Shown here one piece after another: positions 1 through 64,000 of a stretch of DNA of 64,000 bases; the stretch's first letter is position 1, and each line of letters begins with the position of its first letter. The position numbers and the translations under genes are program-made. The notes below the pieces were generated by a model. It saw nothing but the letters and a program-made list of their open reading frames with translations. It was not told where the DNA came from and ran no database searches. Origin of the DNA: Candidatus Altimarinota bacterium (GTDB lineage Bacteria; Patescibacteriota; Gracilibacteria; UBA4473); NCBI GenBank assembly GCA_965231215.1, contig OZ246423.1, positions 1,216,001-1,280,000 of the forward strand, written 5' to 3'.

Positions 1-2331
1 AGGGAGAGCCACTTCATCAGGGATAACTTCAGTTTGGGCCACTGGGAATTCGACCACATTGTTCTCCGCCATGGGAGCCACATTGGCTCGTCTGGCTTCT
101 AAGACAGCGTCAACATCAATTCCTTTCTCTCTTAGATTTCTCATTCTAGACTCAATTTGTTGATCCAAAAGATCGGCTTTGCGCCCACTAAGTCCATCTT
201 GTGATCTAAGTCTAATTACATTTTCTAATTCACTAACATCGGCTACTTCAGCACTAGATAAGTCCGCAACATCTTTTCTTAAGGTAGCCGCAGCCTCTAC
301 AGGAGGAACTTCTGCTCGTGCGGCGGTAACAGGGGCGGCATCTTCAATTTTCCCTGCATTAGGAACAGCTTCAGCACGGGCGGCATCTGCTACAACGGGT
401 ACGCTTTCTTCTAGTCTGGCAATAGCTCGTAAAGCTCTTGGCATTCGGCGACCAACTTTTAGTCCCTTAGTAGCCGCTTGAATACCAAAAGCGGTAAGAA
501 CAACTCCCGCTCCACCCAAGAAATAATCAGCCGTAGTTTTGTCTAATCTATAGTTTTCTGGCACCGCTCTAGTAGCTCTTAGAACGGCCATAGTGGTTTC
601 TGCATCAGAGAATGGATTTAAATCTCCAATATCGGCTACAAGTCCAGAGGCTGCCCCAGCATATGGAATTACTTGAAATCCAATAGCCGCTAGATAGGCC
701 TTCCAAACTTTAGCTTCAGTTTCTTGGTCTTCTCGACTTAAAAAATTAATATAAGGGACTTCTGCTCCTGGATCACTTGAAGCTCGTGCTAATTCGAGGC
801 CTTTTGATCGCCAGTCTTCTGGTAATTTTCCAGACTGAATAAGCTCCATTTCATGTTCAGCATCGCCGACATGAATTTTTTCTCCATCAATTTCAACAAC
901 CATTCTTTTCCCGATACTTCCGTTACCGGCAAAGAAAACATTGTCAATTTCCGAAGCCGGGACAGAAAAGAATTCATTGTTTAAAAAGCCTACCCCAGCT
1001 GATAAGTTCTCTCCTTCACGATTAGAGTAGGTCCAGTCTTGTCCCAGAACATTAGTCGGATCAAAATCAGGACTGGTTAACCCAGTTCGGGCATCAGCCA
1101 TAAAGTTTTTCATTTGCCAAGCCCAGGTTTGATCTTCATGTACGGCTCCAGTGCGCATTTTTTCTTCACTTTGAGCCAGTAGTGATTTTACAAATTCACT
1201 TTCCATAAAGGCTTTTTTTTCTGCTGGGTCACTCATTCGAACGATATTGTTTGAAGCGGTCATCACATCTTCAATATCGGATAGAGATTCTTGTAAACGT
1301 CGATTTATTTCCCATTTTCGATTTTGCCAGTCATCTCCAAAATCAGACTCCATTCCCTTAATAACGCTTGGAATAGCCTGTATTCGCTGTCCCACATACT
1401 TGCGTAGGTTTTCACGAATGATTTCTAGCTCGGCAGCACTCATATCAGAATTTTCTGGGAGTTTAAGATGTTGGTCTATGAAAGCGTTTGTATCGGTTAG
1501 CAGTGTTTCAAAGTCAAGCTCTAGACCTTCCCCTTTTTCTTTAAGCCTGTCAACTTGCTCAATAAGCGCTACGGCTTCTCGCCTAGAGAAACCAAGGGGC
1601 CTCATCTCTTCAACGGTTTTTTGGTGTTTTTCAGGAACTTCAACGGGACCGTCGATGATATCTCGGACATCAGCGACACTGATACTATGTGAGGCAGCAA
1701 CACTTTTTAGGGCCTTTTCATAGGCGGCTTGACGGTCTTTTAATGCATTTTCTTCAGCGGTGCTCCGAGCCATCCATAGCCCCGTGTCTTTGTTGTAAGC
1801 ATGAGCTTCAATTGATTCAAGAGACTGAGTGACCGCCGCAATTTCTTTTTCTAGATCACCAATGGCTTTCTCGGTTTCTTCAACCTTGGCTTCAGCAGTA
1901 GCTAGATCTTCTTTGAGCTTGGTTTCTTCGGCTTTTTGAGCCTCTAGCTGAGCTTCTAGTTCTTTGATTTTTTTCTCTAATTCGGTTCGATTTGTAGCGT
2001 CAGCATCCTCTGGAAGTTTACCTAAATCCCCTTTGGCTTTATCTAGATCCGTCTGAGTGGTTGTTATTTTGCCTTGTTGGCTTTCAAGCTCACTCTGGAT
2101 TCTTGTAGGCTCCCGTCTCAAATCTCTAAGTTCACGTTCTTTTGCAGTTTTGTCCTGGTTTGAGCCTTTTAAATCTTCTTTAAGTTCTTCTGAAGAACGA
2201 GTAAAATTCCGAAGAAATATCTGGGCATCCCTCAATTCGGATTTGCTTTTAATGTCGTCTGCATTAGGATCTTGAGCCTCTAAGGCTTGCAAGAATTCAC
2301 TCTTGATGGCTTCGTGATTGACTTCATTCAT
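1..2331 (-). CDS. Large hypothetical protein (partial, >777 aa, runs off the left edge); N-terminal coiled coil, later hydrophobic pre-toxin-like segment
   Basis: Not in the ORF track because it has no stop in the window. Manual translation from ATG at 2331 (MNEVNHEAIKSEFLQALEAQDP...) appears open to base 1. A TTGGCA/TATAAT promoter-like pair lies upstream on the minus strand. Confidence 0.8.
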   Translation of the reverse strand, partial: MNEVNHEAIKSEFLQALEAQDPNADDIKSKSELRDAQIFLRNFTRSSEELKEDLKGSNQDKTAKERELRDLRREPTRIQSELESQQGKITTTQTDLDKAKGDLGKLPEDADATNRTELEKKIKELEAQLEAQKAEETKLKEDLATAEAKVEETEKAIGDLEKEIAAVTQSLESIEAHAYNKDTGLWMARSTAEENALKDRQAAYEKALKSVAASHSISVADVRDIIDGPVEVPEKHQKTVEEMRPLGFSRREAVALIEQVDRLKEKGEGLELDFETLLTDTNAFIDQHLKLPENSDMSAAELEIIRENLRKYVGQRIQAIPSVIKGMESDFGDDWQNRKWEINRRLQESLSDIEDVMTASNNIVRMSDPAEKKAFMESEFVKSLLAQSEEKMRTGAVHEDQTWAWQMKNFMADARTGLTSPDFDPTNVLGQDWTYSNREGENLSAGVGFLNNEFFSVPASEIDNVFFAGNGSIGKRMVVEIDGEKIHVGDAEHEMELIQSGKLPEDWRSKGLELARASSDPGAEVPYINFLSREDQETEAKVWKAYLAAIGFQVIPYAGAASGLVADIGDLNPFSDAETTMAVLRATRAVPENYRLDKTTADYFLGGAGVVLTAFGIQAATKGLKVGRRMPRALRAIARLEESVPVVADAARAEAVPNAGKIEDAAPVTAARAEVPPVEAAATLRKDVADLSSAEVADVSELENVIRLRSQDGLSGRKADLLDQQIESRMRNLREKGIDVDAVLEARRANVAPMAENNVVEFPVAQTEVIPDEVALP

Positions 2332-2444
2332 GTGAAAATTTTTTGCGAAAAATCTTATTATTATATCACAAAACCAGAGAAAATGCCAATCTGTTTGATG
2401 ATTTTACTAGCTTTGAATAGAATTTTGCTGAAATAAATTTAAAT

Positions 2445-3857
2445 ATGGATTTAGAAGTAATTATCGGTCTTGAAATTCACGCGCAGTTGGCGACTAAAAG
2501 TAAGCTCTTTTGTGGGTGTGATAATGATGCCTTTGGAGCCAAACCTAATACCCGAGTTTGCCCAGTGTGTATGGGGTTTCCAGGGATGTTGCCGGTACTG
2601 AATCAAGACGCTTTAGATAAAGGGGTTAGAGGGGCTGCAGCGCTCGGATGTGAGATCAAACCATTTTCCAAATTTGATCGTAAAAATTACTTTTATCCGG
2701 ATCTCCCAAATGGGTTCCAGATTTCACAATTTGATCAACCTATTTCAGAGAATGGTCGGGTTGATGTTGAGCTAGAAGATGGTGTGAAAAGTATTGGAAT
2801 TACCCGAGTCCATCTAGAAAATGATGCGGGCAAATTAACCCATACCCAAAACGGGACTTTATGTGATTATAATCGAGCGGGAACGCCTTTAGTGGAGATT
2901 GTAACCGAACCGGATATGCGGTCTCCTGAAGAAGCTCGGATACTGGCTCAAGAGATTCAAAAAATTCTAAGAACCGTAGGGGCTTCAGACGCTGATATGG
3001 AAAAGGGAATGATGCGTTTTGACGCGTCTATTTCACTCCGCCCAAGAGGGGAGGATAAGCTCTATCCACGAACTGAAATTAAAAATCTAAACTCGTTTAC
3101 TTCCCTCTTTAAAGCCCTTAAATACGAACTAAAAAAACAGACTAAATCTTGGGCAGAAAATGGACCCCCAACAGGAGAGGTAACCGTTGGATGGGTTGAT
3201 GATCAAGAAGTTACTAAGCTCCTGAGAGACAAGGAATCGGCTACAGATTACCGGTATTTTCCAGAGCCAGATTTACCTCCTGTAACTTTCTCAGAGAAAG
3301 AAATTAAAACCATTCTTGAGGCAATTCCAGAGCTTCCCTTAGCTCGAAAAAATAGATATGTAAAGGAGCTCAATTTAACTCAGGCTGAAGCCTTAAAAAT
3401 TGCAGAAGAGCCAGCGCTCTATGAATTTTATGAGGCGGCTGTGAAACGAGGGAAAAATCCTAAAAAAATGGCGAACCTGTTTTTGTCTGTAGTCCTAGCA
3501 GAAACTCACTGGGAACAGTCTTCCATTACGCCAACACACCTAGCTGATACCTTTAGACTTCAAGAAGAGGGTCGGATTTCTTCTACTGGTGCCAAAGAAA
3601 TTATTTTAGAAGCTATGAAAACCGGAGAAAAAGCCGAAGATATAATGGAAGAACTAGGATTAGAACAAAAGTCTGATAGCAGTGAAATTGAAGCGTGGGT
3701 AGATGAAGTTATGGCCGAAAATCCTAAGGTTGTAGAAGATATAAAAGGAGGCAAAGACAAAGGGATTCAATTCCTTATGGGACAGGTGATGAAAAAATCT
3801 AAAGGAGCCGCAAACCCGCCAATGGTAATGCAGATGCTCAAACAAAAACTGGGTTAA
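2445..3857 (+). CDS. gatB: Asp-tRNA(Asn)/Glu-tRNA(Gln) amidotransferase subunit B
   Basis: IGLEIHAQL, FDRKNYFYPDLP, DYNRAGTPLVEIVTEPD, YRYFPEPDLPP, FLMGQVMK motifs. Confidence 0.98.
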   Translation: MDLEVIIGLEIHAQLATKSKLFCGCDNDAFGAKPNTRVCPVCMGFPGMLPVLNQDALDKGVRGAAALGCEIKPFSKFDRKNYFYPDLPNGFQISQFDQPISENGRVDVELEDGVKSIGITRVHLENDAGKLTHTQNGTLCDYNRAGTPLVEIVTEPDMRSPEEARILAQEIQKILRTVGASDADMEKGMMRFDASISLRPRGEDKLYPRTEIKNLNSFTSLFKALKYELKKQTKSWAENGPPTGEVTVGWVDDQEVTKLLRDKESATDYRYFPEPDLPPVTFSEKEIKTILEAIPELPLARKNRYVKELNLTQAEALKIAEEPALYEFYEAAVKRGKNPKKMANLFLSVVLAETHWEQSSITPTHLADTFRLQEEGRISSTGAKEIILEAMKTGEKAEDIMEELGLEQKSDSSEIEAWVDEVMAENPKVVEDIKGGKDKGIQFLMGQVMKKSKGAANPPMVMQMLKQKLG

Positions 3858-3926
3858 AACATTTAAATTTGCCTCATAGATAAAAAAAGCCTACAAAAGC
3901 ACTAAATTTTGTGATATAATTACACT

Positions 3927-4154
3927 ATGGATTACATTATTGCCAACGCTAAAGAAATTATGATGCTCTGTTTTGGAGTGGGGTTTGTAATTTTGATATT
4001 GGTGGTGAGTAGATCATTGATTATTGCGACACGGTTAATGAAAAAAATAGATGATCTCACCGACCTAACTATTCATTATATCAACAAGCCGTTATCTTTG
4101 GTTGTGCAAGCAGAAAAAAGTATTAACAAATTTCTGAAAAAACTGAATAAATAG
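3927..4154 (+). CDS. Small single-TM membrane protein
   Basis: Hydrophobic N-terminal helix followed by an amphipathic helix; TATAAT 6 nt upstream of ATG. Confidence 0.7.
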   Translation: MDYIIANAKEIMMLCFGVGFVILILVVSRSLIIATRLMKKIDDLTDLTIHYINKPLSLVVQAEKSINKFLKKLNK

Positions 4155-4239
4155 GACCTTTAGGCAGCGTAATACTGAATATGAAGTTCAAATTAATTCG
4201 CCTTATCGACGAATTTTTTTATAATTGTAAAAAAAACAC

Positions 4240-4893
4240 ATGCATAAAAAATCAGGTTTTACCCTTATCGAGGTCTTAGTAGTAATTGTTATCGTTGGTA
4301 TTTTAAGTATCATCGCTTACCCGCTCACCCTCGGACAAAAAGAAAGAAGCGAAGTGGTTGAGCTTCAGGGAAGTAGTTCTTCCCACTGGCGAAAAATGGC
4401 AGCGGAATGTACAACCAATGAAAACTTTGATGATTGTCGTTCAATTCTTGATGCTTCCCTTTATAGCGGAGCAAATTCAAAGAGAATGACGGTTTATTTA
4501 GATGTTTTCCCTCGTAGTGGTATTGGGCTTTTGAGCAATAGTAATTTTAGAATTTTTGGAAGCAATGATTCACGAGGAACTAGTAACGAAGTATATACAG
4601 AAGTGGGAGGTAGTTATGATTTTACCCCTTCGGGCAGTGGAGGCGGTTATTTTACTATTGATAGCAATGATTTCACTGGAGGCGAGAAGTATAGTTTAGT
4701 TTTTGATCTTACTCAGACTTCAGGTGGGATTTGGGCTCGGACTTATTTAGACGGGATGAATAAACTAAATACTGTAATTCCAGGGACATTAGACCACTCA
4801 AATCAGTCTCTAACGATGGGACAATGGAACAACGGAATTGAAACACAATCGCTTGATGGACGATTTGATATTCGTGGAATTTTGATGGAATAA
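4240..4893 (+). CDS. Type IV pilin-like protein with possible LamG/ConA-like C-terminal domain
   Basis: Class III signal KKSG|FTLIEVLVVIVIVGILSIIA; C-terminal pattern (RTYLDG...LTMGQW...LDGRFD) resembles LamG folds. Confidence 0.85.
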   Translation: MHKKSGFTLIEVLVVIVIVGILSIIAYPLTLGQKERSEVVELQGSSSSHWRKMAAECTTNENFDDCRSILDASLYSGANSKRMTVYLDVFPRSGIGLLSNSNFRIFGSNDSRGTSNEVYTEVGGSYDFTPSGSGGGYFTIDSNDFTGGEKYSLVFDLTQTSGGIWARTYLDGMNKLNTVIPGTLDHSNQSLTMGQWNNGIETQSLDGRFDIRGILME

Positions 4894-4926
4894 AAAAATT
4901 CCAACAGGAACTGAGATTAGGTTAAG

Positions 4927-5068
4927 TGGCGGAGAGACAGGGATTACTCAATTCGTTTTAAATTTCGTTTAGCGTGACGTCGTTGTTCGCTTAGAAAATA
5001 TCCCGAAATACGGGATGCTTTCACGCTTACGGCCTCGTATCGAACCCCTCTTTCAGATACGGGTTCTC
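4927..5068 (-). repeat. Duplicated tRNA-Ser 3' end, interrupted in the T-loop by a ~95-nt structured insert
   Basis: tggcggagagacagggatt (4927-4945) matches 5121-5139 with one mismatch. tcgaaccc resumes at 5040-5047. Internal hairpin atcccg-aaata-cgggat at 5000-5016. Confidence 0.7.
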
Positions 5069-5087
5069 ATACCTTCCGAGTTATTTG

Positions 5088-5116
5088 AAAAAATCAGGCA
5101 TAAGCCTGATATTTTT
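5088..5116 (-). terminator. Intrinsic terminator downstream of tRNA-Ser
   Basis: atcaggc-ataa-gcctgat stem flanked by A/T tracts. Confidence 0.75.
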
Positions 5117-5120
5117 AAAA

Positions 5121-5210
5121 TGGCGGAGGGACAGGGATTCGAACCCTGGAGACGATTGCTCGCCTAATGGTTTTCAAGACCACCGCATTCGACCACTCTG
5201 CCATCCCTCC
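5121..5210 (-). tRNA. tRNA-Ser (anticodon TGA)
   Basis: Reverse complement GGAGGGATGGCAGAGTGGTCGAATGCGGTGGTCTTGAAAACC...GGTTCGAATCCCTGTCCCTCCGCCA; long variable arm, encoded CCA. Confidence 0.97.
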
Positions 5211-5310
5211 GTCGAAGCCAAAGGATTGTAAAAATTTCGTGATCAAGTGCAACCTATTTTGGTTATTGTTTTTAAATGTGTTAGATTTATTGAAGACACA
5301 AAAATAATCC

Positions 5311-5466
5311 ATGGCTGAACTCAAAACTAAAAAGAACAATACAGATGTCAAAAAATTTATTGAAAGTGTGGATCATCCACAAAAACAAGCAGATGCTTTT
5401 TTGCTAAGTCAAAATTCATGCAAAATTAATCTAAAATTAAAGACTGTATTTTTTAAGGCTTATTAA
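5311..5466 (+). pseudogene. Truncated fragment resembling the N-terminus of DUF1801-family proteins
   Basis: MAELKTKKNNTDVKKFIESVDHPQKQADAF, then unrelated-looking sequence and a stop after 51 aa. Confidence 0.5.
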
Positions 5467-5520
5467 AAATTAGAATTAGCTGATTTTTTCAAATTACCTG
5501 TCTCTTTTAATCTCTCATAC

Positions 5521-6078
5521 TTATTTTGATTTTTTTTGTTTAGGTACTGTATATTTGTAGATGAAAGTTTTGGCTCTGAATCCTGGGAACTTTTCAGTTT
5601 TACCATCCCAAGATTCAAAAGAAAATACATAAGAAACAATTCTAGTACCGGATTTTAGTTCTTTTTTGAATTTATTTTTTAGGGCTTTGTTAAGACTCTC
5701 TTTCATGGCGAAAGTGTAGAGGCAATCGGCTTTGGACAAATCTTCCCAGAATAGATTTTTCCACTTAATTTTTAGATTTTTACCTGGATAAAATAAACTT
5801 TTAATTTTAGCCGTAACATAGAGCGGAAAAGCCATCTCTAAGCCTATGATCTGTGTGTTAGGATTGTTTTTGGCTAGGTGAATTGAGACTCTTCCGTCTC
5901 CACAGCCTAATTCATAAAATACTTCGCCAGGCTTGAGTTTGCAGATTTGGTTCACCTTTTCTAGATCATTTTTTCGAGTAGGGAAAAAAGGAGCAATAAC
6001 CCAAATAAAAGAAATCAAAGCCACCATACAAAGGAAAAATAAGGTAAGCCAAACAAATTGGGGGATGAGGTCAAACAT
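5521..6078 (-). CDS. Membrane-anchored class I SAM-dependent methyltransferase
   Basis: N-terminal TM, APFFPT, motif I YELGCGDGR, GTRIVSY. Confidence 0.9.
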   Translation of the reverse strand: MFDLIPQFVWLTLFFLCMVALISFIWVIAPFFPTRKNDLEKVNQICKLKPGEVFYELGCGDGRVSIHLAKNNPNTQIIGLEMAFPLYVTAKIKSLFYPGKNLKIKWKNLFWEDLSKADCLYTFAMKESLNKALKNKFKKELKSGTRIVSYVFSFESWDGKTEKFPGFRAKTFIYKYTVPKQKKSK

Positions 6079-6118
6079 ACTATTAAATTATCCTTATTGT
6101 TTAAAACTACACCAATGT

Positions 6119-8419
6119 TTATGACTGTTTTTGTTTTAACAGCTCTTGTGGCTTGGTCGTCACAATTTTGTGTTCTCCGTAACTGGCGATGATCTGAATA
6201 GCCACGTGTTGGTTCCCGGCAAAGAAAAGTCCTTGTCCCACATTGGAATTGAGCAGTAAATATTTTTCCTGTTCGGTCAGGTTAAAGACCTTTTTAAGCA
6301 TCTCCATCGAAGAAGGCGCTTGTTTTAAAAGCAGTTGCATTGAAGAATTGGTAATAATGGGTTTGCCCCAAGGGGAGTGTAGAAAGTCTTCTACATCTTG
6401 AGTAATAGTAGAGATTCCAAGGTAGTATTTTCGAGCTCGTTTACAGAGGTTGTGCAAGAATCTTCCAGAATCATCATACTGTACGACATTCCAGGCCTCA
6501 TCTATTACGAGTAATCGTCGCTTCATCTGCGATCGTACGCGGTTCCAAATGTAGTTTAGTAGTATGTACATGGAAATAGGTCTCAGGCGATCTTCTAAAT
6601 CACGAATTCCAAAACAAACTAATCCAGACTTGAGATCTACATTTGTTTGGTCAGAAAATAACCCTGAAAAAGTTCCTTCTGTATATTTTTCGAGTCTCAT
6701 AGCGAGGCTTTTCCCGCCCACCATAGAGTCTAGAACACTTTGAAGATCTCTCATAGTTGGCATTTCGTATTCATATGGATTTTTAACTTCTGAGGTAATC
6801 CCTTTAATTTCATAACTTTGATATAGAGCCTTATCCATAAGACTTTCTTCCTCTGGCGTCATTTTCCCAAGCATGAGGTTCATAAGTCCCGCAAGGTTTA
6901 TGATGTTTTCTCGCAGTAAGGTTTCGGTGTTGTCTTCCTCTGGATCAATAGGAAGCGGAAGATCAAAAGGATTAATCCTATGATCTGAATTCAGGGATAT
7001 GTTGATGTACGTGCCGCCAATGGTATGAGTAAGTGTTTCGTATTCCTTTTCTGGATCCAAAATAATAACATCAGTTCCCACCATCATAGATCGGAGTACC
7101 TCTAATTTTACAGCATAAGATTTTCCAGCCCCTGACTTGGCAAAAATAACCGAATTGGCATTCTCAAGATTAAACCGGTCAAAAATGATCAAAGAATTAT
7201 TATGCCGGTTAAGGCCGTATAAGATGCCTTCATTTGAGGTTAAAGTTGAAGACACAAACGGAAAAGTAGTAGAAAGCGGAGAAGTATTCATATTTCCGTA
7301 GATATACAAGTCATCAGTACATTGCGGAAGGGTAGAATTAAACCCACGTTCTGTCTGAAATTCAGAAGGACGACTCATCACCAGTAGACCGCCCAAAATA
7401 GTTTCTACTTGTTTAGTAATCAGATCTAGTTTTTCTTGAGACTCAGCATAAACCGTAAAGTAAATCCCTACTTGAAAGAATCTTTCCTTGCCTCTTTGCA
7501 GATCTACTCGGAGTTGTTCAGCATCCTCAAGAGCCGTGTCCAGACTAGTGTCATTAGTGATGCCTTTGTCTTCACGCATATGTTTTGTGGCTCGCATTTC
7601 AGTCACTTTTTTTCTTAGTATCCGCATCATTCTGGATGAGTCTGTTGGATAGATAAACATAGAGATATCCATTGTCGCATCAAAATTAATGATTTGATTG
7701 AGCCAGTTACTTTCTAGATACCGCGGATAATTAAAAACATAATAAGTTCTTACATGCGTATTGCTCAGCTCCAGCTTTCTTGGAGAAATCTCCATAGAAC
7801 TTGGAGCAATAAGGTCTTTGATATTTATCACGCCTTCGTTATAAAATTTTTCTGCGGCGATAATTTTCTTCCGTATTTCTGGGGTGAGTTTCTTTTTATC
7901 TTTTTTGGGGTCGTAGTTTTCAAAGAGCTCCTTAAGAGCCTCATCTTCAGGTTCTGCCTTTTGAGCGGTTTGAGGGTTTTCTTTGAGGGCTTTATTTTTT
8001 TTGGCGATGGCTTTGTTTTTAGCCACATGGGCGGCCCATCGAGCTTTTAGATTCCCAAAAACCCCGCCGGATTTTTGAGCCTCAGGCTTTGGGTTTTGGT
8101 TGGTAGAAGTCTCTGGTGCTTTAGGCGTGGATTCTTGGACGACAGATGTCTGAGCATAAGGAATTTGATTTTCTACGGATTCAGTTTTAAGAGGACTGAG
8201 CGGAGAAACCTTTTTGGCCGGGGCTTCGGTTAGGGTGGTTTTTACCGTTATATTTTCTGCTGGAGCCGGGTTAGGCGTTTGGTCTTTTGGAGGCGGTGAA
8301 GCTGGTGTCTGCTCTGAGGCACTGGCTTGGTTTTGTAGGTCTTTAAGCGTAACAAAACCTTGTGTAGAACCATTACTGGCACCAGCTTGGGTGTTCGAAT
8401 TTGTATTTTTGTCAGGCAT
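6119..8419 (-). CDS. VirB4/TraG-like (DUF87) secretion ATPase with a low-complexity N-terminal extension
   Basis: Walker A AKSGAGKS, ILDPEKEY, INPFDL, Walker B LLVIDEAW, RARKY...TQ. Start moved to ATG 8419 because a promoter lies just upstream. Confidence 0.92.
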   Translation of the reverse strand: MPDKNTNSNTQAGASNGSTQGFVTLKDLQNQASASEQTPASPPPKDQTPNPAPAENITVKTTLTEAPAKKVSPLSPLKTESVENQIPYAQTSVVQESTPKAPETSTNQNPKPEAQKSGGVFGNLKARWAAHVAKNKAIAKKNKALKENPQTAQKAEPEDEALKELFENYDPKKDKKKLTPEIRKKIIAAEKFYNEGVINIKDLIAPSSMEISPRKLELSNTHVRTYYVFNYPRYLESNWLNQIINFDATMDISMFIYPTDSSRMMRILRKKVTEMRATKHMREDKGITNDTSLDTALEDAEQLRVDLQRGKERFFQVGIYFTVYAESQEKLDLITKQVETILGGLLVMSRPSEFQTERGFNSTLPQCTDDLYIYGNMNTSPLSTTFPFVSSTLTSNEGILYGLNRHNNSLIIFDRFNLENANSVIFAKSGAGKSYAVKLEVLRSMMVGTDVIILDPEKEYETLTHTIGGTYINISLNSDHRINPFDLPLPIDPEEDNTETLLRENIINLAGLMNLMLGKMTPEEESLMDKALYQSYEIKGITSEVKNPYEYEMPTMRDLQSVLDSMVGGKSLAMRLEKYTEGTFSGLFSDQTNVDLKSGLVCFGIRDLEDRLRPISMYILLNYIWNRVRSQMKRRLLVIDEAWNVVQYDDSGRFLHNLCKRARKYYLGISTITQDVEDFLHSPWGKPIITNSSMQLLLKQAPSSMEMLKKVFNLTEQEKYLLLNSNVGQGLFFAGNQHVAIQIIASYGEHKIVTTKPQELLKQKQS

Positions 8420-8428
8420 AATCTGGTT

Positions 8429-8457
8429 ATTATACCTCAAAATAGCGGCTTTTTCAA
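8429..8457 (-). promoter_or_regulatory. Sigma70-type promoter of the VirB4-like gene
   Basis: TTGAAA-17 nt-TATAAT, 9 nt before ATG. Confidence 0.7.
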
Positions 8458-8549
8458 TGCGGAGGGTTTGCAAAAACAAAGAAATATTTTTTTTAAAACA
8501 TTCTATAGATAGAAAAACAATAGATCAAAGGTTGGATTTTTAAAATTTA

Positions 8550-8902
8550 TAAAAAAAACGTGAACCATTTTTCCCATATAACAGAGGGGTGATCCACGTT
8601 TTTTAGTTCTCCAATTTTGTCTTCCTGTAATCGATTTTTTTTAAGCGGATTACACGCTTTTTGTATTTATTTTTGTTTGGTGGGTGTTTTTTAATAACAG
8701 ATCAAAAGCAAGGCGCTCTAAATTAATAGAGATGGCTTTCTCTCTGATGTCTCAAGCTTAACGTTTGAGAAAGGGGAGAGGAAGACCAGGAGAAAACTCG
8801 ACTCTAACGAATTCCGTCAAAATCCCAATATGGTGATCGGTCGCCAAAGTCGAGATTCCTCCCGGGGGGAATTTCAAAAGTATGCAAAATTCTCAAAGAA
8901 CA
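8550..8902 (-). ncRNA. Candidate structured non-coding RNA
   Basis: Promoter-like TTGATT...TGGTACAAT at ~8907-8936, several stems (8786-8803/8848-8865, 8831-8846, 8750-8770), terminator-like stem plus T-run near 8550-8604, no ORF >=60 aa. Confidence 0.4.
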
Positions 8903-9048
8903 GGCCATTGTACCAGAAAAATAACTAAAAATCAAAGGTTTTAATTTAAAATCTTAAAATATTGTTGGAAGGCGATTTTTTATAGGTGGCTGTCTTGTTT
9001 TTATGATAAAATTTCGATATAATGAAAGGAATATAAAAATAAAAATTC

Positions 9049-11682
9049 ATGAAGGGACTCTCCCAATCGGAAGTGGAAATTCGGCTTAGTAAATATGGTA
9101 AAAATATTCTTCAAGCCAAAAAAGCTAACCCCTGGTATAAAATTCTAGCCTCACAGTTTACGGATTTACTCGTGATTATTTTGATCGTGGCAGCTGGAAT
9201 ATCCTTTACTCTTGGGCATGACCCAGCCGATGGAATTGTAATTCTGGGGATTGTGATTTTGAATGCGGCTATTGGATTTTTTCAAGAATTTAGAACAGAA
9301 AAAACGCTTGAAGCCCTTAAAAAAATGGTGCATCCAGAGATTAGAGTAATTAGAGATGGTGAAGAACAATTGATTCAAACCGAAGATATTGTCCCAGGCG
9401 ACATTATTATTTTAGGAGAAGGAGATAAAATTCCGGCGGATGGAAAATTGATTGAAACGCACTCCCTGAAAGTGGAAGAATCAGCGCTGACAGGGGAGAG
9501 TGTCCCGTTAGAAAAAAAAGAAGATCATGAAGTATTTATGGGAACGAGTGTGGCTCGTGGTTCTGGAGTTTTTGAAGTTACCAAGACTGGTATGGATACC
9601 AAGTTTGGTGAAATTGCCAGGCTTACAACCGAAACTGAAAAAACAAAATCACCTCTTCAGATTGAGCTATATCGTATTGGAGTTTTTGTAACCAAAGTAA
9701 CGGGTGTTATGTGTTTTATTCTTTTCCTTATTGGCCTTTGGAGGGAGGCTTCTGTGGTAGAGAGTTTGCTTTTTTCGGTATCGGTAGCTATTGCGGCGGT
9801 GCCAGAAGGATTGCCTACGACTATTACGATTGCTCTAGCTTTGGGGGCTACGGTATTAGCTCGTAAACAAGCCATTATCAAAAAACTCTCTTCGGTAGAA
9901 ACCCTAGGCGCCGTAACTACTATTTGTTCTGATAAAACCGGAACCCTTACCAAAAATGAGATGACGGTTCGAGAAATCTACCTCCCAGATCGTTCTATTT
10001 ATAACGTTTCAGGCGTAGGGTATGACCCACATTCAGGGAAAATTAATTACACGGGAGGACACCAGAATCACAAACCCAACCCAGACCTTTTACAAAAACT
10101 TTTAGATATTTGTTACCATTGTAATGAAGCAAAGCTCGTTCACAAAGACCATCGATTTTCCATTTTAGGAGATCCTACAGAAGGCGCCCTTTTGACGCTT
10201 TATGCTAAGTCCAAACCAGAGTTAGAACTCTTGACGGGGCTTGAAAAAGCCAAGGTAAATGAAATTTTTCCGTTTGATTCAGACCGAAAAATGATGTCGA
10301 TAATTGTAAAAGAAAAAATCATGGTGAAGGGATCACCAGATCAAGTGTTACAAAAATGTACACACTGGCACGATGGGAAAAAGCTACACAAATTGGATCA
10401 GGATAAACGTGCAAAAATTCAAGCGCATTATCAACGTATGGCTGAAAATGCACTGAGAGTTTTAGCTTTTGCTCAGCGGGACATTCATCACAAAGACTAC
10501 CCAGAATCGGCTGAACAAGCCGAACAAAACCTGGTGTTTGTAGGATTGGCTGGAATGATTGATCCGCCACGGGGAACGGTACGCAAAGCCGTTGAAAAAT
10601 GTAGATCTGCCGGAATTCGAGTGATTGTTATTACTGGTGACTATGGGGTTACCGCTGAAGCTATTGCAAGAGAATTAGGGATTGTAAAAGGACATAATAC
10701 GGAAGTGTTTACAGGAGATGAGGTTCGAAAAATCTCAGATGCCGATCTTTCTAAAATGCTTAGAGATAGGAAAAGGTCCCTTATTTTTGCGCGGAGTCTT
10801 CCAGAACAAAAAATGCGAGTTGTCCGACTGCTCCAAGATCAAGGAGAGATTGTGGCCATGACCGGAGACGGAGTGAATGATGCACCAGCGCTTAAAAAAG
10901 CAGACATAGGGGTGGCCATGGGAATCACCGGGACTGAAGTCTCTAAAGAGTCTGCTACGATGATTTTGGTAAATGATTCTTTTGCTTCTATTGTTACGGC
11001 TGTAGAAGAGGGGAGACGTATTTATGAAAATCTAAAGAAATTCATCTGGTTTATTTTTGCCTGTAATATTGCAGAACTTTTTGTGATTTTTGCGGCTATT
11101 CTTTTCAACCTCCCTTTACCATTAACCGCTATATTGATCTTATGTGTAGATTTAGGAACCGATATTCTTCCAGCTATTGCGCTTGGAGTAGACGGAGCTG
11201 AAAAAGGCCTTATGAAAAACAAACCACGAGATACGCGCACTCCAGTTATGAACAAACATTTCGTAATGAATTTCCTAATTACAGGGTTTAGTACCGGAAT
11301 AGTAATGACCTTTGGGTTCTTGTTTACACTTTATAGTTACGGATGGACTTGGGCGGATGGATTAGAAATAGAGGAATCAATTTTGGTTCATGCTCAAACA
11401 GTGGCCTTTACGATGCTTGTAGTTGTACAGCTAATTAATGCCTTCTCGGCTCGATCATTTACACAATCGGTATTTAGAATGAACCCTTTGGCTAATTATT
11501 TCTTGCTGGTTTCAATTCTATTCTCAGTGATTATGGTATTGGCTATGCTCTACATCCCCTTCCTAAATGAAGCGTTGGGAACCTATCCACTTAATAGTTT
11601 TGATTGGGGAATTGTAATGGTGGCCTCAATTATTCCACTCTTTGTGGTAGAGATTCAAAAACTGTTTTTACGAAAGAATTAA
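9049..11682 (+). CDS. Cation-transporting P-type ATPase (type IIA, Ca2+-ATPase-like)
   Basis: LTGES, PEGL, DKTGTLT, KGSP, TGD, MTGDGVNDAPALK. Confidence 0.97.
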   Translation: MKGLSQSEVEIRLSKYGKNILQAKKANPWYKILASQFTDLLVIILIVAAGISFTLGHDPADGIVILGIVILNAAIGFFQEFRTEKTLEALKKMVHPEIRVIRDGEEQLIQTEDIVPGDIIILGEGDKIPADGKLIETHSLKVEESALTGESVPLEKKEDHEVFMGTSVARGSGVFEVTKTGMDTKFGEIARLTTETEKTKSPLQIELYRIGVFVTKVTGVMCFILFLIGLWREASVVESLLFSVSVAIAAVPEGLPTTITIALALGATVLARKQAIIKKLSSVETLGAVTTICSDKTGTLTKNEMTVREIYLPDRSIYNVSGVGYDPHSGKINYTGGHQNHKPNPDLLQKLLDICYHCNEAKLVHKDHRFSILGDPTEGALLTLYAKSKPELELLTGLEKAKVNEIFPFDSDRKMMSIIVKEKIMVKGSPDQVLQKCTHWHDGKKLHKLDQDKRAKIQAHYQRMAENALRVLAFAQRDIHHKDYPESAEQAEQNLVFVGLAGMIDPPRGTVRKAVEKCRSAGIRVIVITGDYGVTAEAIARELGIVKGHNTEVFTGDEVRKISDADLSKMLRDRKRSLIFARSLPEQKMRVVRLLQDQGEIVAMTGDGVNDAPALKKADIGVAMGITGTEVSKESATMILVNDSFASIVTAVEEGRRIYENLKKFIWFIFACNIAELFVIFAAILFNLPLPLTAILILCVDLGTDILPAIALGVDGAEKGLMKNKPRDTRTPVMNKHFVMNFLITGFSTGIVMTFGFLFTLYSYGWTWADGLEIEESILVHAQTVAFTMLVVVQLINAFSARSFTQSVFRMNPLANYFLLVSILFSVIMVLAMLYIPFLNEALGTYPLNSFDWGIVMVASIIPLFVVEIQKLFLRKN

Positions 11683-11933
11683 GGCCCCAAAAGATCTGTT
11701 TCTATTTTGACTTCCCGGCCTGGTGCTGGGGGCTGATCTTTATTTTATTTTTGGTCACTACTACGAAATAATCTTATGGAATTAGATGGTCACGTTTATT
11801 TAAAAATTAAACTTTTGTATTCGCTCTCAATGATATTATTAGATTTAGATAAAAACATTCTTGGCTTTTGGCAACCTGATGCACTTAATAAAAATATATA
11901 AATATGTTATAATGTCTGGATTAATTTCAAATC

Positions 11934-12461
11934 ATGTCCAAAAAAGAATCTAACATCAAACGAATCAGTAGCCAGAATGCTGGCAAAAAACTCCTTTCTT
12001 GGTACGCACCAGATTATCATCCGTATGAAAAGGGGATTGTATGGTACACCATCTTTTTACTTTTCATTTTTGGATGTTCTGTCTTTTTTATCTTCTGGGA
12101 TCCAGAATGGGGATGGGTAAGCGCCTTTACCTTTTGTTTTGTAGCGGCGGTTTATATCATGGCTCACAAAGATGGGCACAAAATGCATCACATTGAAATC
12201 ACAGAAAGGTGTTTACTTTTTGATGATGTAAATTGTTTTCCTTGGAGACAGTTTAAAGGCTATTGGATTATGGATGATCATGGAGCACGAGTGATTCATT
12301 TTGAGATCGAAAATGTTAATTTTGTTAAAAGAATCACGCTGCAATTAGAAGACACTGATGAAAAAAAATTAGAAAAAGCGATGGAAAAAGTAAAAATGAA
12401 ACATCTTGAAGATCAAGAAGAACACTTTTTGGAACTCTGGTCTCGAGTATTTAAACTCTAA
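11934..12461 (+). CDS. Two-TM membrane protein of a CPR-type family (DUF5673-like)
   Basis: LSWYAPDYHPYEKGIVWY, two TM helices, PH-like tail (FPWRQFKGYWI). Confidence 0.65.
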   Translation: MSKKESNIKRISSQNAGKKLLSWYAPDYHPYEKGIVWYTIFLLFIFGCSVFFIFWDPEWGWVSAFTFCFVAAVYIMAHKDGHKMHHIEITERCLLFDDVNCFPWRQFKGYWIMDDHGARVIHFEIENVNFVKRITLQLEDTDEKKLEKAMEKVKMKHLEDQEEHFLELWSRVFKL

Positions 12462-12467
12462 TGAATA

Positions 12468-14879
12468 ATGTCAAAACCTCGACGTGTGCCGAACGGACTT
12501 TCTGATAACCCACCTGATGGGTTTGATTTTGGTGCAGGTAGAGGCGGACAAGCTGATGCCTTTAATGTACCTTTTGATGCAGGAGATCCAAGACGTATAC
12601 TAGATGGAAAGGCTTTGAAAGAGTGGGGTGATCAATTAGAGTTTTTTGATAAAGAGGAAACGACTCCAGGAGAACGAATCCGTTTGGCTCAAAGAGTTGA
12701 AGGTAAAGCTGATCGTGAAAAACTTCAGCAAGAAGTTTTGCGTGATATAGAGCGGTATATAAATAAGGAAGGAAGAAAGACACTTGCCACAGAAACTTAT
12801 TTAGCCGCACTCCAAGATCCAAACTCAGGTATTGGAACTCCAGAAGAAAGAGCTCTTGCCGCTCAACTTGCCAAAGGTACTGGTACGGCTCGACAAAGAG
12901 AAGAACTTGAACGAGTTATTCGTGGAACATTTGGTAACATTGAAAACCTTACAGAAACCAATCAAAAACTAGCTGAATACCTTCAAAAGTTAGAAACATC
13001 AGATCCGGTTAAATACCAGGAACTGATGCAGAAAGTTTCTACCAAAATGGCAGATAACTTAGATAGGTCTGGGATCAAGCCGAAGTCTTTTTATAACGTT
13101 TTAGTAGGAGAATTTGAAGGACTACAAAATCATGTCAGCAATACCATGTCAGAGTTTTCTGGTTTTGGAAAAGAACAGATGATTTCGACCGCTACTATTG
13201 GTGGTGCCACAGGGGCTATAATGTTTTTAACCGGTAGCCCACATGCTGGAAAATGGTTGGCAGCTGGTACAGCCGTTGGACTTATTCTAAATAATACAGC
13301 CGCGACTCAAGCCACTATAGAAATTGGTAATACCGCTGCTAGAGCGGTTCCATCCACACTCGGATTACTTGCGCGAGGAGGATTCCACTTAGCTGATGGG
13401 TTTAACGGACTTATTATCGGAAATCCAGATGCACTTGTAGGAGGGACTAAGGACTTTTTGACCAAAGATCTTTCTCGGTTTGCTCGGGACACATTGCAAC
13501 CACTTAAATTTGGTGGAGAGCTACCTCGGGGATACAGGGAACTCCAAGAAATCCGGACAGATTTCCTGGTTAAAAGTGTAGCTCAAGCTCCAGCACAAAT
13601 TAAACCTGTGCTTGAGTACATTATTAAAGTTCAAAAAAATGAACAAATTACACACGTTCCGACTAAAGCTCAAATAGAAGCTGCGGCTCAATTCCTGGCT
13701 CAAACAGAACACCTTGAAGTTACGGCAAAAGCCAACAAAGCTGAAATAATGACCAAGTTTATGACTGGGACGCCTTTAAGTGATATTGAGAAAAGACAGT
13801 TATTGATTTCTGAATATAATGACTTGATTCGCTCTTCGTTTAATCCAGAAGATAAATATGAACATAAAGACTTTTTAGCTCAAAGTGAAGTTTTTTATAA
13901 GGCTCTAAAAGAAGCTAAATCACAAGTAAGTGCTGGAAGTCTTAGTGCTATAGGTATAAATCAGGCTATTCCGAGTTCTAATTTAAGTAGTATTGATTTC
14001 ACGGTAGATAAAAAGAAAATTGAAGCCGCTTATGCCAGCATTTCAGCTGAGTATAACAAGCTAGGTATTAGTGATAGACCTCTGAACCTTATGGATTTTG
14101 CTGGGACTAAAGGTATTTTTGTGATTTGGTTTATGCTTAATGTTATTTCTACAGCTTGGACTGGGGGAGTTACCGCCTACCAAGCCAATAAAGCTAGAAA
14201 GAAGAAAAAAGCCGAAAGTATTGATACTGAAACACCCCTTAAAAATAAAAAACTCCGTGAAAATATTAGATCGGCCGCTAAAACCAAGAAAGTGGATGAA
14301 ACTTATAAAGCTATGACTAAAGGTAGAGATAAGAATGCTATAATTTCTTACAGCAAACCGGTGGCGGCAGCTTTAGCTGGAAAGACCTTTGCTGAAAGTG
14401 ATGAATCTTATCAAGAATTTGTAAGGTTGCTTAGCCGAGATACAGTGAGTGCAGTTGAATTAAGAAACAAGTTTTTTGAGGCTCTCCGACCTGTTCGAGA
14501 TGCTGCGGAACTCGAAAAAAAAGAGGCTATTGATAAGCTCCAAAACTTTCATGCCATTAGATATAAGCTTGATAAATTTGCAAAACTTCGACAAGCTCAT
14601 GGATCTGGGGCAACGGGAAAAATTAGTATTAATGGAGAATCTTTTAAAGTTAAAAGCAAAAATAACTGGATTTCACGATTTTTTAGTTTTATTACTCTTC
14701 GGTCAAACTTAGATAATGCTTCGGGAGAGTCTCCAAAAATTCCAACAGACGAGGGAAATTTACAATTTAAAGTAGAAGATGGAGTCTTTAAGTATAAAAT
14801 TGGCGAGGATCAAAAGGTTTATATTGAAGTAAAAGCAAATGAGTTTGAGGCTCAGAGCATCGAAAAGATTAAAAAATAG
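12468..14879 (+). CDS. Large hypothetical protein, 803 aa, with Gly/Ala-rich hydrophobic segments
   Basis: Long ORF with host-like codon usage; no recognised domain. Confidence 0.8.
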   Translation: MSKPRRVPNGLSDNPPDGFDFGAGRGGQADAFNVPFDAGDPRRILDGKALKEWGDQLEFFDKEETTPGERIRLAQRVEGKADREKLQQEVLRDIERYINKEGRKTLATETYLAALQDPNSGIGTPEERALAAQLAKGTGTARQREELERVIRGTFGNIENLTETNQKLAEYLQKLETSDPVKYQELMQKVSTKMADNLDRSGIKPKSFYNVLVGEFEGLQNHVSNTMSEFSGFGKEQMISTATIGGATGAIMFLTGSPHAGKWLAAGTAVGLILNNTAATQATIEIGNTAARAVPSTLGLLARGGFHLADGFNGLIIGNPDALVGGTKDFLTKDLSRFARDTLQPLKFGGELPRGYRELQEIRTDFLVKSVAQAPAQIKPVLEYIIKVQKNEQITHVPTKAQIEAAAQFLAQTEHLEVTAKANKAEIMTKFMTGTPLSDIEKRQLLISEYNDLIRSSFNPEDKYEHKDFLAQSEVFYKALKEAKSQVSAGSLSAIGINQAIPSSNLSSIDFTVDKKKIEAAYASISAEYNKLGISDRPLNLMDFAGTKGIFVIWFMLNVISTAWTGGVTAYQANKARKKKKAESIDTETPLKNKKLRENIRSAAKTKKVDETYKAMTKGRDKNAIISYSKPVAAALAGKTFAESDESYQEFVRLLSRDTVSAVELRNKFFEALRPVRDAAELEKKEAIDKLQNFHAIRYKLDKFAKLRQAHGSGATGKISINGESFKVKSKNNWISRFFSFITLRSNLDNASGESPKIPTDEGNLQFKVEDGVFKYKIGEDQKVYIEVKANEFEAQSIEKIKK

Positions 14880-14992
14880 TATATATAAAACATCCTTCAA
14901 AAAAATCAAGTAAATACAGTCCTGCAAAGACTTTCAGGATTGTTTTTTACGTTAATTTCTGGTACAATTAGGGGATTTATTTTCAAATTTTT

Positions 14993-16972
14993 ATGAAAAT
15001 CTTTACCTCTCGATACCTATTATGGTCTTTTGCAGCTATAGTTGTAGCCAGTTTCATGTTTCCTGATGTGGCTTTTGCAACCGAGCAAGGGAAGTCTCCT
15101 ACACTGGAAAACTTTGGTCAGATTGCTTCGCAGTTAGTGCATGTACTTACAGCCGCCGCCCTTTTGATCATTCAGTTTATGCCTCCAGTTTGGGGAACAG
15201 ATCTCATTACAGGAGATCAGATCATTGAGGGGCTACGTCCAATGTGGAAGTTTATTCGTAATGCAATGAACTTAGTTTTTGTAATAGTGCTTATCCTCGT
15301 GGCTTTTGCCAATATGCTAAGCAATGGAGGAAAACAAGGGGGAAGCATCCTTCAAAACTGGTCTATTAAATCAAAACTAGGCCCAATTATTTTGGGACTT
15401 GTGGCCATTAACTTTTCACTCTTGATGGTGAAAGTACTTGCTGATGCCGTGTATGTGGTAACAACCGCTATTTTCAGTGTGGCAGATCAAGCCATTGCGT
15501 CTGAAGGAGTACAAGATGTAAATGCCATGTTTGATATGGAAGTAGACACTACTACCTTTGAACGGTGTAAGAAAAAACATGGTGGTAGTGGGGGAAAATG
15601 TGAAAAAATTCGAAAACTCCTTAACAACACCTATTGTGGGAGTAAAAGTACCGAAAAGTCTCCATGTTTCTTCAAAATTAAAGATAAAATTAATGTAACT
15701 CAGATTGTTGATCCAGAGAAGAAGAATGTAGTTTTAGCTTTTGGGTTTTTCTTTATGCATTTAGAGATGTTACCGATTGTAGCAGCTAAAGCGAAGAATG
15801 TATTTGATGTGTTAGATGATACACTCTTCTCACTCATTATGGCGGTGGCTTACTTACTCGCCATGATTGCGGCTTTTATCGTGATGCTCATACGAGTTCT
15901 TATGATGTGGGTATTTATCCTGCTCTCACCCATATTGGTAACGGCTTGGGTCTTGGGCTGGACTTCCCAGATTGGGAAGCTTAATGAACAGTTTTGGGCT
16001 TATCTAATAGTGCCAGTGAAGATTGCGGCAGCCTTTACCTTTAGTTTTATTCTGATTGCCGTACTTGATGGAATCACCCCATCTCCGGAACATTTTACCG
16101 GCTATGTAGATCCAGGGCCACCTCTTAAAAAGTTCTGGGGAACTAATGAAGGATGGAAGTTTGTGTGGAAAATCTTTACGGTAATGCTGTTCTGGAAAAC
16201 TGTCTTCTGGGCTATGGAAGGGTTAGAAGGGGCTCAAGCTATTACAGATAAAATACAAGGATTTGGAACCCAACTTGGAAAAACTGCTCTAGCCTTTGGA
16301 GCTGATCAAATTCCAATTGGAGGAGGAAAAACTGCAGCTTCACTCTTAAGTTCGACAGGAAACCCAGTAGCACAATTAAGTGCTTTAGAAAGAGCTGCAA
16401 CTGAAACGGATGGAAGTCAGACCCCTGGAGAACTTCTTGAAATTGCTAAATCAAGAACTAAAGGAGCAGAGAAGGCCGATAAAGCACTTTCAGGAGTTAC
16501 AAAGAGTGCTACAGGACTAAAAGATGCCCTTTCTAAACTATCCGAATCGGATTTAAAATCTTACTTGAGTGATAGTGGTAGACTTAAGACATTTAAGAAT
16601 ACTTTTGGAAAGTCAGCTAAAGAAATTTCCAATACAGATATAAGTGGAATGTCAGCAGATGAAATAGTTAGAAAATTAAAACCTTTTATTGGAACGTCGA
16701 CTGACTCAACTTCAACCCCAGCACCTACGACTACAACCACAGAGGCTAAATTTGATGAAGCTAAACTAGCGGAGGCTATGAAAGAGGGTCTCAGTAAAGA
16801 TCGAGTAATGACAGCAGATCAATTAGGATTAAGTGGTGTACAAGGCGCAGATGCGTTAGCCGCTATTCGAGAAAAACTTGAACCTAAACTAAAACCAAAA
16901 AAACTTAGAGTTATTGCAGATCCAGATGGAAAAGGATTTAAAATTGTTGCTGCAAAAACAGATACAGAATAA
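14993..16972 (+). CDS. Polytopic membrane protein, VirB6/TrbL-like
   Basis: Signal peptide, about 8 TM helices, WKFIRNAMNLVF...AINFSL and IRVLMMWVFILLSPI patterns, low-complexity C-terminal tail. Confidence 0.65.
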   Translation: MKIFTSRYLLWSFAAIVVASFMFPDVAFATEQGKSPTLENFGQIASQLVHVLTAAALLIIQFMPPVWGTDLITGDQIIEGLRPMWKFIRNAMNLVFVIVLILVAFANMLSNGGKQGGSILQNWSIKSKLGPIILGLVAINFSLLMVKVLADAVYVVTTAIFSVADQAIASEGVQDVNAMFDMEVDTTTFERCKKKHGGSGGKCEKIRKLLNNTYCGSKSTEKSPCFFKIKDKINVTQIVDPEKKNVVLAFGFFFMHLEMLPIVAAKAKNVFDVLDDTLFSLIMAVAYLLAMIAAFIVMLIRVLMMWVFILLSPILVTAWVLGWTSQIGKLNEQFWAYLIVPVKIAAAFTFSFILIAVLDGITPSPEHFTGYVDPGPPLKKFWGTNEGWKFVWKIFTVMLFWKTVFWAMEGLEGAQAITDKIQGFGTQLGKTALAFGADQIPIGGGKTAASLLSSTGNPVAQLSALERAATETDGSQTPGELLEIAKSRTKGAEKADKALSGVTKSATGLKDALSKLSESDLKSYLSDSGRLKTFKNTFGKSAKEISNTDISGMSADEIVRKLKPFIGTSTDSTSTPAPTTTTTEAKFDEAKLAEAMKEGLSKDRVMTADQLGLSGVQGADALAAIREKLEPKLKPKKLRVIADPDGKGFKIVAAKTDTE

Positions 16973-16988
16973 TCAAAAATAACTCTAT

Positions 16989-17023
16989 AAAATACCAACT
17001 CAAAGAAAGAGTTGGTATTTTTT
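16989..17023 (+). terminator. Intrinsic terminator
   Basis: aaaataccaactc-loop-gagttggtatttt followed by a T-run. Confidence 0.8.
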
Positions 17024-17131
17024 TATGCATTCATTTTACAATAAAATAAAACATGTTTTTGTAAATACTCTTTAGTGGTGTTTTTTGTGTGAAATTGGTA
17101 TAATACTCAGACTCTTTTTTAGTCAATCTAG

Positions 17132-20100
17132 ATGAAGTTTTTACCCCTATTTACACACTCAAAAAGAACTGATGATTCAGCTCGTTTTTTGGCGTTTGCT
17201 GGGTCTGGAGTAGAGACTGAAGGGGCTGGAGAAGAAAGGGCCTTTTTGCGAGCTCAAGAAAATTTAAAAAACCCATACAAGCTCAGTCAAAAAGACTTAA
17301 AGGTTTTAGAGAAAAATTCTGATTTACTTAATGCGGAAGACAAAAAGCTACTCAATGGCGCTTTAGAGTTTCATCTCAGTATGCTCCAAAAGAACGGAAC
17401 AGAAACTGTTGCCAATAGTTTTGTAACAGGGGTTAAGTTTTCAAAATTATGGAATTTGGTGAGCCCGGCTCTGAGAGTTCAAGTAGAAGGCGTTATGTCG
17501 AGAGACCATGAGCAAGTAAAAGCTATTATGGCTAAACGAAAAGAAAGCCTTTCAACCAATGATCGTATGCATTTATTGAGAATATATAGGCATATGCGAA
17601 CCCAAAAGAATGTAGACAAAAAGCTTTTTGATCAAGTATCTGAAACTATTTTAAAAACGACACAATCTTTGATTGCTGAATATGAAGTTACCTCCACAGA
17701 GCGAGGAATAGAAGCTCTTAATAGAAGCAAAAAATTTCAACTTCAAGATAAAATATTTTTGCTTGAAGCTTCTCAAGTTTTTCCAGAAGTTGAACAGGCG
17801 CAGAGTTTAATCACTGCTGAGCAGAATGCCAAATTGGCTATGCTGTCGGATTCAATCCTTAAGGAAATTATAAAAGACCTAGGAGACGGTCCAGATGGGA
17901 ATAAAAAGTTTAAGCGAGTAGAATACCTAGGTTCTTGGGAAGCGGTAGAGGCTTTAGCTAATGGACAAACTTTAAGTACCGCCCCTGAAAATGTTCGGCA
18001 AACACTCAATAGGTTGGTTCAGGCGAGCCAAACGGCTCAATTTTTACACTGGGCCAAAAACTGGAAAACTTTTAATGGAGGGCTATTCCTACCAGAACAT
18101 GTGAAAGCTTTGCGCTCTATAAAAAAGGATAAAGAAGCTGAGGTTAATGCGGTGCATACGATTTTTGGAGCCGAAAAAGAGATGACCGATAGTGAGTTTC
18201 AAATATTTCTTCAGGAATGGACAGAAGAAAAAGGCGATATCAAGCTTCAAACCAAAGAAAAAGGCGAAGATGACAAAGAAAGCTTTGAAGAAGCTTCTGC
18301 TTTAGATCGAGTAACAGAAGAACAAAAAAAATTAAACGATCCAAGAACTCAATTTGCCGCTTTTAAAACTAAATACGAAGCTATTGAGGCCGAATTAAGG
18401 CCGCTCTTGAGTGAAGATGAAAGCTTTAGAAATGCCTGGGGGGAAGTGCCTCATGAGGCGGTAACCCTTGGAGTAGCTTTAACTAATCCAGACTGGGAAA
18501 CGAGTGCAGAACCATTTGATGACAATATTCTTTCTCAAAAACTTCAAGAAGTACACGAATACGCAAGAAATAAAAGAGGGACACTAGCCGCCTCTAATGA
18601 GGAGGAGGAAAAAGCTAAAGCCAATGACTATCAAAAAGCCTCTGAAATACTTGACAAATTTTCAAGTGATCTCTATGAAGAATCTTATTCTAAAAAGAAA
18701 AAAGAAATAGATGAACAGGCTTCAAAGGTGCGTTCTCAGGCTATGTCTCAAGAAGCTCAACTCAAGGAATATGTGGATCTTATGCAGACAATCCATGGAG
18801 CTCCAGATGAAGCTGGAACACTTTTAGGTCAATACAGTGAAGGACTTAAAACGAGAATAGGCGAAAGACGACTGACTGGTGCTGACATGTCGGTGATTCT
18901 TCAGGATGAAGACGCTTATGAACTTCTAGGTAAAGAATTTTATAGCCATGATTTAATAAATATTATTAGAAATTTTAGAGACCAATTCAAGACCGCTTTG
19001 GTGGATCCAATTATTAATCAGCTAAAGGCAAATCAACCTCTAAATGAAACAGATTTTTTAATTGAACTGGGGCAAAAACTTGAACTTGGATCAATTCTGA
19101 AAAATCCAGACCTTAAACCGGTTATTACAGAGCTCAAATATCAACTCGATGGAACAGAAATCCCTATTAAATCGGTAATAGATGGAATTATGGCGTCCTT
19201 CCGTACTGATATTTGGGAGCAAGTAAGACTCAGCTATCCGGATCTAGTAGGAAGAATCAGTCATAATATTTCAGGGAGAGCCAAAACCATTTTAGATATA
19301 GAAAAAGCTACAGCTGGAGAGCGACATCTTCATGAAGTAATGTCTCGATATGAAAGAGCGCATCAAGGACTTTATGATCACGAAGCAATTCAAAAAGGAA
19401 TGGATGCGGTAGGGGATTATCGGAGGAAACTTTCGAGTGATCAAAGCGAACTAAATCGAATAAAACAAGCTACAAACAAGGCTCTTGGAGGGGCTTCAAA
19501 ACAAAAAATTGCCTCTTATTTAAATGCTTATATTCCAGCAGTGCCTGTAGAAAAAATACATCAAGCCTTAGATTCCGTTACACATACAGACATTATTGCT
19601 GGAAACAATGAAACCCTTTTGAGTCAGCTACAGGCTCAACTGCCAGAGTTGGGGCCATTACTTCAATACAGGCCAGATAAAAAAGATGAAATCCTTACTG
19701 AACTTGGGAAATTAGTAGTTCGTGAAGGCGCTGCACAGGCTTTTGATAAAGCCATTGAATCCAGTAGTTACAACCTCAATGAAGGGAATGATAAATTTCT
19801 TGGAACCAAAGTTCTGTCTGAAATGGCTTTACAATTAAGTCCCTTTATACAAGAGGCTAATATTCTACAAAAAAGGCTAGATTATCACCTCTTGACGATG
19901 CAAGATCGTCTCAAAAGAGGGGAGCACTTCACGGGAGCGCAGCTTCAAGCTGAGTTCGTTAAACCGGTTGAAGATCAAGTAGTAAATAGACTTGATCTTA
20001 TAGGAAGAGAAGCCGCCCAAATTCTAAATGATCTTTTTCCAGAGTATAAAGAGCGTTTTAACGACAGGTATCTCAAAACCTTTAATGAAAAATTAGATCT

Positions 20101-22456
20101 TTTAAAAGAACACTTAAATAGTTGTTCTCAAGCCTACGCCAATAGTCAGATGGATGGAGTTTCAGGGATAGAAGACTTGGAAGAAATTAGAAAAGTCTTT
20201 ATGGGCGTCGCCGGATCTTTAGATTTAGGTAAAGATCGGTGGGGGGGCGTGGTAGGAGCATTGAAAGACACGCATAAACATATTCCAGAAACAGCTCAAT
20301 TCCTAGACGATGAGTTAGGACTTTTAAAACCTGGAGGATACGAAGAAGCTAAAAGGAATTTTGAAAAAGAGCAAGCCAAAGCCAAACAGGAGGCAGAAGC
20401 TTTTTTTGCTTTAAGTAATGAAGTTTTACAAATTTGGGAAAAAGATATCAAAGAAATTGATGATAAAAAATTTAAACTGCTATATCACGTGGATAAGCCT
20501 ACGATGATGAAATATCTAGATGATTATCAAAATTTAACAGAAGATATAGTGGAAGGGTTTTATAACCCCTTTCTCAAGGATGGAGATTTTTTTCCGCAGT
20601 GGTTTCAGAGATATGCTGATCCAGATCAACAAATTCAAGCCATCAATGATATGAATTTCTTTCATGAATGGAAAGATTATATGTTTGAGAAGCCTTATTA
20701 TGAAAAAGCTAAAGAAGGGTTATTAGATTTTAGAAAAGGATACAAAGAAAACAGAAAGGCTGTGGATATAGGGGCTTTTGATCATTTAGTAAGACGCCCT
20801 TGGCGGTTTTTGAAAAGCATTCGTTATGAAAATGGAGCTACTTTGCTCAGTATCTATCATGTTATTATAGAGGTTTATGAGCTTACAGGGAAGCGGTGGG
20901 AACGCACCAAAGATCGTCGTAAAGCCTGGCTGGGGTCTAAACTTTTTGGTGATACTGCCTGGGGGAAAGAATTCCAACGAGTAGCCAATGAAAAAGAACA
21001 AGAACGGATTGAAGACTACAAGCGTATTCATCAAAAAGCTAATTACCAAGTGCTACAAGAACGAATGAAAAACCCAGGGAATCAAGATGAAGCTCGGGCA
21101 GTGATAGAACTCATGATAGAAAAAGGATATCTTCGTTGGGATGATCCAGAATTTCTTAGAATGCTTATGCGATTTCAGCATGGGGTACGGTTTAATCTTC
21201 CAGAAGATATTGAAAACTATGTAGAAAATCCGGCCGGTCTTAAACTGAAAATTGGTGATGCCGTAAGTGTGATTTGGGATCAGCCAACCTGGCTTAATTG
21301 GAAAGCCGATATGACCTCCAAGTACGAATCAGAAATGGGAAAACACAAAGCCGATTACCGTGAAGAGGTACAGAAGGGGAGTGTAGATGCTTATTTAAGT
21401 GATATGTTAGAAAAATGGGCTTTAGGAGAAATTGATGAAAATTTTGAACGAGCAAAATTTGAAGCTTATATCTATGAAGCCTTTGATAATGGAGAAATGA
21501 ACGGATACCCAGCAGGGGATAGACGGTGGTTTTATCTAATTAAAGGCCTCACTACCAAACTGGGGGGAACCGGAGAAACTATCTTGAGTACAGATGCTCT
21601 TTCACGTCTTGGGAAACTTCAAGGGAAAATGCCTTATACCGATGCTTTTGATGATGGAGTTGGCTGGAAACTCAATGGAAAAGTAGTGCCAGAAGGGACT
21701 CCTGGAGCCCATCAAGGATCTTGGGATTACAATGATATTCAACACTGGAATAAATATTTTGACCATATCAGTGGGTTTAATGGAACCCCTGAAGAAGTAA
21801 CGGTAGCGGTTCGAAGATGGCTTAATGATTCACTAGTGCCCACCTTTGATGCACAGGATCGTATGGGGAAAGTACAATTAACCGATATTGATAGGGATGA
21901 CGCTGGAATACTTCCGTTACTGCTTTCCCCAGAACGGTTAAGATCAGTGCTTGTCTTTGCCTCTGGGGATAAACGCCCAGTAGATGATAAATATTATGTT
22001 CAACTCTTGGATAGTTTTGAAAATAATCTTAAAGATACAATCCATAATTATAGAACATTTGAAAAAAATTATGAAGACTCTGAAGGGTATGACGAACTGA
22101 AACAGACAAACCTACTCCGTATTGGGCAAATGCTGAGAAACTATTTCCTAATGAGCCAAACTATGGCAGGAAACTGGGATGCTGAGTCTCATGTAGGAGC
22201 GGTAGTTTTGAGTGATATTGAATGGGAAAAAAATAAACTTGATGAAAAATATAAAAATATTGTGGGAGTTGTGGGAAAACTTTTTGGAGATGATGGAGAA
22301 GTAACTTCGCTTGTAGATGTACACAATAAAGAACAAGAGCCCTCTAAACATAAGGATAAATCTATTCAGTATACAGCCGATAAAGTAAAAAAAATCTATG
22401 AAGATACTAGGTTCACTGACCTAGGGCTGATAGAGAACTTTATAAAAAATATTTAG
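17132..22456 (+). CDS. Giant alpha-helical hypothetical protein (1774 aa)
   Basis: 5.3 kb ORF, E/K/L-rich, own TGGTATAAT promoter; no recognised domain. Confidence 0.85.
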   Translation: MKFLPLFTHSKRTDDSARFLAFAGSGVETEGAGEERAFLRAQENLKNPYKLSQKDLKVLEKNSDLLNAEDKKLLNGALEFHLSMLQKNGTETVANSFVTGVKFSKLWNLVSPALRVQVEGVMSRDHEQVKAIMAKRKESLSTNDRMHLLRIYRHMRTQKNVDKKLFDQVSETILKTTQSLIAEYEVTSTERGIEALNRSKKFQLQDKIFLLEASQVFPEVEQAQSLITAEQNAKLAMLSDSILKEIIKDLGDGPDGNKKFKRVEYLGSWEAVEALANGQTLSTAPENVRQTLNRLVQASQTAQFLHWAKNWKTFNGGLFLPEHVKALRSIKKDKEAEVNAVHTIFGAEKEMTDSEFQIFLQEWTEEKGDIKLQTKEKGEDDKESFEEASALDRVTEEQKKLNDPRTQFAAFKTKYEAIEAELRPLLSEDESFRNAWGEVPHEAVTLGVALTNPDWETSAEPFDDNILSQKLQEVHEYARNKRGTLAASNEEEEKAKANDYQKASEILDKFSSDLYEESYSKKKKEIDEQASKVRSQAMSQEAQLKEYVDLMQTIHGAPDEAGTLLGQYSEGLKTRIGERRLTGADMSVILQDEDAYELLGKEFYSHDLINIIRNFRDQFKTALVDPIINQLKANQPLNETDFLIELGQKLELGSILKNPDLKPVITELKYQLDGTEIPIKSVIDGIMASFRTDIWEQVRLSYPDLVGRISHNISGRAKTILDIEKATAGERHLHEVMSRYERAHQGLYDHEAIQKGMDAVGDYRRKLSSDQSELNRIKQATNKALGGASKQKIASYLNAYIPAVPVEKIHQALDSVTHTDIIAGNNETLLSQLQAQLPELGPLLQYRPDKKDEILTELGKLVVREGAAQAFDKAIESSSYNLNEGNDKFLGTKVLSEMALQLSPFIQEANILQKRLDYHLLTMQDRLKRGEHFTGAQLQAEFVKPVEDQVVNRLDLIGREAAQILNDLFPEYKERFNDRYLKTFNEKLDLLKEHLNSCSQAYANSQMDGVSGIEDLEEIRKVFMGVAGSLDLGKDRWGGVVGALKDTHKHIPETAQFLDDELGLLKPGGYEEAKRNFEKEQAKAKQEAEAFFALSNEVLQIWEKDIKEIDDKKFKLLYHVDKPTMMKYLDDYQNLTEDIVEGFYNPFLKDGDFFPQWFQRYADPDQQIQAINDMNFFHEWKDYMFEKPYYEKAKEGLLDFRKGYKENRKAVDIGAFDHLVRRPWRFLKSIRYENGATLLSIYHVIIEVYELTGKRWERTKDRRKAWLGSKLFGDTAWGKEFQRVANEKEQERIEDYKRIHQKANYQVLQERMKNPGNQDEARAVIELMIEKGYLRWDDPEFLRMLMRFQHGVRFNLPEDIENYVENPAGLKLKIGDAVSVIWDQPTWLNWKADMTSKYESEMGKHKADYREEVQKGSVDAYLSDMLEKWALGEIDENFERAKFEAYIYEAFDNGEMNGYPAGDRRWFYLIKGLTTKLGGTGETILSTDALSRLGKLQGKMPYTDAFDDGVGWKLNGKVVPEGTPGAHQGSWDYNDIQHWNKYFDHISGFNGTPEEVTVAVRRWLNDSLVPTFDAQDRMGKVQLTDIDRDDAGILPLLLSPERLRSVLVFASGDKRPVDDKYYVQLLDSFENNLKDTIHNYRTFEKNYEDSEGYDELKQTNLLRIGQMLRNYFLMSQTMAGNWDAESHVGAVVLSDIEWEKNKLDEKYKNIVGVVGKLFGDDGEVTSLVDVHNKEQEPSKHKDKSIQYTADKVKKIYEDTRFTDLGLIENFIKNI

Positions 22457-22473
22457 TTTTCATTGACTAAAAA

Positions 22474-23640
22474 ATGAGTAAAGATGTAGGCAATATGACC
22501 TACATTTACTTAGATCATGCAGCGCAGACCTTCCCTCGAAAGGCAGTTATTGAGGTGAGTCAAGAAACGTTAGAACTATCTTTAGGCAATCCTAGTAGTG
22601 TCAATCAATTAGGGCAAAAGGGGAGAGCCATAGTGGATGGGGCTCGAATCTCTGTGGCTAAGCATTTACAGGCTCAACAAGAAGCAATTATTTTTACTTC
22701 TGGTGCTACAGAAGCTATTTCATTAGCTATCATTGGTGGTTATTTAGCGCTGCCTAAAAAAAAGGGGGTGATCTACACATCACCTTTAGTACATAGTTGT
22801 ATCTGGGAAGCGCTCAAATTTTTAGAAAAAAATTTTAAAACTGAAATAAAGTTTTTGCCTATTACTAAAACGGGTTTCTTAGATTTAGAAACTATAGGAG
22901 AATCTGTTTTTAGTGGCGCTGATTTAATTATTTCCGAGCATGGAAATTCTGAAATAGGGCTGTTACAGCCGGTTACCAAAATAGGAAAAAAAATGATTAA
23001 ATGGGCTGAAGAAAACGATGCTTTAAAGCCACTTTTTATAGTAGATGCAGCCGCTTCTATGGTTACAGAAACGATAAGCCTTGAGTACCTAAAAGCTGAC
23101 ATGATAGCCCTTTCTGGTGAAAAGTTTGGAGGACTTTCTGGAAGCGGAGTGCTTTTAAAATCAAATTCAGTTGAACTAAACCCCATAACCGGAGGGAGTC
23201 ATGAGTTTGGATTGAGAGGGGGAACAGAAAACGTGGTGGGGATTCAGGCCTTGAGCAAAGCCTTAGAATTACACATTGCGTCTCAAACAGAAATGCGTGA
23301 AAGGTTTCTCAAATATCATAAATTAGTGAATACATTTTTTGAACAAAAAATGGATTCTTTTCAGATAGTTACGCCTAAAGAAAACTTTTTACCGCATATT
23401 TTTCACTTTATTTTACCCACTGAAAAGGCCGCCCTGTTTGTTGCTAAATGTGATTTAGCGGGTTTAGCTGTTTCAGCAGGAAGTGCTTGTTCTAGTGGCA
23501 GTATTGCTGGCTCCAAAGTTTTGAAAAACCTAGGGTTTTCCTCAGACGTAGCGGAAAGAGGCATTCGTCTCTCTTGGGGATGGAATACAACTGAAAGTGA
23601 AATCAAAAAAGCGCTTGAAGTGATTTCTGAATGTGTGTAG
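22474..23640 (+). CDS. Cysteine desulfurase (IscS/NifS family); start possibly 22495
   Basis: YLDHAA, GNPSS, FTSGATEA, PLP-Lys SGEKFGG, RGGTENV, SAGSACSSG. Confidence 0.93.
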   Translation: MSKDVGNMTYIYLDHAAQTFPRKAVIEVSQETLELSLGNPSSVNQLGQKGRAIVDGARISVAKHLQAQQEAIIFTSGATEAISLAIIGGYLALPKKKGVIYTSPLVHSCIWEALKFLEKNFKTEIKFLPITKTGFLDLETIGESVFSGADLIISEHGNSEIGLLQPVTKIGKKMIKWAEENDALKPLFIVDAAASMVTETISLEYLKADMIALSGEKFGGLSGSGVLLKSNSVELNPITGGSHEFGLRGGTENVVGIQALSKALELHIASQTEMRERFLKYHKLVNTFFEQKMDSFQIVTPKENFLPHIFHFILPTEKAALFVAKCDLAGLAVSAGSACSSGSIAGSKVLKNLGFSSDVAERGIRLSWGWNTTESEIKKALEVISECV

Positions 23641-23784
23641 AATTAGCTTAGCCAATGTATCAAACTTGTACTTGTACCCAAACTAGAATCATGACTTGTA
23701 ACAAGTCAGGGGGTTTGAGTTAAACATTTGTGCTGATGTCTTAATCTGAACTCCCGTTTAAATACTCGGGGGCTTTTTTAAAAT

Positions 23785-24441
23785 ATGAAAAAAATACTGG
23801 TTGTTTCTAGCTATATTCCAAAACCTGGATTTACCTATCCAAAAGGTTTTGAGTGTCCACTGTTACATCAAAATTATGCTCATGCACAAATACGTGGGAT
23901 GTCTAGATTTTTTGATGTTCCCATTGATTGGGAAATTCTTCCCGCTAATAAATATGATTATCAAGGGCTAAGTCAGCACTTTTTTTCAGACCAATATGAT
24001 GGGATTGTTTTAAGTGGTTCTCCTTACTTGTTAAGAGAATCAGAACCCTGGATTTTAAATCTAAGAATGATCTGTGCAGAATTCTTGCAAACTCCAAACA
24101 AACCTATTGTAGGAATTTGTTTTGGAGCACAACTTTTGAATGTTGCCTCAGGGGGAAACGTTGACTCTAGGGGATCGATCCTATGCGGCGAGAAATTTAT
24201 TAAAATGACCCAGAGTACCAAAAAAATTAAAACGCGTGTCTATCATGAGAATTTCTTAACTCAAATTCCCCAGAATGCTAAAATTTTAGCTACTGGACCA
24301 GAAGGTATGCCCTACATTGTTGAGTTTGATGCAAATGTAGTAGGGATTCAAAGCCATCCAGAATTGGAACTAAAAGACGAAACAGAAAACAGAAACGCTA
24401 ATGTTTTTTGGAAACAATTTTTTGCTAAACTTGATTTTTGA
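23785..24441 (+). CDS. Class I glutamine amidotransferase
   Basis: LSGSP, GICFGAQ, QSHPE catalytic triad. Confidence 0.9.
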   Translation: MKKILVVSSYIPKPGFTYPKGFECPLLHQNYAHAQIRGMSRFFDVPIDWEILPANKYDYQGLSQHFFSDQYDGIVLSGSPYLLRESEPWILNLRMICAEFLQTPNKPIVGICFGAQLLNVASGGNVDSRGSILCGEKFIKMTQSTKKIKTRVYHENFLTQIPQNAKILATGPEGMPYIVEFDANVVGIQSHPELELKDETENRNANVFWKQFFAKLDF

Positions 24442-24484
24442 ACCTTTAACTTAGTAGAGGAGGTATGATAAAGGTGCCTCATTT

Positions 24485-24512
24485 AGTTAACACAATTTAT
24501 ATTGTTTTAATT
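24485..24512 (+). repeat. attL: dif-like 11-6-11 site
   Basis: agttaacacaa-tttata-ttgttttaatt; the arms are inverted repeats (9/11); the last 17 bp recur at 34132-34148. Confidence 0.75.
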
Positions 24513-24566
24513 TATACGATAGAGAGTGACTAGTCTTATTCTCTATTTCTTTATTTTTTTAGTCAC

Positions 24567-24857
24567 ATGAAAGACAAAGTTCTTTCTTCTCTCGCTTCCG
24601 TTCGGGCTAAAGCCTTTGCCATTCCTATGATGTTTGGTTTAGGTCTTCTTGGTGTAACCTATGCCCAATCCGCACCACCAGCCTCACTTATCACCTTGAG
24701 TGATACTGAGGAAACTGCTCTCTTCGATATTTATACCCAAGTTCTTGCTTGGCTTAAAGCTTTCGTTGTTGAGTTCAATTTGGTTATCGCAATCGTTATT
24801 GCGACAATCATTATTCTTGGCTTTATGTCACGATTCACTCGAAGAAAACGAGTTTAA
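24567..24857 (+). CDS. Putative major coat protein (pVIII-like)
   Basis: 33-aa signal ending TYA|QS, acidic N-terminus, amphipathic then hydrophobic helix, basic C-terminus RFTRRKRV; ~63 aa mature. Confidence 0.8.
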   Translation: MKDKVLSSLASVRAKAFAIPMMFGLGLLGVTYAQSAPPASLITLSDTEETALFDIYTQVLAWLKAFVVEFNLVIAIVIATIIILGFMSRFTRRKRV

Positions 24858-24866
24858 AAAAACAGT

Positions 24867-24888
24867 AGAAGCCTTCGGGCTTCTTCTT
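24867..24888 (+). terminator. Terminator-like hairpin after the coat gene
   Basis: agaagcc-ttcg-ggcttct followed by tctt. Confidence 0.7.
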
Positions 24889-24979
24889 GGGTGTTCCCCT
24901 CCTTGGCGCGAGGCTCTTGGGAACCCCTTAGAAAAAGTCTTCCGCGCCATCTTCTACATACCTTTTAACCATTACTATT

Positions 24980-25213
24980 ATGAAAGTCGAATTTTCCATC
25001 ATCCATCAAAAGGATATGGGTGAGAAAACCATGTTTTATTGCCTTGATCCTGATAGCGAAGTTGTCGCTATTAAAATTGATAACTCTTTATTGAAGAAAT
25101 TTTATGATGAATCTAAAAAGCTTATTTCTCTTTCTTACCTAGAGATTAAGCGTATCCGCAAGCCAGACTTTGGCTTTGTTAGTCAGGTGGGTATTTATGC
25201 CCCTAAAAACTAG
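24980..25213 (+). CDS. Small soluble phage protein (possible ssDNA-binding pV analogue)
   Basis: 77 aa, beta-strand-like pattern, located in the prophage; function inferred only. Confidence 0.55.
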   Translation: MKVEFSIIHQKDMGEKTMFYCLDPDSEVVAIKIDNSLLKKFYDESKKLISLSYLEIKRIRKPDFGFVSQVGIYAPKN

Positions 25214-25258
25214 TTCACACTCTTTTGCTTGTGTGTGTATTTTTAACCAATTTTGAGA

Positions 25259-25501
25259 ATGCAAGACCTTATTAACAATTTCGATTTTTTCGAGATCACG
25301 GTATCTCCCTTTGAGAACATCTTGTATTCTCAATTTTTGGTTGATTTCCTATTTAACGGTGAATTTGTTTATTTGTTTGCTAACTTATTTATTTTAGCCT
25401 TTATTTTTTCTCTTATCTCTCTCGTTCCAATTGTCATTATGCTTTTCTTTAAATGGCTCTTTTGGGACTGGATTGCTTTTTATTTACATAAAGTTTTTTA
25501 A
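25259..25501 (+). CDS. Small hydrophobic phage protein (minor coat candidate)
   Basis: ~80 aa with a long TM stretch; stop overlaps the next start (TAATG). Confidence 0.6.
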   Translation: MQDLINNFDFFEITVSPFENILYSQFLVDFLFNGEFVYLFANLFILAFIFSLISLVPIVIMLFFKWLFWDWIAFYLHKVF

Positions 25502-26352
25502 TGAAGTCTTTTTTTGACTCTTTATCATATCAGTTATTGCTGGTTTTTATACTAGTTCTTTTTTTCGTTGGGCATCCCGTTTCTAAAGTGAATGCTCAAT
25601 CTCCTAATTGTTCTTCTGATCCTAATATTGGTGTTTCTGGTTGTACTCAATCTGAGTGTTCTTCTCTCGGTGCTTACTGGAATGGCTCATCCTGTGAACC
25701 TGCTGTTTTGGGATGTACAAACTCTAATTCTACTAATTATTCCTCAAATGCTAACACTAATGATGGTTCTTGCTCTACTTGTAATACTATTGATAGGTCT
25801 GGGTGTTCCCAATCCGGTTGTTCAAGTACTGATGGTTTCTGGGATACTTCTGATGTTAGTAACCCTTATTGTCGTGCTAATACACAAGGCTGTACTGATA
25901 TAAATGCAGTAAATTATGATTCTTCTGCCACGACCAATGACGCATCTTCCTGTCTTTATTGTGAGCCTGATGATCCCGGCAATTGTCAAGATCAATCTTC
26001 TTGTGAAGGCGTAGGAGGGCTTTGGTACTCAAACACTTCTACTTGTGGTCAAGATGTACCAGGTTCTACTACTGCTCCTGACCCAGAACAATCACAGTAT
26101 TATGCTTCTTCTGCTTCAGCTGGTTACTTTGAAGCTTTTGAATCTCGTTGTGTTTCGCTCGATGAATCATTTGTTTGTGATCGCTGGGCTTTTGATTTAT
26201 CAGAAGACTTTTTGAAATTTCATATAAGTAGTATTTACAACTCTATCTATAACGCTGTAGGTACATTACTTATTATCACTCTCTCTTTTTTCTTGGTTGT
26301 TCAAATTTTAAAACGACCGATCAAAGCTATTTTTGGTAACTCTAAATTATAA
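25501..26352 (+). CDS. Cys-rich exported phage protein with C-terminal TM anchor
   Basis: Signal peptide (VNA|QS), two GCT...NY...A..ND..C repeats, C-terminal TM and basic tail. Confidence 0.8.
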   Translation: MKSFFDSLSYQLLLVFILVLFFVGHPVSKVNAQSPNCSSDPNIGVSGCTQSECSSLGAYWNGSSCEPAVLGCTNSNSTNYSSNANTNDGSCSTCNTIDRSGCSQSGCSSTDGFWDTSDVSNPYCRANTQGCTDINAVNYDSSATTNDASSCLYCEPDDPGNCQDQSSCEGVGGLWYSNTSTCGQDVPGSTTAPDPEQSQYYASSASAGYFEAFESRCVSLDESFVCDRWAFDLSEDFLKFHISSIYNSIYNAVGTLLIITLSFFLVVQILKRPIKAIFGNSKL

Positions 26353-26353
26353 A

Positions 26354-29300
26354 ATGAAAGCTTTTTTTTATCGTGCTTCGAGCAAAAATTTTCTAAAAAA
26401 TTTTTTGAGAAGTGCGAAACTTTGTCTTTTCGCGCTTCCGCTACTTTTCTCCGTTGCTTTTGCTTACCCTGTAAATAAAAGTAATGGTCAGACTACTATT
26501 TATCAGGGGTCTACTGTTAATTTTTTAGTCAGTACTTCTGATTTAGGTTTTACTCCTGCTGGTATTACTTGGTGGAGTGATTACTATTCTACTTCTCCTC
26601 GTTATGGAGATATTGTCGGTGGTTATGTTTATATTGATGGCGTACAATATGGCACTTCAAGCATATATTTCCCGGGCTTTGGTTTGCCTGTGACTTACAA
26701 TACTACAGGGGCTAAAATTCCTTATTTTTGTTTCCATACTCAAGGTTTAAATCAGCCAGGTGATACTCAAAGCTGTTTTACTTATAACTCGAACAATGGG
26801 GACCTTCCTACTAACAGTTATATAAATGTTATTTCTTATTCGGCTGGTAACCCTGATTTAAAGGTTAATGTGAAAAATATGGTTGATGGCTCTTTGTTTG
26901 AGCCAGGTGAAAACTTCCGATATGTGATTGAGGTTCAAAATGATGGTGGTGTAGAGTTAGGAACAACTCCTAGGATTCAATTCTATTGGAAAAAGGACAA
27001 TCGTTCTTATACACCTGAATATAAGTTTGGTTTTCTTGAACTTCCCAACCTCTCTGCTGGTCAAAAGAAACAGTACCTTTTAACCTTTCACGTTCCTGAT
27101 AATATTCCCGGCGGGAAATACTATTTATACTACGCTTTAGACTCCTTAGCCGAGGTTACTGAATCTTATGAAAATAATAATCGGTATTACGAGGAAATTA
27201 CTGTTTTAGATACTGATCCAGTTTATGCTGAACTTTTCAATGATTCTTCCTTAACTCAGCTTTCTACAACTACAGTTCAGCCCGGTCAAACTCTCCGATA
27301 TTACCCTTATTTTCGTAATACTGGTGATATTGATGCTAACTCCTTTCGTATACAATTTTATTGGCAAAAGGATACTCGATCCTATCAAGATCAATATAAA
27401 TTTGGTTATGCGACTGTTCCGGGAATTGTAAAACAAGGAGTTTACACAAAAGAGTATGTTTTTAATATCCCTGAACATACTCCACCAGGCACCTATTATC
27501 TTTACTATGTGATAGATTCTTTAAATCAGGTAGATGAAAATAATGAAAACAATAATCGTTACTATGCAACGATTACAGTTGAAGATGATACCGCTAACAA
27601 TAAACCCGATTATATAAATGACACCGGCCAAAGCGCTATATCTTCACAAAATTTAAATCCCGGTGATACTTTTTATTACGAACCTTATTTTTTAAATGTA
27701 GGTAATGCAGATGCTACTCGAGATGCTAGTGTCTATTTCTATTTTGGGAAAGATCGTATTTATGATTATGACTATCTTTTTGCAACTTCAACTATCCCCT
27801 CTCTTAATAGAGCACAGGCTCATAATCCAACCTTAAATTTTACTGTTCCACAGTATACACCACCAGGTACCTACTATCTTTACTATGAGATAGATTCATT
27901 TGATCAAATTGCTGAAGAAAATGAAAACAATAATCGTTACTACATTGAACTAACGATTAATTCAGACAATCAAACATCTTTGCCTGATCTTTTGGTGAAT
28001 GAATCATCTTCCCCAATTGATACTACTGTTTTTTTCCCCGGTAAGATATTTCGATACTACCCTACCTTTGTTAATGCCGGTGAAACTGCCTTAACCCGTT
28101 CTTTTCGTGTTTCTTTTTACTTGGAACCAAGTTCTAATGGGCAGAGTTTTCACTCTGATTTTTACCTTGGAAAAGCTGATGTAATCCCACTGGTTGCCGG
28201 TCAAACAAAACAGTACACTTTGACTTTTAAAGTCCCTGAAGATTATTCCCCGGGAAATTATAATTTTTATTATAAAATCGATTCTCTAGATCAAATTTCA
28301 GAGGAGGATGAAAATAACAATCATTACTCTATTTCTCTGGTTATTGATGATCTGTCCGGGGTTCAAGGCTGTACTGATCCAGATGCTTTAAACTACGATT
28401 CTTCTGCTGAGGTTGATGATGGCTCTTGTGTTTTGCCTGGTAAAAATTTATTTGCTTCTTTCCCAGCTTTTGACTTGAACATATTTGAAAGTGAGCCTCC
28501 GAATTATAATCAAGGAGACACTTTTAGTTTTTTCGTTGATATCTTTAATGATGGTACAGTCGATACTGAACCTACTACTATAAATTTTTATGTTAATCAT
28601 TCGGATGTTTCAGCCTCTCAACGATATTCTTCAAATTTAATAAATACCGAGTCTGTTCCCGCCTTGGTCGCTGGTGATACATCTTTTTCTAGCTTTTCTT
28701 ATACGGTTCCAGGTAATTTTCTTCCAGGTACTTATATAATTTCTTGGTCTCTTGATCCCAATAATCTCATTTCAGAAACTAATGAATCTGACAATAAAGA
28801 TTTTGCAATTTTTACTGTTGGTGATCCAGATGGAAATGTAGTTATATCTGGTTGTACCGATCCTTATGCGTCAAATTACAATCAATCGGCAAATGATGAT
28901 GATGGTACTTGTTTCTATGATGATGATTCAGGTGATAATTATTATTCAGAGCCTCCTGCTGATGATGTTTCTTTTACAGACTATGAAAATGAGTGGTGGG
29001 GTGACTACTTCCAAGGTGATTTACAAGATGACATAGATCAAAACTACAATTTAGATGTTGAAGACTATTTTGCAGATGCTTCTTCTGAGTCTTGTACTTT
29101 AAAAATTGGTGTTGCTGATACCACTGTTTTGTCTGATATAAAATTTGTCACTCATGTTTCGAGTTTAAGTAAAATTCTACCACTATCTTCTCCCGTTTCC
29201 TCTACCGGAAATTTTCAAATGTGTAAAGATGGTTTTTGTTCTGCCAATTTTACCGCTAATCTGACTGGCTATGTAGAATCTGGTCTTTATGCTCGTAAAA

Positions 29301-30922
29301 CAAGTAATATTGTAGCTTTTAATCCGTCTGCTTATGGATGGTCACATGGTACTATAGACTACACTTATACAACTGGTAGTTGTACTTATACCGGCTCTTT
29401 TGAGTATGTCCCAAGTAGCTACTTTGTTCCAGGTTGTACCTCTGTGAATGCAGAAAATTATAATGGTTCTGCAACTGTCGATGATGGTTCTTGCCGTTAT
29501 CCAAAAGAAGGGTGTCTTGATCCCGACGCTCTCAATTATGACCCCACAGCAACAATAGCGAGCAACGAAGCCTGTACCTATACCCCCTCGGCGGATTCTT
29601 CTTTCGGGTTTTCTATCGCGGATGGCTATGTTATCCCTGTTGGGAAGTCGTTTAAGGTCAATTACTGGTTTAATATTGATGAAATTGACTTTACCCCAGA
29701 AGAAGCTCGTTTTTACAAAGATTATCGTTTACAAACCTACATTTCACAAAAATTATATGAAGATGATCTACTGGACCAACGCGGTCTTGAGATATATGAC
29801 ACTTATGTATCTCGTGGTGAGTTTACACCTCGCCTATGTTTAATTAGTTCTACAGAGTCTAGAACTCTTTGTGTTTTCGTGGATGGCGAACAGAACTCTC
29901 TTTACGCTCAACATGTTACTGTTGTTGAAGACTCAGGAAAAGAGGGATGTTTAAATCCTCTAGCCCAAAACTATGATCCGTTAGTTACAATTTCAGATGG
30001 CTCCTGTATATTCTCGGGTTCCTCATCTACTCGCTTTTTTGGCAGAAAGTTTCAAACAGTTTTTGATACTGACCACTTAGAGGTTGATTTTTCTACTGAG
30101 AGAATTGAGGGTAAATGGGTTCAGTCTCTTGATTTTCCTAGTTTTGGTCCAACTCCAAATTTAGATTATGATGCATACCTTTGTTATACAAAAATTAACG
30201 AGGAACTTGATATAGAAGTACCAGAAGTTTGTGTTAAACTTGATTCCTTCGCTTATACAGAAGTTTCAGGACAATTAGAACTCCCCTTGCCTTCGAATTT
30301 CCAAGCAGAAGCTAACGCTTGTACAGATCAACAAGTTTTTAGAAGTTTCTATGTTCGCCATGTTTCTAACCCAAATGATCGGGTCGAAATGAATTTTTAC
30401 AATTCTTGGGAATCTGATACTCCTCAACAGTTGCCTAGTTCTCTCTGTTCACAGAATTCTGATATCTCGATTTATATTGATCCAGATGATGAGAATGCTT
30501 CTTCTCTGGGGATATTTGGTTTAAAAGATATAAATTTTGATCTTCCCGACTCAACACCAGCATTTTTTCAGTTTTTGGTTAAAGGCTATTCTGTCGAAAT
30601 TCCATATGTAAATTTTACTTTTAGCATTCCTGGCGTGGAATCTTTTTTAAGAGGGTTGTTTTGGTTTGGTAGCTTTACCTTTAAGCTTTTTGAGCAAATT
30701 CCATTCGTTGGTGATGTCTATAACTTAATGGCTCCAGTGCCATCCGCACAACTAAATTTTCCTCAAGTATTTTTTGGCGTAGAACTTGATAAACCTTCTT
30801 ACAATTCTGTTCAGTATGCTCGATTTGGTGATGATTTTTCGGACTTTTTTGAAAACTTAATTTGGTTTGTGCTAACTTTGTACTTTTTATCACTTCTTTT
30901 TTCCTATTTCTTTAAAACTTAA
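26354..30922 (+). CDS. Giant adhesin/attachment protein (pIII position): about 5 CARDB-like Ig domains plus 5 GCTD-type Cys repeats, C-terminal TM
   Basis: Signal peptide (AFA|YP), repeated PDL...N.G...PG.YYLYY.IDS...E.NENNN units, GCTDPDALNYDSSAEVDDGSC-type repeats; ATG at 26354 follows the previous stop. Confidence 0.85.
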   Translation: MKAFFYRASSKNFLKNFLRSAKLCLFALPLLFSVAFAYPVNKSNGQTTIYQGSTVNFLVSTSDLGFTPAGITWWSDYYSTSPRYGDIVGGYVYIDGVQYGTSSIYFPGFGLPVTYNTTGAKIPYFCFHTQGLNQPGDTQSCFTYNSNNGDLPTNSYINVISYSAGNPDLKVNVKNMVDGSLFEPGENFRYVIEVQNDGGVELGTTPRIQFYWKKDNRSYTPEYKFGFLELPNLSAGQKKQYLLTFHVPDNIPGGKYYLYYALDSLAEVTESYENNNRYYEEITVLDTDPVYAELFNDSSLTQLSTTTVQPGQTLRYYPYFRNTGDIDANSFRIQFYWQKDTRSYQDQYKFGYATVPGIVKQGVYTKEYVFNIPEHTPPGTYYLYYVIDSLNQVDENNENNNRYYATITVEDDTANNKPDYINDTGQSAISSQNLNPGDTFYYEPYFLNVGNADATRDASVYFYFGKDRIYDYDYLFATSTIPSLNRAQAHNPTLNFTVPQYTPPGTYYLYYEIDSFDQIAEENENNNRYYIELTINSDNQTSLPDLLVNESSSPIDTTVFFPGKIFRYYPTFVNAGETALTRSFRVSFYLEPSSNGQSFHSDFYLGKADVIPLVAGQTKQYTLTFKVPEDYSPGNYNFYYKIDSLDQISEEDENNNHYSISLVIDDLSGVQGCTDPDALNYDSSAEVDDGSCVLPGKNLFASFPAFDLNIFESEPPNYNQGDTFSFFVDIFNDGTVDTEPTTINFYVNHSDVSASQRYSSNLINTESVPALVAGDTSFSSFSYTVPGNFLPGTYIISWSLDPNNLISETNESDNKDFAIFTVGDPDGNVVISGCTDPYASNYNQSANDDDGTCFYDDDSGDNYYSEPPADDVSFTDYENEWWGDYFQGDLQDDIDQNYNLDVEDYFADASSESCTLKIGVADTTVLSDIKFVTHVSSLSKILPLSSPVSSTGNFQMCKDGFCSANFTANLTGYVESGLYARKTSNIVAFNPSAYGWSHGTIDYTYTTGSCTYTGSFEYVPSSYFVPGCTSVNAENYNGSATVDDGSCRYPKEGCLDPDALNYDPTATIASNEACTYTPSADSSFGFSIADGYVIPVGKSFKVNYWFNIDEIDFTPEEARFYKDYRLQTYISQKLYEDDLLDQRGLEIYDTYVSRGEFTPRLCLISSTESRTLCVFVDGEQNSLYAQHVTVVEDSGKEGCLNPLAQNYDPLVTISDGSCIFSGSSSTRFFGRKFQTVFDTDHLEVDFSTERIEGKWVQSLDFPSFGPTPNLDYDAYLCYTKINEELDIEVPEVCVKLDSFAYTEVSGQLELPLPSNFQAEANACTDQQVFRSFYVRHVSNPNDRVEMNFYNSWESDTPQQLPSSLCSQNSDISIYIDPDDENASSLGIFGLKDINFDLPDSTPAFFQFLVKGYSVEIPYVNFTFSIPGVESFLRGLFWFGSFTFKLFEQIPFVGDVYNLMAPVPSAQLNFPQVFFGVELDKPSYNSVQYARFGDDFSDFFENLIWFVLTLYFLSLLFSYFFKT

Positions 30923-30924
30923 TA

Positions 30925-31167
30925 ATGGGGACTTTTATAGATTACTTTGTTTCTGTTTTTAAAAAGTTTGTACTTATAACTATTTTTCTGGTTGTTTATA
31001 AAACCTTCTTTGAATCTCATGTTCAACAGCTTTTCGACTTCTTTCAATTTTATTTCTCACTGATATTTCATGGTTTTGGGAAGTATGAAACTTTTAAATT
31101 ACTAGCTGATATATTTTTGCTCTTGTTAACATTGAGGTTTTTCAACTGGCTACTTGCTACTAAATAA
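30925..31167 (+). CDS. Small membrane protein (pVI-like position)
   Basis: 80 aa, hydrophobic, between the pIII-like and Zot genes as in inoviruses. Confidence 0.7.
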   Translation: MGTFIDYFVSVFKKFVLITIFLVVYKTFFESHVQQLFDFFQFYFSLIFHGFGKYETFKLLADIFLLLLTLRFFNWLLATK

Positions 31168-31191
31168 TCTTAATTTTTTAACTACTTTATT

Positions 31192-31998
31192 ATGTACGGT
31201 TTAACTGGATATTTTGGTTCAGGGAAAACTTTGAATATGACAAAACTTCTTTTAAGAGATCATCAAGAAGGGAGATTTGTTGTTACAAATTATACAACTT
31301 CGTTTTCTAATGTGGTTGTAGGCTCTTTGCCTGAATTCGTAAAAATTTTAGAAGAAATATTTATTCTAAAAAATCATGGAAAGGAAATTGGTGATGTTAT
31401 TTCTCAAGTTGAGAAACCTTCGGGCTTTATATCAAAGTCATTAGGTCGTTCTACCAATTACCAAAAAATTTCAATAGGTCTTGATGAGGCTGGTATTTAT
31501 TTTAACTCTCGAGCATTTGCTGAATGGAAAAATTATCCCTATCTAGTGGATTTTATGCTCCAATGTAGAAAGCTTGATGTTCGTATTTACTATACGGTTC
31601 AACATCCTTTATATGTCGATGTCAATTTTAGACGTGTAACTGAAGTTTGGCGCTTATATAAAAAACTGCCATTTATACCGGCTTCTCATTCTTATGATTA
31701 TGTTCTAGACCCTGAAAATCCTGACTATAGAAATCCAATTGATAAACTTGGAGGTTCTTTTTCTTGGCTTGGAGAGCAAGAGGTTTGGAATTATTACGGA
31801 ACTAAAGAATTGGCTATGAAATATAAGCCAGATGATCTTAAGGAAGATTATCAATTTATATTAAATTCTAAAACTGGTAACTATTTTCGTAGATTACCCA
31901 TTCATCGCAGATTTTTTCCTAATTTTGTCGGTGTTTTTGACCGACCTCAAGCCCGCTCGCGGGCTGTTGGTCGGTTAACTCAGGGAACGACTGAATAA
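31192..31998 (+). CDS. Zot/pI-like morphogenesis ATPase
   Basis: N-terminal Walker A GYFGSGKT, VVTNY, Walker B IGLDEAG.YFNSR, QCRK....YTVQH...VD..FR. Confidence 0.92.
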   Translation: MYGLTGYFGSGKTLNMTKLLLRDHQEGRFVVTNYTTSFSNVVVGSLPEFVKILEEIFILKNHGKEIGDVISQVEKPSGFISKSLGRSTNYQKISIGLDEAGIYFNSRAFAEWKNYPYLVDFMLQCRKLDVRIYYTVQHPLYVDVNFRRVTEVWRLYKKLPFIPASHSYDYVLDPENPDYRNPIDKLGGSFSWLGEQEVWNYYGTKELAMKYKPDDLKEDYQFILNSKTGNYFRRLPIHRRFFPNFVGVFDRPQARSRAVGRLTQGTTE

Positions 31999-32008
31999 TG
32001 TCGTTCCC
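31940..32008 (+). other. Tandem GC-rich hairpins, candidate replication origin or packaging signal
   Basis: accgacc..agcccgc/gcgggct..ggtcggt (31940-31975) and a perfect 9-bp stem gggaacgac/gtcgttccc (31983-32008), upstream of rep. Confidence 0.55.
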
Positions 32009-32034
32009 CCATCTTATTTTTTAATCAAATAAAA

Positions 32035-32187
32035 ATGTCTAAAGAATATAAAACTCCTTCTCAATTTATATCTGATTTTAAATCTACTTCTGATCCAGAA
32101 GAACAACTAAAAATCGCTAAGAGGTATGCAAATCAAAATTATAAAAAAGGTTTGATGCACACCTTTAATAAAAAATTTAATCGTTAA
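32035..32187 (+). CDS. Small basic phage protein (50 aa)
   Basis: MSKEYKTPSQFISDFKSTSDPEEQLKIAKRYANQNYKKGLMHTFNKKFNR; ends 4 nt before the rep start; below the ORF-track cutoff. Confidence 0.5.
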   Translation: MSKEYKTPSQFISDFKSTSDPEEQLKIAKRYANQNYKKGLMHTFNKKFNR

Positions 32188-32191
32188 AAAT

Positions 32192-33160
32192 ATGAAATCT
32201 AAATACCTTTATTTTGGTTTAGACTTTCTTCGTCTAAATTTCAAGTCTAGTTATAAAAATATTAGATTTGATAATTATTTTTCTGGACTATCTGCTAACT
32301 CAAATTTTAAAACGGTAGATTGGTTCGGTCTTACTTTTAACTGTACTTTCACTCAAACCGGTAATAAAAAAATTCTTATATTTAATTATAATGATTTTCC
32401 TGTTTTTGTTTTGGAAGAATTTTTAGATGGTGGGATTAATACTCATACATCTTATGTAATTCAGTTTTATAGTGCTTTTTTTTATATAAAAGAACTGGAT
32501 TTATTTTTGTTCGCTTTTTTAAATTATTATGGTCGTTACTGCTATATAACTCGCTTCGATATAGCTTTGGATGTTCCCTTGTCCATAAGTGATTTCGTTT
32601 CAAAAGGGTATTCTACTAAGTTTCGAAAGGGGGCTAAGTTTGGTTTAAATGAAAATACTGGTGAATTTGAAACTTGGTATCTCGGGGCTAAAGGATGCTC
32701 AAATAAAAAACACTTTATAAGAATCTATAACAAACTTTTAGACTCAAAGAAAAAATCAAAAATGATGCTTTTTTGGCAATACTTTGATTTTGAGGATGTC
32801 ACCAGAATTGAAGTACAGGTTAATTCTCAATCCTGTTCTGTCTTTGGTGCAATACCGGATAATATAACAGATATTAACTTTCTCGGTTCTGTTTTTAAGT
32901 CTTGTGCTGTAAATAAATCAGGCACTATTTTTAATCACTTAGAGGATTTAGATTTTATAAATTCTTCTTCTCTAATTGCTTATAAAAAGCCTAAAAAATC
33001 AGATATTATTGACAAACTTTCTTACGCTAAAACCATGCTTGGCTATGCTCAAACTTTATTGGATCAAGGTTTTGATCCTGTTTTGTTTTTAAGAGATAAT
33101 TTGAAAGATAATCAACCCAAGTATTCCAATGATAATTCCTCCAATCATGTACCAGTTTAG
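32192..33160 (+). CDS. Rolling-circle replication initiation factor (Rep_trans family)
   Basis: GLDFLR, ITRFDIALD, ETWYLG, FIRIYNK, TRIEVQ motifs. Confidence 0.9.
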   Translation: MKSKYLYFGLDFLRLNFKSSYKNIRFDNYFSGLSANSNFKTVDWFGLTFNCTFTQTGNKKILIFNYNDFPVFVLEEFLDGGINTHTSYVIQFYSAFFYIKELDLFLFAFLNYYGRYCYITRFDIALDVPLSISDFVSKGYSTKFRKGAKFGLNENTGEFETWYLGAKGCSNKKHFIRIYNKLLDSKKKSKMMLFWQYFDFEDVTRIEVQVNSQSCSVFGAIPDNITDINFLGSVFKSCAVNKSGTIFNHLEDLDFINSSSLIAYKKPKKSDIIDKLSYAKTMLGYAQTLLDQGFDPVLFLRDNLKDNQPKYSNDNSSNHVPV

Positions 33161-33565
33161 AGGCATTTCTTCGTTATCTTTTAGTTCTAATTTTTCTATT
33201 ATCTCCGATTTCCCGATACACATTATCCTCATATTTGCACATTCTTTTCTTGTATAACTGTCTATTTCCAATGTGGTAAACATTATTCCTTTGTTTATTC
33301 CGTCTCTCAAAAGACAACCTCCTAAACACCTTACTTCTTTAACTGGTAAGGTGTTTAGTTTTTTTGTACCTTTATTCCATTTTTTACATTGTGTGTATAT
33401 TTTTTCTCCTCCAAATTCTGATATGACATCTACTCCCCTATCTCCGAAAGATTTAGTCACATAAATTTTTTTGTGTCCCATTAGCTCTAAAAATTCTTTA
33501 GCAAAAAATTCAAACTGTCTTGGGGTTAGGCTTTTGACTTGTTGGAATGTCTTATATTTAGTCAT
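33089..33565 (-). CDS. Mrr-like restriction endonuclease domain with C-terminal TM helix
   Basis: LTPRQFE...MGH...VTKSFGDRGVDVI...TQCKKW (Mrr_cat D..QxK); tail WYMIGGIIIGILGLIIFQII. Confidence 0.85.
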   Translation of the reverse strand: MTKYKTFQQVKSLTPRQFEFFAKEFLELMGHKKIYVTKSFGDRGVDVISEFGGEKIYTQCKKWNKGTKKLNTLPVKEVRCLGGCLLRDGINKGIMFTTLEIDSYTRKECANMRIMCIGKSEIIEKLELKDNEEMPLNWYMIGGIIIGILGLIIFQIIS

Positions 33566-34043
33566 CTTTGAAAATTGTCCTATACATGTGGTCTATACAT
33601 TTTTCAGCTGTTTTTGATTCTGCCTTTTCGTTCATAAAATCTTTTAAGGCAGTAATTTTTCTTTCGATCTCAGGTGTTTTTTCGATTTGTATGTATTTTT
33701 TACCCATTTTGGTATTTTTTTGAATTTCCCGGATTTTAAAATTAAATCCTTCTTTCCGTATTATATATTCTTTCTTGGTCTTTCTTTCAACTCCATATTT
33801 CTGTTCTCTAAAATCTTCATCATCTATATACGATGTATATTCTCCACAATTTTCACATTTTAACTTCCCTACTTCTTCATCGTATCTTAAATTTTTATGC
33901 CTAAACTCTCTTTCAGGGTAAGGGAATTTATATCTTTCTTTGTAGCATTTTTCGCATCTGGCTTTTACAATATTGATGTTAACCATTTTGTAGGGTTTTA
34001 AGTTTAACAAATCCCTACTAACTGCTTGACGATTATGTGTCAA
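33558..34043 (-). CDS. Zn-ribbon-containing basic protein, possible phage regulator
   Basis: CEKC and CENC pairs; overlaps the start of the Mrr-like gene. Confidence 0.6.
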   Translation of the reverse strand: MTHNRQAVSRDLLNLKPYKMVNINIVKARCEKCYKERYKFPYPEREFRHKNLRYDEEVGKLKCENCGEYTSYIDDEDFREQKYGVERKTKKEYIIRKEGFNFKIREIQKNTKMGKKYIQIEKTPEIERKITALKDFMNEKAESKTAEKCIDHMYRTIFKDD

Positions 34044-34120
34044 ATTTTATTTTAATATTAATTAATGTAAATTTAATATTAAATAGTATACTTTTAATAT
34101 GAAAATGCTTGTTTTCAAGT

Positions 34121-34148
34121 GAATATTATTGTTTATATTGTTTTAATT
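34121..34148 (+). repeat. attR: degenerate left arm plus shared 17-bp core
   Basis: gaatattattg-tttata-ttgttttaatt; 34132-34148 is identical to 24496-24512. Confidence 0.75.
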
Positions 34149-34231
34149 AAAAACACACTTAAAACCAGCCTATCAAAAAATTACTACATAAAAATTTGGA
34201 AGCCTTATTCATTCTTCTTTATAATCAACCT

Positions 34232-34636
34232 ATGAAAAAAAATAAAAACTCACAACCGATGACTATTTTATATTCCTTTGTACTGTGGACTACCTCTGTT
34301 GTAGTTTCGGTATTTTTTTCTGTATTTATAGTTCAGATTTATATACTTGGAAGCTTTAACATTGATAAAAGCGCTCGAACTGAAAGCTTTAATAAAAAAG
34401 TTCAATGTAAAGGGCTTGAATACCAAATTTTTGGAATTATCCCTGAAGATAAAAAAGCAGGCTTTCAGGGTATGGTTTATGATCCACGCCTAGATACTTG
34501 TGTGCTTGGGAATATTGTAGAGATCAAGGATGACGCAGGGGAAATCAAAAATATTTTTGTTGTTGAAGACGTGCTTAATAGAAAAATCTTGAGCCAGCAA
34601 GAAGTCCAAACAGCACCTCAACAAGTCCTTCAATAG
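34232..34636 (+). CDS. Single-TM hypothetical protein
   Basis: ATG at 34232 lies 6 nt after TATAAT; N-terminal TM; two Cys. Confidence 0.7.
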   Translation: MKKNKNSQPMTILYSFVLWTTSVVVSVFFSVFIVQIYILGSFNIDKSARTESFNKKVQCKGLEYQIFGIIPEDKKAGFQGMVYDPRLDTCVLGNIVEIKDDAGEIKNIFVVEDVLNRKILSQQEVQTAPQQVLQ

Positions 34637-34720
34637 GATTTTAATATAAAACAATAATTCCTTTTGACATTGAGTTTGAGCAGAATAAAATCGCGCTCGT
34701 ACAATATTTGATTGTAAAAT

Positions 34721-35374
34721 ATGGCAATAAAAAACGTTACCGCAACTCGTATGACTATGCTGGGTCTAAAAAATCAGTCTAGTGTCGCTAAAAGAGGACA
34801 CAAATTACTGAAAGATAAGCAAGATGGTCTCATGCAAGAATTTTTAGCTATTGTGCATAAAGCCAAAGCTCTTCGTATGGAAGTTGAAGTTGCTATTAAA
34901 GCCGCTAATAATAGTTTTTTACTAGCTCAGGCAAGTATGCCAAAAGAAGTATTAGAAAACGTGCTTTCTAATCCTGCACAAAGTCTAAAACTAGAGGTAA
35001 AAACAAAAAATGTAATGTCGGTTCGTATACCGGTATTTCAACTAAAAACAGAAGGAAACGCTCTTCACTACGGTTTAGCTCAAACCAGAGGTGAACTAGA
35101 CCTGGCTATTTCTGAGTTTGCTAAGGTGTTTACCCTGCTACTAGAACTTGCTGAAATTGAAAAAGCCGCTGAAAATTTAGCCCTTGAAATTGAAAAAACT
35201 CGTCGAAGAGTAAATGCGCTTGAACATAGATTAATTCCAGATCTCGAAGACACGCTGAAATTCATCAAGATGAAACTTGGTGAAGCTGAGCGTTCAGCAA
35301 TTGTGCAAGTGATGGCTATTAAGAATATGATTGAAGCTCAAGAAGCTGAAGCTCAAATGAAGCAGGTAGCATAA
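34721..35374 (+). CDS. atpD: V/A-type ATP synthase subunit D
   Basis: TRM.M..LK......RGHKLLKDKQD, NVMSVRIP, EIEKTRRRVNALEH. Confidence 0.95.
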   Translation: MAIKNVTATRMTMLGLKNQSSVAKRGHKLLKDKQDGLMQEFLAIVHKAKALRMEVEVAIKAANNSFLLAQASMPKEVLENVLSNPAQSLKLEVKTKNVMSVRIPVFQLKTEGNALHYGLAQTRGELDLAISEFAKVFTLLLELAEIEKAAENLALEIEKTRRRVNALEHRLIPDLEDTLKFIKMKLGEAERSAIVQVMAIKNMIEAQEAEAQMKQVA

Positions 35375-35396
35375 ATTTTTATTTTTATTAATTCAC

Positions 35397-36581
35397 ATGA
35401 AAAGTTTTTGGATGATTCCAGTTTTGAGTATTTTATTTGTTCAGTCTGTTTTGGCTGCAGCGCCTAGCCCTGATCAATATGCCTTTGAACAAAAATTAAA
35501 CTTTGCCCCTGTAAGTACGGAAAAGACCGTTAAAGTAACCCTTAATGAAGATGTACTCAGGCATACCGCTACTGAGTTTGAAAATTTTCAAGTACTTAAT
35601 GATTTGAATGGTGAAGCCGTTTTTGTGCTTCATCCAGAAGCGGCTGGAAAAGTAAAGGAATTCGGGCCTATTAATATTTCTTCTGGAATGAAAGAAACAC
35701 CAGGCAGTAATTTGTTAGACGATAACCGACTTACTGAATTTGCTTTTGATCAAAAAGTAACCTCAGAAGAACCAGCTACTGTATTTATTGATTTTGGAAA
35801 AATCGTGAATCTTCATCGGCTAGAGTCATGGGTGGCAAGTAGAGGGAAAGTTTTGGGAATGGAAATTCGAGGCGGAGTGACCCAAAATAGAATGAAAACT
35901 ATTCGTAGAAAATCCGAGTTTAAGGCTGTGATTGATACGAACTTTCCCCCACTGCAGTTTTTGGAAATTTCATTCTGGGGATCAAGACTCTATTTCGAAG
36001 ATATCCTGTTTTATCAAAAACAATCTGTAGATGTGTATTTTACAGCTCAGCCAGATAGACGGTACCGAATTCTTTATGGTAATCCAAAAATAAAATCTAA
36101 AAGGTATAAGGGGGTCGTACACGAAGCCCAAGAATTTGATATTGAAGCTCGAACCGCCAATGGAACCTTTAATCCCCTAGCGAGTGATGATTTTGATGAT
36201 GATGGGGTTATCAATGAGGAAGACAACTGTTTCTTTGTTTCAAATAAATCTCAAAATGATGAGGATTCAGATGGAGTTGGAGACAAATGTGATAACGCTA
36301 AAGCCGTAAAAAACTTTGCCCAATCTGATGTAGATAATGATGGAATTGGTGATATTATCGATAACTGTAAACTTGAAGCGAATCCAGATCAAAAGGATAA
36401 AGATCGTGACGGAATTGGAGATGTATGCGATGCGGCTCCTGAAACTAAAGATATTAGTGATAAAGCGCATTCAACCTACATACCTAAAAAACCAAACACC
36501 CCCTTCCCTCTTTTTGTGATTTTTGGGTTAATTTTGGCAGCAGCTGGATATTTTGGATATAAAAAATATTTAAAGAAATAG
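35397..36581 (+). CDS. Surface protein with thrombospondin type 3 repeats and C-terminal TM
   Basis: Signal peptide; DNC...N..Q.D.D.DGIGD.CD repeats. Confidence 0.88.
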   Translation: MKSFWMIPVLSILFVQSVLAAAPSPDQYAFEQKLNFAPVSTEKTVKVTLNEDVLRHTATEFENFQVLNDLNGEAVFVLHPEAAGKVKEFGPINISSGMKETPGSNLLDDNRLTEFAFDQKVTSEEPATVFIDFGKIVNLHRLESWVASRGKVLGMEIRGGVTQNRMKTIRRKSEFKAVIDTNFPPLQFLEISFWGSRLYFEDILFYQKQSVDVYFTAQPDRRYRILYGNPKIKSKRYKGVVHEAQEFDIEARTANGTFNPLASDDFDDDGVINEEDNCFFVSNKSQNDEDSDGVGDKCDNAKAVKNFAQSDVDNDGIGDIIDNCKLEANPDQKDKDRDGIGDVCDAAPETKDISDKAHSTYIPKKPNTPFPLFVIFGLILAAAGYFGYKKYLKK

Positions 36582-36648
36582 ACAAGCTTAGTTAATTTAA
36601 AAAAGTCGTTTTTTATGCTAGAATAAGGCGAAATTTATACATTTAATT

Positions 36649-37260
36649 ATGACTCAAACAGAACCTAAAGCCCATCTAGTTCCAATGGTAGTTGAAAAAA
36701 CTGACATGGGAGAAAGATCGTACGATATTTATTCGAGACTCTTAAAAGATCGTGTAATTTTTATTGGAACGGCTATTGACGCTCATGTGGCTAATTTAAC
36801 GATTGCTCAATTACTTTTCCTTGAATCTGAGAACAGTAAAAAAGATATCACTATTTACGTAAATTCCCCTGGAGGATCTGTTTCAGCAGGTCTAGCAATG
36901 ATCGATACGATGAATTATGTAAAACCGGATGTTTCAACGGTTTGTGTTGGAATGGCCGCTTCAATGGGGGCAATGATTTTGATGTCCGGGACACGCGGAA
37001 AACGATTCGCCCTTCCCCACTCTGAAGTAATGATTCATCAGCCATTAGGCGGAACTCAAGGACAAGCCTCTGACATTGCGATTCATGCCCAACATATTTT
37101 GGATACCAAAGATATCTTGTACGATATGATCCATGAATGTACTGGTCAAGACCGAGAACAGATCATTACCGATTGTGATCGTGATAACTTTATTAAAGCT
37201 TCAGAGGCGGTTAAGTATGGTAAATATGGACTTATTGATAAAGTTATTGAACGGAAATAG
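36649..37260 (+). CDS. clpP: ATP-dependent Clp protease proteolytic subunit
   Basis: [36 protein letters not shown]. Confidence 0.98.
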
Positions 37261-37264
37261 TAAT

Positions 37265-37762
37265 TCAGAAGACCAAATCACGAACAAAAGTCCGAATTTG
37301 ATTACTTATAAGTGTTATGTTTAAAGTTCCTGCAGAATCCTCTTTCAGAGAAATAGCATGCCAACCAAGAAGTGGTTTTTCAGAGTAAGCATCAATGTTT
37401 ACTATGTCTCCAGATTTTTTATTGAAAATAGCTAATTCATCGTCACTAAAAAGCTTGCTTTTTAATTGAGCTAAAGAAATTCCTTCGCCCCTAATATCAG
37501 AAAGGTGTGCGTGAGGGATTCTAAGCAGGTTTCTCACCCTGCTATTTACAAAAATGGCTGCTTCTCCCCAATTTTCCCAAATTCTATTTTCCACAGGAAT
37601 AGGGGTTGTTGTCGTAGTAAAGGATATAATAGTTTTATCAGTAGGAGATTCATTGATTATTGATGTTGCTAGATCAGCCCTTGAGATAGTATTATCATCT
37701 AGGTTGTATTTATAATCTGCTGTTGATGATCTAAACCGTAAAATTTCTTTGTTTGCCCCCAT
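37265..37762 (-). CDS. Hypothetical protein
   Basis: 165-aa ORF filling the gap between clpP and the ATPase B gene. Confidence 0.6.
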   Translation of the reverse strand: MGANKEILRFRSSTADYKYNLDDNTISRADLATSIINESPTDKTIISFTTTTTPIPVENRIWENWGEAAIFVNSRVRNLLRIPHAHLSDIRGEGISLAQLKSKLFSDDELAIFNKKSGDIVNIDAYSEKPLLGWHAISLKEDSAGTLNITLISNQIRTFVRDLVF

Positions 37763-38028
37763 TAAAAATCCTTTAAGTTCATTTTAAATAAGTAATTTAT
37801 AATGTAATTGTGTCAAATTTTACCCAAATAAACCTTCGAAAATTTTAATATGCGGATTTCAATCGTTTTGAAAAGCCTCTCCATTTCTCCATTAAAAACC
37901 TATGATGATAATTTTCGAAGGTTTTATTAAAAAAGTATGACAAAGTATAAAAAAAATCATCCAAACCTTTGACATACGGCTCTTGACTCATAGAATTCGC
38001 GAGAATTTACTTTTAAATTGCTTAAAAA

Positions 38029-39411
38029 ATGCAAAAAACCTACGAAAACATTCAGTCAATTGCCGGTCCAATCCTAGTCGTAGACGGAGTTGAAGGCGCT
38101 AAGTATGAAGAACTTGTCGAAGTAACTCTTGCCAACGGAGATAAAAAAATGGGAAAAGTGTTAGAAGTACATAAAAATCGAGCGATGGTTCAAATGTTTG
38201 AATCTACTCAAGGTCTTGGGACGGAAGGACTTAAGGCTAAGTTTCTAGGAAAGATTGCGACGCTTGGCGTTTCAGGAGACATGCTCGGTCGAATTTTCAA
38301 CGGGGCCGGAAAACCTATCGATGGTGGAGCCGAAATTTTGGCTGAAAAACACGTAGATATTGCGGGAGCTTCTATCAATCCTTACTCTCGAGAATTCCCT
38401 TCTGACTTTATTCAGACGGGTGTTTCTTCCTTGGATGTGATGAACACACTTGTACGAGGACAGAAATTGCCAATCTTCTCAGGAGCAGGTCTTCCCCACT
38501 CTGAGTTAGCCGTACAAATTGCCCGAAATGCAAAAGTGAACGATGGTTCAGAATTCGCCGTAGTATTTGGGGCGATGGGAGTAACCTTTGAAGAAGCCAT
38601 GTTCTTCCAAAAAGAATTTGAACGAACTGGAGCTATTGAAAAAGCCACACTCTTTATCAATACTGCAGCCGATCCAGTGGTTGAGCGTATTGCCGTTCCG
38701 CGAATGGCTCTTTCTTATGCTGAGTACTTGGCCTTTGAAAAAGAAATGCATGTACTGGTGATCCTGACAGACCTTACCAACTACGCAGAAGCTCTACGTG
38801 AAGTATCTGCTGCACGTAAAGAAGTTCCAGGTCGTCGTGGATACCCAGGTTATCTATACACGGATCTTTCTACTTTATATGAACGAGCAGGACGAATTAA
38901 AGGGAAAAAAGGTTCTGTGACTCAGATGCCTATCCTTTCAATGCCTGAAGATGATATTACACATCCCATTCCAGATCTAACGGGATATATTACTGAAGGA
39001 CAATTTGTACTAGATCGAGGCCTTCATCAAAAACAAATTGAAGCCCCTGTGGATGTACTTAAATCTCTTTCACGTCTAGCCGGTGCTGGAATGGGAGAAG
39101 GAAAAACGCGAGATGATCACTCAAAACTAAAAGACCAACTCTTTGCCTGTTATGCCCGTGGTAAAGATGTACGTGAATTAGCCGTGGTACTTGGGGAAAG
39201 TTCTCTTTCTGATATTGATAAAACGTACCTTAAATTTGCTGAAGAATTTGAAGCTCAATTCATCGGACAAGGGTTTGATTCTGATCGAAACATTATTGAT
39301 TCATTAGAGCTTGGATGGGAACTTCTAAGACCATTCCCTGTAACAGAACTTAAACGTATTAATCAGAAAACTATTGACGCGTTCCACCCAGATCACCGAG
39401 ACAAGAAGTAA
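38029..39411 (+). CDS. atpB: V/A-type ATP synthase subunit B
   Basis: [55 protein letters not shown]. Confidence 0.98.
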
Positions 39412-39431
39412 TAGACAAAATACTTAAATAG

Positions 39432-39459
39432 AAAAAAGCTCCTCCGGGAGCTTTTTTTT
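39432..39459 (+). terminator. Intrinsic terminator
   Basis: aaaaaagctcc-tccg-ggagctttttttt. Confidence 0.85.
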
Positions 39460-39556
39460 ACCTCAAATATTATATTGAAGTTTGATAAAATTATTAAATT
39501 CTATAGGATCTGAGTAGCTGTTGCTCTTATAGCAAACTTATTATTTTTAGACCTAA

Positions 39557-40639
39557 ATGGCTTTTAAGAAAAAAATTCTCTTTCTCTATAATGGAGGAAC
39601 TATTGGGCAAGAATATCAATATGTAGAAGGAGAAAGAATCCTTTTTCCACCCAATAGCGGAGCAGCTTTTAAAAAAGTCTGTGCTCCTATAATTCAAAAG
39701 TTTGAGAAAAAATTTGAAGTTACCTTTGAGGTAATCACAACTAAAGATTCAACCAATATGATTCCCCCAGATTGGGAGATTTTAATTAATCGTATTGAGA
39801 AAGCGCAGGACGAGGAAGGCTTTGACGCTGTAGGCATAGCCCATGGGACCGATACGTTGCCCTACACAGGAACCGCTCTAGCGCTGGCTCTACACGGAAA
39901 AAATTCAGGATTACAAATTCCAATTTGTCTTACCGGAGCTCAAAATACTATATATGCCCCTGGTGGTGATGCTTTTTTTAATTTAGAAAACTTATTTCGT
40001 GTGTTAGAGGTAGCTATTGATAACGAAGTAGCCGAGGTATTGATCAATTTTTGGAGTCGAGTTCTTTTAGCGGTTCGAGTTACAAAAGTGAGCGAAAGCA
40101 ATTTTGATGCCATGAATTCAAAAGCTTTTCCCAATGTAGGGAATATTAATGCTACTGGTGTTAATTTAGATACTTCCCTGCTCCGGTTAAAATCTGATAC
40201 AAAATCTAGAAAACTAAATATTCAACCACACTTTGGAAGTGGAGTAGTTAGCTTTGATCTTTCGCCGGGGTTTGAACCGAGTGTTTTAAAAAATCTAATA
40301 AACAGCGGCGAGATATCAGCGATTATATTGCGTTCTTTAGGGGAAGGAAATGTTTGCTCAGAAGGGCCTTACAGTTTATTACCCGTGATAAAAGAAGCTA
40401 CGGAAAAACATAGAATTCCCGTTTTTATTGTAACTAAGTTTAGTGGAGGGAAGGTTTCTTCTTCTCACTATGAAGTAGGGTTAAAAGCTATTGAGGCTGG
40501 AGGAATAAGCTGTTATGATCAAACGGATGTAACGGTAGATGTAAAGGTTCGTTGGCTGATTGGTAACCAGCTTTGTAGTTCAATTGAAGATTTCAAAAAA
40601 GCTATGAAAACTAGTTTTGCTGGAGAAGTGACCGTTTAA
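39557..40639 (+). CDS. L-asparaginase (type I family)
   Basis: GGTI, DSTNM, HGTDT, LTGAQ. Confidence 0.93.
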   Translation: MAFKKKILFLYNGGTIGQEYQYVEGERILFPPNSGAAFKKVCAPIIQKFEKKFEVTFEVITTKDSTNMIPPDWEILINRIEKAQDEEGFDAVGIAHGTDTLPYTGTALALALHGKNSGLQIPICLTGAQNTIYAPGGDAFFNLENLFRVLEVAIDNEVAEVLINFWSRVLLAVRVTKVSESNFDAMNSKAFPNVGNINATGVNLDTSLLRLKSDTKSRKLNIQPHFGSGVVSFDLSPGFEPSVLKNLINSGEISAIILRSLGEGNVCSEGPYSLLPVIKEATEKHRIPVFIVTKFSGGKVSSSHYEVGLKAIEAGGISCYDQTDVTVDVKVRWLIGNQLCSSIEDFKKAMKTSFAGEVTV

Positions 40640-41325
40640 ATATTGATTTCTCCGGCTATATTTTGATGCATCACTTCATGAGTTTCTTTATACGAGAAGT
40701 GTTTGTTGGATTTGATCTTTATAGGCTGCAGCCAATTCTAGTTTTTGCCATTCAAAAATAACGAGCCCTGCAGAAATCAACGACATAATCAAAAAACTAG
40801 AACCCACAGCTAAGGGACTCTGAGGTTTTTCGAAAAAATTATGAACCTTTTCCCGAAAATTAAAATCTTACACTATGCAAAAGCGGTATTTGGTAAAGCT
40901 TTAGATAGATTGAGCTGTTTTTTTGAGAGGAAACTCTCCAATAACGTTAGATTCCATATAATTCCAAAATTTACGAACGCTTGCTTGCTCTAATAAGTTA
41001 TCGCTTCCAGTTCCAGTTAAGCCTTGTAACCCAGCGTGGTGTTTTGCCATGTTCATTTTAGCCTCAAGGGATGGAACTGAAAGTGACAGGATTGGAATCA
41101 CTGCTTGAACTTTTTGAATAACTTCTCCAAGAGCAGCTCCAGCCGCATATTTCCCAGTATCAGTACTTGCATCAACAAAAGGAGAAAGTCCGACAGGAGC
41201 AACAATTCCTTAAGTTGCTTAAACCTTGGACTAACATCTCTGTCTAATTCCTCATAAGTAGGAACTTTAGACTAAATTTCTTCTCCAAATTGAGATAGTT
41301 TTAATAATGCTTTAGATCTAGACAT
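40640..41325 (-). pseudogene. Possible degraded gene
   Basis: About 700 bp with coding-like fragments in shifting minus frames (ATG 41325 closes after 17 codons; ...GKYAAGAALGEVIQKVQAVIPIL...; 40901-41101). Confidence 0.35.
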
Positions 41326-41438
41326 GATTTTTAAGTGCAATTTATAATCTTTTTTAAATAATTAAATATTTTTGTCAAGTCTTGTTTTATATTTTTATAT
41401 ACCTACCTTTTACTTAATCACTTCATGATGCTCCTTAC

Positions 41439-41849
41439 ATGATTCTTATTGTGGCTTCCAAATTTGATAAATCAGACGCTCATGTCATTGATAAAATGAT
41501 AGAGAGAGCTATTGAAACACTCAAAATAGCTGGGGAATCGTATAAAGTGGTTCGAGTCCCTGGAGCGAATGAAATCCCAGTTACAATCAAACACTTGGTT
41601 CATAAACAGGAGGATAAATATACGGCTATAATAGCTTTGGGATGCGTTATCAAAGGGGACACTGATCACTACGAACTGGTTATAAAATCAGTGACCGAAG
41701 GGCTTACACAATTGAGCCTGGAGCTTGAAATGCCGATTATCCAGGGAATCCTGGCCTGCCAAAATAAAAAGCAGGCCGAAACCCGTATTTATCTGGGGGC
41801 AGAATATGCGGAAACGGCTCTTGAAATGAAAAAGTTGTTTGAAGCCTAA
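41439..41849 (+). CDS. ribH: 6,7-dimethyl-8-ribityllumazine synthase
   Basis: VPGANEIP, ALGCVIKGDTDHYE, PIIQGIL. Confidence 0.95.
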   Translation: MILIVASKFDKSDAHVIDKMIERAIETLKIAGESYKVVRVPGANEIPVTIKHLVHKQEDKYTAIIALGCVIKGDTDHYELVIKSVTEGLTQLSLELEMPIIQGILACQNKKQAETRIYLGAEYAETALEMKKLFEA

Positions 41850-42486
41850 AACTCCCTATAGTCTTCCCGATATTTTTGATCCAATAATGTCTTTCACTCC
41901 CCTTTCTGAATTTTATGAAACTTTTTCCCAAGGGAATTTTGTTATTGTCTTTGATGAGCATCGTGAAGCGGAAGGAGACTTTTTTATTCTGGCGGAAAAT
42001 ATAAAACCCGACGATATTAATTTTTTATTTGAAAAAGCAAAAGGAATGATCTGTGTAGCTTGTCATCACACGGTCATTGACCGACTTGGGTTTAAACTCA
42101 TGGTAGAGCATAATGAAAATGCACACGGAACCAACTTCTGTACACTAGTAGATGCCGCTAAAGGGATTACCACAGGGGTTTCGGCTTCCGATAGAGCTCA
42201 AACCATTCGGCTTTTAGCCAATCCTGAATCTAGAAGAGCTGATTTTGTAGTCCCTGGACACACAGCCCCGCTTAGAGCTGTAGAAGACTATACTCTTCGG
42301 TTTGGACACACGGAGGCGGCCATAGCTTTAGCCGAAAAATGTGAGGTAAATCCAGTAGTTATTGTATGTGAAATTTTAAATCAAGAAGGCGCAAAAGCTA
42401 ACCTAGAAGAACTCAAAAGGCTTGCCGAATCATCAAATATCCCTATGACCAGCTTGGAACTTCTGTGTAAAGATTTGGGGTATTAA
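41839..42486 (+). CDS. ribB: 3,4-dihydroxy-2-butanone-4-phosphate synthase
   Basis: REAEGD, GMICV, TTGVSASDRA, PGH..PL, GHTEAA, CEI. Confidence 0.93.
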   Translation: MKPKTPYSLPDIFDPIMSFTPLSEFYETFSQGNFVIVFDEHREAEGDFFILAENIKPDDINFLFEKAKGMICVACHHTVIDRLGFKLMVEHNENAHGTNFCTLVDAAKGITTGVSASDRAQTIRLLANPESRRADFVVPGHTAPLRAVEDYTLRFGHTEAAIALAEKCEVNPVVIVCEILNQEGAKANLEELKRLAESSNIPMTSLELLCKDLGY

Positions 42487-42555
42487 AATTTAAAGGGCAG
42501 TTATATCTGTCACACTCATTACTCGCTTTTCGTCTGACTATATGAAACAATCCCC

Positions 42556-43725
42556 TTGATGAAAAAATTTTTAATACTGGCTTTAGGGTTATTACTCCTC
42601 CCCTTTTCGCTTGGGGCTCAATCTCTCTCTGATACAGAAATTGGCAGTTTAGATTTTGATGCACTCGGATCAAATACCACACTGCGGATGGGAGAATTTG
42701 CAGAAATCGGAAGATTTAGGATCACCAATAGAGGGCGCAGAACACTTATGGTAGATAGGATTAGGCTTAGAAATTATGGCAACGCTCGACTAGATGAAAG
42801 CTTTGAAAATCTAGGGTTATACACGGGAACTGAAAAGATAAATGATGATATCCAAGTGTCTCGCAATTATATTACATTTCATGTGCCTTCTACATTTATA
42901 GATCGTGGAGATAGTTTAATCTTTACGGTTCGTGGTCAGTTAATCTATGCTAAAAGTAACAGACGTACGGTACAATTAGGGGTTCGTCGCAAAGAAGACA
43001 TTTTGCTTAAGGAAGCTAGTTCTGGATTTTTTGCTAACTGCCAAGTATGTGAAGGCGTGCGACTCAAAACCTATACGCTTCGATTGGGAGGACTAAATAT
43101 TGAACGGAGTAATTATAGACCAACTTATCGATATTATGGATCTCGAACCAATAGTTATAATCCATATTATGGCCGAAGAACTTACAGGTCTACAGACTCA
43201 GAACCACGATCTTATAACCGTAGAATTTCTACGCCAGTTGGGAGGCAGAGTTATAGTCCAGGATCAAAAGATATAATCTTTTTCTCTAGCCAGTTTAGTT
43301 CAAAAGTACCTATTGAAGCCGAAGGTATTTTTTTGGAAGTTAGTTCTGGAAATGTGAGTGATAAAAATGGGAATGGCATCGCCAATGAGATCCAAGACTT
43401 CAGTGAAACCTTTGCTGATTTCTCGCTTTTTGTGAATGGTGAATTTGTGGATTCCACAAATGGGTTTGAACGATTTAATGGCCGCACTGGACTAAGGTTT
43501 GATAGTACTTTTATTATTTGGCCAAGTTCGCAATTAGTTTTGCGTGGCAGACTTACAAATCAGGCTCAAACAGGAGACAAAGTAAGATTTAAACTCAACA
43601 GCAATGGGATTTTAGACCCTGTATATCGATATAACTACAGAAGTGTGCCTAGCGTAAATATCAATGGCGGATCTACGGCTCCCTTTAGAGAAGTTGAAAG
43701 CGATCTAAAAATAAATAGTCGATAA
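42556..43725 (+). CDS. Secreted hypothetical protein, two beta-rich repeats joined by a Tyr/Arg-rich linker
   Basis: Signal peptide (LGA|QS); two similar beta domains. Confidence 0.75.
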   Translation: MMKKFLILALGLLLLPFSLGAQSLSDTEIGSLDFDALGSNTTLRMGEFAEIGRFRITNRGRRTLMVDRIRLRNYGNARLDESFENLGLYTGTEKINDDIQVSRNYITFHVPSTFIDRGDSLIFTVRGQLIYAKSNRRTVQLGVRRKEDILLKEASSGFFANCQVCEGVRLKTYTLRLGGLNIERSNYRPTYRYYGSRTNSYNPYYGRRTYRSTDSEPRSYNRRISTPVGRQSYSPGSKDIIFFSSQFSSKVPIEAEGIFLEVSSGNVSDKNGNGIANEIQDFSETFADFSLFVNGEFVDSTNGFERFNGRTGLRFDSTFIIWPSSQLVLRGRLTNQAQTGDKVRFKLNSNGILDPVYRYNYRSVPSVNINGGSTAPFREVESDLKINSR

Positions 43726-43781
43726 TTTTTTTATATAAACAAAAAACAGAGAGACCCTTTTGATAAAGAGGTATTTACTTT

Positions 43782-44696
43782 TTAAGCATTAGGTCTTGGA
43801 CACTCATTGAAAAGTTTTTTGAGTTTCTTGCCTGAGTTTTTTAGACTTTTGACTTCAGAAGATTTCAGGTCTAACTCAACCACTTTTCGGACTCCTTTGG
43901 CCCCAATTTCACAAGGAATCCCAAGACAAACATCTTTGAGTCCATACTCACCATTGAGCTCTGTAGACACTGGTAAAATTTTACCAGTGTCTTGAAGAAT
44001 ATTTTCAATGATATCAGCGGTACAGGCTCCAATACCAAAGTAAGTTGAACCTTTTCCAGCAATAATTTGATACGCTTCTTTTCGGGTTTCCTCTTCTATT
44101 TTTTGCTTATCGTCCTTAGGAATTTTTTCTGATCCCTCCACTTGGCTCCAGGCTACAAATTCACTATCTCCATGCTCTCCCATAACCCAACCACTGATTT
44201 GTGAAATTGATTTTTTAAAGTACTCAGATAAGCGCCACCGTAACCGTGAAGAATCTAGTAAAGTTCCAGTTCCTAGTACTTGGTTGCGAGGCAATGTGAA
44301 TATTTCTCTCGCTAGTTGGGTCATGATATCTACAGGATTGGTTATCAGAATAACAATAGCGCTCGGCTTCATTTCCCCAATCATGTTTTTTATATTTTGT
44401 AAAATTTTGGCATTTCTTCCTAGTAATTCACAGCGGGTTTCTCCGGGGCTTTGTTTGGCTCCAGCGGTAATTACAAAAAAGTCACATTCCGATAAAATCT
44501 CATCTCCTAAATCAACTCCTTGAATTTTAGCTTTAGGTGAAAAAAGGAGAACATCTTTCAAATCTAAAACCTGAGCTTCTTCAAATTCTTGATTCATATC
44601 CGCTAGAAAAATTTCTAATGGTAGATTTTTGTGAATGAGGGCACTCGCAGTATGAGATCCTACATTCCCGGCACCGATGATAGCTACTTTTTTCAT
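43782..44696 (-). CDS. ldh: L-lactate dehydrogenase
   Basis: GAGNVG, ITAGAKQSPGETR, TNPVD, GTLLDSSR, GEHGDS, KGSTYFGIG. Confidence 0.93.
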   Translation of the reverse strand: MKKVAIIGAGNVGSHTASALIHKNLPLEIFLADMNQEFEEAQVLDLKDVLLFSPKAKIQGVDLGDEILSECDFFVITAGAKQSPGETRCELLGRNAKILQNIKNMIGEMKPSAIVILITNPVDIMTQLAREIFTLPRNQVLGTGTLLDSSRLRWRLSEYFKKSISQISGWVMGEHGDSEFVAWSQVEGSEKIPKDDKQKIEEETRKEAYQIIAGKGSTYFGIGACTADIIENILQDTGKILPVSTELNGEYGLKDVCLGIPCEIGAKGVRKVVELDLKSSEVKSLKNSGKKLKKLFNECPRPNA

Positions 44697-44704
44697 TATT
44701 TATT

Positions 44705-45001
44705 TTATTGAGGTTCGCGTTCTTGGATCCGTTTTGAAAGTTCAATAATCTTTCCCCAGATGAGAAGTAAATCTTCATTGGGGATAAGAGTATCAGTATT
44801 TTTATCTATTAAAGATTTTAACAACTCTTCTTCTCTTTCTAGATCATCAATATCTTTTCCAGTTTGTCTTTTAATTTCAGAAATTTCGACAGCCAACTTC
44901 ATTCGCTCATGTAAAAGTGAAAGTATCCCCGCATCAATTTCATTAATGCGTTCTCGTTTTTGATATAGGTCTTGGATCGTTGGATTTGATTGATCACTCA
45001 T
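44705..45001 (-). CDS. Chorismate mutase type II (stand-alone)
   Basis: RERINEID..IL.LL.ER......I..IK.......D..RE. Confidence 0.85.
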   Translation of the reverse strand: MSDQSNPTIQDLYQKRERINEIDAGILSLLHERMKLAVEISEIKRQTGKDIDDLEREEELLKSLIDKNTDTLIPNEDLLLIWGKIIELSKRIQEREPQ

Positions 45002-45675
45002 TTAAAATTTTTAGGCGCTAGTATTATAACAAATTCTCCTTTGGTATTGGAATCATTAAAGTAATTTTTTGCTTCCTCAATAGAGCCTCTCCAGATTTGT
45101 TCATGCATTTTGGTGAGTTCTCGCCCTATACAAATTTTTCTGTCACTGCCGAGGTATTCAGAAAGTTCATTCAATAACTTTGGAAAACGATGCACCGATT
45201 CATAAAAAACTTGAGATATCGAAGCCTCTTCAAAACTTTTAAGTAATGTTTGGCGACCTTTTTTGTGAGGTAGAAATCCATGGAAGGTAAAGCTATCAGT
45301 CGGAAATCCACTAGCAGAGATTAATGTCGTTAGGGCTGAAGCTCCTGGAATAGGAATAATTTTAATCCCTTTTTTGGCAGCGGTTTTTGTAAGTCTAAAT
45401 CCAGGATCAGAAATACAAGGAGTTCCCGCATCAGATATAAGGGCGCCTTGCGCCCCTTCTAAAATTCTTTCACAAATTTCTTCGGCCTTAGTGTCACTGC
45501 TTTGGGCGTGGTAGGAAATTACAGGGGTTTGTATGTAATACTTTTTAAGAAGTATCTGGGCATGACGCGTATCTTCTGCGGCTATGAAATCAACAGATTT
45601 TAATATTTCAACAGCCCGAAAAGTTATATCAGATAAATTTCCAATAGGAGTCGCCACAACATAAAGTTCAGCCAT
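44998..45675 (-). CDS. rsmI: 16S rRNA C1402 2'-O-methyltransferase
   Basis: LYVVATPIGNLSDIT.RA, AEDTR, SDAGTPCISDPG, RELTKMHE. Confidence 0.97.
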   Translation of the reverse strand: MAELYVVATPIGNLSDITFRAVEILKSVDFIAAEDTRHAQILLKKYYIQTPVISYHAQSSDTKAEEICERILEGAQGALISDAGTPCISDPGFRLTKTAAKKGIKIIPIPGASALTTLISASGFPTDSFTFHGFLPHKKGRQTLLKSFEEASISQVFYESVHRFPKLLNELSEYLGSDRKICIGRELTKMHEQIWRGSIEEAKNYFNDSNTKGEFVIILAPKNFK

Positions 45676-45903
45676 TCTTCAATAGAATATCAATAATATT
45701 TTGGCTTGTCCAGAGCTGGGTATATGCAAATGAAATATCAATAGCTAGGCAAACTAGAATAATTAGAAAAGTAAAAAAATTTGCGTTTTAAAACAAATTA
45801 TGAAGAATGAAAGATACCTTTAAGAAAACCTTAAGGTTTTTTATACATAAAAAAATAAAAAATGCGCCTCAAGAGGGTGGTTTGTTTGCATAACTTTTTA
45901 TAA

Positions 45904-47376
45904 ATGAAAGAAATTTGGTCATCACGTTGGGTCTTTATATTAGCTGCCATTGGAGCCGCTGCAGGTTTAGGAAATTTATGGCGTTTCCCCTACATGGTTT
46001 ATGAAAATGGCGGGGGTGCTTTTTTATTTGCCTATCTTTTGATTCTCTTTTGTTTCGGCCTACCACTCGTGATTATGGAAGTGGCTTTTGGTCAAAGAGC
46101 CCAGACAGAAATTGTACAAGCTTATAATAATGTAGCAGGCAGAATAGGAAGGTTTGTTGGATGGTTGGTGATATGTATTATCGCTTTAGTTATAGGATAT
46201 TATGCAACCATTGTAGCCTGGGGAGTAGATTTCTTTATGGCGAGTCCTACTTTGGCGTGGGGCAATGACGCACAAGGGTTTTTTAATGAGAGAATTCTTA
46301 ATTTGTCAGCCGATGTAGATACCTGGGGTGGTTTTTCTCGCCCTGTAATACTGGGCCTTATAATGACTTATTTAGGAGTCTATTTTTCTATTTACAAAGG
46401 AATAAAGTCAGTAGGGGCTGTGGTAAAATGGACCGTTCCCCTCCCCTTTGTGTTGTTGTTTATCCTCTTTTTAAATAGTTTATCTCTAGAGGGAGCTATG
46501 ACTGGTTTTGCCTATTTCTTGGTACCAGATTGGAGCCAGTTAGCCGAGCTTACGCTCTGGAAGGAAGCCCTTTCTCAGGCGTTTTTCTCTATGAATATTG
46601 GGTTAGCGTTGACGATTATGTATGCGAGTTTTAATCCTCAAAGACAATCGATTATGCAGTCAGGGATTTTGATTGCTTTGGGAGATGCCTTGGTCAGTAT
46701 AATGGCTGGATTGGCTATATTTGGAACTTTAGGATGGATGGCTCATAGCCAAAGCATGAACATAGAATCCGTAGTAACGGCTGGTCCGACATTAGCTTTT
46801 GTAACCTTCCCAACGGCGCTTTCGCTGCTTCCATTTGGAGCCAAACTTTTTGCAATGATGTTTTTCTTAGCCATCTTGATGTTAGCTATAGATTCACTAT
46901 TTGCAATGGTGGAATGTGTTTCAGTGACGCTTCGAAGACAGTTTCCAGTACTAACAAAATACAGCCGTGAAAGATGGACTCAAATGCTATGTGTCGTGTG
47001 TTTTTTGTGGTCACTTTGTTTTGCTGGAGGAAATGGGTTGTATCGCTTAGATATTTTGGATCACTATTTATTTGCTCATTTATTCTACCTCGGGATATGG
47101 CTTCAACTCCTAATTATTGGATGGATGCTGCCGATAGAGAAACTCCGTTTGTACATTAATCATGTTTCTAAGTCTGAGATACCTGAGGTTTTTAATACAT
47201 TAGTTAAGTATATTGCCCCAACGGTATTTATGCTGCTCTACTTTTCGACTTTTAGAGAAGAAATAGCTTTAGATTATGAAGGCTACTCAAAAAAAGCGCT
47301 GCTCTGGTGGGGGCTATTCCCTATGTGTTTAGCGGTAGGGATTTCCTGGATACTCTCGTCTGAAGAAACTAAATAA
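45904..47376 (+). CDS. Sodium-dependent transporter (NSS/SNF family)
   Basis: GAAAGLGNLWRFPY..YENGGGAF, QAFFS, GPTLAFV. Confidence 0.96.
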   Translation: MKEIWSSRWVFILAAIGAAAGLGNLWRFPYMVYENGGGAFLFAYLLILFCFGLPLVIMEVAFGQRAQTEIVQAYNNVAGRIGRFVGWLVICIIALVIGYYATIVAWGVDFFMASPTLAWGNDAQGFFNERILNLSADVDTWGGFSRPVILGLIMTYLGVYFSIYKGIKSVGAVVKWTVPLPFVLLFILFLNSLSLEGAMTGFAYFLVPDWSQLAELTLWKEALSQAFFSMNIGLALTIMYASFNPQRQSIMQSGILIALGDALVSIMAGLAIFGTLGWMAHSQSMNIESVVTAGPTLAFVTFPTALSLLPFGAKLFAMMFFLAILMLAIDSLFAMVECVSVTLRRQFPVLTKYSRERWTQMLCVVCFLWSLCFAGGNGLYRLDILDHYLFAHLFYLGIWLQLLIIGWMLPIEKLRLYINHVSKSEIPEVFNTLVKYIAPTVFMLLYFSTFREEIALDYEGYSKKALLWWGLFPMCLAVGISWILSSEETK

Positions 47377-47427
47377 TAAATACGCGCTATAATTTAAAGA
47401 AATCTAGAGACAGTAAAACAAAATTCT

Positions 47428-48819
47428 CTATGGCCCAGATTCGACCTTCCTTAATCGCAGTTTTTGTAGAATATCTTCATATAAGTTATTTTTACTGGTG
47501 GTCTCTTTTTGTGTAGTTGTATCAACCGTTGATGGGAGAACCTTTTTAGTCGTTTGTCTTGTGTTTGTGGTTGTTGGACGAACAGCCTTTTGTTTAGCTA
47601 GAAGTTTTTTTCTCAGTTCGGTTCTTTTTCTCAGGAGTTCGGCTTTGCTCATTTTGCTCGTCTCTGTAGTGTTGGTATTGAGAGCCTTGCGGGCTTGATT
47701 ATAACGATCTATAAGGAGGGTGTTGGTCCTTCTTAAAACTCGTTTTGGACGAGTCAAGTGGCTTCTGCTGGCTTTGGTTACACCACTGCCTGAATTGGGG
47801 TGGGTAGTAGTCGTATTTTGAGTAGCGGTTTTGTCTTCAACCAAAATTCCATCTTGCCGTTTAAAACTTTTGTATCGTTGAACTTTTTTAACTCGTTCTC
47901 GAATAGTTTTTAGAAATTCTGTTCGAGGTTTTAAAAGATAAGATCCGAGCCCAAAAGACTGGCACGTATATCCTTTAAAGCAGTTATCGTCATCAAATCC
48001 TCTAGAGATAAGAATGCCTCTACTACAGCTAGGAACTTCATACTGAGGGCAACTAGGGTTTAAGGGGTCTGGTTCTGGGGTGTTTGGATTTTCAGGATTC
48101 AGATTTTTAGGATTCTCTGGAATACCTGGGACTTTTGGGACAGTACTTTCACACCGAAGACCTTTAGAACATCCATTGTTATCAAATCCTTGGAAAACCA
48201 TAAACTGATTTGAGGCACAGTTTGGAACATTAAACCTCGGACATCCAGCGTGTTTTTCTGAGTCAGTGGCACATCGGTATCCCCTATCGCATCCATCAAG
48301 GCTTTCAATTCTCACCCAGTCAGATTCAGCACATTCTGTAGGACGAGCCGGAGCGGGGCAACTGTTTGTAATGCTACGACATTCAAATCCTAAAAAACAA
48401 CCATTAGCATCACTGCCCAGAGAAATCCTTTCTTGCTCATTTTCACATACAGGATTAGCCGGTTCGGCGCAGCTTACTCTATCTGAGACTTTAACCACTT
48501 TTCGAGCCATTTCAGCCTTAGTTGAGCCTTCAAAAATAGTGACTACGTAATTTCCAGGTCTATCAAAACTATGAGTAAACCTTTTAAGCCCCAAAAATTG
48601 CGCAGTCTGACTATTTCCGTCTCCAAAATCTATAATAAAAGAAACAAAGGCGTTCTCGTCATTGGTTTCAGTGGCGACAAACCAGGTTCCAGTTTCATTT
48701 GTAAAAAGGGAAAAAGGAGATTCAAAGAGTGCAATATCAAAGCTTTGTGCTTGTGTCACTGCTGGCCACAAAAATAAGGGAGAAAACAGAGAGAAGAGAC
48801 CGAGTTTAAGCGCTTTCAT
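47428..48819 (-). CDS. Secreted protein: PKD domain, four 4-Cys repeats, basic tail
   Basis: Signal peptide; IDFGDG...HSF..PG.Y.VT; C-x7/8-C...GC..G..C repeats. Confidence 0.8.
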   Translation of the reverse strand: MKALKLGLFSLFSPLFLWPAVTQAQSFDIALFESPFSLFTNETGTWFVATETNDENAFVSFIIDFGDGNSQTAQFLGLKRFTHSFDRPGNYVVTIFEGSTKAEMARKVVKVSDRVSCAEPANPVCENEQERISLGSDANGCFLGFECRSITNSCPAPARPTECAESDWVRIESLDGCDRGYRCATDSEKHAGCPRFNVPNCASNQFMVFQGFDNNGCSKGLRCESTVPKVPGIPENPKNLNPENPNTPEPDPLNPSCPQYEVPSCSRGILISRGFDDDNCFKGYTCQSFGLGSYLLKPRTEFLKTIRERVKKVQRYKSFKRQDGILVEDKTATQNTTTTHPNSGSGVTKASRSHLTRPKRVLRRTNTLLIDRYNQARKALNTNTTETSKMSKAELLRKRTELRKKLLAKQKAVRPTTTNTRQTTKKVLPSTVDTTTQKETTSKNNLYEDILQKLRLRKVESGP

Positions 48820-48909
48820 AAATATCTGTATTTATTTCGAAACCAAAAATAACAAGAACTATATTTTTGTTCAACCAAAAGTCCTTTACTAAGGCTTTAA
48901 TATATAGGC

Positions 48910-49821
48910 TTAGTAAATAGTAGTAACCTTGGTTGTTCGGCGGGTATTGGTGGTGGCTCTTGGTTCGCAGCTATAGCCTTGATTACATCCGTTTACATAG
49001 GGCTTAGCAATCAGCCTTCCTTCAGCACAATCCGGAACATTAAATACGGGGCATCGTGACTTTGGCGTGTTTGAATGGCTTGTGGTATTTCTTGCCTCAC
49101 AGCTATAGCCTTGATTACACCCATCTTTGTAGGGCTGAAGGACCAATCTTCCATCTGGACACGCTGGTACTTTAACCACTGGACAAATAGGTTTTAGAGG
49201 GGGAGGAGTTTGAGTGGTTATAGTAATTTCACATTTATACCCCATATGACATCCATTTTCGTAGGGTAATTGAACCAGTCTTCCATGAGGACAGGCTGGA
49301 ACTTTAACCACTGGACAGGTTTGCGGTTTGGCCTGGCAAGTATATCCAGGAAAACAACCATTGGTTCTCGGTTGTGGTACTAATTTTCCTCCATCACATT
49401 GAGGCACTACCGGGGCTGGGCATCTTCGTGGAACTCTGGGTTCCCAGAATCGTACACAATGGTAAGTTTTACAGCCTCTTCCATCAGTTCTAGTTTCAAG
49501 TTTTCGATCAGTACTACAGGTTGGAATGCTTGCTTCTTTACATTTTTTCGGTTCAGGAAGACTATATGGAATGGTCTTAGGTCCTTGGGTATTAACCGTT
49601 TGTCTAATGGGGCCTACCGTATATCCGTGAGTCCAATAATCATCGTAGTAATCAGTAAGTCTATAGTCATCATAATGATTAAAAACACTATCCCCCCAAT
49701 AAAGATCTATACCAAAATCTAAATCATAATAGGCATAACTCGCCTGGGTCATTCCAAATCCAAGGAATCCAATTCCTAGAAATAAAATAAGAGACTGTAG
49801 CTGTGTGATAAATTTTAACAT
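48910..49821 (-). CDS. Secreted protein with five 4-Cys repeats
   Basis: Signal peptide; CPVVKVPACPDGRLV..PY..GC..GY.C units. Confidence 0.8.
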   Translation of the reverse strand: MLKFITQLQSLILFLGIGFLGFGMTQASYAYYDLDFGIDLYWGDSVFNHYDDYRLTDYYDDYWTHGYTVGPIRQTVNTQGPKTIPYSLPEPKKCKEASIPTCSTDRKLETRTDGRGCKTYHCVRFWEPRVPRRCPAPVVPQCDGGKLVPQPRTNGCFPGYTCQAKPQTCPVVKVPACPHGRLVQLPYENGCHMGYKCEITITTQTPPPLKPICPVVKVPACPDGRLVLQPYKDGCNQGYSCEARNTTSHSNTPKSRCPVFNVPDCAEGRLIAKPYVNGCNQGYSCEPRATTNTRRTTKVTTIY

Positions 49822-49956
49822 TTCTATCTAGTTTTATTTTATTAATATTTTTCATAAAAAAGTCAATGTTTAATTAAGTAAACCTTTATTCTTAGCGGTT
49901 AAAACACTAGTAATTACATGAAAAATCTGGTATAATCACGAGAAATAAAAACAAAA

Positions 49957-52029
49957 ATGCATTTAAAATCATTTTTTAACCCACAATCGGTAGCTGTAGT
50001 AGGTGTTTCAGAAAGCCTAAACAAGCTTGGATCAGTGATTTTTCAAAATATTTTAGAATCTGGATTTAAGGGGGATTTGTATGGAATTAATCCAAAATTA
50101 GATGGTCAAAAACTCTTGGGGCAAGATTGTTTTAAAAGTATTGCTCAAGCGCCACCAGCGTTAGATCTAGTCATCGTAGTAATTCCAGGAAAGTTTGTCG
50201 AATCTGTCATAGATGACTGTGTCCTCATGCAGACCAAAAATATTGCGATCATTTCAGCTGGTTTTGGAGAAGTTGGGAACCATGATTTAGAGGAATCGAT
50301 TAAAGAAAAATGTGAAAGAAGTGGAATAAATCTGTTAGGCCCAAACTGCCTGGGAGCTATATTCCCCTATGCTAACCTCAATGCTAGTTTTGCTGATGGT
50401 TATCCAAAGAAAGGGAATATTTGTTTTGTCAGTCAATCTGGAGCCTTTTGTACAGCGATGCTTGATTGGGCGACTGAGAAAGGTATTGGATTTTCTCATT
50501 TTATCTCCCTAGGCAATAAGGCTGGAATTTCAGAAATTGATATCTTAGAACATCTAGGAGATGACCCGAATGTAGATATTTTTGCTTTTTATCTTGAATC
50601 TTTGGCTGATGGTCCAGCTTTTCTCGAACAGATTAGAAAAGTGGGGCCTCACAAACCTATTATTATTTTAGAACCTGGAAAGTCAGAGAAAGCCGCTGAA
50701 GCGGCTTCAAGCCATACCGGCTCTCTGGCTCCAAATTCACGGGTATTAGAAATGGCCTACCAACAAGCAGGCGCTATACAAGTATTCTCTATGCGTTCCA
50801 TGTTTGGGTTGCTAGAAACCCTCACCTACAACGCTGAAAAATCTTTTGGTAAAAATTTAGCCGTAATTACTAATGCTGGAGGAGTTGGCGTTTTAACGAC
50901 TGATTTAACTGAAGAAAATAACCTAAATTTGGCTCAATTTAGCACTGAAACTCTCAAAAAACTTAAAACAGAACTGCCTCTTGAGGCCAACATTAAAAAC
51001 CCTGTAGACATCATCGGTGATGCTCGAGCTGAGAGATACCAAAAAGCTTTAGAAATATTGTTAGAAGACAAAAATGTAGATCAAATTTTAGTGCTACTCA
51101 CGCCACAAAGAACTACAGAAGTGGAAGAAACAGCTAGAGTTATTGGTCAAATTGCTCAAAATACAACCAAAAATATTGTGGCTAGTTTTATTGGTGGACA
51201 GCGAATCTCAAATGGTATTCCCGTTTTAGCCAAACACACCATTCCTCACTTTGAGTTTCCTGTAGATGCAACACGCGTTTTAGGCCTGCTCGCCAACAGA
51301 CTCTCAAAAAATATAGCTCAACCAATAGACCTGCTTACCAGACAAGACGAAACCATTGTTAAACATATTGAAGCAGCGAAAAAAGCAAAAATGAAATCAC
51401 TGCCACAAGAACACGTGAATGCTCTTTTAAAAGCGTATGATTTTGATTTTCCTCAAAATTGTAATTTTGAGGATTATAAAGAAGCACTAGAATGTGCTTC
51501 CTCATTTTTCCCCGAGAGTGTGGTAATGAAAATTTCAGCCCCAAACGCTCTACACAAAACAGACCTTAAAGGAGTGGTTCTTAATGTCGATACACCAGTA
51601 AAATTTAAAGAAGTATGGGAGGGTTTTCAGGCTTCAATCAAAGCCGCTGGCCTCAAAGACGCTCGCATCCAGGTACAAGAACAAATCCCTCAAGGCACAG
51701 AAATTATTGTCGGTATTACTCGTGATCCAAACTTTGGAAGTGTCATGCTGTTTGGCTCTGGAGGTATTTATACTGAAGTCTTTAAAGACACTACCGTCCG
51801 AGTACTCCCTACCACTGACTTTAATGACATGATTGAAGAAACTAAGATTGGTGAAATCCTCCATGGAGTCAGAGGGGAAGAGCCTAAAGCGGTTAAACCA
51901 CTTATCAAAACGATGCAAAAAATGCAGCAACTAGTCCTCGACTATCCAGAAATTGCCGGTATTGATGCCAATCCAGTTATGGTCACAGAAGATCGAGCCG
52001 TAACCGTAGACTTTAAAATCTTAGTGTAA
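49957..52029 (+). CDS. Acetate--CoA ligase (ADP-forming), fused alpha/beta
   Basis: P.SVAVVG.S, GPNCLG, SQSGA, SHTGSLA, NAGG.G, NPVDI.GDA, C-terminal ATP-grasp (HKTD, DANP). Confidence 0.94.
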   Translation: MHLKSFFNPQSVAVVGVSESLNKLGSVIFQNILESGFKGDLYGINPKLDGQKLLGQDCFKSIAQAPPALDLVIVVIPGKFVESVIDDCVLMQTKNIAIISAGFGEVGNHDLEESIKEKCERSGINLLGPNCLGAIFPYANLNASFADGYPKKGNICFVSQSGAFCTAMLDWATEKGIGFSHFISLGNKAGISEIDILEHLGDDPNVDIFAFYLESLADGPAFLEQIRKVGPHKPIIILEPGKSEKAAEAASSHTGSLAPNSRVLEMAYQQAGAIQVFSMRSMFGLLETLTYNAEKSFGKNLAVITNAGGVGVLTTDLTEENNLNLAQFSTETLKKLKTELPLEANIKNPVDIIGDARAERYQKALEILLEDKNVDQILVLLTPQRTTEVEETARVIGQIAQNTTKNIVASFIGGQRISNGIPVLAKHTIPHFEFPVDATRVLGLLANRLSKNIAQPIDLLTRQDETIVKHIEAAKKAKMKSLPQEHVNALLKAYDFDFPQNCNFEDYKEALECASSFFPESVVMKISAPNALHKTDLKGVVLNVDTPVKFKEVWEGFQASIKAAGLKDARIQVQEQIPQGTEIIVGITRDPNFGSVMLFGSGGIYTEVFKDTTVRVLPTTDFNDMIEETKIGEILHGVRGEEPKAVKPLIKTMQKMQQLVLDYPEIAGIDANPVMVTEDRAVTVDFKILV

Positions 52030-52985
52030 TGGAACACTTTTTTAACCTCATCATCGCCTCCCCTTTCCCGGTACAGATATTTCTGGCGGGAATTTCTATA
52101 TTGGGGCTATGGTATGGAAGTGAAAAAGTAATCTGGGGCATTAAGCGAATCGCTCGAAAGTTTGGCATTTCGGAGCTTATTATTGGTCTAACTATCGTGT
52201 CTATTGGTTCAAGTCTACCAGAAATTTTTGTAAATATTTCAGCTGGACTCAATGGAGTGGATGATATTGGGGTTGGGAATATTGTGGGAAGTTGTTTTGT
52301 GCAGATATCGTTCATACTAGGACTTTGCGTGCTCGTTGGTGGTACGATGAAAGGGCAAGGGAAAGAACTGCATCGCGATGCCCTGATGGTGGTAGGATCA
52401 ATTATGGCGCTATTTCTTTTAGGGTTAGATGGGGAAATCCAGACCGGTGAGGCCTTGCTACTTATCTTTGCGTACGTTTTTTATACGTACTATTTGCTCG
52501 TCGCTAATAGAAAAGGATGGAAGGTCCGAAAAAGTGTCTCAAACCTATGGCTTAATATTGTAGCTTTTCTTTTTGGGGTAGCCCTAGTCTGGTTTTCTGC
52601 TGAAATGCTTCTCAAAATTGGGATCAATGCCGGAGAGCAACTAGGCGTAAATCAAGGAGTGATTGGACTTTTCTCTGGAATTGGAACTTCTATTCCAGAA
52701 CTTTCTATTTCCCTCATTGCGTTGCTGCGAAGATCTTCAGGATTATCCCTTGGGAACTTACTTGGCTCCAATATTACCGATCCTCTTTTCTCACTGGGCG
52801 TTGGGGCCGTCCTAGCTCACGGGTATAAAGTCTCTGATTTCTTACTCTTCACCGCTATTCCTATTTGGTTTGTCGCCAGTTTTGGGGCTATGTCAGTATT
52901 TTACCTTTACGGGAAAATGACCTGGAAGCACGCCTCGGTATTAGTCGCTTTTTATATTGGAGCGTTTTTAGTATTTTTGACTTAA
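52029..52985 (+). CDS. Sodium/calcium exchanger (YrbG-like)
   Basis: GSSLPE...GNIVGS and GTSIPE...GNLLGSN repeats. Confidence 0.93.
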   Translation: MEHFFNLIIASPFPVQIFLAGISILGLWYGSEKVIWGIKRIARKFGISELIIGLTIVSIGSSLPEIFVNISAGLNGVDDIGVGNIVGSCFVQISFILGLCVLVGGTMKGQGKELHRDALMVVGSIMALFLLGLDGEIQTGEALLLIFAYVFYTYYLLVANRKGWKVRKSVSNLWLNIVAFLFGVALVWFSAEMLLKIGINAGEQLGVNQGVIGLFSGIGTSIPELSISLIALLRRSSGLSLGNLLGSNITDPLFSLGVGAVLAHGYKVSDFLLFTAIPIWFVASFGAMSVFYLYGKMTWKHASVLVAFYIGAFLVFLT

Positions 52986-53084
52986 AGTTTTCCAAGGCCT
53001 AATGGCTTTTGATCTGCTAATTACTTCACCTATTGATTTGTATGAGTTATGGATTTTGGATTGAGTTCAAAATGATGGTTGAAC

Positions 53085-54503
53085 CTAATCTTTTTTCACA
53101 AACTTACCCACACACTCTACGTGAGATGTGTGTGGAAATTGATCTACTAAACTGAATTTTTTAAGTTCATATTGTTCTCTCAGTATTTCCGTATCTCTCG
53201 CAAGAGTCGCAGGATTACAGGAGACGTAGATAATTTCTTGAGGTCTAAAATCAATAATAGATCGTAAAGCTTTAGGGGAAATGCCAGCTCGTGGAGGATC
53301 CAAAATTACCGTAGGGGGACGACCTTCATATTCCTTCATAAATTTAGTTACATCGTCACACACAAAATTTATGTTATGAATGCCATTTTTAGCAGCATTA
53401 GCCTCGGCATCTTCTACCGCAGATTTTATAATTTCTACACTTGTGATTTTGGTATGAGGATTTTGACGAGCCATAATCTGACTGATGGTACCTGTTCCGG
53501 AAAAGAGTTCTAAAATTTCATCACCACCAGAGACATATTCCTCTACTTTTTTATATAACTTTTCAGCCGAAAAAATATTGGTTTGAAAGAAGGAATCTAA
53601 AGAAATATCAAAATCTAAATTATTAATATTTTCTGTGATTTTTGCTTCGCCAAAAAGGAAATTTCGTGAAACATAGTGGTGACTAGCATTTCCCAAATCA
53701 TTGCTTTGGGTCCAGCAAAATCCCTGGATACGCTCCCCTAGTTCTGATTTTAAAAGTTCAGCAAGAGCCTCAATGTTTTGAGCCTGGGTTTCATCAACGG
53801 TGGTTATAATCTCTACCAAGAAATGAGCTTTTGAAAAACTTTTTCGTACGGTTAACTGCCTCCAAAATCCTTGATTTTTGCGAGTATTGTACGCGGGCAA
53901 TTTAGAAGCCTCGCAAAGCGTACGAATTTTGGGAATAATATTTTCAAAGGCCTGATCAAAAAGGCCTGATGGTTTCTGTAAATTCTGCACAAGCCAAAAC
54001 TGGCCTCGTTTTTTGGAACCTAAGCCAAATCCCGTATGTGTCCAGGCTCCTTTTGGCCCTTCTTGGATTAAAGAGGGAGTTGTAGGGTGTTCGTCAGTTG
54101 GCCCAAAAGAATACTCCATTTTGTTTCGGTAAAACCAAATTTCAGGAGATTCAATATACTCATCAAACAGGGGTTCAAGGTCAGTTTGAGCCAGCCTTTT
54201 GAAAAGTTCAAATACTTGTGATTTTTTATGCTGTTGCTGGATTTCTATAGGCAATCCCATCCAGGGCGCTCCTGGAGTTTCTTGAAAATCAAGCAAGACT
54301 TCATCGGCGGCCCTTTGTAATACTCTTAAAATTTTGCCTTCTGCGTGTCGTCTTTTTTTTAGCGATATTTTGGCTTCAACTACCTGCCCTGGTAATGCCC
54401 CATCTATGAAGATCATAAACGCATCAACTTTAGCTATTCCCTTCCCGCCAAAGGCAAGGTCTTGAATTTTTAGTTCCAAAATCTGTCCTTTCTTTATTTC
54501 CAT
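53085..54503 (-). CDS. rlmD: 23S rRNA m5U1939 methyltransferase
   Basis: TRAM N-terminus, YRNKMEY, SFFQTN, LDPPRAG, YVSCNPATLARD, DQFPHTSHVE. Confidence 0.93.
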   Translation of the reverse strand: MEIKKGQILELKIQDLAFGGKGIAKVDAFMIFIDGALPGQVVEAKISLKKRRHAEGKILRVLQRAADEVLLDFQETPGAPWMGLPIEIQQQHKKSQVFELFKRLAQTDLEPLFDEYIESPEIWFYRNKMEYSFGPTDEHPTTPSLIQEGPKGAWTHTGFGLGSKKRGQFWLVQNLQKPSGLFDQAFENIIPKIRTLCEASKLPAYNTRKNQGFWRQLTVRKSFSKAHFLVEIITTVDETQAQNIEALAELLKSELGERIQGFCWTQSNDLGNASHHYVSRNFLFGEAKITENINNLDFDISLDSFFQTNIFSAEKLYKKVEEYVSGGDEILELFSGTGTISQIMARQNPHTKITSVEIIKSAVEDAEANAAKNGIHNINFVCDDVTKFMKEYEGRPPTVILDPPRAGISPKALRSIIDFRPQEIIYVSCNPATLARDTEILREQYELKKFSLVDQFPHTSHVECVGKFVKKD

Positions 54504-54545
54504 TATTTTGATTCTAGATAAAGTTTAACTGTTTGAAACTTAAAA

Positions 54546-56297
54546 ATGTCGATACAAGTATTACCACACAACATTCGTGATCAAATTGCTGCAGGAGAGG
54601 TGGTAGAACGGCCAGCCTCTGTGGTCAAAGAGTGTATAGAAAATGCACTAGATGCCGGGAGTACTAATATTGAAGTTACTCTAGAGGAAGGAGGCAAAAA
54701 GCGTATTGTTATCCTCGATAATGGCACCGGAATAAAAGCCACAGAGTTAGAACTAGCAGTAGAACGTCATGCTACTTCAAAGATTAAATCTATTGACGAT
54801 CTTTTTGCGATTCAGCATTTTGGGTTCAGGGGGGAAGCTTTGTCAGCGATTGCCGCCGTGTCGGACTTTACGATTACTTCCAAAACAAAAGAAGCTCAAA
54901 AGGCTTCACAACTTACCGTTTATGCGGGACGCAAAGAACCTATCCAAACGGTAGCTCATCCAAAAGGGACGACCATAGAAATTAAAAATTTATTTGCCCC
55001 CACCCCGGCGAGGTTGCAGTATCTGAAAACTTCAGAAACAGAGTACAGACAAGTTTTGAAAACCATACAACAATTTGCTTTAGCACATCCTCATGTGGGG
55101 TTTCGGCTTAACAAAGAGGCAAAAACAGTTTTAGATTTACCAACGGGTGAGACGGCTAGAACTCGGGCAGAAACGATTTTGAAACTTTCTAAAAATCAGA
55201 TTTTAGATTTGGATTTTGGGTATGACAATGTGAAAATTTCAGGATTTATTTGCGCGTCTGGATATTGCGCTAGAAGTCGGAATCATCAGTTTTTATTTGT
55301 AAATGGGCGCCCTATTGAGGATTCACGTATGGCTTATGCTATTCGGGAAGGGTATGTGCAAAGTGCAGGAATAGAAAAACACCTACACCCAATTTTTGCG
55401 CTCAATATTGAGCTAGATCCTTTACTCGTAGATGTAAACGTACACCCACGAAAATTAGAAGTGAAATTTGCAGAACCTGGAGAAGTGTTTGTAACGGTAA
55501 AAAAATCAGTAATGGAAGCGTTAAGATCCTTTAGTGAAATGGCAGCACTACCCCCAATACAACACAAAACTTTTACCTCTCCACCGCCTAAAACGCCCCA
55601 AAAACCAACGCTAATGTTAGTGCCAAAGTTTAGCCATAACTTTGCTTCGCGCAACACTCAAAGGGAACAACGGATTCCTAGACTTGAGAAAACAAATATT
55701 GAACCTGCCCCTGAAACTCCACAAAGCCTACGAGTTATTGGGCAAGTAGATAAAAAATATATTATAGCTGAATCTGAAAAAGGGATGTATATTTTTGATC
55801 AGCATGCACTACATGAAAGGCAGCGATTTGAACAGTTTTGGAATGAATGGAAGACTTCAAAAATTAAGAGTGAAACTTTGTTAGTCCCTCAAGTATTATC
55901 AATGAATGAAACACAAATTTCAGTGCTGGCAGAAAATACTAAAGCCTTAAATAAACTCGGTTTTAAAATAAACTTTACGACAGATAGTTCTGTGGAATTT
56001 TTAAGGGTACCAACTGTTCTAAAAGATGAAGATTTACAAAAAATTGCGGAATTAATGGTCAATTATTTTGACACAGAAAAGTTGGGAGAGCATGTCCTAG
56101 ATCAAGTAATGCGAAAAGCTTTAGAATACAAAGCGTGTCGTGGATCGATTATGTTTGGCGATAGACTTGATATTGCAGAAATGGAAAAACTTATTGCGGA
56201 CTTTGACTCTACTTCATGGAAATTACTCTGTCCTCATGGTAGACCTAACCATACGTTCATCCCCTTTTCTGATTTAGATCAACAATTTCATCGTTAA
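54546..56297 (+). CDS. mutL: DNA mismatch repair protein MutL
   Basis: IAAGEVVERP, ENALDAG, GFRGEAL, VDVNVHP, DQHALHER, ACR, CPHGRP. Confidence 0.98.
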   Translation: MSIQVLPHNIRDQIAAGEVVERPASVVKECIENALDAGSTNIEVTLEEGGKKRIVILDNGTGIKATELELAVERHATSKIKSIDDLFAIQHFGFRGEALSAIAAVSDFTITSKTKEAQKASQLTVYAGRKEPIQTVAHPKGTTIEIKNLFAPTPARLQYLKTSETEYRQVLKTIQQFALAHPHVGFRLNKEAKTVLDLPTGETARTRAETILKLSKNQILDLDFGYDNVKISGFICASGYCARSRNHQFLFVNGRPIEDSRMAYAIREGYVQSAGIEKHLHPIFALNIELDPLLVDVNVHPRKLEVKFAEPGEVFVTVKKSVMEALRSFSEMAALPPIQHKTFTSPPPKTPQKPTLMLVPKFSHNFASRNTQREQRIPRLEKTNIEPAPETPQSLRVIGQVDKKYIIAESEKGMYIFDQHALHERQRFEQFWNEWKTSKIKSETLLVPQVLSMNETQISVLAENTKALNKLGFKINFTTDSSVEFLRVPTVLKDEDLQKIAELMVNYFDTEKLGEHVLDQVMRKALEYKACRGSIMFGDRLDIAEMEKLIADFDSTSWKLLCPHGRPNHTFIPFSDLDQQFHR

Positions 56298-56686
56298 AAT
56301 TTTGAACTTTTAAAAAATTCAGGCGAATAAGGTTGAGCTCGTTCTACCAAAATATTAGGAAATGTGTTTGCAAAGTTTTCTAAATTAAATTGTTGATCAT
56401 ACCCTAATAAAATCCTTTCTGGGGCGACTTCTTCTATCGTTTTAAAGAAATTTTGATCGGCTCTCCCCAAACGCACCTCTACATTCTCAAAATGCGTAAA
56501 TTCATAAATAACTCTTTCATATCTTTTTACCTCTGAATTTCTTGGCTTTTTGCCTTTAATTTTAAAAACAGTGTTGTCGCGGGCAATGATAATATGCAGC
56601 TCTGAAGAATGTGTATAACCAGACCACACATAGTGCTGATGACCAATATGAAAGTTGTCGAAGGTTCCAGCAATAAGTGTTTTCAT
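56294..56686 (-). CDS. HxGH cytidylyltransferase-family protein (archaeal-type FAD synthase-like)
   Basis: GTFDNFHIGH, IIARD, LGYDQ, KSSK. Confidence 0.85.
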   Translation of the reverse strand: MKTLIAGTFDNFHIGHQHYVWSGYTHSSELHIIIARDNTVFKIKGKKPRNSEVKRYERVIYEFTHFENVEVRLGRADQNFFKTIEEVAPERILLGYDQQFNLENFANTFPNILVERAQPYSPEFFKSSKF

Positions 56687-56700
56687 AAAAAAAGTTTAAC

Positions 56701-59001
56701 CTAAACTTTTAAATTTTTCATATTAAACCCATGAAGATTTGCTAGCTCTGTATTTAGCCTCTTTCGGTTTTTTTTAATTTTTATTTTTTCAGGTTTTTCT
56801 AATTTACTAGGGTTTACCAAAATTTTATCCCAAAGTTCATGAGAGAAATTTACATCACATCTTTTATTTAATAGATCGTATAATCTTATTTTCATTTGAG
56901 TGAGGTCTATATCTTCTTCAAATTTGATGGCTTTTAAAGTATCCACTAAAGAAGCAACATTAGCTCCAATTCTAGTAAAAATAATTTCATCTGAAAGGTC
57001 TTTGTCCTCATCAAAAAGGATTTTCCAATCTTGAGCATGTAGAATGACCTCGCACCTAGCATTTAGCGCTTCTGCCATAAGCCTAAAGGCTTCATCCTCA
57101 CCTGGAACTATATCAGAAATATCCCTAATTCTGAGTACATGCTGATAGGCAAAAAACTCTTCTTCTTTTGGACCTTTAAAAAAGGAATTTTTAAACCTAT
57201 TTTTAATATCTTTCTTAGCTCTTTCAATAAAATCCTGCTCCTTTTTTCCTTCTTCGTAATCTATATAAGATCTATAGATTTCTGGATTGTTGGCTAAGTC
57301 CTTAACAATGTTCCACATAGAAGACTCTAATATTGGAATTGTAGGTCTAGATTCATCTACTAAATCTTGTAAAGCAACATATACATCGTGGTGATTAGCT
57401 CCGGACTCATTTTTTTTATAATCTTCCTCCGTCATAATTTGTATTTCAACTGGGATTCGGATGATTTCTTCTCCATATTTAATAGGGAAAGATCCCAATA
57501 ATTTGTACTCTTTTCTCTGGCTGTCTGCAGTTAAATTTTGTGAGGTTGATTCTTTAACTTTTAAGTTCCAAGATTCATCATATGGACTATTAGGACGGCC
57601 AAAATCAATTTGAAGTTTGTTTATTACCTCTCTAATATCATTTTCATTTGCTACGATAATACTTGCTCGATAAACGTCTTTTATATTACTTGGATCTACT
57701 TCTGATTTCCTTGTGCATTTAGTGGCCATTCTTTCTATGGCTTTAGCATTTGAATCTAATTTAAGGTAACACTTTCTCCCCCCTGTAAACCCTTTAATAA
57801 GTCTTCGACCTGTTTTTTTGCCCTGCGTTACCTCCTCTTCAGTTTTATCCCTTAGAGCTTGCCTAAATTCTTTTTCATGGGCATCGATAAACTGATAGTA
57901 TGGCAATTTGGATATTTTTTTGAATCCAACAAAAGATTTAAGCATTCTCCTGCCTAGGGGTGATTGGTTAGCCTTTTTTGCGAATTCAAAGAAGCTTTCA
58001 GGGTCTTGGATTTTGCGTATGAGAGGCATTAGATTTTTCTCAACCTTAGCTTGCAAGGCCCTAGCATCGTATTTAATGTAATCTCGCATAAATTGAGTTC
58101 TGGAAACTATGTGTGGCAAGCATCTCATTGCCATTAACCCTCCGGCCTGGATTGCTTCAGGTACATCTAAAGGAACTTCAAAGTGAGTTTCATATATTTT
58201 TTTAAATGCTTCAAAATCTGGACTGATACTAATAATATCCAACGGAGATATTATTTTATTCGTTTCTTGTACTGAATTAGAATCATTAATATCTTTAACA
58301 GTCATAGGCTTCCCTGAATTGGCTACCGCTAAAGCTTTGGCTCTAGTTTCTTCAGTCACCTGCTCCATTCGCTTTAGAGCCTCTTCTACTTGGGCTGCTC
58401 CTAAATGACTATTGCTAGCGATAAGTTCTCTAGTTTCTGGATCAGATAGTATAGCTGGACCAGAGGGCTCCCAGCTAATTTCTTCATGACTATCATCGCT
58501 GTGTTGTAAAGCGGTCCAAGTCTCTGGAAGATTTTCATATTCTTCAGGTTCTAAGATAACAAGCCAAAAAGTAATTCTTTTGTGGTCGATATGAGGTATT
58601 TTTTTAAAGGAGCCATTAGTCATAGCGGTTTCAGTGGTATACAACTTTTGAAATCGATTGAGATGCACATATAGCCCACTTTCTTCTTCTAATTCTTCGC
58701 CGGCCTTTTTTAAACGTGAAAGTTCTTTTTCTGGCTCTGACATAGCCAAAAAAGCGGTTTGTGCTGCTTTATCATCAAAAGTCTTTCCCCCAGGGATTTC
58801 ATATTTGCAGGCTTTGTCTGGACTTTTTCCTATACGATCTCCACTTTCACCATGATTCGAAGCCACAAGGATCGGTGGGTGGTTTTCTTCTCCTGGTTTT
58901 GGTTTTCGCATTACAAGGACTCTCTGAGTCTCCAAAAACCTTTCAGCTCTAATTGCTTGGGGTTCCTTTTCTAACATTATGCTTGAAGGTCTCTCATTCA
59001 T
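56701..59001 (-). CDS. NUDIX domain plus RelA/SpoT-like nucleotidyltransferase domain fusion
   Basis: YEIPGGK...EELEEESGL; KAIERMATK...IKDVYRASII...EYKL...VEIQIMT...HHDVY. Confidence 0.7.
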   Translation of the reverse strand: MNERPSSIMLEKEPQAIRAERFLETQRVLVMRKPKPGEENHPPILVASNHGESGDRIGKSPDKACKYEIPGGKTFDDKAAQTAFLAMSEPEKELSRLKKAGEELEEESGLYVHLNRFQKLYTTETAMTNGSFKKIPHIDHKRITFWLVILEPEEYENLPETWTALQHSDDSHEEISWEPSGPAILSDPETRELIASNSHLGAAQVEEALKRMEQVTEETRAKALAVANSGKPMTVKDINDSNSVQETNKIISPLDIISISPDFEAFKKIYETHFEVPLDVPEAIQAGGLMAMRCLPHIVSRTQFMRDYIKYDARALQAKVEKNLMPLIRKIQDPESFFEFAKKANQSPLGRRMLKSFVGFKKISKLPYYQFIDAHEKEFRQALRDKTEEEVTQGKKTGRRLIKGFTGGRKCYLKLDSNAKAIERMATKCTRKSEVDPSNIKDVYRASIIVANENDIREVINKLQIDFGRPNSPYDESWNLKVKESTSQNLTADSQRKEYKLLGSFPIKYGEEIIRIPVEIQIMTEEDYKKNESGANHHDVYVALQDLVDESRPTIPILESSMWNIVKDLANNPEIYRSYIDYEEGKKEQDFIERAKKDIKNRFKNSFFKGPKEEEFFAYQHVLRIRDISDIVPGEDEAFRLMAEALNARCEVILHAQDWKILFDEDKDLSDEIIFTRIGANVASLVDTLKAIKFEEDIDLTQMKIRLYDLLNKRCDVNFSHELWDKILVNPSKLEKPEKIKIKKNRKRLNTELANLHGFNMKNLKV

Positions 59002-59087
59002 CCCCTTATTATATCAAAAAATTTAATTTAAATCGATTTTTTTTTGCTTTATGATTCTTACTGGTAAAAATGAAACAAATCATAAAC

Positions 59088-59372
59088 ATGCTTTCACAAG
59101 ACGAAGTCGTACATATTGCAAAATTGGCTAAAATCAAGCTAAAAAATTCAGAAATTGAAAAATTTTCAACGGAGCTTTCCAGTATTCTTGGTTTTTTTGC
59201 TGACTTACAAGAGGTAGATACTAAAGGCATAACCGAAACCTCACAAGTAACCGGACTAGAAAATGAAACCAGACCCGATGAAGTAAAAGTGACAGAAAAT
59301 GAAGACGAACTCCTTGAATGTAGTCCTCACCCAGTGGAAAACCACAGCATTAAAATTCCTAAAATTATGTAA
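59088..59372 (+). CDS. gatC: Amidotransferase subunit C
   Basis: MLSQDEVVHIAKLAKI...LQEVDT...R.DEV...IKIPKI; directly upstream of gatA. Confidence 0.93.
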   Translation: MLSQDEVVHIAKLAKIKLKNSEIEKFSTELSSILGFFADLQEVDTKGITETSQVTGLENETRPDEVKVTENEDELLECSPHPVENHSIKIPKIM

Positions 59373-60814
59373 TGCCCTTAGTCAAAAAATCTTTAGCGGA
59401 GCTTTCAAGCCTACTTCAGTCTGGTGAAATCACTTCACGAGAACTGACCGAGGCGTTTATTGCCGAAATTGAAACCAAAGACAAAGACCTCAATGCCTTC
59501 GTAACAACTACTTTTGATTTTGCTCGTGAGCAAGCCAATAGTAGTGATAGTCGTTTGCAAACGGGAAAGGCGCTTTCGCCTTTGGATGGCATTCCGATGA
59601 CGCTTAAAGACGTAGTATCAACCAAAGGGATTAAAACTACAGCGAGTTCAAATATACTAAAAGACTTCAAACCCCCATATGATGCTACGGTTTGGCAGCG
59701 CCTTAAAGACGCAGGAGTAGTATTGCTTGGGAAGGTCAATACCGATGAATTTACTATGGGAGCCTCCACTGAAACTTCTGCTTTTGGGGTTACTAAAAAT
59801 CCTCATGATTTGACCCGAGTAGCCGGAGGTAGCTCTGGAGGCTCTGCCGCTGCTGTGGCGGCCAATATGTGTGCTGGAAGTATTGGCACTGATACTGGTG
59901 GGTCTATTCGACAACCAGCTCATTTTTGTGGCTGTACGGGGCTTAAAGTCTCGTATGGACGGGTGTCTCGTTGGGGCACTATTCCAATGGCTTCAAGTTT
60001 AGACACCGTAGGCCCTTTAGCCAAAACCCCAGAAGACTGTGCGATGATTATGAATATTATCGCGGGAAAAGATCCAAAAGACAGTACGACTCCCAATAGA
60101 GAAACTCCAGATTATACAAAAACACTAGGAGATAAAATCGCGGGAATGAAGATAGGGATTCCTAAAGAGTACTTTGTTGAAGGGATTGATCCAGATATTG
60201 TCGCGGTGTTAGAGTCTACTAAAGCTATTTTAGAAAACCTTGGAGCAAAAGTAGTAGAAGTCTCACTCCCTCATACTAAATATGCAGTGTCTGTGTACTA
60301 TATTGTGGCTCCCTCAGAAATTTCGGCCAATATGTCGCGGTTTGATGGTATACGGTTTGGGACAGCCTATGGTGAGAAAGACCTACAAGAAATCTACACA
60401 GAAACCCGCGAATCCGGATTTGGAGATGAAGTAAAAAGAAGAATTCTTATTGGTACTTATGCTCTCTCTGCCGGATATTATGATGCTTTTTACCGAAAAG
60501 CGCAGAAAGTAAGAACTTTGGTAAAGCAAGACTTTGAGAATACGTTTGAAGAAGTAGAAGCTCTTTTAGCTCCAAGCTTCCCGAGTGTGGCTACCAAAAT
60601 TGGGCATACCAGTGAAGACCCTCTACAGGCCTACATTGAAGACCTGTTAACGCTTCCCTCTAGTTTGGCTGGAATTTGTGGATTAACCGTTCCCGTAGGA
60701 TTTTCTAAAGACAAATTGCCTATTGGGCCTCAAATACTGTGTCCCGCTTATAAAGAAGAAAAGGCATTACAGATTGGACATCAGATTTATCAAGCAGTAC
60801 ATAAAAACGATTAA
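59372..60814 (+). CDS. gatA: Amidotransferase subunit A
   Basis: GK.N.DEF.MG, GGSSGGSAAAV, GTDTGGSIRQPA, RFDGIRFG, EVKRRILIGT. Confidence 0.98.
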   Translation: MPLVKKSLAELSSLLQSGEITSRELTEAFIAEIETKDKDLNAFVTTTFDFAREQANSSDSRLQTGKALSPLDGIPMTLKDVVSTKGIKTTASSNILKDFKPPYDATVWQRLKDAGVVLLGKVNTDEFTMGASTETSAFGVTKNPHDLTRVAGGSSGGSAAAVAANMCAGSIGTDTGGSIRQPAHFCGCTGLKVSYGRVSRWGTIPMASSLDTVGPLAKTPEDCAMIMNIIAGKDPKDSTTPNRETPDYTKTLGDKIAGMKIGIPKEYFVEGIDPDIVAVLESTKAILENLGAKVVEVSLPHTKYAVSVYYIVAPSEISANMSRFDGIRFGTAYGEKDLQEIYTETRESGFGDEVKRRILIGTYALSAGYYDAFYRKAQKVRTLVKQDFENTFEEVEALLAPSFPSVATKIGHTSEDPLQAYIEDLLTLPSSLAGICGLTVPVGFSKDKLPIGPQILCPAYKEEKALQIGHQIYQAVHKND

Positions 60815-60858
60815 TTTTACTTGTTGAATAACCTTGGACTTACTAGAATACTGGCCGA

Positions 60859-61926
60859 ATGAAAAAACTCTTTCTAGCTTCTGGTGAAAATTTTGCCGGA
60901 ACGGTTTTTGGAGCAGATACAGACACTTTAGGAGAAGTAGTTTTTACAACAGGAATGACTGGATATTTAGAAACTTTAACCGATCCAAGTTATTACGGAC
61001 AAATTGTGATCTTTACTTATCCATTAATTGGGAATTATGGTGTTTTCGACCCCAAACAAATGGTGCCAGGGGTAGATAAAACCTATGAATCAGAACGCAT
61101 TTGGGTAAAAGGAGTTATCCTTACAGAAGTTTCTGAAGCATTTTCGCACTGTGAAGCTTTCCAAAACTTTGATGCATGGCTTAAAGCGCACAACATTCCA
61201 GGGCTCGCAGGCGTAGACACCCGAGCCCTTACCCAAAGTTTGCGAGAGCATGGATGCATTATGGGAAATATGGGAAAAAATCCGGCAACAGACTTTGAAG
61301 ATAAGCTTAAAGGACGTTATGTACCAGAAGTTTCCCCTACAGAAACCACTATCTTAGAACCTGAAAATCCAAAAGGGAAAACGATAGCCTTTGTAGACTG
61401 TGGAGCTAAAAATGGAATTTTTAGAAACTTTTTAGACCGAGGTATTCGGGTAATCCGATATCCCTTTGATGTGAATCCATTTGAAGGGGAGCATAAATTT
61501 GATGGGATTTTCTTTTCTAACGGCCCTGGAGATCCAGAAGCCGTTACAGAAACTATAGACACTATGAAAGTAGCATTAGAAAAAGATATACCAATCTTTG
61601 GAATTTGTTTGGGGTGCCAGATGTTAGGACTTGCTGCTGGCGGAAAAACTGTGAAAATGAAATATGGACATCGAGGAGTGAATCAGCCAGTTCAAGAATG
61701 TTCAAGCGGGCACTGTATGGTAACGACTCAAAATCACGGATATGTGGTAGAAGCCGAAAGTTTACCTGCTGATTTTGAAGTCTGGTTTAAAAACCTGAAT
61801 GACGACTCGGTTGAAGGAGTACGACACAAAACCAAACCAGTCTTTGCGGCCCAATTTCATCCTGAAGCTTGCGGAGGCCCCGAAGATGCACAGTATTTAT
61901 TTGATGATTTTATAAAAGCCCTCTAA
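60859..61926 (+). CDS. carA: Carbamoyl-phosphate synthase small subunit
   Basis: GEVVFTTGMTGY.E.LTDPSY, SNGPGDP, GICLGCQ, QNHGY, QFHPE. Confidence 0.97.
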   Translation: MKKLFLASGENFAGTVFGADTDTLGEVVFTTGMTGYLETLTDPSYYGQIVIFTYPLIGNYGVFDPKQMVPGVDKTYESERIWVKGVILTEVSEAFSHCEAFQNFDAWLKAHNIPGLAGVDTRALTQSLREHGCIMGNMGKNPATDFEDKLKGRYVPEVSPTETTILEPENPKGKTIAFVDCGAKNGIFRNFLDRGIRVIRYPFDVNPFEGEHKFDGIFFSNGPGDPEAVTETIDTMKVALEKDIPIFGICLGCQMLGLAAGGKTVKMKYGHRGVNQPVQECSSGHCMVTTQNHGYVVEAESLPADFEVWFKNLNDDSVEGVRHKTKPVFAAQFHPEACGGPEDAQYLFDDFIKAL

Positions 61927-61941
61927 ACTGGACGAGATTAG

Positions 61942-62796
61942 ATGACTTTAGAAAATACAGCACTAAAATTCCAAAACGTTCACAAGAAATATGGCGATTT
62001 TACCGCACTTAAAAACGTTACTTTTGAAGTAAAAGAAGGAGAATTTATTGCGCTTCTTGGGCCGAATGGAGCCGGAAAAACAACGCTTATTAATTGTCTA
62101 AATGGATTGACCTCCCGTAATGGAGGTGAAATATCTGTATTTGGTGAAGACCCAGAAAAAAATCCCCTATCGACTAAAATGAATTTGGGAATTGTAGAAC
62201 AAGAACTGGTATTTGATCCCTTTTTTACGCCTTTAGAGATGCTTCGTCTACGTCGAGGTCTATTTGGCCTTAAACCGGATGAAGCCTATGTAAATTGGTT
62301 ACTGGAAAAACTCAGCCTTGAAGATAAAAAAAAGGTTCGTGCGAGAGAACTTTCTGGCGGAATGAAACGAAGACTTATGATTGCTAAAGCTTTAGCTCAT
62401 GAACCCAAAATTTTAATTCTAGATGAACCTACAGCTGGAGTAGACGTTGAATTGCGTAATGCTTTATATGACTTTTTACGAGCATTGAGAAAACAAGGTC
62501 TTACGATTGTGTTAACTACCCATTACCTAGAAGAAGCAGAGTTGTTGGCTGATCGTGTAGCGATTCAAAACCTAGGAGAAACCGTTGTCTTTGAGGATAC
62601 AAAAAAACTTTTAGCCACTAAAAATAGATGGTTATGTGTGGAATTTGAAGATGGAACTGTTGGGAAATTTGAACTTAAAGCCGATACCAGTGTTAGAAAA
62701 ACGCTTGATAGCTTTGGTTCTAAGAAAATTAAAGATCTCAAAATCCAAGAACCCAATTTAGAAGAAATATTTTTAGAATTTACGCACCAAAAATGA
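61942..62796 (+). CDS. ABC-2 transporter ATP-binding protein (YadG-like)
   Basis: GPNGAGKTT, LSGGMKRR, LDEPTAGVD, TTHY. Confidence 0.95.
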   Translation: MTLENTALKFQNVHKKYGDFTALKNVTFEVKEGEFIALLGPNGAGKTTLINCLNGLTSRNGGEISVFGEDPEKNPLSTKMNLGIVEQELVFDPFFTPLEMLRLRRGLFGLKPDEAYVNWLLEKLSLEDKKKVRARELSGGMKRRLMIAKALAHEPKILILDEPTAGVDVELRNALYDFLRALRKQGLTIVLTTHYLEEAELLADRVAIQNLGETVVFEDTKKLLATKNRWLCVEFEDGTVGKFELKADTSVRKTLDSFGSKKIKDLKIQEPNLEEIFLEFTHQK

Positions 62797-63560
62797 TTCA
62801 CCCTATTCGGCTCTGGACCCTTACCTGGAAAGAAACTTGCCGGTTTCTGAAAGTCTGGAGCCAAACCGTAGGATCACCAGTCGTAATTGCGGTGATGTAT
62901 TTTGCTGTATTCGGTGGGGCTCTAGGATCAAAAATCACAGAATTAAAAGGCGTCCCCTACTCTATTTTTATTATTCCAGGATTAGTGCTTTTACAATCCA
63001 CCACTAACGCCTTTATGAATCCTTCAAGTTCCCTTATTATCGCTAAATATAGTGGAACTATGTCTGATATATTGCTGCCTCCCCTGTCGGCCTTAGAAAA
63101 AACTTTGGGGTATTTGTTGGGAGGGCTTTTTCGGGGAATAATGGTGTCCATTTTGATATTTTTGGTAGCTGGATTTTTTACTGGAAAATATATTCCAGAA
63201 CATTGGGACGTATTTATTTTAATGCTTATTTTGGCTAATGGAGCCTTTGCCCTTCTAGGAACGCTTGTTGGAATTTGGGCCAAAAACTTTGATCAAATTT
63301 CAGGATTTTCAACTTTTGTAATTACCCCGATGGGGTTTTTAGGAGCTATCTTTTATAGTCTGGAAATGTTGCCGCCACTGGCCCAAAAAATGTCACTCTT
63401 TAATCCGTTCTTTTATTTTTCTGATGGCCTTAGATATGGCTTTTTGGGGGTTAATGAAGTCGATCCACAGTTTAGTATTGGGATGACTCTAGCCATCTTT
63501 GTAGTCCTGTTTATATTAAACCTTTGGGCCTTTCATAAAAATTGGCGATTAGGTATTTGA
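62793..63560 (+). CDS. ABC-2 transporter permease (YadH-like)
   Basis: KE..RF.KVW.QT..SP, six TM helices, FNP.FY..DGLRYGF. Confidence 0.93.
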
Positions 63561-63591
63561 TTGTTTTGTAAAATATTCTAGAATTCATCAG

Positions 63592-64000
63592 ATGAAAATA
63601 TTACTACTTGGCTCTGGAGCTCTAAAAATTGGAGAGGCCGGAGAGTTTGATTATTCTGGTTCTCAAGCCATTAAAACTTTCAAAAGACATGGGCATGAAG
63701 TAGTCCTAATAAACCCAAATATTGCGACGGTTCAAACAGATCCAAAAAACTTTGCCCCCTCAGAAAACTGTGCTGATAAAGTTTATTTTTTGCCCGTGAC
63801 TCCCAACTTTGTAGAAAAAGTAATAGAGAAAGAATCACCAGAAGCGCTCGTGCTTTCATTCGGCGGACAAACAGCGCTTAACTGTGGACTAGACCTGGAA
63901 GAAATGGGAATTCTCAAAAAGCATAAAGTAAAGGTTCTTGGCACCCCCGTAGAGGTTATTAGAGCCACGGAAGATCGAGAAATTTTTGTAAAAAAATGCA
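63592..64000 (+). CDS. carB: Carbamoyl-phosphate synthase large subunit (partial, runs off the right edge)
   Basis: Manual translation [26 protein letters not shown]...[10 protein letters not shown]...FGGQTALNC; absent from the ORF track. Confidence 0.96.

Follow-up and report, generated by a model that had tools for sequence, protein, structure and literature searches.

A probable filamentous-phage-type prophage at a dif-like site in the chromosome of a CPR bacterium

Results

The window, a stretch of 64,000 nucleotides from Candidatus Altimarinota bacterium (GCA_965231215.1 OZ246423.1:1216001-1280000), carries at 24496-34148 a single-copy insertion of 9,636 bp between exact 17-bp direct repeats. 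The insertion is probably the integrated genome of a filamentous-phage-type (Tubulavirales-like) single-stranded DNA (ssDNA) element of CPR/Patescibacteria, one that belongs to a deep, rarely sampled lineage and was integrated by the Xer recombinases of its host. Its inovirus-type character, proposed by an earlier sequence-only reading, is supported by a pI/Zot ATPase, a Rep_trans initiator, coat-like and small membrane proteins, the pIII-pVI-pI order and a T-rich coding strand.

Limits and distribution of the element

The repeat copies lie at 24496-24512 and 34132-34148 (spacing 9,636 bp), and no further copy exists in the 1.326-Mb genome. Only 1 of 20,000 shuffles gave a shared word as long as 17 bp between the two end spacers. 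We found no paralogues of the element's genes elsewhere in the host genome. Conservation and synteny of the block in all relatives, which the sequence-only reading had named as grounds for doubting a prophage, is not what we observed: none of the four same-genus genomes searched carries the element, and the flanking genes are adjacent there. In the empty site of genome G001, 186 bp separate the GATase and V-ATPase D genes. A Zot homologue was detected in 1 of 40 relatives and in 0 of the 4 same-genus genomes, and pattern-based scans of IMG/VR returned no relatives.

All open reading frames that had been listed for the block are present and open, and all 11 frames of the element are intact. The T-richness noticed earlier also held: T makes up 37.5% of the coding strand in 24513-33160, versus 27.2% and 29.1% in the flanking host genes. 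The repeat spacing predicts an excised circle of 9,636 nt, on which Rep is followed by the regulatory genes, then by att, coat, pIII, pVI, pI and again Rep. Thus, the supposedly unusual gene order (coat first, rep after zot) is a mere circular permutation.

A dif-like target site

The direct repeat belongs to a dif-like site, a point that the earlier reader had overlooked. The two ends of the element are as follows.

24485-24512, no strand: attL, a dif-like site present in full (28 bp, two 11-bp arms with a 6-bp centre between them) whose last 17 bp (24496-24512) are the left repeat copy
34121-34148, no strand: attR, a hybrid site with a phage-derived left arm but a 6-bp centre and right arm identical to those of attL; the right repeat copy occupies 34132-34148

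The repeat thus corresponds to the centre and one arm of a 28-bp palindrome of 11-6-11 layout. The attL arms are complementary at 9 of 11 positions, the left and right arms of attR at only 4 of 11. The 28-bp site is unique in the host genome (G000). All 4 same-genus genomes carry it in their empty spacer, the arms being conserved and the centre variable. With up to 3 mismatches, it was found in 15 of 24 other genomes of the family (at one place each in 13 of them) and in 0 of 16 genomes of other families; a reversed-pattern control gave 1 match. Two further family genomes carry it at 0-1 mismatch. A host function is implied, since a single-copy site of 11-6-11 layout is conserved across genera mostly without the element. 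The site is near the terminus, not at the GC-skew switch itself: the distance is 43 kb in G000 and 35 kb in the prophage-free G004, about 3% of the genome.

According to the text of PMC5357621, which also describes the types of IMEX (elements that exploit host Xer recombination), dif measures 28 bp, with a 6-bp centre between two 11-bp arms that are partly symmetric. Four routes of integration have been described for filamentous phages, XerCD/dif among them, as set out in PMC4471427. The host has exactly two tyrosine recombinase genes (PF00589), at 818 kb and 883 kb. Among NCBIfam models, XerC/XerD match them best (6.8e-66 and 3.1e-47), both scores falling below the equivalog cut-offs. Pfam and phage-family profile searches matched no recombinase in the element. 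Because a dif-like palindrome is combined with two Xer-like recombinases in the host and none in the element, Xer-dependent integration of the IMEX type by the host enzymes is the most likely route. For the related element in G014 the flanking repeat measures just 12 bp, and the match of its site to the family dif pattern is poor and does not exceed that of the control.

A CPR host without a detectable secretin

The closed host genome (1.33 Mb) is 99.3% complete and uses TGA as a stop codon. Named organisms among the 120 best MutL relatives are Gracilibacteria, Peregrinibacteria, Peribacteria, Parcubacteria, Patescibacteria group, "bacterium" and DOLZORAL124_38_8. Ribosomal protein L30, whose absence is a CPR/Patescibacteria trait, was not found in the genome; the control matched 13 of 14 genomes. 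Neither the element nor the host genome yielded a secretin. From the names of the MutL relatives and the missing L30 and secretin, we judged the host to be a CPR bacterium. Two further proposals, a CPR-type host and a phage lacking a pIV secretin, are supported. Inoviruses of CPR bacteria are already known: in the text of Roux et al. 2019 (PMC6813254), the catalogued inovirus host range extends to the Candidate Phyla Radiation.

Genes and signals of the element

Between the att sites we annotated the following features.

24567-24857, plus strand: g1, 96 aa, candidate major coat protein precursor, by architecture and position only
24867-24884, no strand (listed on the minus strand by the terminator-like scan): G+C-rich hairpin just past g1
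24980-25213, plus strand: g2, 77 aa, soluble, beta-rich, possible ssDNA-binding protein
25253-25501, plus strand: g3, 82 aa, small membrane protein (hydrophobic segment 45-63), minor virion protein candidate
25501-26352, plus strand: g4, 283 aa, Cys-rich repeats, a signal-like segment at the N-terminus and a membrane segment at the C-terminus
26354-30922, plus strand: g5, 1,522 aa, giant secreted adhesin (5 CARDB domains, anchor domain at the C-terminus), candidate for a pIII-like receptor-binding protein
30925-31167, plus strand: g6, 80 aa, two hydrophobic segments by hydropathy, pVI-like by position
31192-31998, plus strand: g7, 268 aa, Zot/pI-type assembly ATPase without a membrane segment
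31983-32008, plus strand: conserved hairpin with a 9-bp stem and the 8-nt loop TGAATAAT, candidate Rep nick site or packaging signal
32035-32187, plus strand: g8, 50 aa, a small protein of basic character, encoded upstream of rep
32192-33160, plus strand: g9, 322 aa, Rep_trans rolling-circle replication initiator, by family profile
33089-33565, minus strand: g10, 158 aa, Mrr_cat (PD-(D/E)xK) nuclease-domain protein (Mrr_cat 1.9e-14)
33558-34043, minus strand: g11, 161 aa, zinc-ribbon protein with two CxxC pairs, candidate regulator/repressor
34044-34131, no strand: A+T-rich non-coding region with a palindrome (I18, at 34043-34080)

Both Pfam families named by the sequence-only reading were checked, and Zot stood for g7 (24.1 bits, cut-off 20.3; 37.1 bits for the G014 homologue). 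The g7 protein matched phrog_1675, "protein I of M13" (8.4e-9), and all 12 of its phage matches are records of filamentous phages or of an annotated pI/assembly protein. Its nearest named phage proteins are the gene I products of IKe and of the Erwinia PEar phages, which share about 28% identity with it in residues 1-147. The best PDB match of the g7 model is the Zot N-domain 2r2a (4.6e-7), and its best 4 BFVD matches are all Inoviridae Zot. Relatives of g7 sit on 5-9-kb contigs. In canonical pI (Ff gene I), the ATPase forms the N-terminal part, and a membrane helix and an outer (periplasmic) domain come after it. We found no membrane helix in g7 and 11 relatives (197-308 aa): none of the 12 has a 19-residue window with a mean hydropathy of at least 1.6. 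Thus, g7 putatively works like pI yet is not a canonical full-length pI.

Rep_trans did not stand for the single g9 protein, which scored 16.1 bits against a cut-off of 29.6; the assignment is solid only through the family profile. We collected 238 representative relatives at E<=1e-3, and a profile of 68 of them matched the staphylococcal Rep structures 4cwc (4e-10) and 4cwe (6.4e-10). Of these 68, 37 match Pfam Rep_trans and 6 match Phage_CRI. Residues D123, D127, G165, Y179, K181, R205 and E207 are invariant, and Tyr179 is the probable catalytic residue. No relative of g8 was found.

The TGAATAAT hairpin is a candidate double-strand origin (Rep nick site) or packaging signal. G014 has a copy identical over 20 nt and L022 one that differs by 1 mismatch, while the copies of L021 and L058 have compensatory stems. 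Five of the nine stem pairs change on both sides and 95.6% of cells pair, a result that 0 of 500 shuffles reached. The hairpin is also terminator-like and may be a terminator only; the G014 copy follows a coat gene and is not ahead of rep.

The coat, pIII-like, pVI-like and ssDNA-binding roles are candidate assignments from architecture, position and within-group homology, not from matches to known inovirus proteins. By hydropathy and charge counts, g1 comprises a signal-peptide-like part (1-33), an acidic part (34-62), a hydrophobic part (63-86) and a basic tail (87-96). It gave no significant family match and no detectable similarity to the coat-like proteins of relatives. The region's 9 terminator-like sites are not above shuffles (mean 6.3), and the hairpin past g1 is therefore weak evidence. 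The AlphaFold2 model of g2 (pLDDT 65.8, 5 strands) had no PDB match at E<=0.001, and the Atlas gave only weak leads (Putative_G5P 0.80, CTX_RstB 0.76); g2 is a possible ssDNA-binding protein. No family match was found for g3. The Cys-rich repeats of g4 (repeat family D2) are shared with g5. For g5 we used the ATG at 26354, where the list of open reading frames begins at a TTG at 26333 (1529 aa). Pfam finds CARDB in five stretches (1.4e-51), and the protein has signal-like and C-terminal hydrophobic segments. Its residues 1386-1521 match the C-terminus of a 463-aa G014 protein (2e-6) and that of an L022 protein (1e-9), and g6 is homologous to a same-position 84-aa protein in G014 (2e-5). The pIII-like/pVI-like/pI/Rep order and the C-terminal anchor domain are kept in three elements (window, G014/L018 and L022) that are only 40-48% identical. 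Membrane segments were called with Kyte-Doolittle windows, a crude predictor, and not with TMHMM.

Homologues of g10, which has a C-terminal hydrophobic (membrane) segment at 140-158, adjoin rep in G014, L021, L022 and L029; g10 is a conserved accessory gene in this group of phages. The zinc-ribbon protein g11 is 41% identical to the same-position G014 protein (5e-18), and its Pfam and Atlas leads are all sub-threshold. On the predicted circle, 34044-34131 would join 24513-24566 to form a divergent promoter/att region. Promoter-like hexamers lie on the minus strand at 34071-34044, in a region whose total of such sites is below the shuffle mean.

Discussion

Taken together, these results suggest a life cycle that combines host-driven integration with filamentous assembly. 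The attP site on the double-stranded replicative form would have two parts in common with the host dif, the 6-bp centre and one of the 11-bp arms, and the host Xer recombinases would exchange strands there, as they do for IMEX elements. Integration would leave a hybrid site at attR and a complete dif at attL, so that dimer resolution is kept. After excision, Rep would nick the plus strand, probably in the loop of the hairpin upstream of g8/rep, and the nick would drive rolling-circle replication. The soluble pI-type ATPase would work with g3 and g6 to move the ssDNA, perhaps coated by g2, across the single membrane, where the strand would pick up the membrane-inserted coat protein g1 and be capped by g5 and g6; no secretin would be needed for exit. 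The divergent g11 and g10 pair may form a regulatory or exclusion module. Such a virus would presumably be chronic and non-lytic.

Could the locus be a non-viral or defective integrative element instead, a rolling-circle plasmid-like IMEX or cryptic remnant that makes no virions now, or never did, with its ATPase and adhesin perhaps used by the host? Rep_trans is also a plasmid initiator, with staphylococcal plasmid Reps as the best solved relatives of g9. The ATPase lacks a membrane segment, the coat, pIII and pVI roles lack family-level support, and the episymbiont could use the giant CARDB protein for adhesion of its own. We nevertheless regard this reading as improbable: the intact frames and exact repeat, the gene order and anchor domain kept in three divergent elements, the T-rich coding strand, the Inoviridae folds nearest to the ATPase and the 5-9-kb contigs that carry relatives of the ATPase all argue against it. 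A slightly smaller chance still falls to the same prophage having been integrated by its own proteins, either the nicking-joining enzyme Rep or the Mrr_cat nuclease with the zinc-ribbon protein, with the palindrome as a preferred target. The Mrr_cat gene lies beside rep in 5 elements (the window's and the four named above), the site is 35-43 kb off the skew switch, and the G014 junctions fit the family dif pattern poorly. Against this stand the exact Xer layout of a single-copy target conserved across genera mostly without the element, and the two Xer-like recombinases of the host; conservative site-specific insertion is not known for PD-(D/E)xK nucleases. The repeat also comprises the centre and one arm, as in the known IMEX attP sites described in the text of PMC5357621.

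The possibility that a free phage contig was misjoined into a bacterial chromosome is hardly credible. The assembly is of metagenome type, and the three runs with the stretch all come from one study. However, four congeners show synteny with both flanks, to the left and right of a single conserved 28-bp site. Site-specific recombination would be expected to give the attL/attR pattern seen at the junctions, and a related element in a chromosome contig of another genus likewise adjoins the V-ATPase D gene.

The prophage reading can be put in a modest and in a bolder form. In the modest form, the element is probably a phage of a known kind, in a variant that has seldom been sampled, located at a dif-like site and using host Xer. 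In the bolder form, it would found a still active, family-level lineage of filamentous phages specific to CPR bacteria related to Gracilibacteria. It would assemble with a soluble, anchor-less pI and no secretin, carry a 1,522-aa CARDB adhesin that possibly binds the surface of the episymbiont or even that of its bacterial host, and integrate by Xer at a dif site of this CPR family that is undescribed in the literature searched. We consider the bolder form doubtful rather than improbable.

Very few CPR viruses have been resolved gene by gene, and their hosts are mostly uncultured and hard to manipulate genetically. The locus, read as a filamentous-type prophage that is complete and has exact limits, lies in a closed CPR genome and offers both attP and attB, together with candidates for the replication origin and for the receptor-binding protein. 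A by-product is a candidate dif site and Xer pair for a whole CPR family, a possible platform for site-specific integration. If the founder-lineage reading were true, the element would be a natural chronic-infection vector and integration platform for hosts with hardly any genetic tools. The clade of anchor-less pI-type ATPases bears on how filamentous phages may leave single-membrane cells without a secretin.

Comparison with known systems

The g9 profile aligns with the pT181-family proteins RepC/RepD (4cwc, 4cwe; 4e-10) in the RxDxAxD, ETxYxG, FIRxYxK and RxExE blocks. The pT181 IR-II origin is a hairpin with a sequence-conserved loop, as is the candidate origin of the element. Unlike the plasmid Reps, g9 is phage-borne, has 322 aa and scores below the Pfam cut-off alone; its nicking role is predicted.

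With the Ff/IKe-type Inoviridae (M13, fd, IKe) the element shares a gene I-related ATPase, a T-rich plus strand, the pIII-pVI-pI order and a coat precursor with a signal peptide, an acidic N-terminus and a basic C-terminus. It differs from them in having no pIV secretin, in integrating, in a pI without a membrane anchor and in its Rep family, only 6 of the 68 Rep relatives also matching Phage_CRI/G2P. The g5 adhesin is about 3.5 times as long as M13 pIII, which has 424 aa.

The IMEX filamentous phages (CTXphi, VGJphi and TLCphi; phiRSS1, XacF1 and Cf1c) lack an integrase and integrate at dif by means of host XerC/XerD, as described in the texts of PMC4471427 and PMC5357621. Going by these texts, the element resembles them in lacking a recombinase gene, in its 28-bp 11-6-11 target, in an attP that shares the centre and one arm, in the pIII-like/pVI-like/pI(Zot) order and in divergent regulatory genes beside att; its Xer recombination is predicted from sequence. 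Unlike those phages, whose hosts are proteobacterial, it resides in a monoderm-type CPR bacterium, has a Rep of the Rep_trans type downstream of the ATPase, an ATPase without a membrane or periplasmic part and an Mrr_cat nuclease gene in its conserved core, and no toxin-like cargo was seen in it.

A further comparison is with the CPR inoviruses of Roux et al. 2019 (PMC6813254). In the text of that paper we saw no dif/Xer integration or att-site analysis for CPR hosts. Its detection features are a pI-like ATPase, 30-90-aa proteins with a single TMD and short genes, and the element has all three. The ATPase, the only conserved inovirus marker under the criteria of that paper, is present as g7, and the short membrane proteins are g1 (about 63 aa without its signal-like part), g3 (82 aa) and g6 (80 aa, with two segments).

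A well-bounded insertion in a CPR genome

We examined the prophage-like element in its host genome G000, which is closed (1,326,059 bp, 99.3% complete); the window covers 1216001-1280000 of its contig C1. Between the flanking genes lie nine co-oriented ORFs (g1–g9, + strand) and two opposite-strand ORFs (g10 and g11), all open; each ORF listed by the sequence-only reading was found in its place. The T-rich coding strand it had described was also recovered, with 37.5% T in 24513-33160 versus 27.2% and 29.1% for the host genes on either side. A direct repeat of 17 bp, exact and with a spacing of 9,636 bp, has no copies in the genome beyond the two at this locus, and the end spacers (125 and 152 bp) shared a word of this length in only 1 of 20,000 shuffles.

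Features of the locus (window coordinates)
23785-24441, glutamine-amidotransferase-like gene, left flank of the element
24496-24512 and 34132-34148, exact 17-bp direct repeat
25888-25950, copy of the D2 repeat in the g4 stretch
28367-28429, 28850-28912 and 29432-29494, copies of the D2 repeat in g5
31983-32008, hairpin overlapping the end of g7, upstream of g8 and rep; 9-bp stem, loop TGAATAAT
34721-35374, V-type ATPase subunit D gene (NCBIfam), right flank of the element

The element is single-copy in G000, and no paralogue of any element protein is encoded outside it. The flanking genes are kept together in all four same-genus genomes (congeners): the gap between the amidotransferase and V-ATPase D genes, 10.3 kb in the window, measures 186 bp in the congener G001 and holds a 253-aa membrane protein in the congener G004. 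A homologue of the element's ATPase was found in one of 40 relatives searched and in none of the congeners. The element is a variable insertion. A chimeric assembly is argued against by the two-sided synteny with congeners and by the recombination-type junctions; the source stretch is contained in three sequencing runs, all from one study. We discarded integration linked to a tRNA, the sole tRNA of the window being at 5121-5210.

The proposed placement of the host in the Candidate Phyla Radiation (CPR) held. Among the 120 best MutL relatives, every organism name was a CPR name (Gracilibacteria, Peregrinibacteria, Peribacteria, Parcubacteria or Patescibacteria group), "bacterium" or DOLZORAL124_38_8. 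Ribosomal protein L30 was not found in the 1.33-Mb genome (the control matched 13 of 14 genomes). No secretin was found in the host genome either (the control gave six matches), in keeping with the earlier remark that none is seen. An alternative genetic code was rejected: TGA is a stop, closing 92 of 795 long frames.

The g7 ATPase belongs with Zot and pI proteins

The 268-aa g7 product, previously called Zot-like, matches the Pfam Zot model above its cut-off (24.1 versus 20.3 bits) and phrog_1675, "protein I of M13", at 8.4e-9. Its homologue in G014, a relative from another genus, scores higher on both (37.1 bits; 2.9e-13). Searched against 50,697 phage records, g7 gave 12 matches, all to small Vibrio elements or to gene I proteins of filamentous phages, with ∼28% identity over residues 1-147.

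We modelled the structure from a 12-sequence alignment (mean pLDDT 71.6; blocks within residues 1-70 and 121-200, which form the core, average 79-93). The best PDB match of the model was 2r2a, the solved Zot N-domain (E 4.6e-7), ahead of EccC (5e-5) and FtsK (1.1e-4), and its best four matches among viral models were all "Zonular occludens toxin [Inoviridae sp.]" (6.5e-12 to 4e-8). On these matches, the ATPase does not group with the cellular FtsK/HerA families. Profiles built from five and from two Zot sequences had retrieved nothing meaningful from the PDB.

Within the limits of a word-indexed search, the ATPase clade comprises 12 clusters (197-308 aa) among 5.8 billion proteins, several of them on 5-9-kb contigs. 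No membrane-like segment was found in any of the 12 members. In a pattern scan of one genome each for 185,579 species, the sole other match was a distant relative in a Syntrophomonadaceae MAG (2,982-bp contig L020, 2423-2827; 26% identity, 2e-8).

A Rep_trans initiator and a conserved hairpin

Taken alone, the 322-aa g9 protein falls below the Pfam Rep_trans cut-off (16.1 versus 29.6 bits), and a two-sequence Rep profile matched nothing meaningful in the PDB. A two-sequence profile collected 238 cluster representatives at E<=1e-3, and an alignment of 68 representatives matched the staphylococcal Rep structures 4cwc (4e-10) and 4cwe (6.4e-10) over aligned acidic, ETxYxG, FIRxYxK and RxExE blocks. 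D123, D127, G165, Y179, K181, R205 and E207 are invariant across this alignment; 37 of the 68 relatives match Pfam Rep_trans and six match the inovirus G2P N-domain. The proposed Rep_trans call was therefore too weak on the single protein but is carried by the 68-member profile, and g9 stands as a predicted Rep_trans initiator. A tblastn search of the 50,697 phage records with Rep gave no match, and scans of IMG/VR with the Rep and Zot alignments, which need exact short peptide patterns and can miss relatives, found no relative of either protein.

The hairpin upstream of rep has a 20-nt identical copy in the G014 element, even though protein identity between the two elements is just 40-48%. 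A copy with one mismatch lies 70 nt before rep on the metagenome contig L022, and copies at two further loci, L021 and L058, have stems that differ yet remain complementary. Over these five sequences, from which the structure itself was derived, five of the nine pairs change on both sides and 95.6% of cells pair, a level reached in none of 500 shuffles. In the pT181 family, the Rep nick site is a sequence-conserved loop on a hairpin stem. By analogy, a conserved loop on a co-varying stem suggests that TGAATAAT is a candidate Rep nick site. A packaging signal or a terminator is possible instead. In G014, the copy lies after the first coat gene rather than before rep. Promoter and terminator scans of the region did not rise above shuffles.

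Distant Rep relatives (L024-L029) have G+C-rich hairpins with A/T-rich loops 10-40 nt before rep (for example, a GGTCACG...CGTGACC stem), which resemble the hairpin of the window element. Another metagenome contig, L055, carries a distant Rep relative twice (977-1342 and 8381-8746), the copies being 7,404 bp apart and enclosing a Zot-like match; it may represent a prophage in tandem or an assembly that ran past the end of a circle.

Coat-like, adhesin and accessory genes

The g1 protein starts with a signal-like N-terminus (residues 1-33), followed by an acidic stretch (four D/E and neither K nor R), a hydrophobic core of 24 residues and a basic tail in which five of ten residues are K/R. This is the layout of a textbook major coat precursor, but family searches gave no support and g1 resembles none of the coat-like proteins in the related elements; the earlier coat assignment thus survives as a candidate by architecture. 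The g5 product is secreted and 1,522 aa long; it carries five CARDB domains (1.4e-51) and, at its C-terminus, a hydrophobic anchor. Over its last ∼135 residues it shares homology with the C-termini of the proteins that occupy the equivalent position in two related elements and are much shorter (2e-6 and 1e-9). This fits a pIII-like protein whose conserved domain would anchor it to the virion and whose variable part would bind receptors. The 80-aa g6 protein has two hydrophobic segments and is homologous to the G014 gene at the same position (2e-5).

On the opposite strand, g10 encodes an Mrr_cat nuclease-domain protein (1.9e-14) and g11 a zinc-ribbon protein that is 41% identical to its G014 counterpart (5e-18); family leads for g11, all sub-threshold, were zinc ribbons and RHH/CopG-like clusters. 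That g2 is an ssDNA-binding protein is a guess. Its Atlas leads score under the 0.9 line (Putative_G5P, 0.80; CTX_RstB, 0.76), and its weak single-sequence model (pLDDT 65.8) had no PDB match at E<=0.001, the best (E 0.16) being a designed OB-like barrel.

One copy of a Cys-bounded repeat of ∼21 aa (D2; GCTDxxAxNYDxxAxxDDGSC-like) lies in the g4 stretch, and g5 holds three more. No Pfam family matches the repeat, which may be a small disulfide module used by CPR phage or surface proteins.

Related elements and gene order

The related element of G014 (MAG "bacterium DOLZORAL124_38_8") spans ∼6.3 kb. Its order, like that of the window element, is coat-like, three small genes, a pIII-like gene (463 aa), pVI-like, Zot and Rep, followed by Mrr_cat and zinc-ribbon genes on the opposite strand. 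A second coat paralogue lies after rep. The two coat-like genes (locus L018, 8692-8850, 52 aa, and 13649-13924, 91 aa; 59% identical over 44 residues) sit one at each end of the block; together with the hairpin after the first of them, they suggest a rearranged or partly duplicated prophage. L022 (5,141 bp) carries a pIII-like C-terminus and pVI-like, Zot, Rep, coat-like and Mrr_cat genes, and L021 and L029 each carry Rep with Mrr_cat.

The order of the window element had been described as unusual. On the predicted excised circle it would read Rep, regulators, att, coat, pIII, pVI, pI and back to Rep; the supposed anomaly is a mere circular permutation, set by where attP, the site on the circle, is located.

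Integration at a dif-like site

We compared the junctions with the empty spacers of the congeners. At the left junction, attL (24485-24512), lies a 28-bp site whose two 11-bp arms are complementary at 9 of 11 positions; its 6-bp centre and right arm together make up the 17-bp repeat. At the right junction, attR, phage sequence replaces the left arm and complementarity drops to 4 of 11. All four congeners have the 28-bp site in the empty spacer, with both arms conserved and the centre variable, in surrounding DNA just 63-77% identical. With up to three mismatches allowed, 15 of 24 other family genomes carry the site (13 of them at a single place each), and none of 16 genomes from other families does; a reversed-pattern control gave one match in 41 genomes. 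A shorter pattern, otherwise as noisy as the control, found the site in two more family genomes at 0 and 1 mismatch.

The GC skew of G000 places the origin at ∼664 kb and the switch at ∼1.283 Mb, and the site, at 1.2405 Mb, is 43 kb from the switch. In G004, which lacks the prophage, the GC skew peaks at ∼245 kb and the site lies at 280.5 kb. Thus, the site appears to lie near the terminus and not at the switch itself. G000 encodes exactly two tyrosine recombinases, for both of which XerC/XerD models are best, below the equivalog cut-offs. An element-borne integrase was ruled out, as no element protein matched a recombinase family.

The G014 element is flanked by an exact 12-bp repeat. We do not take its att site as a clear dif, the family pattern finding nothing better there than the reversed control.

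The surroundings of the site vary. In the window, the interval that separates the V-ATPase D gene from the dif-like site holds a 146-aa membrane protein (34196-34636, + strand), outside the repeat; the 253-aa protein in the G004 counterpart spacer (locus L013, 2350-3111, − strand) is multi-pass and looks unrelated, and G001 has no gene there. These differing genes may be cargo from earlier insertions at the same site. The host V/A-type ATP synthase subunit B gene lies at 38029-39411 (NCBIfam), and the window and G014 elements both adjoin the subunit D gene, in opposite orientation relative to it. A 1,774-aa host ORF (17132-22456) lies just upstream of the locus.

Discussion

The element, known here from sequence alone, is an intact-looking filamentous-phage-type prophage of a CPR bacterium. 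As a variant it is marked by an anchor-less pI clade, by a Rep_trans initiator that comes with a conserved hairpin, by a giant CARDB adhesin and by a conserved module of Mrr_cat and zinc-ribbon genes. The sequence-only reading was right that a real, well-bounded inovirus-type prophage is present, but CPR-hosted inoviruses have been known since 2019: in the available text of Roux et al. 2019 (PMC6813254 and its preprint), the Candidate Phyla Radiation is counted among the hosts of inoviruses, and the features named for detection are the pI ATPase, short proteins with a single TMD, and short genes (PMC6813254). This lineage may already be in the tables of that catalogue. Among the matches listed for literature on inoviruses with Patescibacteria or the Candidate Phyla Radiation, the accessible text described no further CPR inovirus; PMC13059738, in its accessible part, concerns a filamentous phage of a CPR's host and not of the CPR itself. 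In the literature on Xer-exploiting elements, the accessible text of the matches listed likewise held no CPR case at dif.

The available text of PMC4471427 describes four integration routes for filamentous phages, among them integration at dif by the host XerCD. Because the site has a dif layout, the host has two Xer-like recombinases, the element has none and attP shares the centre and one arm, the element is most likely an IMEX, that is, an element integrated by the host Xer recombinases, at the dif-like site of the family. The weak point of this reading is G014, with its 12-bp repeat and a palindromic site that fits the family pattern poorly. Dimer resolution should survive integration because attL would retain a complete dif. 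In the accessible part of PMC5357621, dif consists of two 11-bp half-sites flanking a 6-bp centre, the same 11-6-11 layout as the site of the element, and the predicted attP resembles those of the TLCphi and GGI types, which share the centre and one arm.

Follow-up and report, generated by a model that had tools for sequence, protein, structure and literature searches.

An integrase-free, inovirus-like prophage at a probable dif site in Gracilibacteria with a single conserved Xer-like recombinase

An inovirus-like prophage bracketed by a 17-bp repeat

The window analyzed here is a 64,000-nucleotide stretch of contig OZ246423.1 from a Candidatus Altimarinota bacterium (genome G000, 1,326,059 bp), whose family belongs to the class Gracilibacteria of the CPR bacteria. 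Between a host glutamine amidotransferase-like gene and the host gene for V-type ATP synthase subunit D lies a 9,636-bp inovirus-like prophage (window positions 24513-34148; Table 1), the length of which falls within the inovirus range of ~5-15 kb. A related prophage is present in G014, a family member of another genus (48% identity in Zot, 40% in Rep). Only these two of 43 family genomes carry the phage.

Table 1. Features of the prophage and its flanks, in window coordinates
Feature	Position	Strand	Evidence
Host glutamine amidotransferase-like gene, 218 aa	23785..24441	+	NCBIfam GATase matches; homolog beside empty site in G001-G004
Terminator-like hairpin 3' of the glutamine amidotransferase-like gene	24460-24480		Hairpin search
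attL, intact 28-bp dif-like site (host arm, spacer, phage-shared arm)	24485..24512	+	Core in 37/43 family genomes
Left copy of 17-bp direct repeat (spacer + right arm)	24496..24512	+	Exact repeat
96-aa protein, hydrophobic segment and basic C-terminus	24567..24857	+	Major-coat position; no family match
77-aa ORF	24980..25213	+	Position of inovirus ssDNA-binding protein; no matches (Pfam, PHROGs)
82-aa membrane protein, minor coat candidate	25253..25501	+	Translation; no matches
283-aa secreted Cys-rich protein, C-terminal membrane anchor	25501..26352	+	Translation
1529-aa secreted protein, five CARDB domains, adsorption-protein (pIII) position	26333..30922	+	PF07705, E 1.4e-51, 5 stretches
80-aa membrane protein, pVI-like position	30925..31167	+	Translation; no matches
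Zot/pI-type morphogenesis ATPase, 268 aa, inovirus hallmark	31192..31998	+	PF05707, 24.1 bits (cut-off 20.3)
Rep_trans-fold rolling-circle replication initiator, 322 aa	32192..33160	+	Structure search of AF2 model
Mrr_cat nuclease-domain protein, 158 aa, hydrophobic C-terminal tail	33089..33565	-	PF04471, 1.9e-14
161-aa CxxC...CxxC zinc-ribbon protein adjoining attP	33558..34043	-	G014 phage homolog, 38% identity
Three operator-like palindromes TTTAATATTAA(A) overlapping promoter-like site of leftward genes	34051..34104	.	Sequence pattern
attR (phage-derived degenerate arm GAATATTATTG, spacer TTTATA, arm TTGTTTTAATT)	34121..34148	+	Right 17-mer = 34132-34148
Host V-type ATP synthase subunit D gene	34721..35374	+	NCBIfam NF001543, 1.6e-71; site neighbour in 22/33 relatives' loci

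The assignment of the Zot/pI ATPase is further supported by a PHROGs match to phrog_1675, "protein I of M13" (8.4e-9); its G014 homolog scores 37.1 bits against PF05707. The replication initiator reaches only 16.1 bits against Pfam Rep_trans, which is under the Pfam cut-off, and was recognized from its AF2 model (pLDDT 83.7), for which the top six Foldseek matches in the PDB are RepDE/RepSTK1 structures (4CWC, 4CWE, 4CIJ; E up to 2.8e-9, probability 1.00). An IMG/VR scan with this protein found no related sequences. Position and composition make the 96-aa protein a coat candidate; it and its 52-aa counterpart in G014 both have a hydrophobic core and a basic tail and match no family. The 77-aa ORF may, judging from gene position, encode the ssDNA-binding protein. 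The 283-aa and 1529-aa genes share a repeated Cys module (44-nt module, repeat D2). Two leftward genes lie beside the right-hand repeat. The Mrr_cat protein, which in PADLOC matches PDC-S02 and the ZorD nuclease domain, is an accessory gene that is kept in the G014 phage, while the zinc-ribbon protein, a candidate regulator, has no family in Pfam, PHROGs, or PADLOC and only weak leads in the Atlas. The TTTAATATTAA(A) palindromes would be suitably placed to serve as operators of these leftward genes.

The first-pass annotation had described the element as lacking a recombinase, and indeed Pfam and PHROGs searches of the 10 ORFs of at least 75 aa that lie between the repeats gave no match to an integrase, transposase, or serine recombinase. 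Likewise, the G014 phage ORFs examined yielded no integrase or transposase match. Neither phage has a Pfam match to a XafT/DUF3653-like Xer activation factor; some unrelated phage-encoded Xer activator may be present.

The prophage is bracketed by the 17-mer TTTATATTGTTTTAATT, which comprises a spacer plus a right arm and occurs as exact copies at 24496-24512 and 34132-34148, just as first reported. The window holds no further match with two mismatches allowed, and the whole genome holds only these two exact copies, the next best matches having two mismatches, so that the repeat is not common, the finding that would have told against its role as an attachment site. Moreover, window positions 14000-44000 contain just one other non-coding exact direct repeat of at least 15 nt. 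The left copy completes a 28-bp site of 11-6-11 geometry, AGTTAACACAA-TTTATA-TTGTTTTAATT, with the inverted arms that had been proposed, complementary at 9 of 11 positions. This site is intergenic, lying between the terminator-like hairpin and the prophage (or, in relatives, the next gene). The right copy retains spacer and right arm only, also as described, the GAATATTATTG that precedes it matching the left arm at 3 of 11 positions. Neither prophage end has a second inverted dif-like site nearby, only direct arm-like repeats at 34109 and 34129, and no origin-like hairpin centered on the 17-mer was found. The annotation's own caution about AT-richness is apt: taken by itself, the repeat is AT-rich and only moderately improbable. 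That it stands beyond chance follows from an empty site in a relative and from family-wide conservation.

A single-copy site conserved across the family

In G004, a genome of the same genus assembled as one contig, the site is empty: a single copy lies, contiguous, between the GATase and V-ATPase D genes. G001-G003 have an empty site with the same flanks. All of these alleles show the boundaries predicted from the 17-mer, bearing out the expectation that relatives would reveal the uninterrupted target. The G014 prophage sits directly upstream of V-ATPase D, at the same locus as that of G000, and is flanked on both sides by a repeat of 12 bp (exact) or 22 bp (imperfect). Its layout is the same: the coat end has the complete site with inverted arms, and the other end has a degenerate arm followed by spacer and arm. 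Its junctions, however, are far more diverged, and the host-side arm at attR fits poorly.

Beyond these loci, the 28-mer was found with up to three mismatches in 6 of 40 relatives, all six of them members of the host family with one copy each, and in none of the controls. A 24-nt core is present, again with up to three mismatches, in 37 of 43 family genomes (30 of the 33 high-quality ones) and missing from six, G014 included. There is essentially one such site per genome, G048 and G046 having a second. Conservation ends exactly at the 11-6-11 footprint; the flanking DNA is not conserved. Within the footprint, the left inner 9 bases are identical in all 33 sites, while the right arm and the spacer occur in five variants each. 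At 22 of 33 loci the V-ATPase D gene is no more than 1.5 kb from the site; contig ends truncate three of the other 11. Two genera (g3 and g10) have the site wholly without this neighbor, and in 3 of the 22 loci (G020, G024, G049) the site is inverted relative to the gene. This varying adjacency and orientation argue against an operator for V-ATPase D.

Where this could be judged, the site lies in the terminus region, near the skew switch yet not on it. In G000, three measures (cumulative GC skew, keto skew, and pooled polar 8-mers) reach their maximum at 1.285-1.29 Mb; the site, at 1.2405 Mb, is ~37 kb from this peak once the prophage is removed (~2.8% of the genome). In G004 the skew peak is at ~245 kb and the site at 280.5 kb, an agreement that is not independent, because the two genomes are syntenic. 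In G019 the site falls within the flat terminus zone, ~35 kb off the peak. Across these three genomes the distance from the skew maximum is ~35-40 kb, or 2.7-3.6% of genome length. In G017 it is 45-90 kb within the 200 kb looked at, and in G022 it is ~85 kb, or ~8% of a 1.0-Mb genome. The earlier reservation that gene orientation does not flip here as expected at a terminus is real, the site in G000 being ~35-40 kb from the skew switch. By the 5% of genome length given in PMC3025954 as a threshold for the distance from dif to the skew shift, G000, G004, and G019 are inside and G022 is past it; the validated dif of Legionella pneumophila is placed 35-43 kb from the skew inflection (PMC9765430). 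On these two accounts, an offset of 35-40 kb is within the range of validated or predicted dif sites.

Similarity to Escherichia coli dif is uneven. The G000 site matches it at 19 of 28 positions, which is not significant, since in G000 eleven sites score 19 and one scores 20. The only striking variant is that of G048, which matches at 22 of 28 positions and is identical over the spacer and one arm (17/17). Both arms of the 28-bp site resemble the XerD arm, so the arm copied by the phage cannot be mapped to XerC/XerD terms. An alternative dif was sought among 51 near-palindromes of the terminus third; only one was better conserved in G004, and it occurs in 2 of 43 family genomes and in three copies in G000.

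Host recombinase and route of integration

The host encodes an Xer-like recombinase (a 326-aa ORF, ~307 aa from the conserved start), of which every one of the 43 family genomes has an ortholog at 50-73% identity. All 10 aligned sequences share the catalytic residues R, K, H, R, H, and Y. The closest solved structures to this enzyme are XerA and XerD, and the XerC, XerD, and XerA models give it the highest scores, with XerS far behind. Five of five near-complete relatives have exactly one PF00589 tyrosine recombinase gene, G014 has a single tyrosine recombinase, and so do 40 of 81 sampled Gracilibacteria genomes. A second PF00589 gene in G000 (C1:818215-819147) encodes an accessory 311-aa tyrosine recombinase, for which only G024 has a true ortholog (45%) and G016 has a partial one. 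The host also encodes an FtsK with a gamma domain. The host tyrosine recombinase that the first-pass annotation expected was found as a conserved Xer-like enzyme; a XerC/XerD pair was rejected, since one enzyme is conserved and the second is sporadic. The suggestion that the element may reveal the Xer target of the lineage has held up well, the core being single-copy and in the terminus region.

Collectively, these data make it probable that the prophage is an integrase-free inovirus-like element integrated at the host dif, most probably by the single conserved Xer-like recombinase, and the 28-bp site is very probably the functional dif of the lineage. Specifically, an attP composed of a degenerate arm, a 6-bp spacer, and one good 11-bp arm would recombine site-specifically with the chromosomal dif, a near-palindromic 28-bp 11-6-11 sequence, most probably through the host's single Xer-like tyrosine recombinase. 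Catalysis would be by Xer, and attP would act as double-stranded DNA. After a crossover inside the spacer, attL, at the coat-gene end, would be an intact dif, and attR, at the opposite end, would be half degenerate. The intact dif at attL would keep dimer resolution working, and the arrangement of attL and attR should disfavor FtsK-driven excision.

It is conceivable that the palindrome has some other role, as an operator of the V-ATPase operon or the target of another recombinase, and that the phage was integrated by, for example, the accessory 311-aa enzyme acting in trans. The distance of the site from the skew maximum (35-85 kb), its frequent adjacency to V-ATPase D (22/33 loci), the nonsignificant similarity between the G000 site and E. 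coli dif, and the existence of the second PF00589 gene would all fit such a scenario. We nevertheless consider it improbable: the accessory enzyme has orthologs only in G024 and, partially, in G016, and G014 carries a related prophage at the same locus with a single tyrosine recombinase. In addition, the V-ATPase context is absent from g3 and g10 and the site is inverted in G020, G024, and G049. The site occurs in single copy with an 11-6-11 footprint and falls within the terminus region in each genome in which this could be judged, and in one natural variant the spacer and one arm are identical to those of E. coli dif.

Two further routes concern the phage itself. Tyrosine-based rolling-circle Reps are nicking-joining enzymes, and the element encodes a Rep_trans-fold initiator, which might itself have integrated the phage, the repeat being an origin-like nick site. 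The repeat unit, however, coincides exactly with the spacer and one arm of a host site that phage-free genomes also conserve, the phage occurs in just two of 43 family genomes, no origin-like hairpin is centered on the 17-mer, and the layout is that described for Xer-type att sites (PMC4246890); this route therefore appears very unlikely. Equally hard to credit is a CTXphi-type Xer integration, in which a ssDNA hairpin attP undergoes one strand exchange that is resolved by replication and irreversible. [quoted passage not shown] Xer-mediated integration of a double-stranded attP at dif remains the preferred reading.

Relation to known Xer systems and implications

The element would be a new case of a known IMEX type, in a host in which the conserved Xer is single rather than a XerC/XerD pair. 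Among its closest parallels are TLCphi of Vibrio cholerae and the gonococcal genetic island, which similarly have no integrase, combine one good and one poor arm in attP or the distal site, and leave an intact dif on one side (PMC6744903, PMC4246890); a poor second arm is reported for some known IMEX attP sites (PMC6744903). In contrast to these, the present prophage has no detected XafT/DUF3653-like protein, is a complete phage with morphogenesis genes rather than a satellite, and resides in a CPR bacterium with one Xer, so that a "XerD arm" has no direct equivalent. VGJphi-type phages resemble it in being filamentous, ~7-10 kb long, and equipped with a single short dif-like attP that gives two flanking Xer-type sites once integrated (PMC4246890). 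In VGJphi both arms are described as good and spacer homology is confined to one side, whereas the G000 phage has an identical spacer and one degenerate arm.

In Legionella, the integrase-free element LME-1 likewise carries a partial dif mimic, which revealed the dif of a single-Xer lineage, and that dif is conserved amid varying gene neighborhoods, at a distance of tens of kb from the inflection of the skew (35-43 kb; PMC9765430). LME-1 is not a filamentous phage, however, and the Legionella case is experimentally proven, whereas ours is known from sequence. Moreover, the XerL arms are reported to have no homology to known Xer motifs, while the arms in G000 are XerD-arm-like and its recombinase XerC/D/A-like. 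XerS/difSL, XerH/difH, and archaeal XerA also combine one recombinase, a dif-like site, and FtsK (PMC2965235, PMC1914069, PMC5241119); the G000 enzyme differs in fitting the XerC/XerD/XerA models best and XerS much less well, and its site has the canonical 28-bp length and 11-6-11 geometry. Inovirus-like elements in CPR hosts were described by Roux et al. 2019 (PMC6813254), the main text of which mentions Xer 0 times. A limited literature search found no paper describing a dif/Xer system for CPR bacteria.

The present analysis provides, for an uncultured CPR family, a concrete candidate dif and the single Xer that may act on it, an added case of a probable dif consistently tens of kb from the compositional terminus, and one of the few inovirus-like CPR prophages with exact ends and an unambiguous host. 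A broader model, to which we give about an even chance, is that in this Gracilibacteria family, and possibly in much of the class, dimers are resolved by a single XerC/D/A-like enzyme on a near-palindromic, canonical-length 28-bp dif with one invariant arm and a species-variable spacer that would set phage host range. In the same model the 17-bp spacer-plus-arm attP would amount to a minimal module for integrating into CPR bacteria in the absence of an integrase, perhaps aided by a phage Xer activator among the two conserved genes beside attP. CPR bacteria have few genetic tools, and a 17-28-bp attachment site that uses a host enzyme could allow integrase-free insertion of DNA at a defined place in their chromosomes.

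Prophage and attachment sites

The phage genes are bracketed by an exact 17-bp direct repeat, TTTATATTGTTTTAATT, both copies of which lie where the first-pass annotation had placed them. No further match occurs in the window, even with 2 mismatches, and the whole host genome (one contig of 1,326,059 bp, 39.9% G+C, in which the window is C1:1216001-1280000) holds these two exact copies only, a count that speaks against the refuting condition named at the outset, a repeat common in the genome. The 17-mer is one of just two noncoding exact direct repeats of at least 15 nt in the 30 kb around the element, and alone it is therefore suggestive, not decisive. Directly before the left copy stands AGTTAACACAA, which completes an 11-6-11 site whose arms are complementary at 9/11 positions. 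Directly before the right copy stands GAATATTATTG, which has 3/11 positions in common with the left arm. Thus, the geometry first read from the sequence, a 28-bp site with inverted arms at the left and spacer plus right arm only at the right, is confirmed.

The 9,636-bp segment between the repeats has a G+C content of 0.28-0.36, below that of its flanks, with reversed skew. It is an inovirus-like prophage encoding, among other proteins, a Zot/pI morphogenesis ATPase and a Rep protein. As had been claimed, it carries no recombinase of its own: Pfam and PHROGs revealed no integrase, transposase, or serine recombinase among its genes. The 16 Rep homologs in a large protein database all come from MAGs or metagenomes, and profiles of Rep compared with PDB sequences gave nothing useful. 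An AlphaFold model built from a 13-sequence alignment (mean pLDDT 83.7; an earlier model from a 2-sequence alignment, pLDDT 47.6, was set aside) had as its best six PDB matches Rep_trans rolling-circle initiators (4CWC, 4CWE, and 4CIJ), with E up to 2.8e-9, probability 1.00, and TM 0.43-0.52; the next match was seven orders weaker. The operator-like palindromes near the right end suggest a lysogeny-control module beside attP.

Several features of the phage proteins stand apart from the question of integration. The 283-aa and 1529-aa proteins have in common a repeated Cys module of ~25 aa, of the type G-C-T-D..A.N-Y-D...D-D-G-S-C (44-nt DNA repeat D2), and the gene in the adsorption position spans 4.6 kb, a great length for a filamentous phage of 9.6 kb; its counterpart in the related prophage of G014, a genome of another genus, encodes 463 aa. 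Both phages have an Mrr_cat nuclease-domain protein; that of the host prophage has a hydrophobic C-terminal tail and matches both the ZorD nuclease domain and PDC-S02, a candidate system in PADLOC. Such a gene could serve in defense or superinfection exclusion. For the zinc-ribbon protein, a complex prediction with the host Xer scored 0.00 and gave no answer, which is evidence neither way, and its look-alikes in the Atlas are leads only, because all fall below 0.9. A 436-aa protein from a 130-kb metagenome contig (P0012) begins with a Rep of this phage family (N-terminal ~220 aa), which continues in frame into the C-terminal catalytic half of an Xer-like recombinase (PF00589, residues 256-423); this may be a deletion that joined a prophage to a neighboring xer gene.

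Coordinates of the prophage and of other features mentioned in the text
Feature	Location	Direction	Remarks
attL	window 24485-24512		17-mer at 24496-24512
Small membrane proteins		rightward	96, 77, 82, and 80 aa
Cys-rich secreted protein	window 25501-26352	rightward	283 aa
CARDB protein	window 26333-30922	rightward	1529 aa; five CARDB domains
Zot/pI morphogenesis ATPase		rightward	PF05707, 24.1 bits (cut-off 20.3); phrog_1675 "protein I of M13", 8.4e-9
Rep		rightward	322 aa; Rep_trans match by sequence weak only
Mrr_cat nuclease-domain protein	window 33089-33565	leftward (minus)
Zinc-ribbon protein		leftward	161 aa
Three operator-like palindromes	window 34051-34104		upstream of leftward genes
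attR	window 34121-34148		17-mer at 34132-34148
Stretch from site to V-ATPase D gene	window 34149-34720		573 bp; 146-aa membrane ORF
Accessory tyrosine recombinase	C1:818215-819147 (L008:1465-2400)	minus	311 aa
dnaA	C1:1106201-1106692
Hairpin-like repeat, 28 nt	C1:33179-33206, 243007-243034, 882983-883010		once in G004
Mrr_cat protein of G014 phage	L051:15913-16320
Dif-like sites of G048	C11:173078-173105 (L120, about 10078); C3:113598-113625 (L121, about 9998)		separate large contigs
E. coli dif	NC_000913.3, 1590750-1590777		between yneL and hipA

The empty site sought in relatives is present. In G004, a genome of the same genus (one contig, 1,295,315 bp), a single copy of the site, ACTTAACACAA-TGTATA-TTGTTTTAATT, lies between the homologs of the GATase and V-ATPase D genes that flank the prophage, with no phage; three further genomes, G001-G003, have the same arrangement. 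The Zot gene occurs in 2/43 genomes of the family, namely the host and G014. Together, these observations identify the element as an insertion with the boundaries that had been predicted. The DNA between the site and the V-ATPase D gene also differs within the genus: it measures only ~100 bp in G001-G003, is longer in the host, where its membrane ORF has no homolog in G001-G004, and reaches ~870 bp, unrelated in sequence, in G004. Leftover cargo may tend to accumulate in this stretch beside dif; dif-like remnants were sought there in the host and in loci L030-L033 of relatives, and none was found.

Conserved target site and host recombinase

Searched with up to 3 mismatches, the 28-mer occurs in 6/40 relatives, all six of the host's family and each with one copy; the reversed-pattern control gave 0, as did 16 genomes of the class outside this family. 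A 24-nt core (up to 3 mismatches) is found in 37/43 family genomes and in 30/33 high-quality ones, at essentially one site per genome. Conservation stops exactly at the 11-6-11 footprint, the DNA on either side being unalignable. Within the footprint, 33/33 sites agree in the nine inner bases of the left arm, TTAACACAA. The right arm has five variants (TTGTTTTAA in 18 sites, TTGGTTTAA in 11, TTGTGTTAA in 2, and TTGTTCTAA and TTATGTTAA in 1 each). The search pattern was biased toward conserved sites, but mismatches were permitted at any position, and the asymmetry between the arms is therefore real. The spacer also has five variants (TATATC in 14 sites, TGTATA in 11, TGTATC in 5, TTTATA in 2, and TATACC in 1), that of the host, TTTATA, being found otherwise only in G049 among the 33 genomes. 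This species-variable spacer is likely a determinant of specificity.

Could the site instead be an operator of the V-ATPase D gene, or one palindrome among many? The gene lies within 1.5 kb of the site at 22/33 relatives' loci. It is absent at 11/33 (3 of these cut by contig ends), two genera, g3 (3 genomes) and g10 (2 genomes), have no V-ATPase D gene at the site, and in G020, G024, and G049 site and gene stand in the opposite relative orientation. Given this varied neighborhood and the inversion, an operator is a poorer fit than a site with a function of its own. As to other palindromes, the terminus third of the host genome holds 51 further 11-6-11 near-palindromes, of which only one is better conserved in G004. 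The candidate at position 33179 was rejected, being a 3-copy repeat found in only 2/43 family genomes. It belongs to a 28-nt hairpin-like repeat, probably of terminator type, one copy of which lies just downstream of the conserved xer gene. Two genomes have an additional dif-like site. In G048, two full sites lie on separate large contigs, and the one on C11 may border another island, since a large serine recombinase, a C5 DNA methyltransferase, and an ATPase gene adjoin it. In G046, the second site is a perfect palindrome on a 4.5-kb contig.

The host has two PF00589 genes, encoding proteins of 326 and 311 aa, both of which score about equally with the NCBIfam XerC and XerD models and below the equivalog cut-offs. 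The 326-aa enzyme, encoded at C1:883171-884148 and ~307 aa long when counted from the conserved start, has an ortholog in 43/43 family genomes (50-73% identity). Its catalytic R, K, H, R, H, and Y do not vary in an alignment of 10 sequences, and among solved structures XerA (5HXY) and XerD (1A0P) come nearest to it. For the 311-aa enzyme, a real ortholog exists in G024 alone (45%), with a partial one in G016; its sole match elsewhere is the ortholog of the 326-aa gene. The 311-aa gene has small unknown ORFs as neighbors and probably belongs to another mobile element. Exactly one tyrosine recombinase is present in 5/5 near-complete relatives (G004, G019, and G017, each a single contig, plus G014 and G009), and 40/81 genomes of a class sample have exactly one match. 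The host also has an FtsK with a gamma domain. Because only the 326-aa enzyme is conserved and this FtsK is present, the conserved system resembles an Xer system in which one recombinase acts on a near-palindromic dif, a reading that fits the symmetry of the site. Thus, the expected host Xer was identified, but as one enzyme rather than a XerC/XerD pair. The host was judged not to use an alternative genetic code, since its long conserved genes run without interruption and 58/552 long frames end in TGA. The Xer genes of three other families of the class (f11, f21, and f24) contain 1-10 in-frame TGA codons and those of the host family none, consistent with TGA-recoded lineages in the class.

Position near the terminus and likeness to known dif

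The cumulative GC skew of the host bottoms out near 660 kb and reaches its maximum at 1.285-1.29 Mb. Two other signals flip at this maximum as well: the keto skew and a set of 1,069 polar 8-mers taken from regions well away from the terminus. With the prophage removed, the site, at 1.2405 Mb, lies ~37 kb (~2.8%) from this maximum, on the margin of a low-polarity zone. G004 has its maximum at ~245 kb, and its site, at 280.5 kb, lies to the equivalent side; in G019, a single-contig genome of another genus, the site falls within a flat zone ~35 kb from the maximum; and offsets of ~85 kb and 45-90 kb (200 kb examined) were obtained in G022 and G017. The site is therefore terminus-proximal but offset. 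The caveat raised at the outset, that gene orientation does not flip at the site, was well placed. Excerpts from published work provide a scale: the experimentally validated dif of Legionella pneumophila is 35-43 kb from the skew inflection, with distances of up to 79 kb in other species (PMC9765430), and Kono et al. set "near" at 5% of genome length (PMC3025954). The host dnaA lies ~446 kb from the skew minimum and is thus no marker of the compositional origin.

Likeness to the dif of Escherichia coli, located as the best match to the family site variants in a 10-kb stretch, is of little help. The host site agrees with it at 19/28 positions in one orientation and 17/28 in the other. Scanned over the whole host genome, E. 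coli dif reaches 19/28 at eleven sites and 20 at one; 19/28 is therefore not exceptional, similarity adds little for the host site, and as an identifier it was rejected as not significant genome-wide. The G048 variant agrees at 22/28, with spacer and one arm identical (17/17). Because both arms resemble that of XerD, an assignment of one to XerC and the other to XerD is not possible.

Probable Xer integration in context

From the sequence evidence, integration of the Xer type at the dif of this lineage is quite probable. The observed layout is host arm, spacer, arm, then the phage, then degenerate arm, spacer, arm. The replicative form of the phage would carry an attP, GAATATTATTG-TTTATA-TTGTTTTAATT, between the zinc-ribbon and coat genes; the host Xer would pair it with dif and exchange strands at the borders of the 6-bp spacer; and the product would retain a complete dif at attL. 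The half-degenerate attR would make excision driven by Xer and FtsK inefficient. In excerpts from PMC6744903, TLCphi and the gonococcal island have IMEX (integrative mobile element exploiting Xer) sites with a poor second arm, as here. TLCphi needs its own activator, XafT (DUF3653); neither the host prophage nor that of G014 has a DUF3653 domain. Such a role might fall to one of the two conserved genes beside attP. The element differs from CTXphi, which uses a hairpin attP: a second, inverted dif-like site was sought near attP and none was found near either end, so an attP of the CTX type is unlikely.

The prophage of G014 (~6.4 kb) lies directly upstream of V-ATPase D and encodes a 52-aa coat-like protein, the 463-aa protein, Zot (48% identity), Rep (40%), the Mrr-like protein, and a zinc-ribbon protein, within a 12-bp exact (22-bp imperfect) repeat. 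Read in phage orientation, both prophages have one layout: the coat-gene end carries a full inverted-arm site, and the zinc-ribbon end one of the form "degenerate arm, spacer, arm". In G014, the sites differ strongly from the family core, and at the distal junction the host-side arm is a poor fit. This divergence could reflect decay after long residence; it also weakens G014 as a supporting case. IMG/VR gave no further members of the phage group, searches of genome contigs found only the G014 contig and a weak fragment (L117), and searches of metagenome contigs found only a duplicate of the G014 contig. Phage-gene remnants were absent from 38 loci of other genomes, nearly all of them around dif-like sites.

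IMEXs and filamentous IMEX phages are already known, as is the use of an IMEX to reveal the dif of a lineage, according to excerpts from PMC4246890 and PMC9765430, and inoviruses in CPR genomes are reported in an excerpt from PMC6813254. On dif or Xer in CPR bacteria, the literature searched yielded nothing among the matches listed, although other papers or supplements could hold some. At the level of sequence, our analyses support the original proposal that the element exploits a host tyrosine recombinase and reveals the Xer target of its lineage, with the correction to a single Xer. What is new is a defined dif for this family of Gracilibacteria, the reading that a single Xer serves it, and a CPR inovirus whose precise ends are backed by an empty site as control.

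Follow-up and report, generated by a model that had tools for sequence, protein, structure and literature searches.

A 1522-residue CARDB protein in the predicted adsorption-protein position of an inovirus-like element of Candidatus Altimarinota

An inovirus-like element at a dif-like site

The window analysed here is a stretch of 64,000 nucleotides from the genome of a Candidatus Altimarinota bacterium (GCA_965231215.1, OZ246423.1:1216001-1280000), and it contains an element of 9,636 bp lying between 17-bp direct repeats (24496-24512 and 34132-34148). The repeat sequence has two matches in the window, as against 0.03 expected. The element and its ends are organized as follows, with coordinates counted from the first letter of the window.

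24485..24512 (+): attL, a dif-like 28-bp imperfect palindrome with 11-nt arms and a 6-nt centre; the direct repeat (24496-24512) makes up its final 17 nt
24567..24857 (+): pVIII-like major coat candidate, 96 aa, from sequence features and position only
24980..25213 (+): ORF of 77 aa, no family match
25253..25501 (+): membrane protein of 82 aa with a TTG start, a minor coat candidate, no family match
25501..26352 (+): secreted Cys-rich protein of 283 aa with a C-terminal membrane helix and two Cys-bounded repeats (family D2)
26354..30922 (+): protein of 1522 aa in the pIII slot (P0001), from ORF, domain and slot comparison
30925..31167 (+): pVI-like membrane protein, 80 aa, from position and hydrophobicity
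31192..31998 (+): pI/Zot-type assembly ATPase, 268 aa (Pfam Zot, phrog_1675)
32192..33160 (+): candidate rolling-circle-type replication initiator, 322 aa (Rep_trans, below cut-off)
33089..33565 (-): Mrr_cat restriction-endonuclease-fold protein, 158 aa (Pfam, 1.9e-14), with counterparts in two related elements (G014 and L026)
33558..34043 (-): zinc-ribbon-like protein, 161 aa, weak Pfam match
34121..34148 (+): attR, in which the left arm is phage-derived while centre and right arm are those of attL; direct repeat at 34132-34148

The order of the ORFs (96, 77, 82, 283, 1522 and 80 aa, then pI) is that of IKe and of a Vibrio inovirus. The putative assembly ATPase matches Pfam Zot (E 2.8e-5; 24.1 bits vs a cut-off of 20.3) and phrog_1675, 'protein I of M13' (8.4e-9), and its nearest deposited phage relatives by tblastn are the pI proteins of IKe, PEar and Vibrio inoviruses (~28%, residues 1-147); the window's own copy was unlisted in one scan at E ≤ 0.001 and scored 4.4e-5 in another. 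The pI-type ATPase and the gene order show the element to be inovirus-like (Tubulavirales-type).

Assignments of the smaller genes are more tentative, and the pVIII-like and pVI-like labels derive from size, hydrophobicity and position only. The 96-aa protein has a signal peptide, an acidic N-terminus, a hydrophobic core and a basic tail (RFTRRKRV), with only a weak match to phrog_25646 (E 0.025) and no BLAST similarity to the 52-aa candidate of G014. The 80-aa protein is 16-21% identical to its counterparts in G014 and L026, which is not significant. By its position the 77-aa ORF could encode a DNA-binding protein, and the 283-aa protein, which has no family match in Pfam or PHROG, is a candidate second tip protein. 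The match of the candidate initiator to Rep_trans (E 0.0088) falls below the Pfam cut-off, as do those of its L026 counterpart to Rep_trans (4.7e-5) and Phage_CRI (G2P; 4.6e-4). The zinc-ribbon-like protein is 48% identical to its G014 counterpart over 65 aa.

The attL palindrome is single-copy in the genome, allowing up to 6 mismatches. In all four same-genus genomes (G001-G004) the site is empty, with one 28-bp palindrome between the same flanking genes, which there are adjacent, and the pI protein was not found in these genomes; across the four the arms of the palindrome are conserved and the centre is variable. These data show that the element was inserted into a conserved dif-like site. 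Filamentous phages that integrate by way of Xer and dif (IMEX) include CTXphi and VGJphi, and the element resembles them in its 28-bp imperfect palindrome with conserved arms and variable centre, in having no integrase (no integrase family was found by Pfam among its ten largest proteins) and in the availability of two tyrosine recombinases encoded elsewhere in the host genome. The two recombinases are at most candidates for XerC and XerD, and with the GC-skew maximum 48 kb away the site itself is only a candidate for the chromosome's dif. The contig sets of the three runs holding the region contain the integrated form alone and show no joints, although such data cannot show the absence of other forms.

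Architecture of the 1522-residue protein

The largest gene of the element, at 4,569 bp, takes up 47% of its 9,636 bp, in agreement with its initial annotation as nearly half the phage genome. Its ATG begins one base past the upstream stop codon and its terminator is TAA; an in-frame TTG at 26333 is an alternative start that would add seven codons. The parts of the protein are distributed as follows.

26354..26464 (+): signal-peptide-like N-terminus, residues 1-37 (hydrophobic segment 17-41)
26465..26848 (+): orphan N-terminal domain, residues 38-165, without homologue
26849..28357 (+): CARDB domains 1-4 in tandem (Pfam; DNA-level repeat period 375-387 nt)
28367..28429 (+): Cys-bounded repeat 1, GCTDPDALNYDSSAEVDDGSC (repeat family D2)
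28472..28798 (+): CARDB domain 5, the best Pfam stretch, residues 707-815
28850..28912 (+): Cys-bounded repeat 2 (repeat family D2)
28913..29092 (+): acidic linker (residue composition)
29432..29575 (+): Cys-bounded repeats 3 and 4, side by side (repeat family D2)
29945..30007 (+): Cys-bounded repeat 5 (Cys pair 1199/1218)
30509..30919 (+): conserved C-terminal domain, residues 1386-1522, with a membrane helix at 1498-1521 (BLASTP, profile search)

Only two hydrophobic segments exceed the threshold, at residues 17-41 and 1498-1521. The first is signal-peptide-like and is followed by AFA-YP, and the signal peptide is predicted to be cut after AFA. The adjoining orphan domain finds no homologue but itself among 5.8 billion proteins, and has neither a Pfam match nor a usable match in the Atlas; its distal location in the protein makes it a candidate receptor-binding tip.

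Pfam CARDB (PF07705) matches the protein in five stretches (E 1.4e-51; 173.4 bits vs a gathering cut-off of 22.7). At the DNA level there are matches at residues ~166-278, 303-403, 426-529, 544-659 and 707-815, each above the cut-off, which upholds the proposal that the domains are Ig-like; in a scan of the whole genome all five fall within this gene. Domains 1-4 are 34-42% identical to one another as against 24-29% to the best outside proteins, and they may have arisen by tandem duplication inside the gene.

The Cys-bounded repeats are 20-21 residues long, with Cys pairs at 673/692, 834/853, 1028/1047, 1054/1074 and 1199/1218, and all seven true copies in the genome are divided between this gene and the adjoining one for the 283-aa protein. 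Such repeats characteristically occur in surface proteins of cells, and their best matches are T9SS cargo proteins of Flavobacteriales. In the acidic linker (residues 853-925), 21 of the 73 residues are D/E and a single one is K/R. Re-analysis thus recovered every part described in the initial annotation: a signal-peptide-like start, five CARDB domains, five Cys-bounded repeats, an acidic linker and a C-terminal transmembrane segment.

A conserved C-terminal domain and an expanded front part

BLASTP aligns the C-terminal ~137 residues with the same-slot proteins of two related elements, at E 4e-5 and 2e-4 for G014 and at E 7e-11 for L026. A profile search of 1.84 billion representatives returned ten hits, namely the protein itself, one spurious repeat protein and eight genuine relatives, all of which match at their own C-terminus. 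Among the proteins related through this domain are the same-slot proteins of the two elements (463 aa in G014, at L004 10842-12233, and no fewer than 556 aa in L026) and six metagenomic proteins (P0123-P0127 and P0129, 520-687 aa), which share a homologous stretch of ~135 residues ending in a membrane helix. The closest relative of the domain, P0122, is a fragment on a 968-bp contig and could represent a second giant version. Of 401 genomes of the class 2 carry the domain, the window's own included, as does 1 of 401 in the phylum sample, again the window's own; no other gene of the element carries it. Judged from these comparisons, it forms a small family confined to the C-terminus of the slot protein and ending in a membrane helix, and is a candidate membrane anchor and virion-incorporation domain.

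G014 and L026 also share the surrounding genes, including a pVI-like gene, pI (44-45% identity), Rep (39-41%) and Mrr_cat. The placement of the giant gene in the pIII slot is borne out both by this homology with the same-slot proteins of related elements and by the gene order of IKe and the Vibrio inovirus. The front parts of the same-slot relatives are unrelated to that of the 1522-aa protein and none has CARDB; those of P0124 and L026 contain DUF4215 Cys-rich repeats, and the remaining relatives have no Pfam domain. No relative turned up in scans of a viral contig collection for which the queries were the pI protein, a two-sequence pI alignment, P0123 and P0126.

All of the same-slot relatives are less than half the length of the 1522-aa protein. 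Full-length members of the C-terminal domain family have 463, 520, 568, 587, 626, 663 and 687 aa, the candidate analogues in two other inovirus-like elements of the class (their largest secreted, C-anchored proteins) have 595 and 665 aa, and among deposited inoviruses the lengths are 434 aa for gIII of IKe and 476 aa for the product of the slot gene in the Vibrio inovirus. The protein is two to three times longer than the slot protein in every relative examined, and the unusual size noted at the outset holds against all comparators (434-687 aa), a set of about a dozen elements rather than a census. Position and sequence thus make the protein the predicted counterpart of the adsorption protein, but one whose front part is greatly enlarged.

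Proposed role

We consider it likely that the gene encodes the adsorption protein (a minor coat protein analogous to pIII) of an integrated inovirus-like prophage of ~9.6 kb. By analogy with Ff, the signal peptide would direct export of the protein, the C-terminal helix would retain it in the cytoplasmic membrane, and the conserved domain, together with the pVI-like protein, would bring it into the end of the filament that emerges last. Some 1,350 residues would then extend outwards from the tip of the virion in a long fibre of modules, made up of the orphan domain (38-165), four plus one CARDB domains, disulfide-closed connectors of 20 residues, the acidic linker and three uncharacterised segments, whose distal parts may target the surface of the host or its type IV pili. 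The host genome, rated 99.3% complete, encodes five pilus-type (T2SSE-type) ATPases and has no match to TolA, TolQ/ExbB (MotA/ExbB), secretin or Omp85, in keeping with the earlier suggestion of a host lacking the usual Tol system. Because matches to TolA, TolQ and outer-membrane markers are missing from this genome, entry would be expected to proceed without a Tol system.

The 283-aa neighbour, which is likewise secreted and C-anchored, could share or hold the adsorption role.

It is also conceivable, if unlikely, that the protein serves mainly in lysogenic conversion, as a membrane-anchored surface adhesin of the lysogen that alters what the bacterium sticks to. Its topology (a signal peptide and a single C-terminal helix) would suit such a role, the CARDB arrays and Cys-bounded repeats find their best matches in Bacteroidota, among cellular surface proteins, and the adhesin would be exposed at the cell surface because the cell, lacking matches to Omp85, secretin and Tol, would have no outer membrane. 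However, the C-terminal domain is common to far shorter same-slot proteins with quite different fronts, a pattern that structural proteins typically show when their receptor-binding part varies, and the domain is absent from the other genes of the element. Lysogenic conversion would nonetheless be compatible with a virion role, since proteins of the pIII type reside in the membrane until assembly. That the ~1,350-residue fibre acts both as virion tip and as surface adhesin of a chronically infected cell, in a host without an outer membrane or Tol, strikes us as rather improbable; if it did, the Bacteroidota-type CARDB domains and Cys-bounded repeats could indicate a partner organism or the source of the modules.

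The rarity of the element and the recovery of the integrated form alone could also reflect a defective or domesticated remnant that makes no particles, its giant gene kept by the host as a surface protein. We think this quite unlikely, as all expected genes are intact frames with tight spacing, both att copies are present, and absence of the element from all four same-genus genomes argues for a recent insertion rather than an old domesticated locus. It is very improbable that the big gene is cargo within the structural module and that the 283-aa neighbour (secreted, Cys-rich, C-anchored and near known pIII proteins in size) or a small membrane protein is the true adsorption protein: the CARDB domains and repeats do look cellular, but the C-terminal domain that marks the slot protein of G014 and L026 belongs to the 1522-aa protein, whose gene immediately precedes the pVI-like gene. 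The 283-aa protein lacks this domain, and its alignment with the 100-aa ORF that has the equivalent position in G014 reaches no better than E 0.19.

Comparison with known systems

Inoviruses have been predicted in genomes of the Candidate Phyla Radiation by Roux et al. 2019 (PMC6813254), and the element described here resembles theirs in being small, integrated, centred on pI, carried by a small-genome bacterium and recognizable by the same markers; the main text of that report gives no gene sizes and no adsorption-protein architecture. For the presence of CARDB in a putative filamentous or budding element there is a published precedent, IME1 of Dehalococcoides (bioRxiv 10.64898/2026.09.15.751708), which has a pI-like ATPase and a CARDB protein with a signal peptide or membrane segment. 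IME1 differs in its host phylum and in having its own tyrosine recombinase, and in the available part of the preprint its CARDB protein is a separate conserved gene, of a size not given, and is not described as an adsorption protein.

Surface proteins of Bacteroidota that are T9SS cargo share with the 1522-aa protein both CARDB arrays (24-29% identity) and the same 20-residue GC...NY...DGSC repeat, but they end in the sorting domain PF18962 where the 1522-aa protein has the phage C-terminal domain. Given the low identity, there is no sign of recent transfer.

A presumed functional parallel is g3p of Ff and IKe. No similarity in sequence or fold to Ff pIII was detected for the 1522-aa protein: its only Pfam and PHROG matches are to CARDB-type domains, the profile of its C-terminal domain finds nothing among PDB sequences at E ≤ 10, and Foldseek returned no hit at E ≤ 0.001 with a mediocre model (pLDDT 66.9). 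The Ff entry route cannot apply, since the host genome has no TolA match. As in Ff and IKe, the gene lies between the coat genes and the gene VI - gene I pair, and its product starts with a signal peptide, is anchored in the membrane at its C-terminus and has a front part of modules joined by linkers, an analogy from which we infer the same role. The linkers of Ff pIII are glycine-rich, and in their place the 1522-aa protein, unlike the 434-aa g3p of IKe in its length, has an acidic linker and disulfide mini-modules.

Insertion site and flanking genes

The element is an inovirus-like prophage inserted at a conserved dif-like site. It follows an inovirus gene plan and encodes in its pIII slot an exceptionally long protein (1522 aa), which carries an array of Ig-like domains and has a C-terminal domain homologous to that of proteins in the same slot of related elements. 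The genes at 23785–24441 (upstream) and 34721–35374 (downstream) that flank it adjoin each other in four same-genus genomes (G001–G004), none of which has a pI-like protein. A 17-bp direct repeat is present exactly twice in the window with a spacing of 9,636 bp, at 24496–24512 and 34132–34148 (0.03 copies expected). The left copy lies within a 28-bp imperfect palindrome of two 11-nt arms and a 6-nt centre (site copies 24485–24512 and 34121–34148), a layout like that of a dif site. This palindrome is single in the 1.33-Mb genome with up to six mismatches allowed; the cumulative GC skew peaks 48 kb away from it, at 1,288,697. Each of the four same-genus genomes has one copy, bordered by the same two genes, in which the arms are conserved and the centre varies, at the following positions:

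Locus L019 (in G004), 3495–3522
Locus L020, 2568–2595
Locus L021, 2975–3002
Locus L022, 2987–3014

No Pfam integrase family is matched among the ten largest proteins of the element, and two tyrosine recombinases are encoded outside it in the host genome. Several known filamentous phages integrate via host Xer recombinases, and the dif-like site of an element with no integrase suggests that integration by the host Xer recombinases is plausible here as well. Three sequencing runs from one study contain the region, all as contigs only; these contain the integrated form and no joints, although contigs cannot show the absence of joints. No RNA runs holding the region are listed.

A short way downstream of the element (35397–36581) is a gene for a secreted protein of 394 aa that is C-anchored, has Asp-rich repeats of the DxDxDG type and is conserved in G004 (L019 786–1943). 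Upstream of the left flank is a 1774-aa ORF (17132–22456) with no obvious signal peptide.

Gene content

The element encodes the following:

24567–24857, +, 96-aa protein built like a major coat protein, with a signal peptide and an acidic N-terminus ahead of a hydrophobic core and a basic tail
24980–25213, +, 77-aa ORF without a family match
25253–25501, +, 82-aa ORF, membrane protein
25501–26352, +, 283-aa protein, secreted, C-anchored and Cys-rich
26354–30922, +, 1522-aa pIII-slot protein
30925–31167, +, 80-aa protein, highly hydrophobic, pVI-like by position
31192–31998, +, 268-aa ATPase of the pI/Zot type
32035–32187, +, 50-aa ORF
32192–33160, +, 322-aa protein, Rep candidate
33089–33565, –, 158-aa protein, Mrr_cat (Pfam, 1.9e-14)
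33558–34043, –, 161-aa protein, zinc-ribbon-like

The genes are tightly spaced and all phage genes stop at TAA or TAG. For the 268-aa ATPase, Pfam gives an above-cut-off match to Zot, and PHROG one to 'protein I of M13' (8.4e-9); among 50,697 deposited phage records it matches only pI from IKe, from Erwinia PEar phages and from Vibrio inoviruses. The 322-aa protein has a sub-threshold Pfam match to Rep_trans, and its homologue (41% identity) on L026, a 5.1-kb metagenome contig with a related element, likewise has only sub-threshold matches, to Rep_trans (4.7e-5) and to the G2P N-terminal family (4.6e-4). The gene order VIII–III–VI–I is the same as in IKe and a Vibrio inovirus.

Architecture of the 1522-aa protein

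The gene is a single unbroken frame (translation table 11), with its ATG one base after the stop codon of the upstream gene and a TAA stop, and it accounts for 47% of the span between the direct repeats, in agreement with the initial annotation, which had put it at nearly half of the phage genome. Each component of the architecture proposed there, including the Ig-like domains, was found. CARDB domains are matched in five stretches (Pfam, E 1.4e-51), at approximately residues 166–278, 303–403, 426–529, 544–659 and 707–815, each above the family cut-off in DNA-level matches. Five Cys-bounded repeats follow the pattern GC....A.NY...A...DGSC, with the cysteine pairs 673/692, 834/853, 1028/1047, 1054/1074 and 1199/1218 at their ends, and an acidic linker follows the second of these (residues 853–925; 21 D/E versus 1 K/R). 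Hydrophobic segments above threshold are limited to residues 17–41 and 1498–1521, and the protein is thus predicted to have a signal-peptide-like start, presumably cleaved, and one C-terminal membrane helix.

Searches with the whole protein gave no NCBIfam model above cut-off, no match in a PDB sequence search, and no tblastn match in the 50,697 phage records. The N-terminal domain (residues 38–165) has no homologue and no Atlas match, and a single-sequence structure prediction for residues 905–1385 was unusable (mean pLDDT 32.7). An Atlas lead for the C-terminal 305 residues (0.77) was set aside as below the reliable range; it was to a viral cluster whose sole phylum-assigned member is Hofneiviricota.

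In the neighbouring 283-aa protein the Cys-bounded repeat of the 1522-aa protein occurs twice, together with other Cys-rich units, and the ORF at the corresponding position in G014, one other genome of the family that carries a related element, is only 100 aa long. The two adjacent candidate tip proteins therefore seem to have been expanded with one shared module.

A conserved C-terminal domain with interchangeable front parts

The elements of G014 and L026 share with that in the window the pI protein (44–45% identity), Rep (39–41%) and Mrr_cat; the zinc-ribbon protein is common to the window and G014. All three elements keep the Mrr_cat gene, of nuclease fold, in the reverse orientation (window 33089–33565, –; L004, the G014 locus, 14913–15320, –; L026 4010–4336, –), and two of them also the zinc-ribbon gene (window 33558–34043, –; L004 15293–15808, –); regulation, defence or exclusion are candidate roles for the pair. 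Directly upstream of the pVI-like gene is a gene encoding 463 aa in G014 and at least 556 aa in L026, and the last ~135 residues of both products align to residues 1386–1521 of the 1522-aa protein (E 4e-5 and 2e-4 for G014, 7e-11 for L026).

A profile built from the window and G014 C-termini and run against 1.84 billion representative proteins gave ten matches: the window and G014 proteins, a fragment of 173 aa from a 968-bp contig, six proteins of 520, 568, 587, 626, 663 and 687 aa, and a repetitive 984-aa protein that was discarded as spurious. In the genuine matches the domain is always at the extreme C-terminus, and the front parts are unrelated. DUF4215 Cys-rich repeats are present in one metagenomic relative (P0124) and in the L026 protein; the other relatives lack any Pfam domain, and CARDB is absent from all. 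Such a pairing of a constant anchor with exchangeable front parts is to be expected of a receptor-binding structural protein. Placement of the gene in the pIII slot is borne out by the IKe-like gene order and by the C-terminal homology to same-slot proteins, and this comparative evidence speaks for the slot protein and against a cargo gene.

Few genomes have the C-domain family: it occurs in 2 of 401 genomes sampled from the class and in 1 of 401 sampled from the phylum, with the window's genome counted in both, and no relative was found in a viral contig collection scanned with pI, a pI alignment and two metagenomic relatives (P0126 and P0123). A C-domain model from a nine-row alignment (pLDDT 66.9, pTM 0.34) gave only chance-level rows in a Foldseek search of the PDB, with none at E ≤ 0.001, and neither this search nor the C-domain profile against the PDB found similarity to Ff pIII. 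A predicted complex with the pVI-like protein scored 0.12 and 0.18 relative to a mark of 0.32 and counts neither way.

At either end of the G014 element lies a pVIII-like ORF (L004 9692–9850 and 14649–14924), and the cores of the two are nearly identical; this may mark the integration junction of the element or a tandem remnant.

Size of the slot protein

The unusual size claimed for the protein holds against the comparators below, with the 1522-aa protein 2.2 to 3.5 times as long in a sample of about a dozen that is not a census, and in which the closest C-domain relative is a fragment.

Lengths of pIII-slot and comparable proteins
Full-length members of its own family: 463–687 aa
L026 slot protein: at least 556 aa
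Largest secreted, C-anchored protein in the G292 and G103 elements: 665 and 595 aa
IKe gene III: 434 aa
Vibrio inovirus slot gene: 476 aa

G292 and G103 belong to other families of the class, and their inovirus-like elements were read with code 25 (in-frame TGA read through). Each encodes a secreted C-anchored protein of ~600–665 aa (L052 5567–7564 and L053 5706–7493), and their gene order (Rep, pI, small genes, secreted C-anchored protein) differs from that in the window. Other Zot-family matches in the class (L054–L057) were rejected, their context being either not inovirus-like or too short to judge. The class-wide Zot run (E ≤ 0.001) did not return the window's own pI, which scored 4.4e-5 elsewhere, and its counts may therefore miss weak members.

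Origin of the modules

All five CARDB matches in the host genome lie within this gene, and a search of that genome with the whole protein finds only itself. A loose form of the repeat pattern occurs at nine places, five in this gene, two in the 283-aa neighbour and two that are not repeat-like. CARDB domains 1–4 are 34–42% identical to one another and recur every 375–387 nt, whereas the best outside arrays, mostly in Bacteroidota T9SS cargo proteins, are 24–29% identical, such that tandem duplication within the gene would be the simplest reading. The Cys-bounded repeat is covered by no Pfam or NCBIfam model in this protein, and is plentiful in surface proteins of Flavobacteriales (repeat-only alignments to 244 proteins at E ≤ 0.001). 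The description of the repeats as typical of cellular surface proteins is supported. Many Flavobacteriales T9SS cargo proteins (P0003 and others) contain dozens of copies each of the 20-residue GC...NY...DGSC repeat, again with no Pfam or NCBIfam model in the proteins scanned.

Host context and a model for entry

The host genome is a single contig rated 99.3% complete that reads well under table 11. Searches for TolA, MotA/ExbB (TolQ), secretin and Omp85 found nothing in it, and control genomes gave the expected matches; the suggestion that this host lacks the usual Tol system is supported to that extent. With no TolA or TolQ match the Ff route (pilus, then TolA) cannot apply as such, and with no outer-membrane marker match a pIV-type channel would not be needed. 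Five T2SSE-type ATPases are encoded, and type IV pili are a possible receptor.

By analogy with the Ff phages, the 1522-aa protein would be exported and anchored in the membrane, and incorporated with the pVI-like protein at the filament end, from which a long fibre would project with its distal parts binding the host. A second role as a putative adhesin of the lysogen is compatible with this phage role, since a pIII-type protein in the membrane would be exposed in a cell with no outer membrane; it is the most far-reaching interpretation that the data permit.

Comparison with known systems

Our claims are bounded by the rarity of the C-domain family, known here from sequence alone. If on the virion, the protein would provide a defined handle on filamentous phage entry into such cells, for which no characterised phage–host system was found in the literature consulted, and the conserved C-domain, whose front parts are exchangeable, would lend itself naturally to use as a display scaffold. 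Roux et al. 2019 (PMC6813254) predicted inoviruses in genomes of the Candidate Phyla Radiation, and a CARDB protein is described in a putative filamentous or budding element, Dehalococcoides IME1 (bioRxiv 10.64898/2026.09.15.751708). Literature searches combining inovirus with pIII and Ig-like, or CARDB with inovirus, returned no giant Ig-array adsorption protein of a filamentous phage, and one on Tubulavirales, receptor-binding protein and monoderm returned nothing relevant among the papers listed.

The filamentous phage is the textbook minimal virus, with a small attachment protein that is well understood and depends on a pilus and TolA. Here the inovirus plan is found in a small-genome bacterium with no Tol or outer-membrane match, and nearly half of the coding capacity is given to what is predicted to be a modular fibre of Ig-like domains and disulfide connectors.
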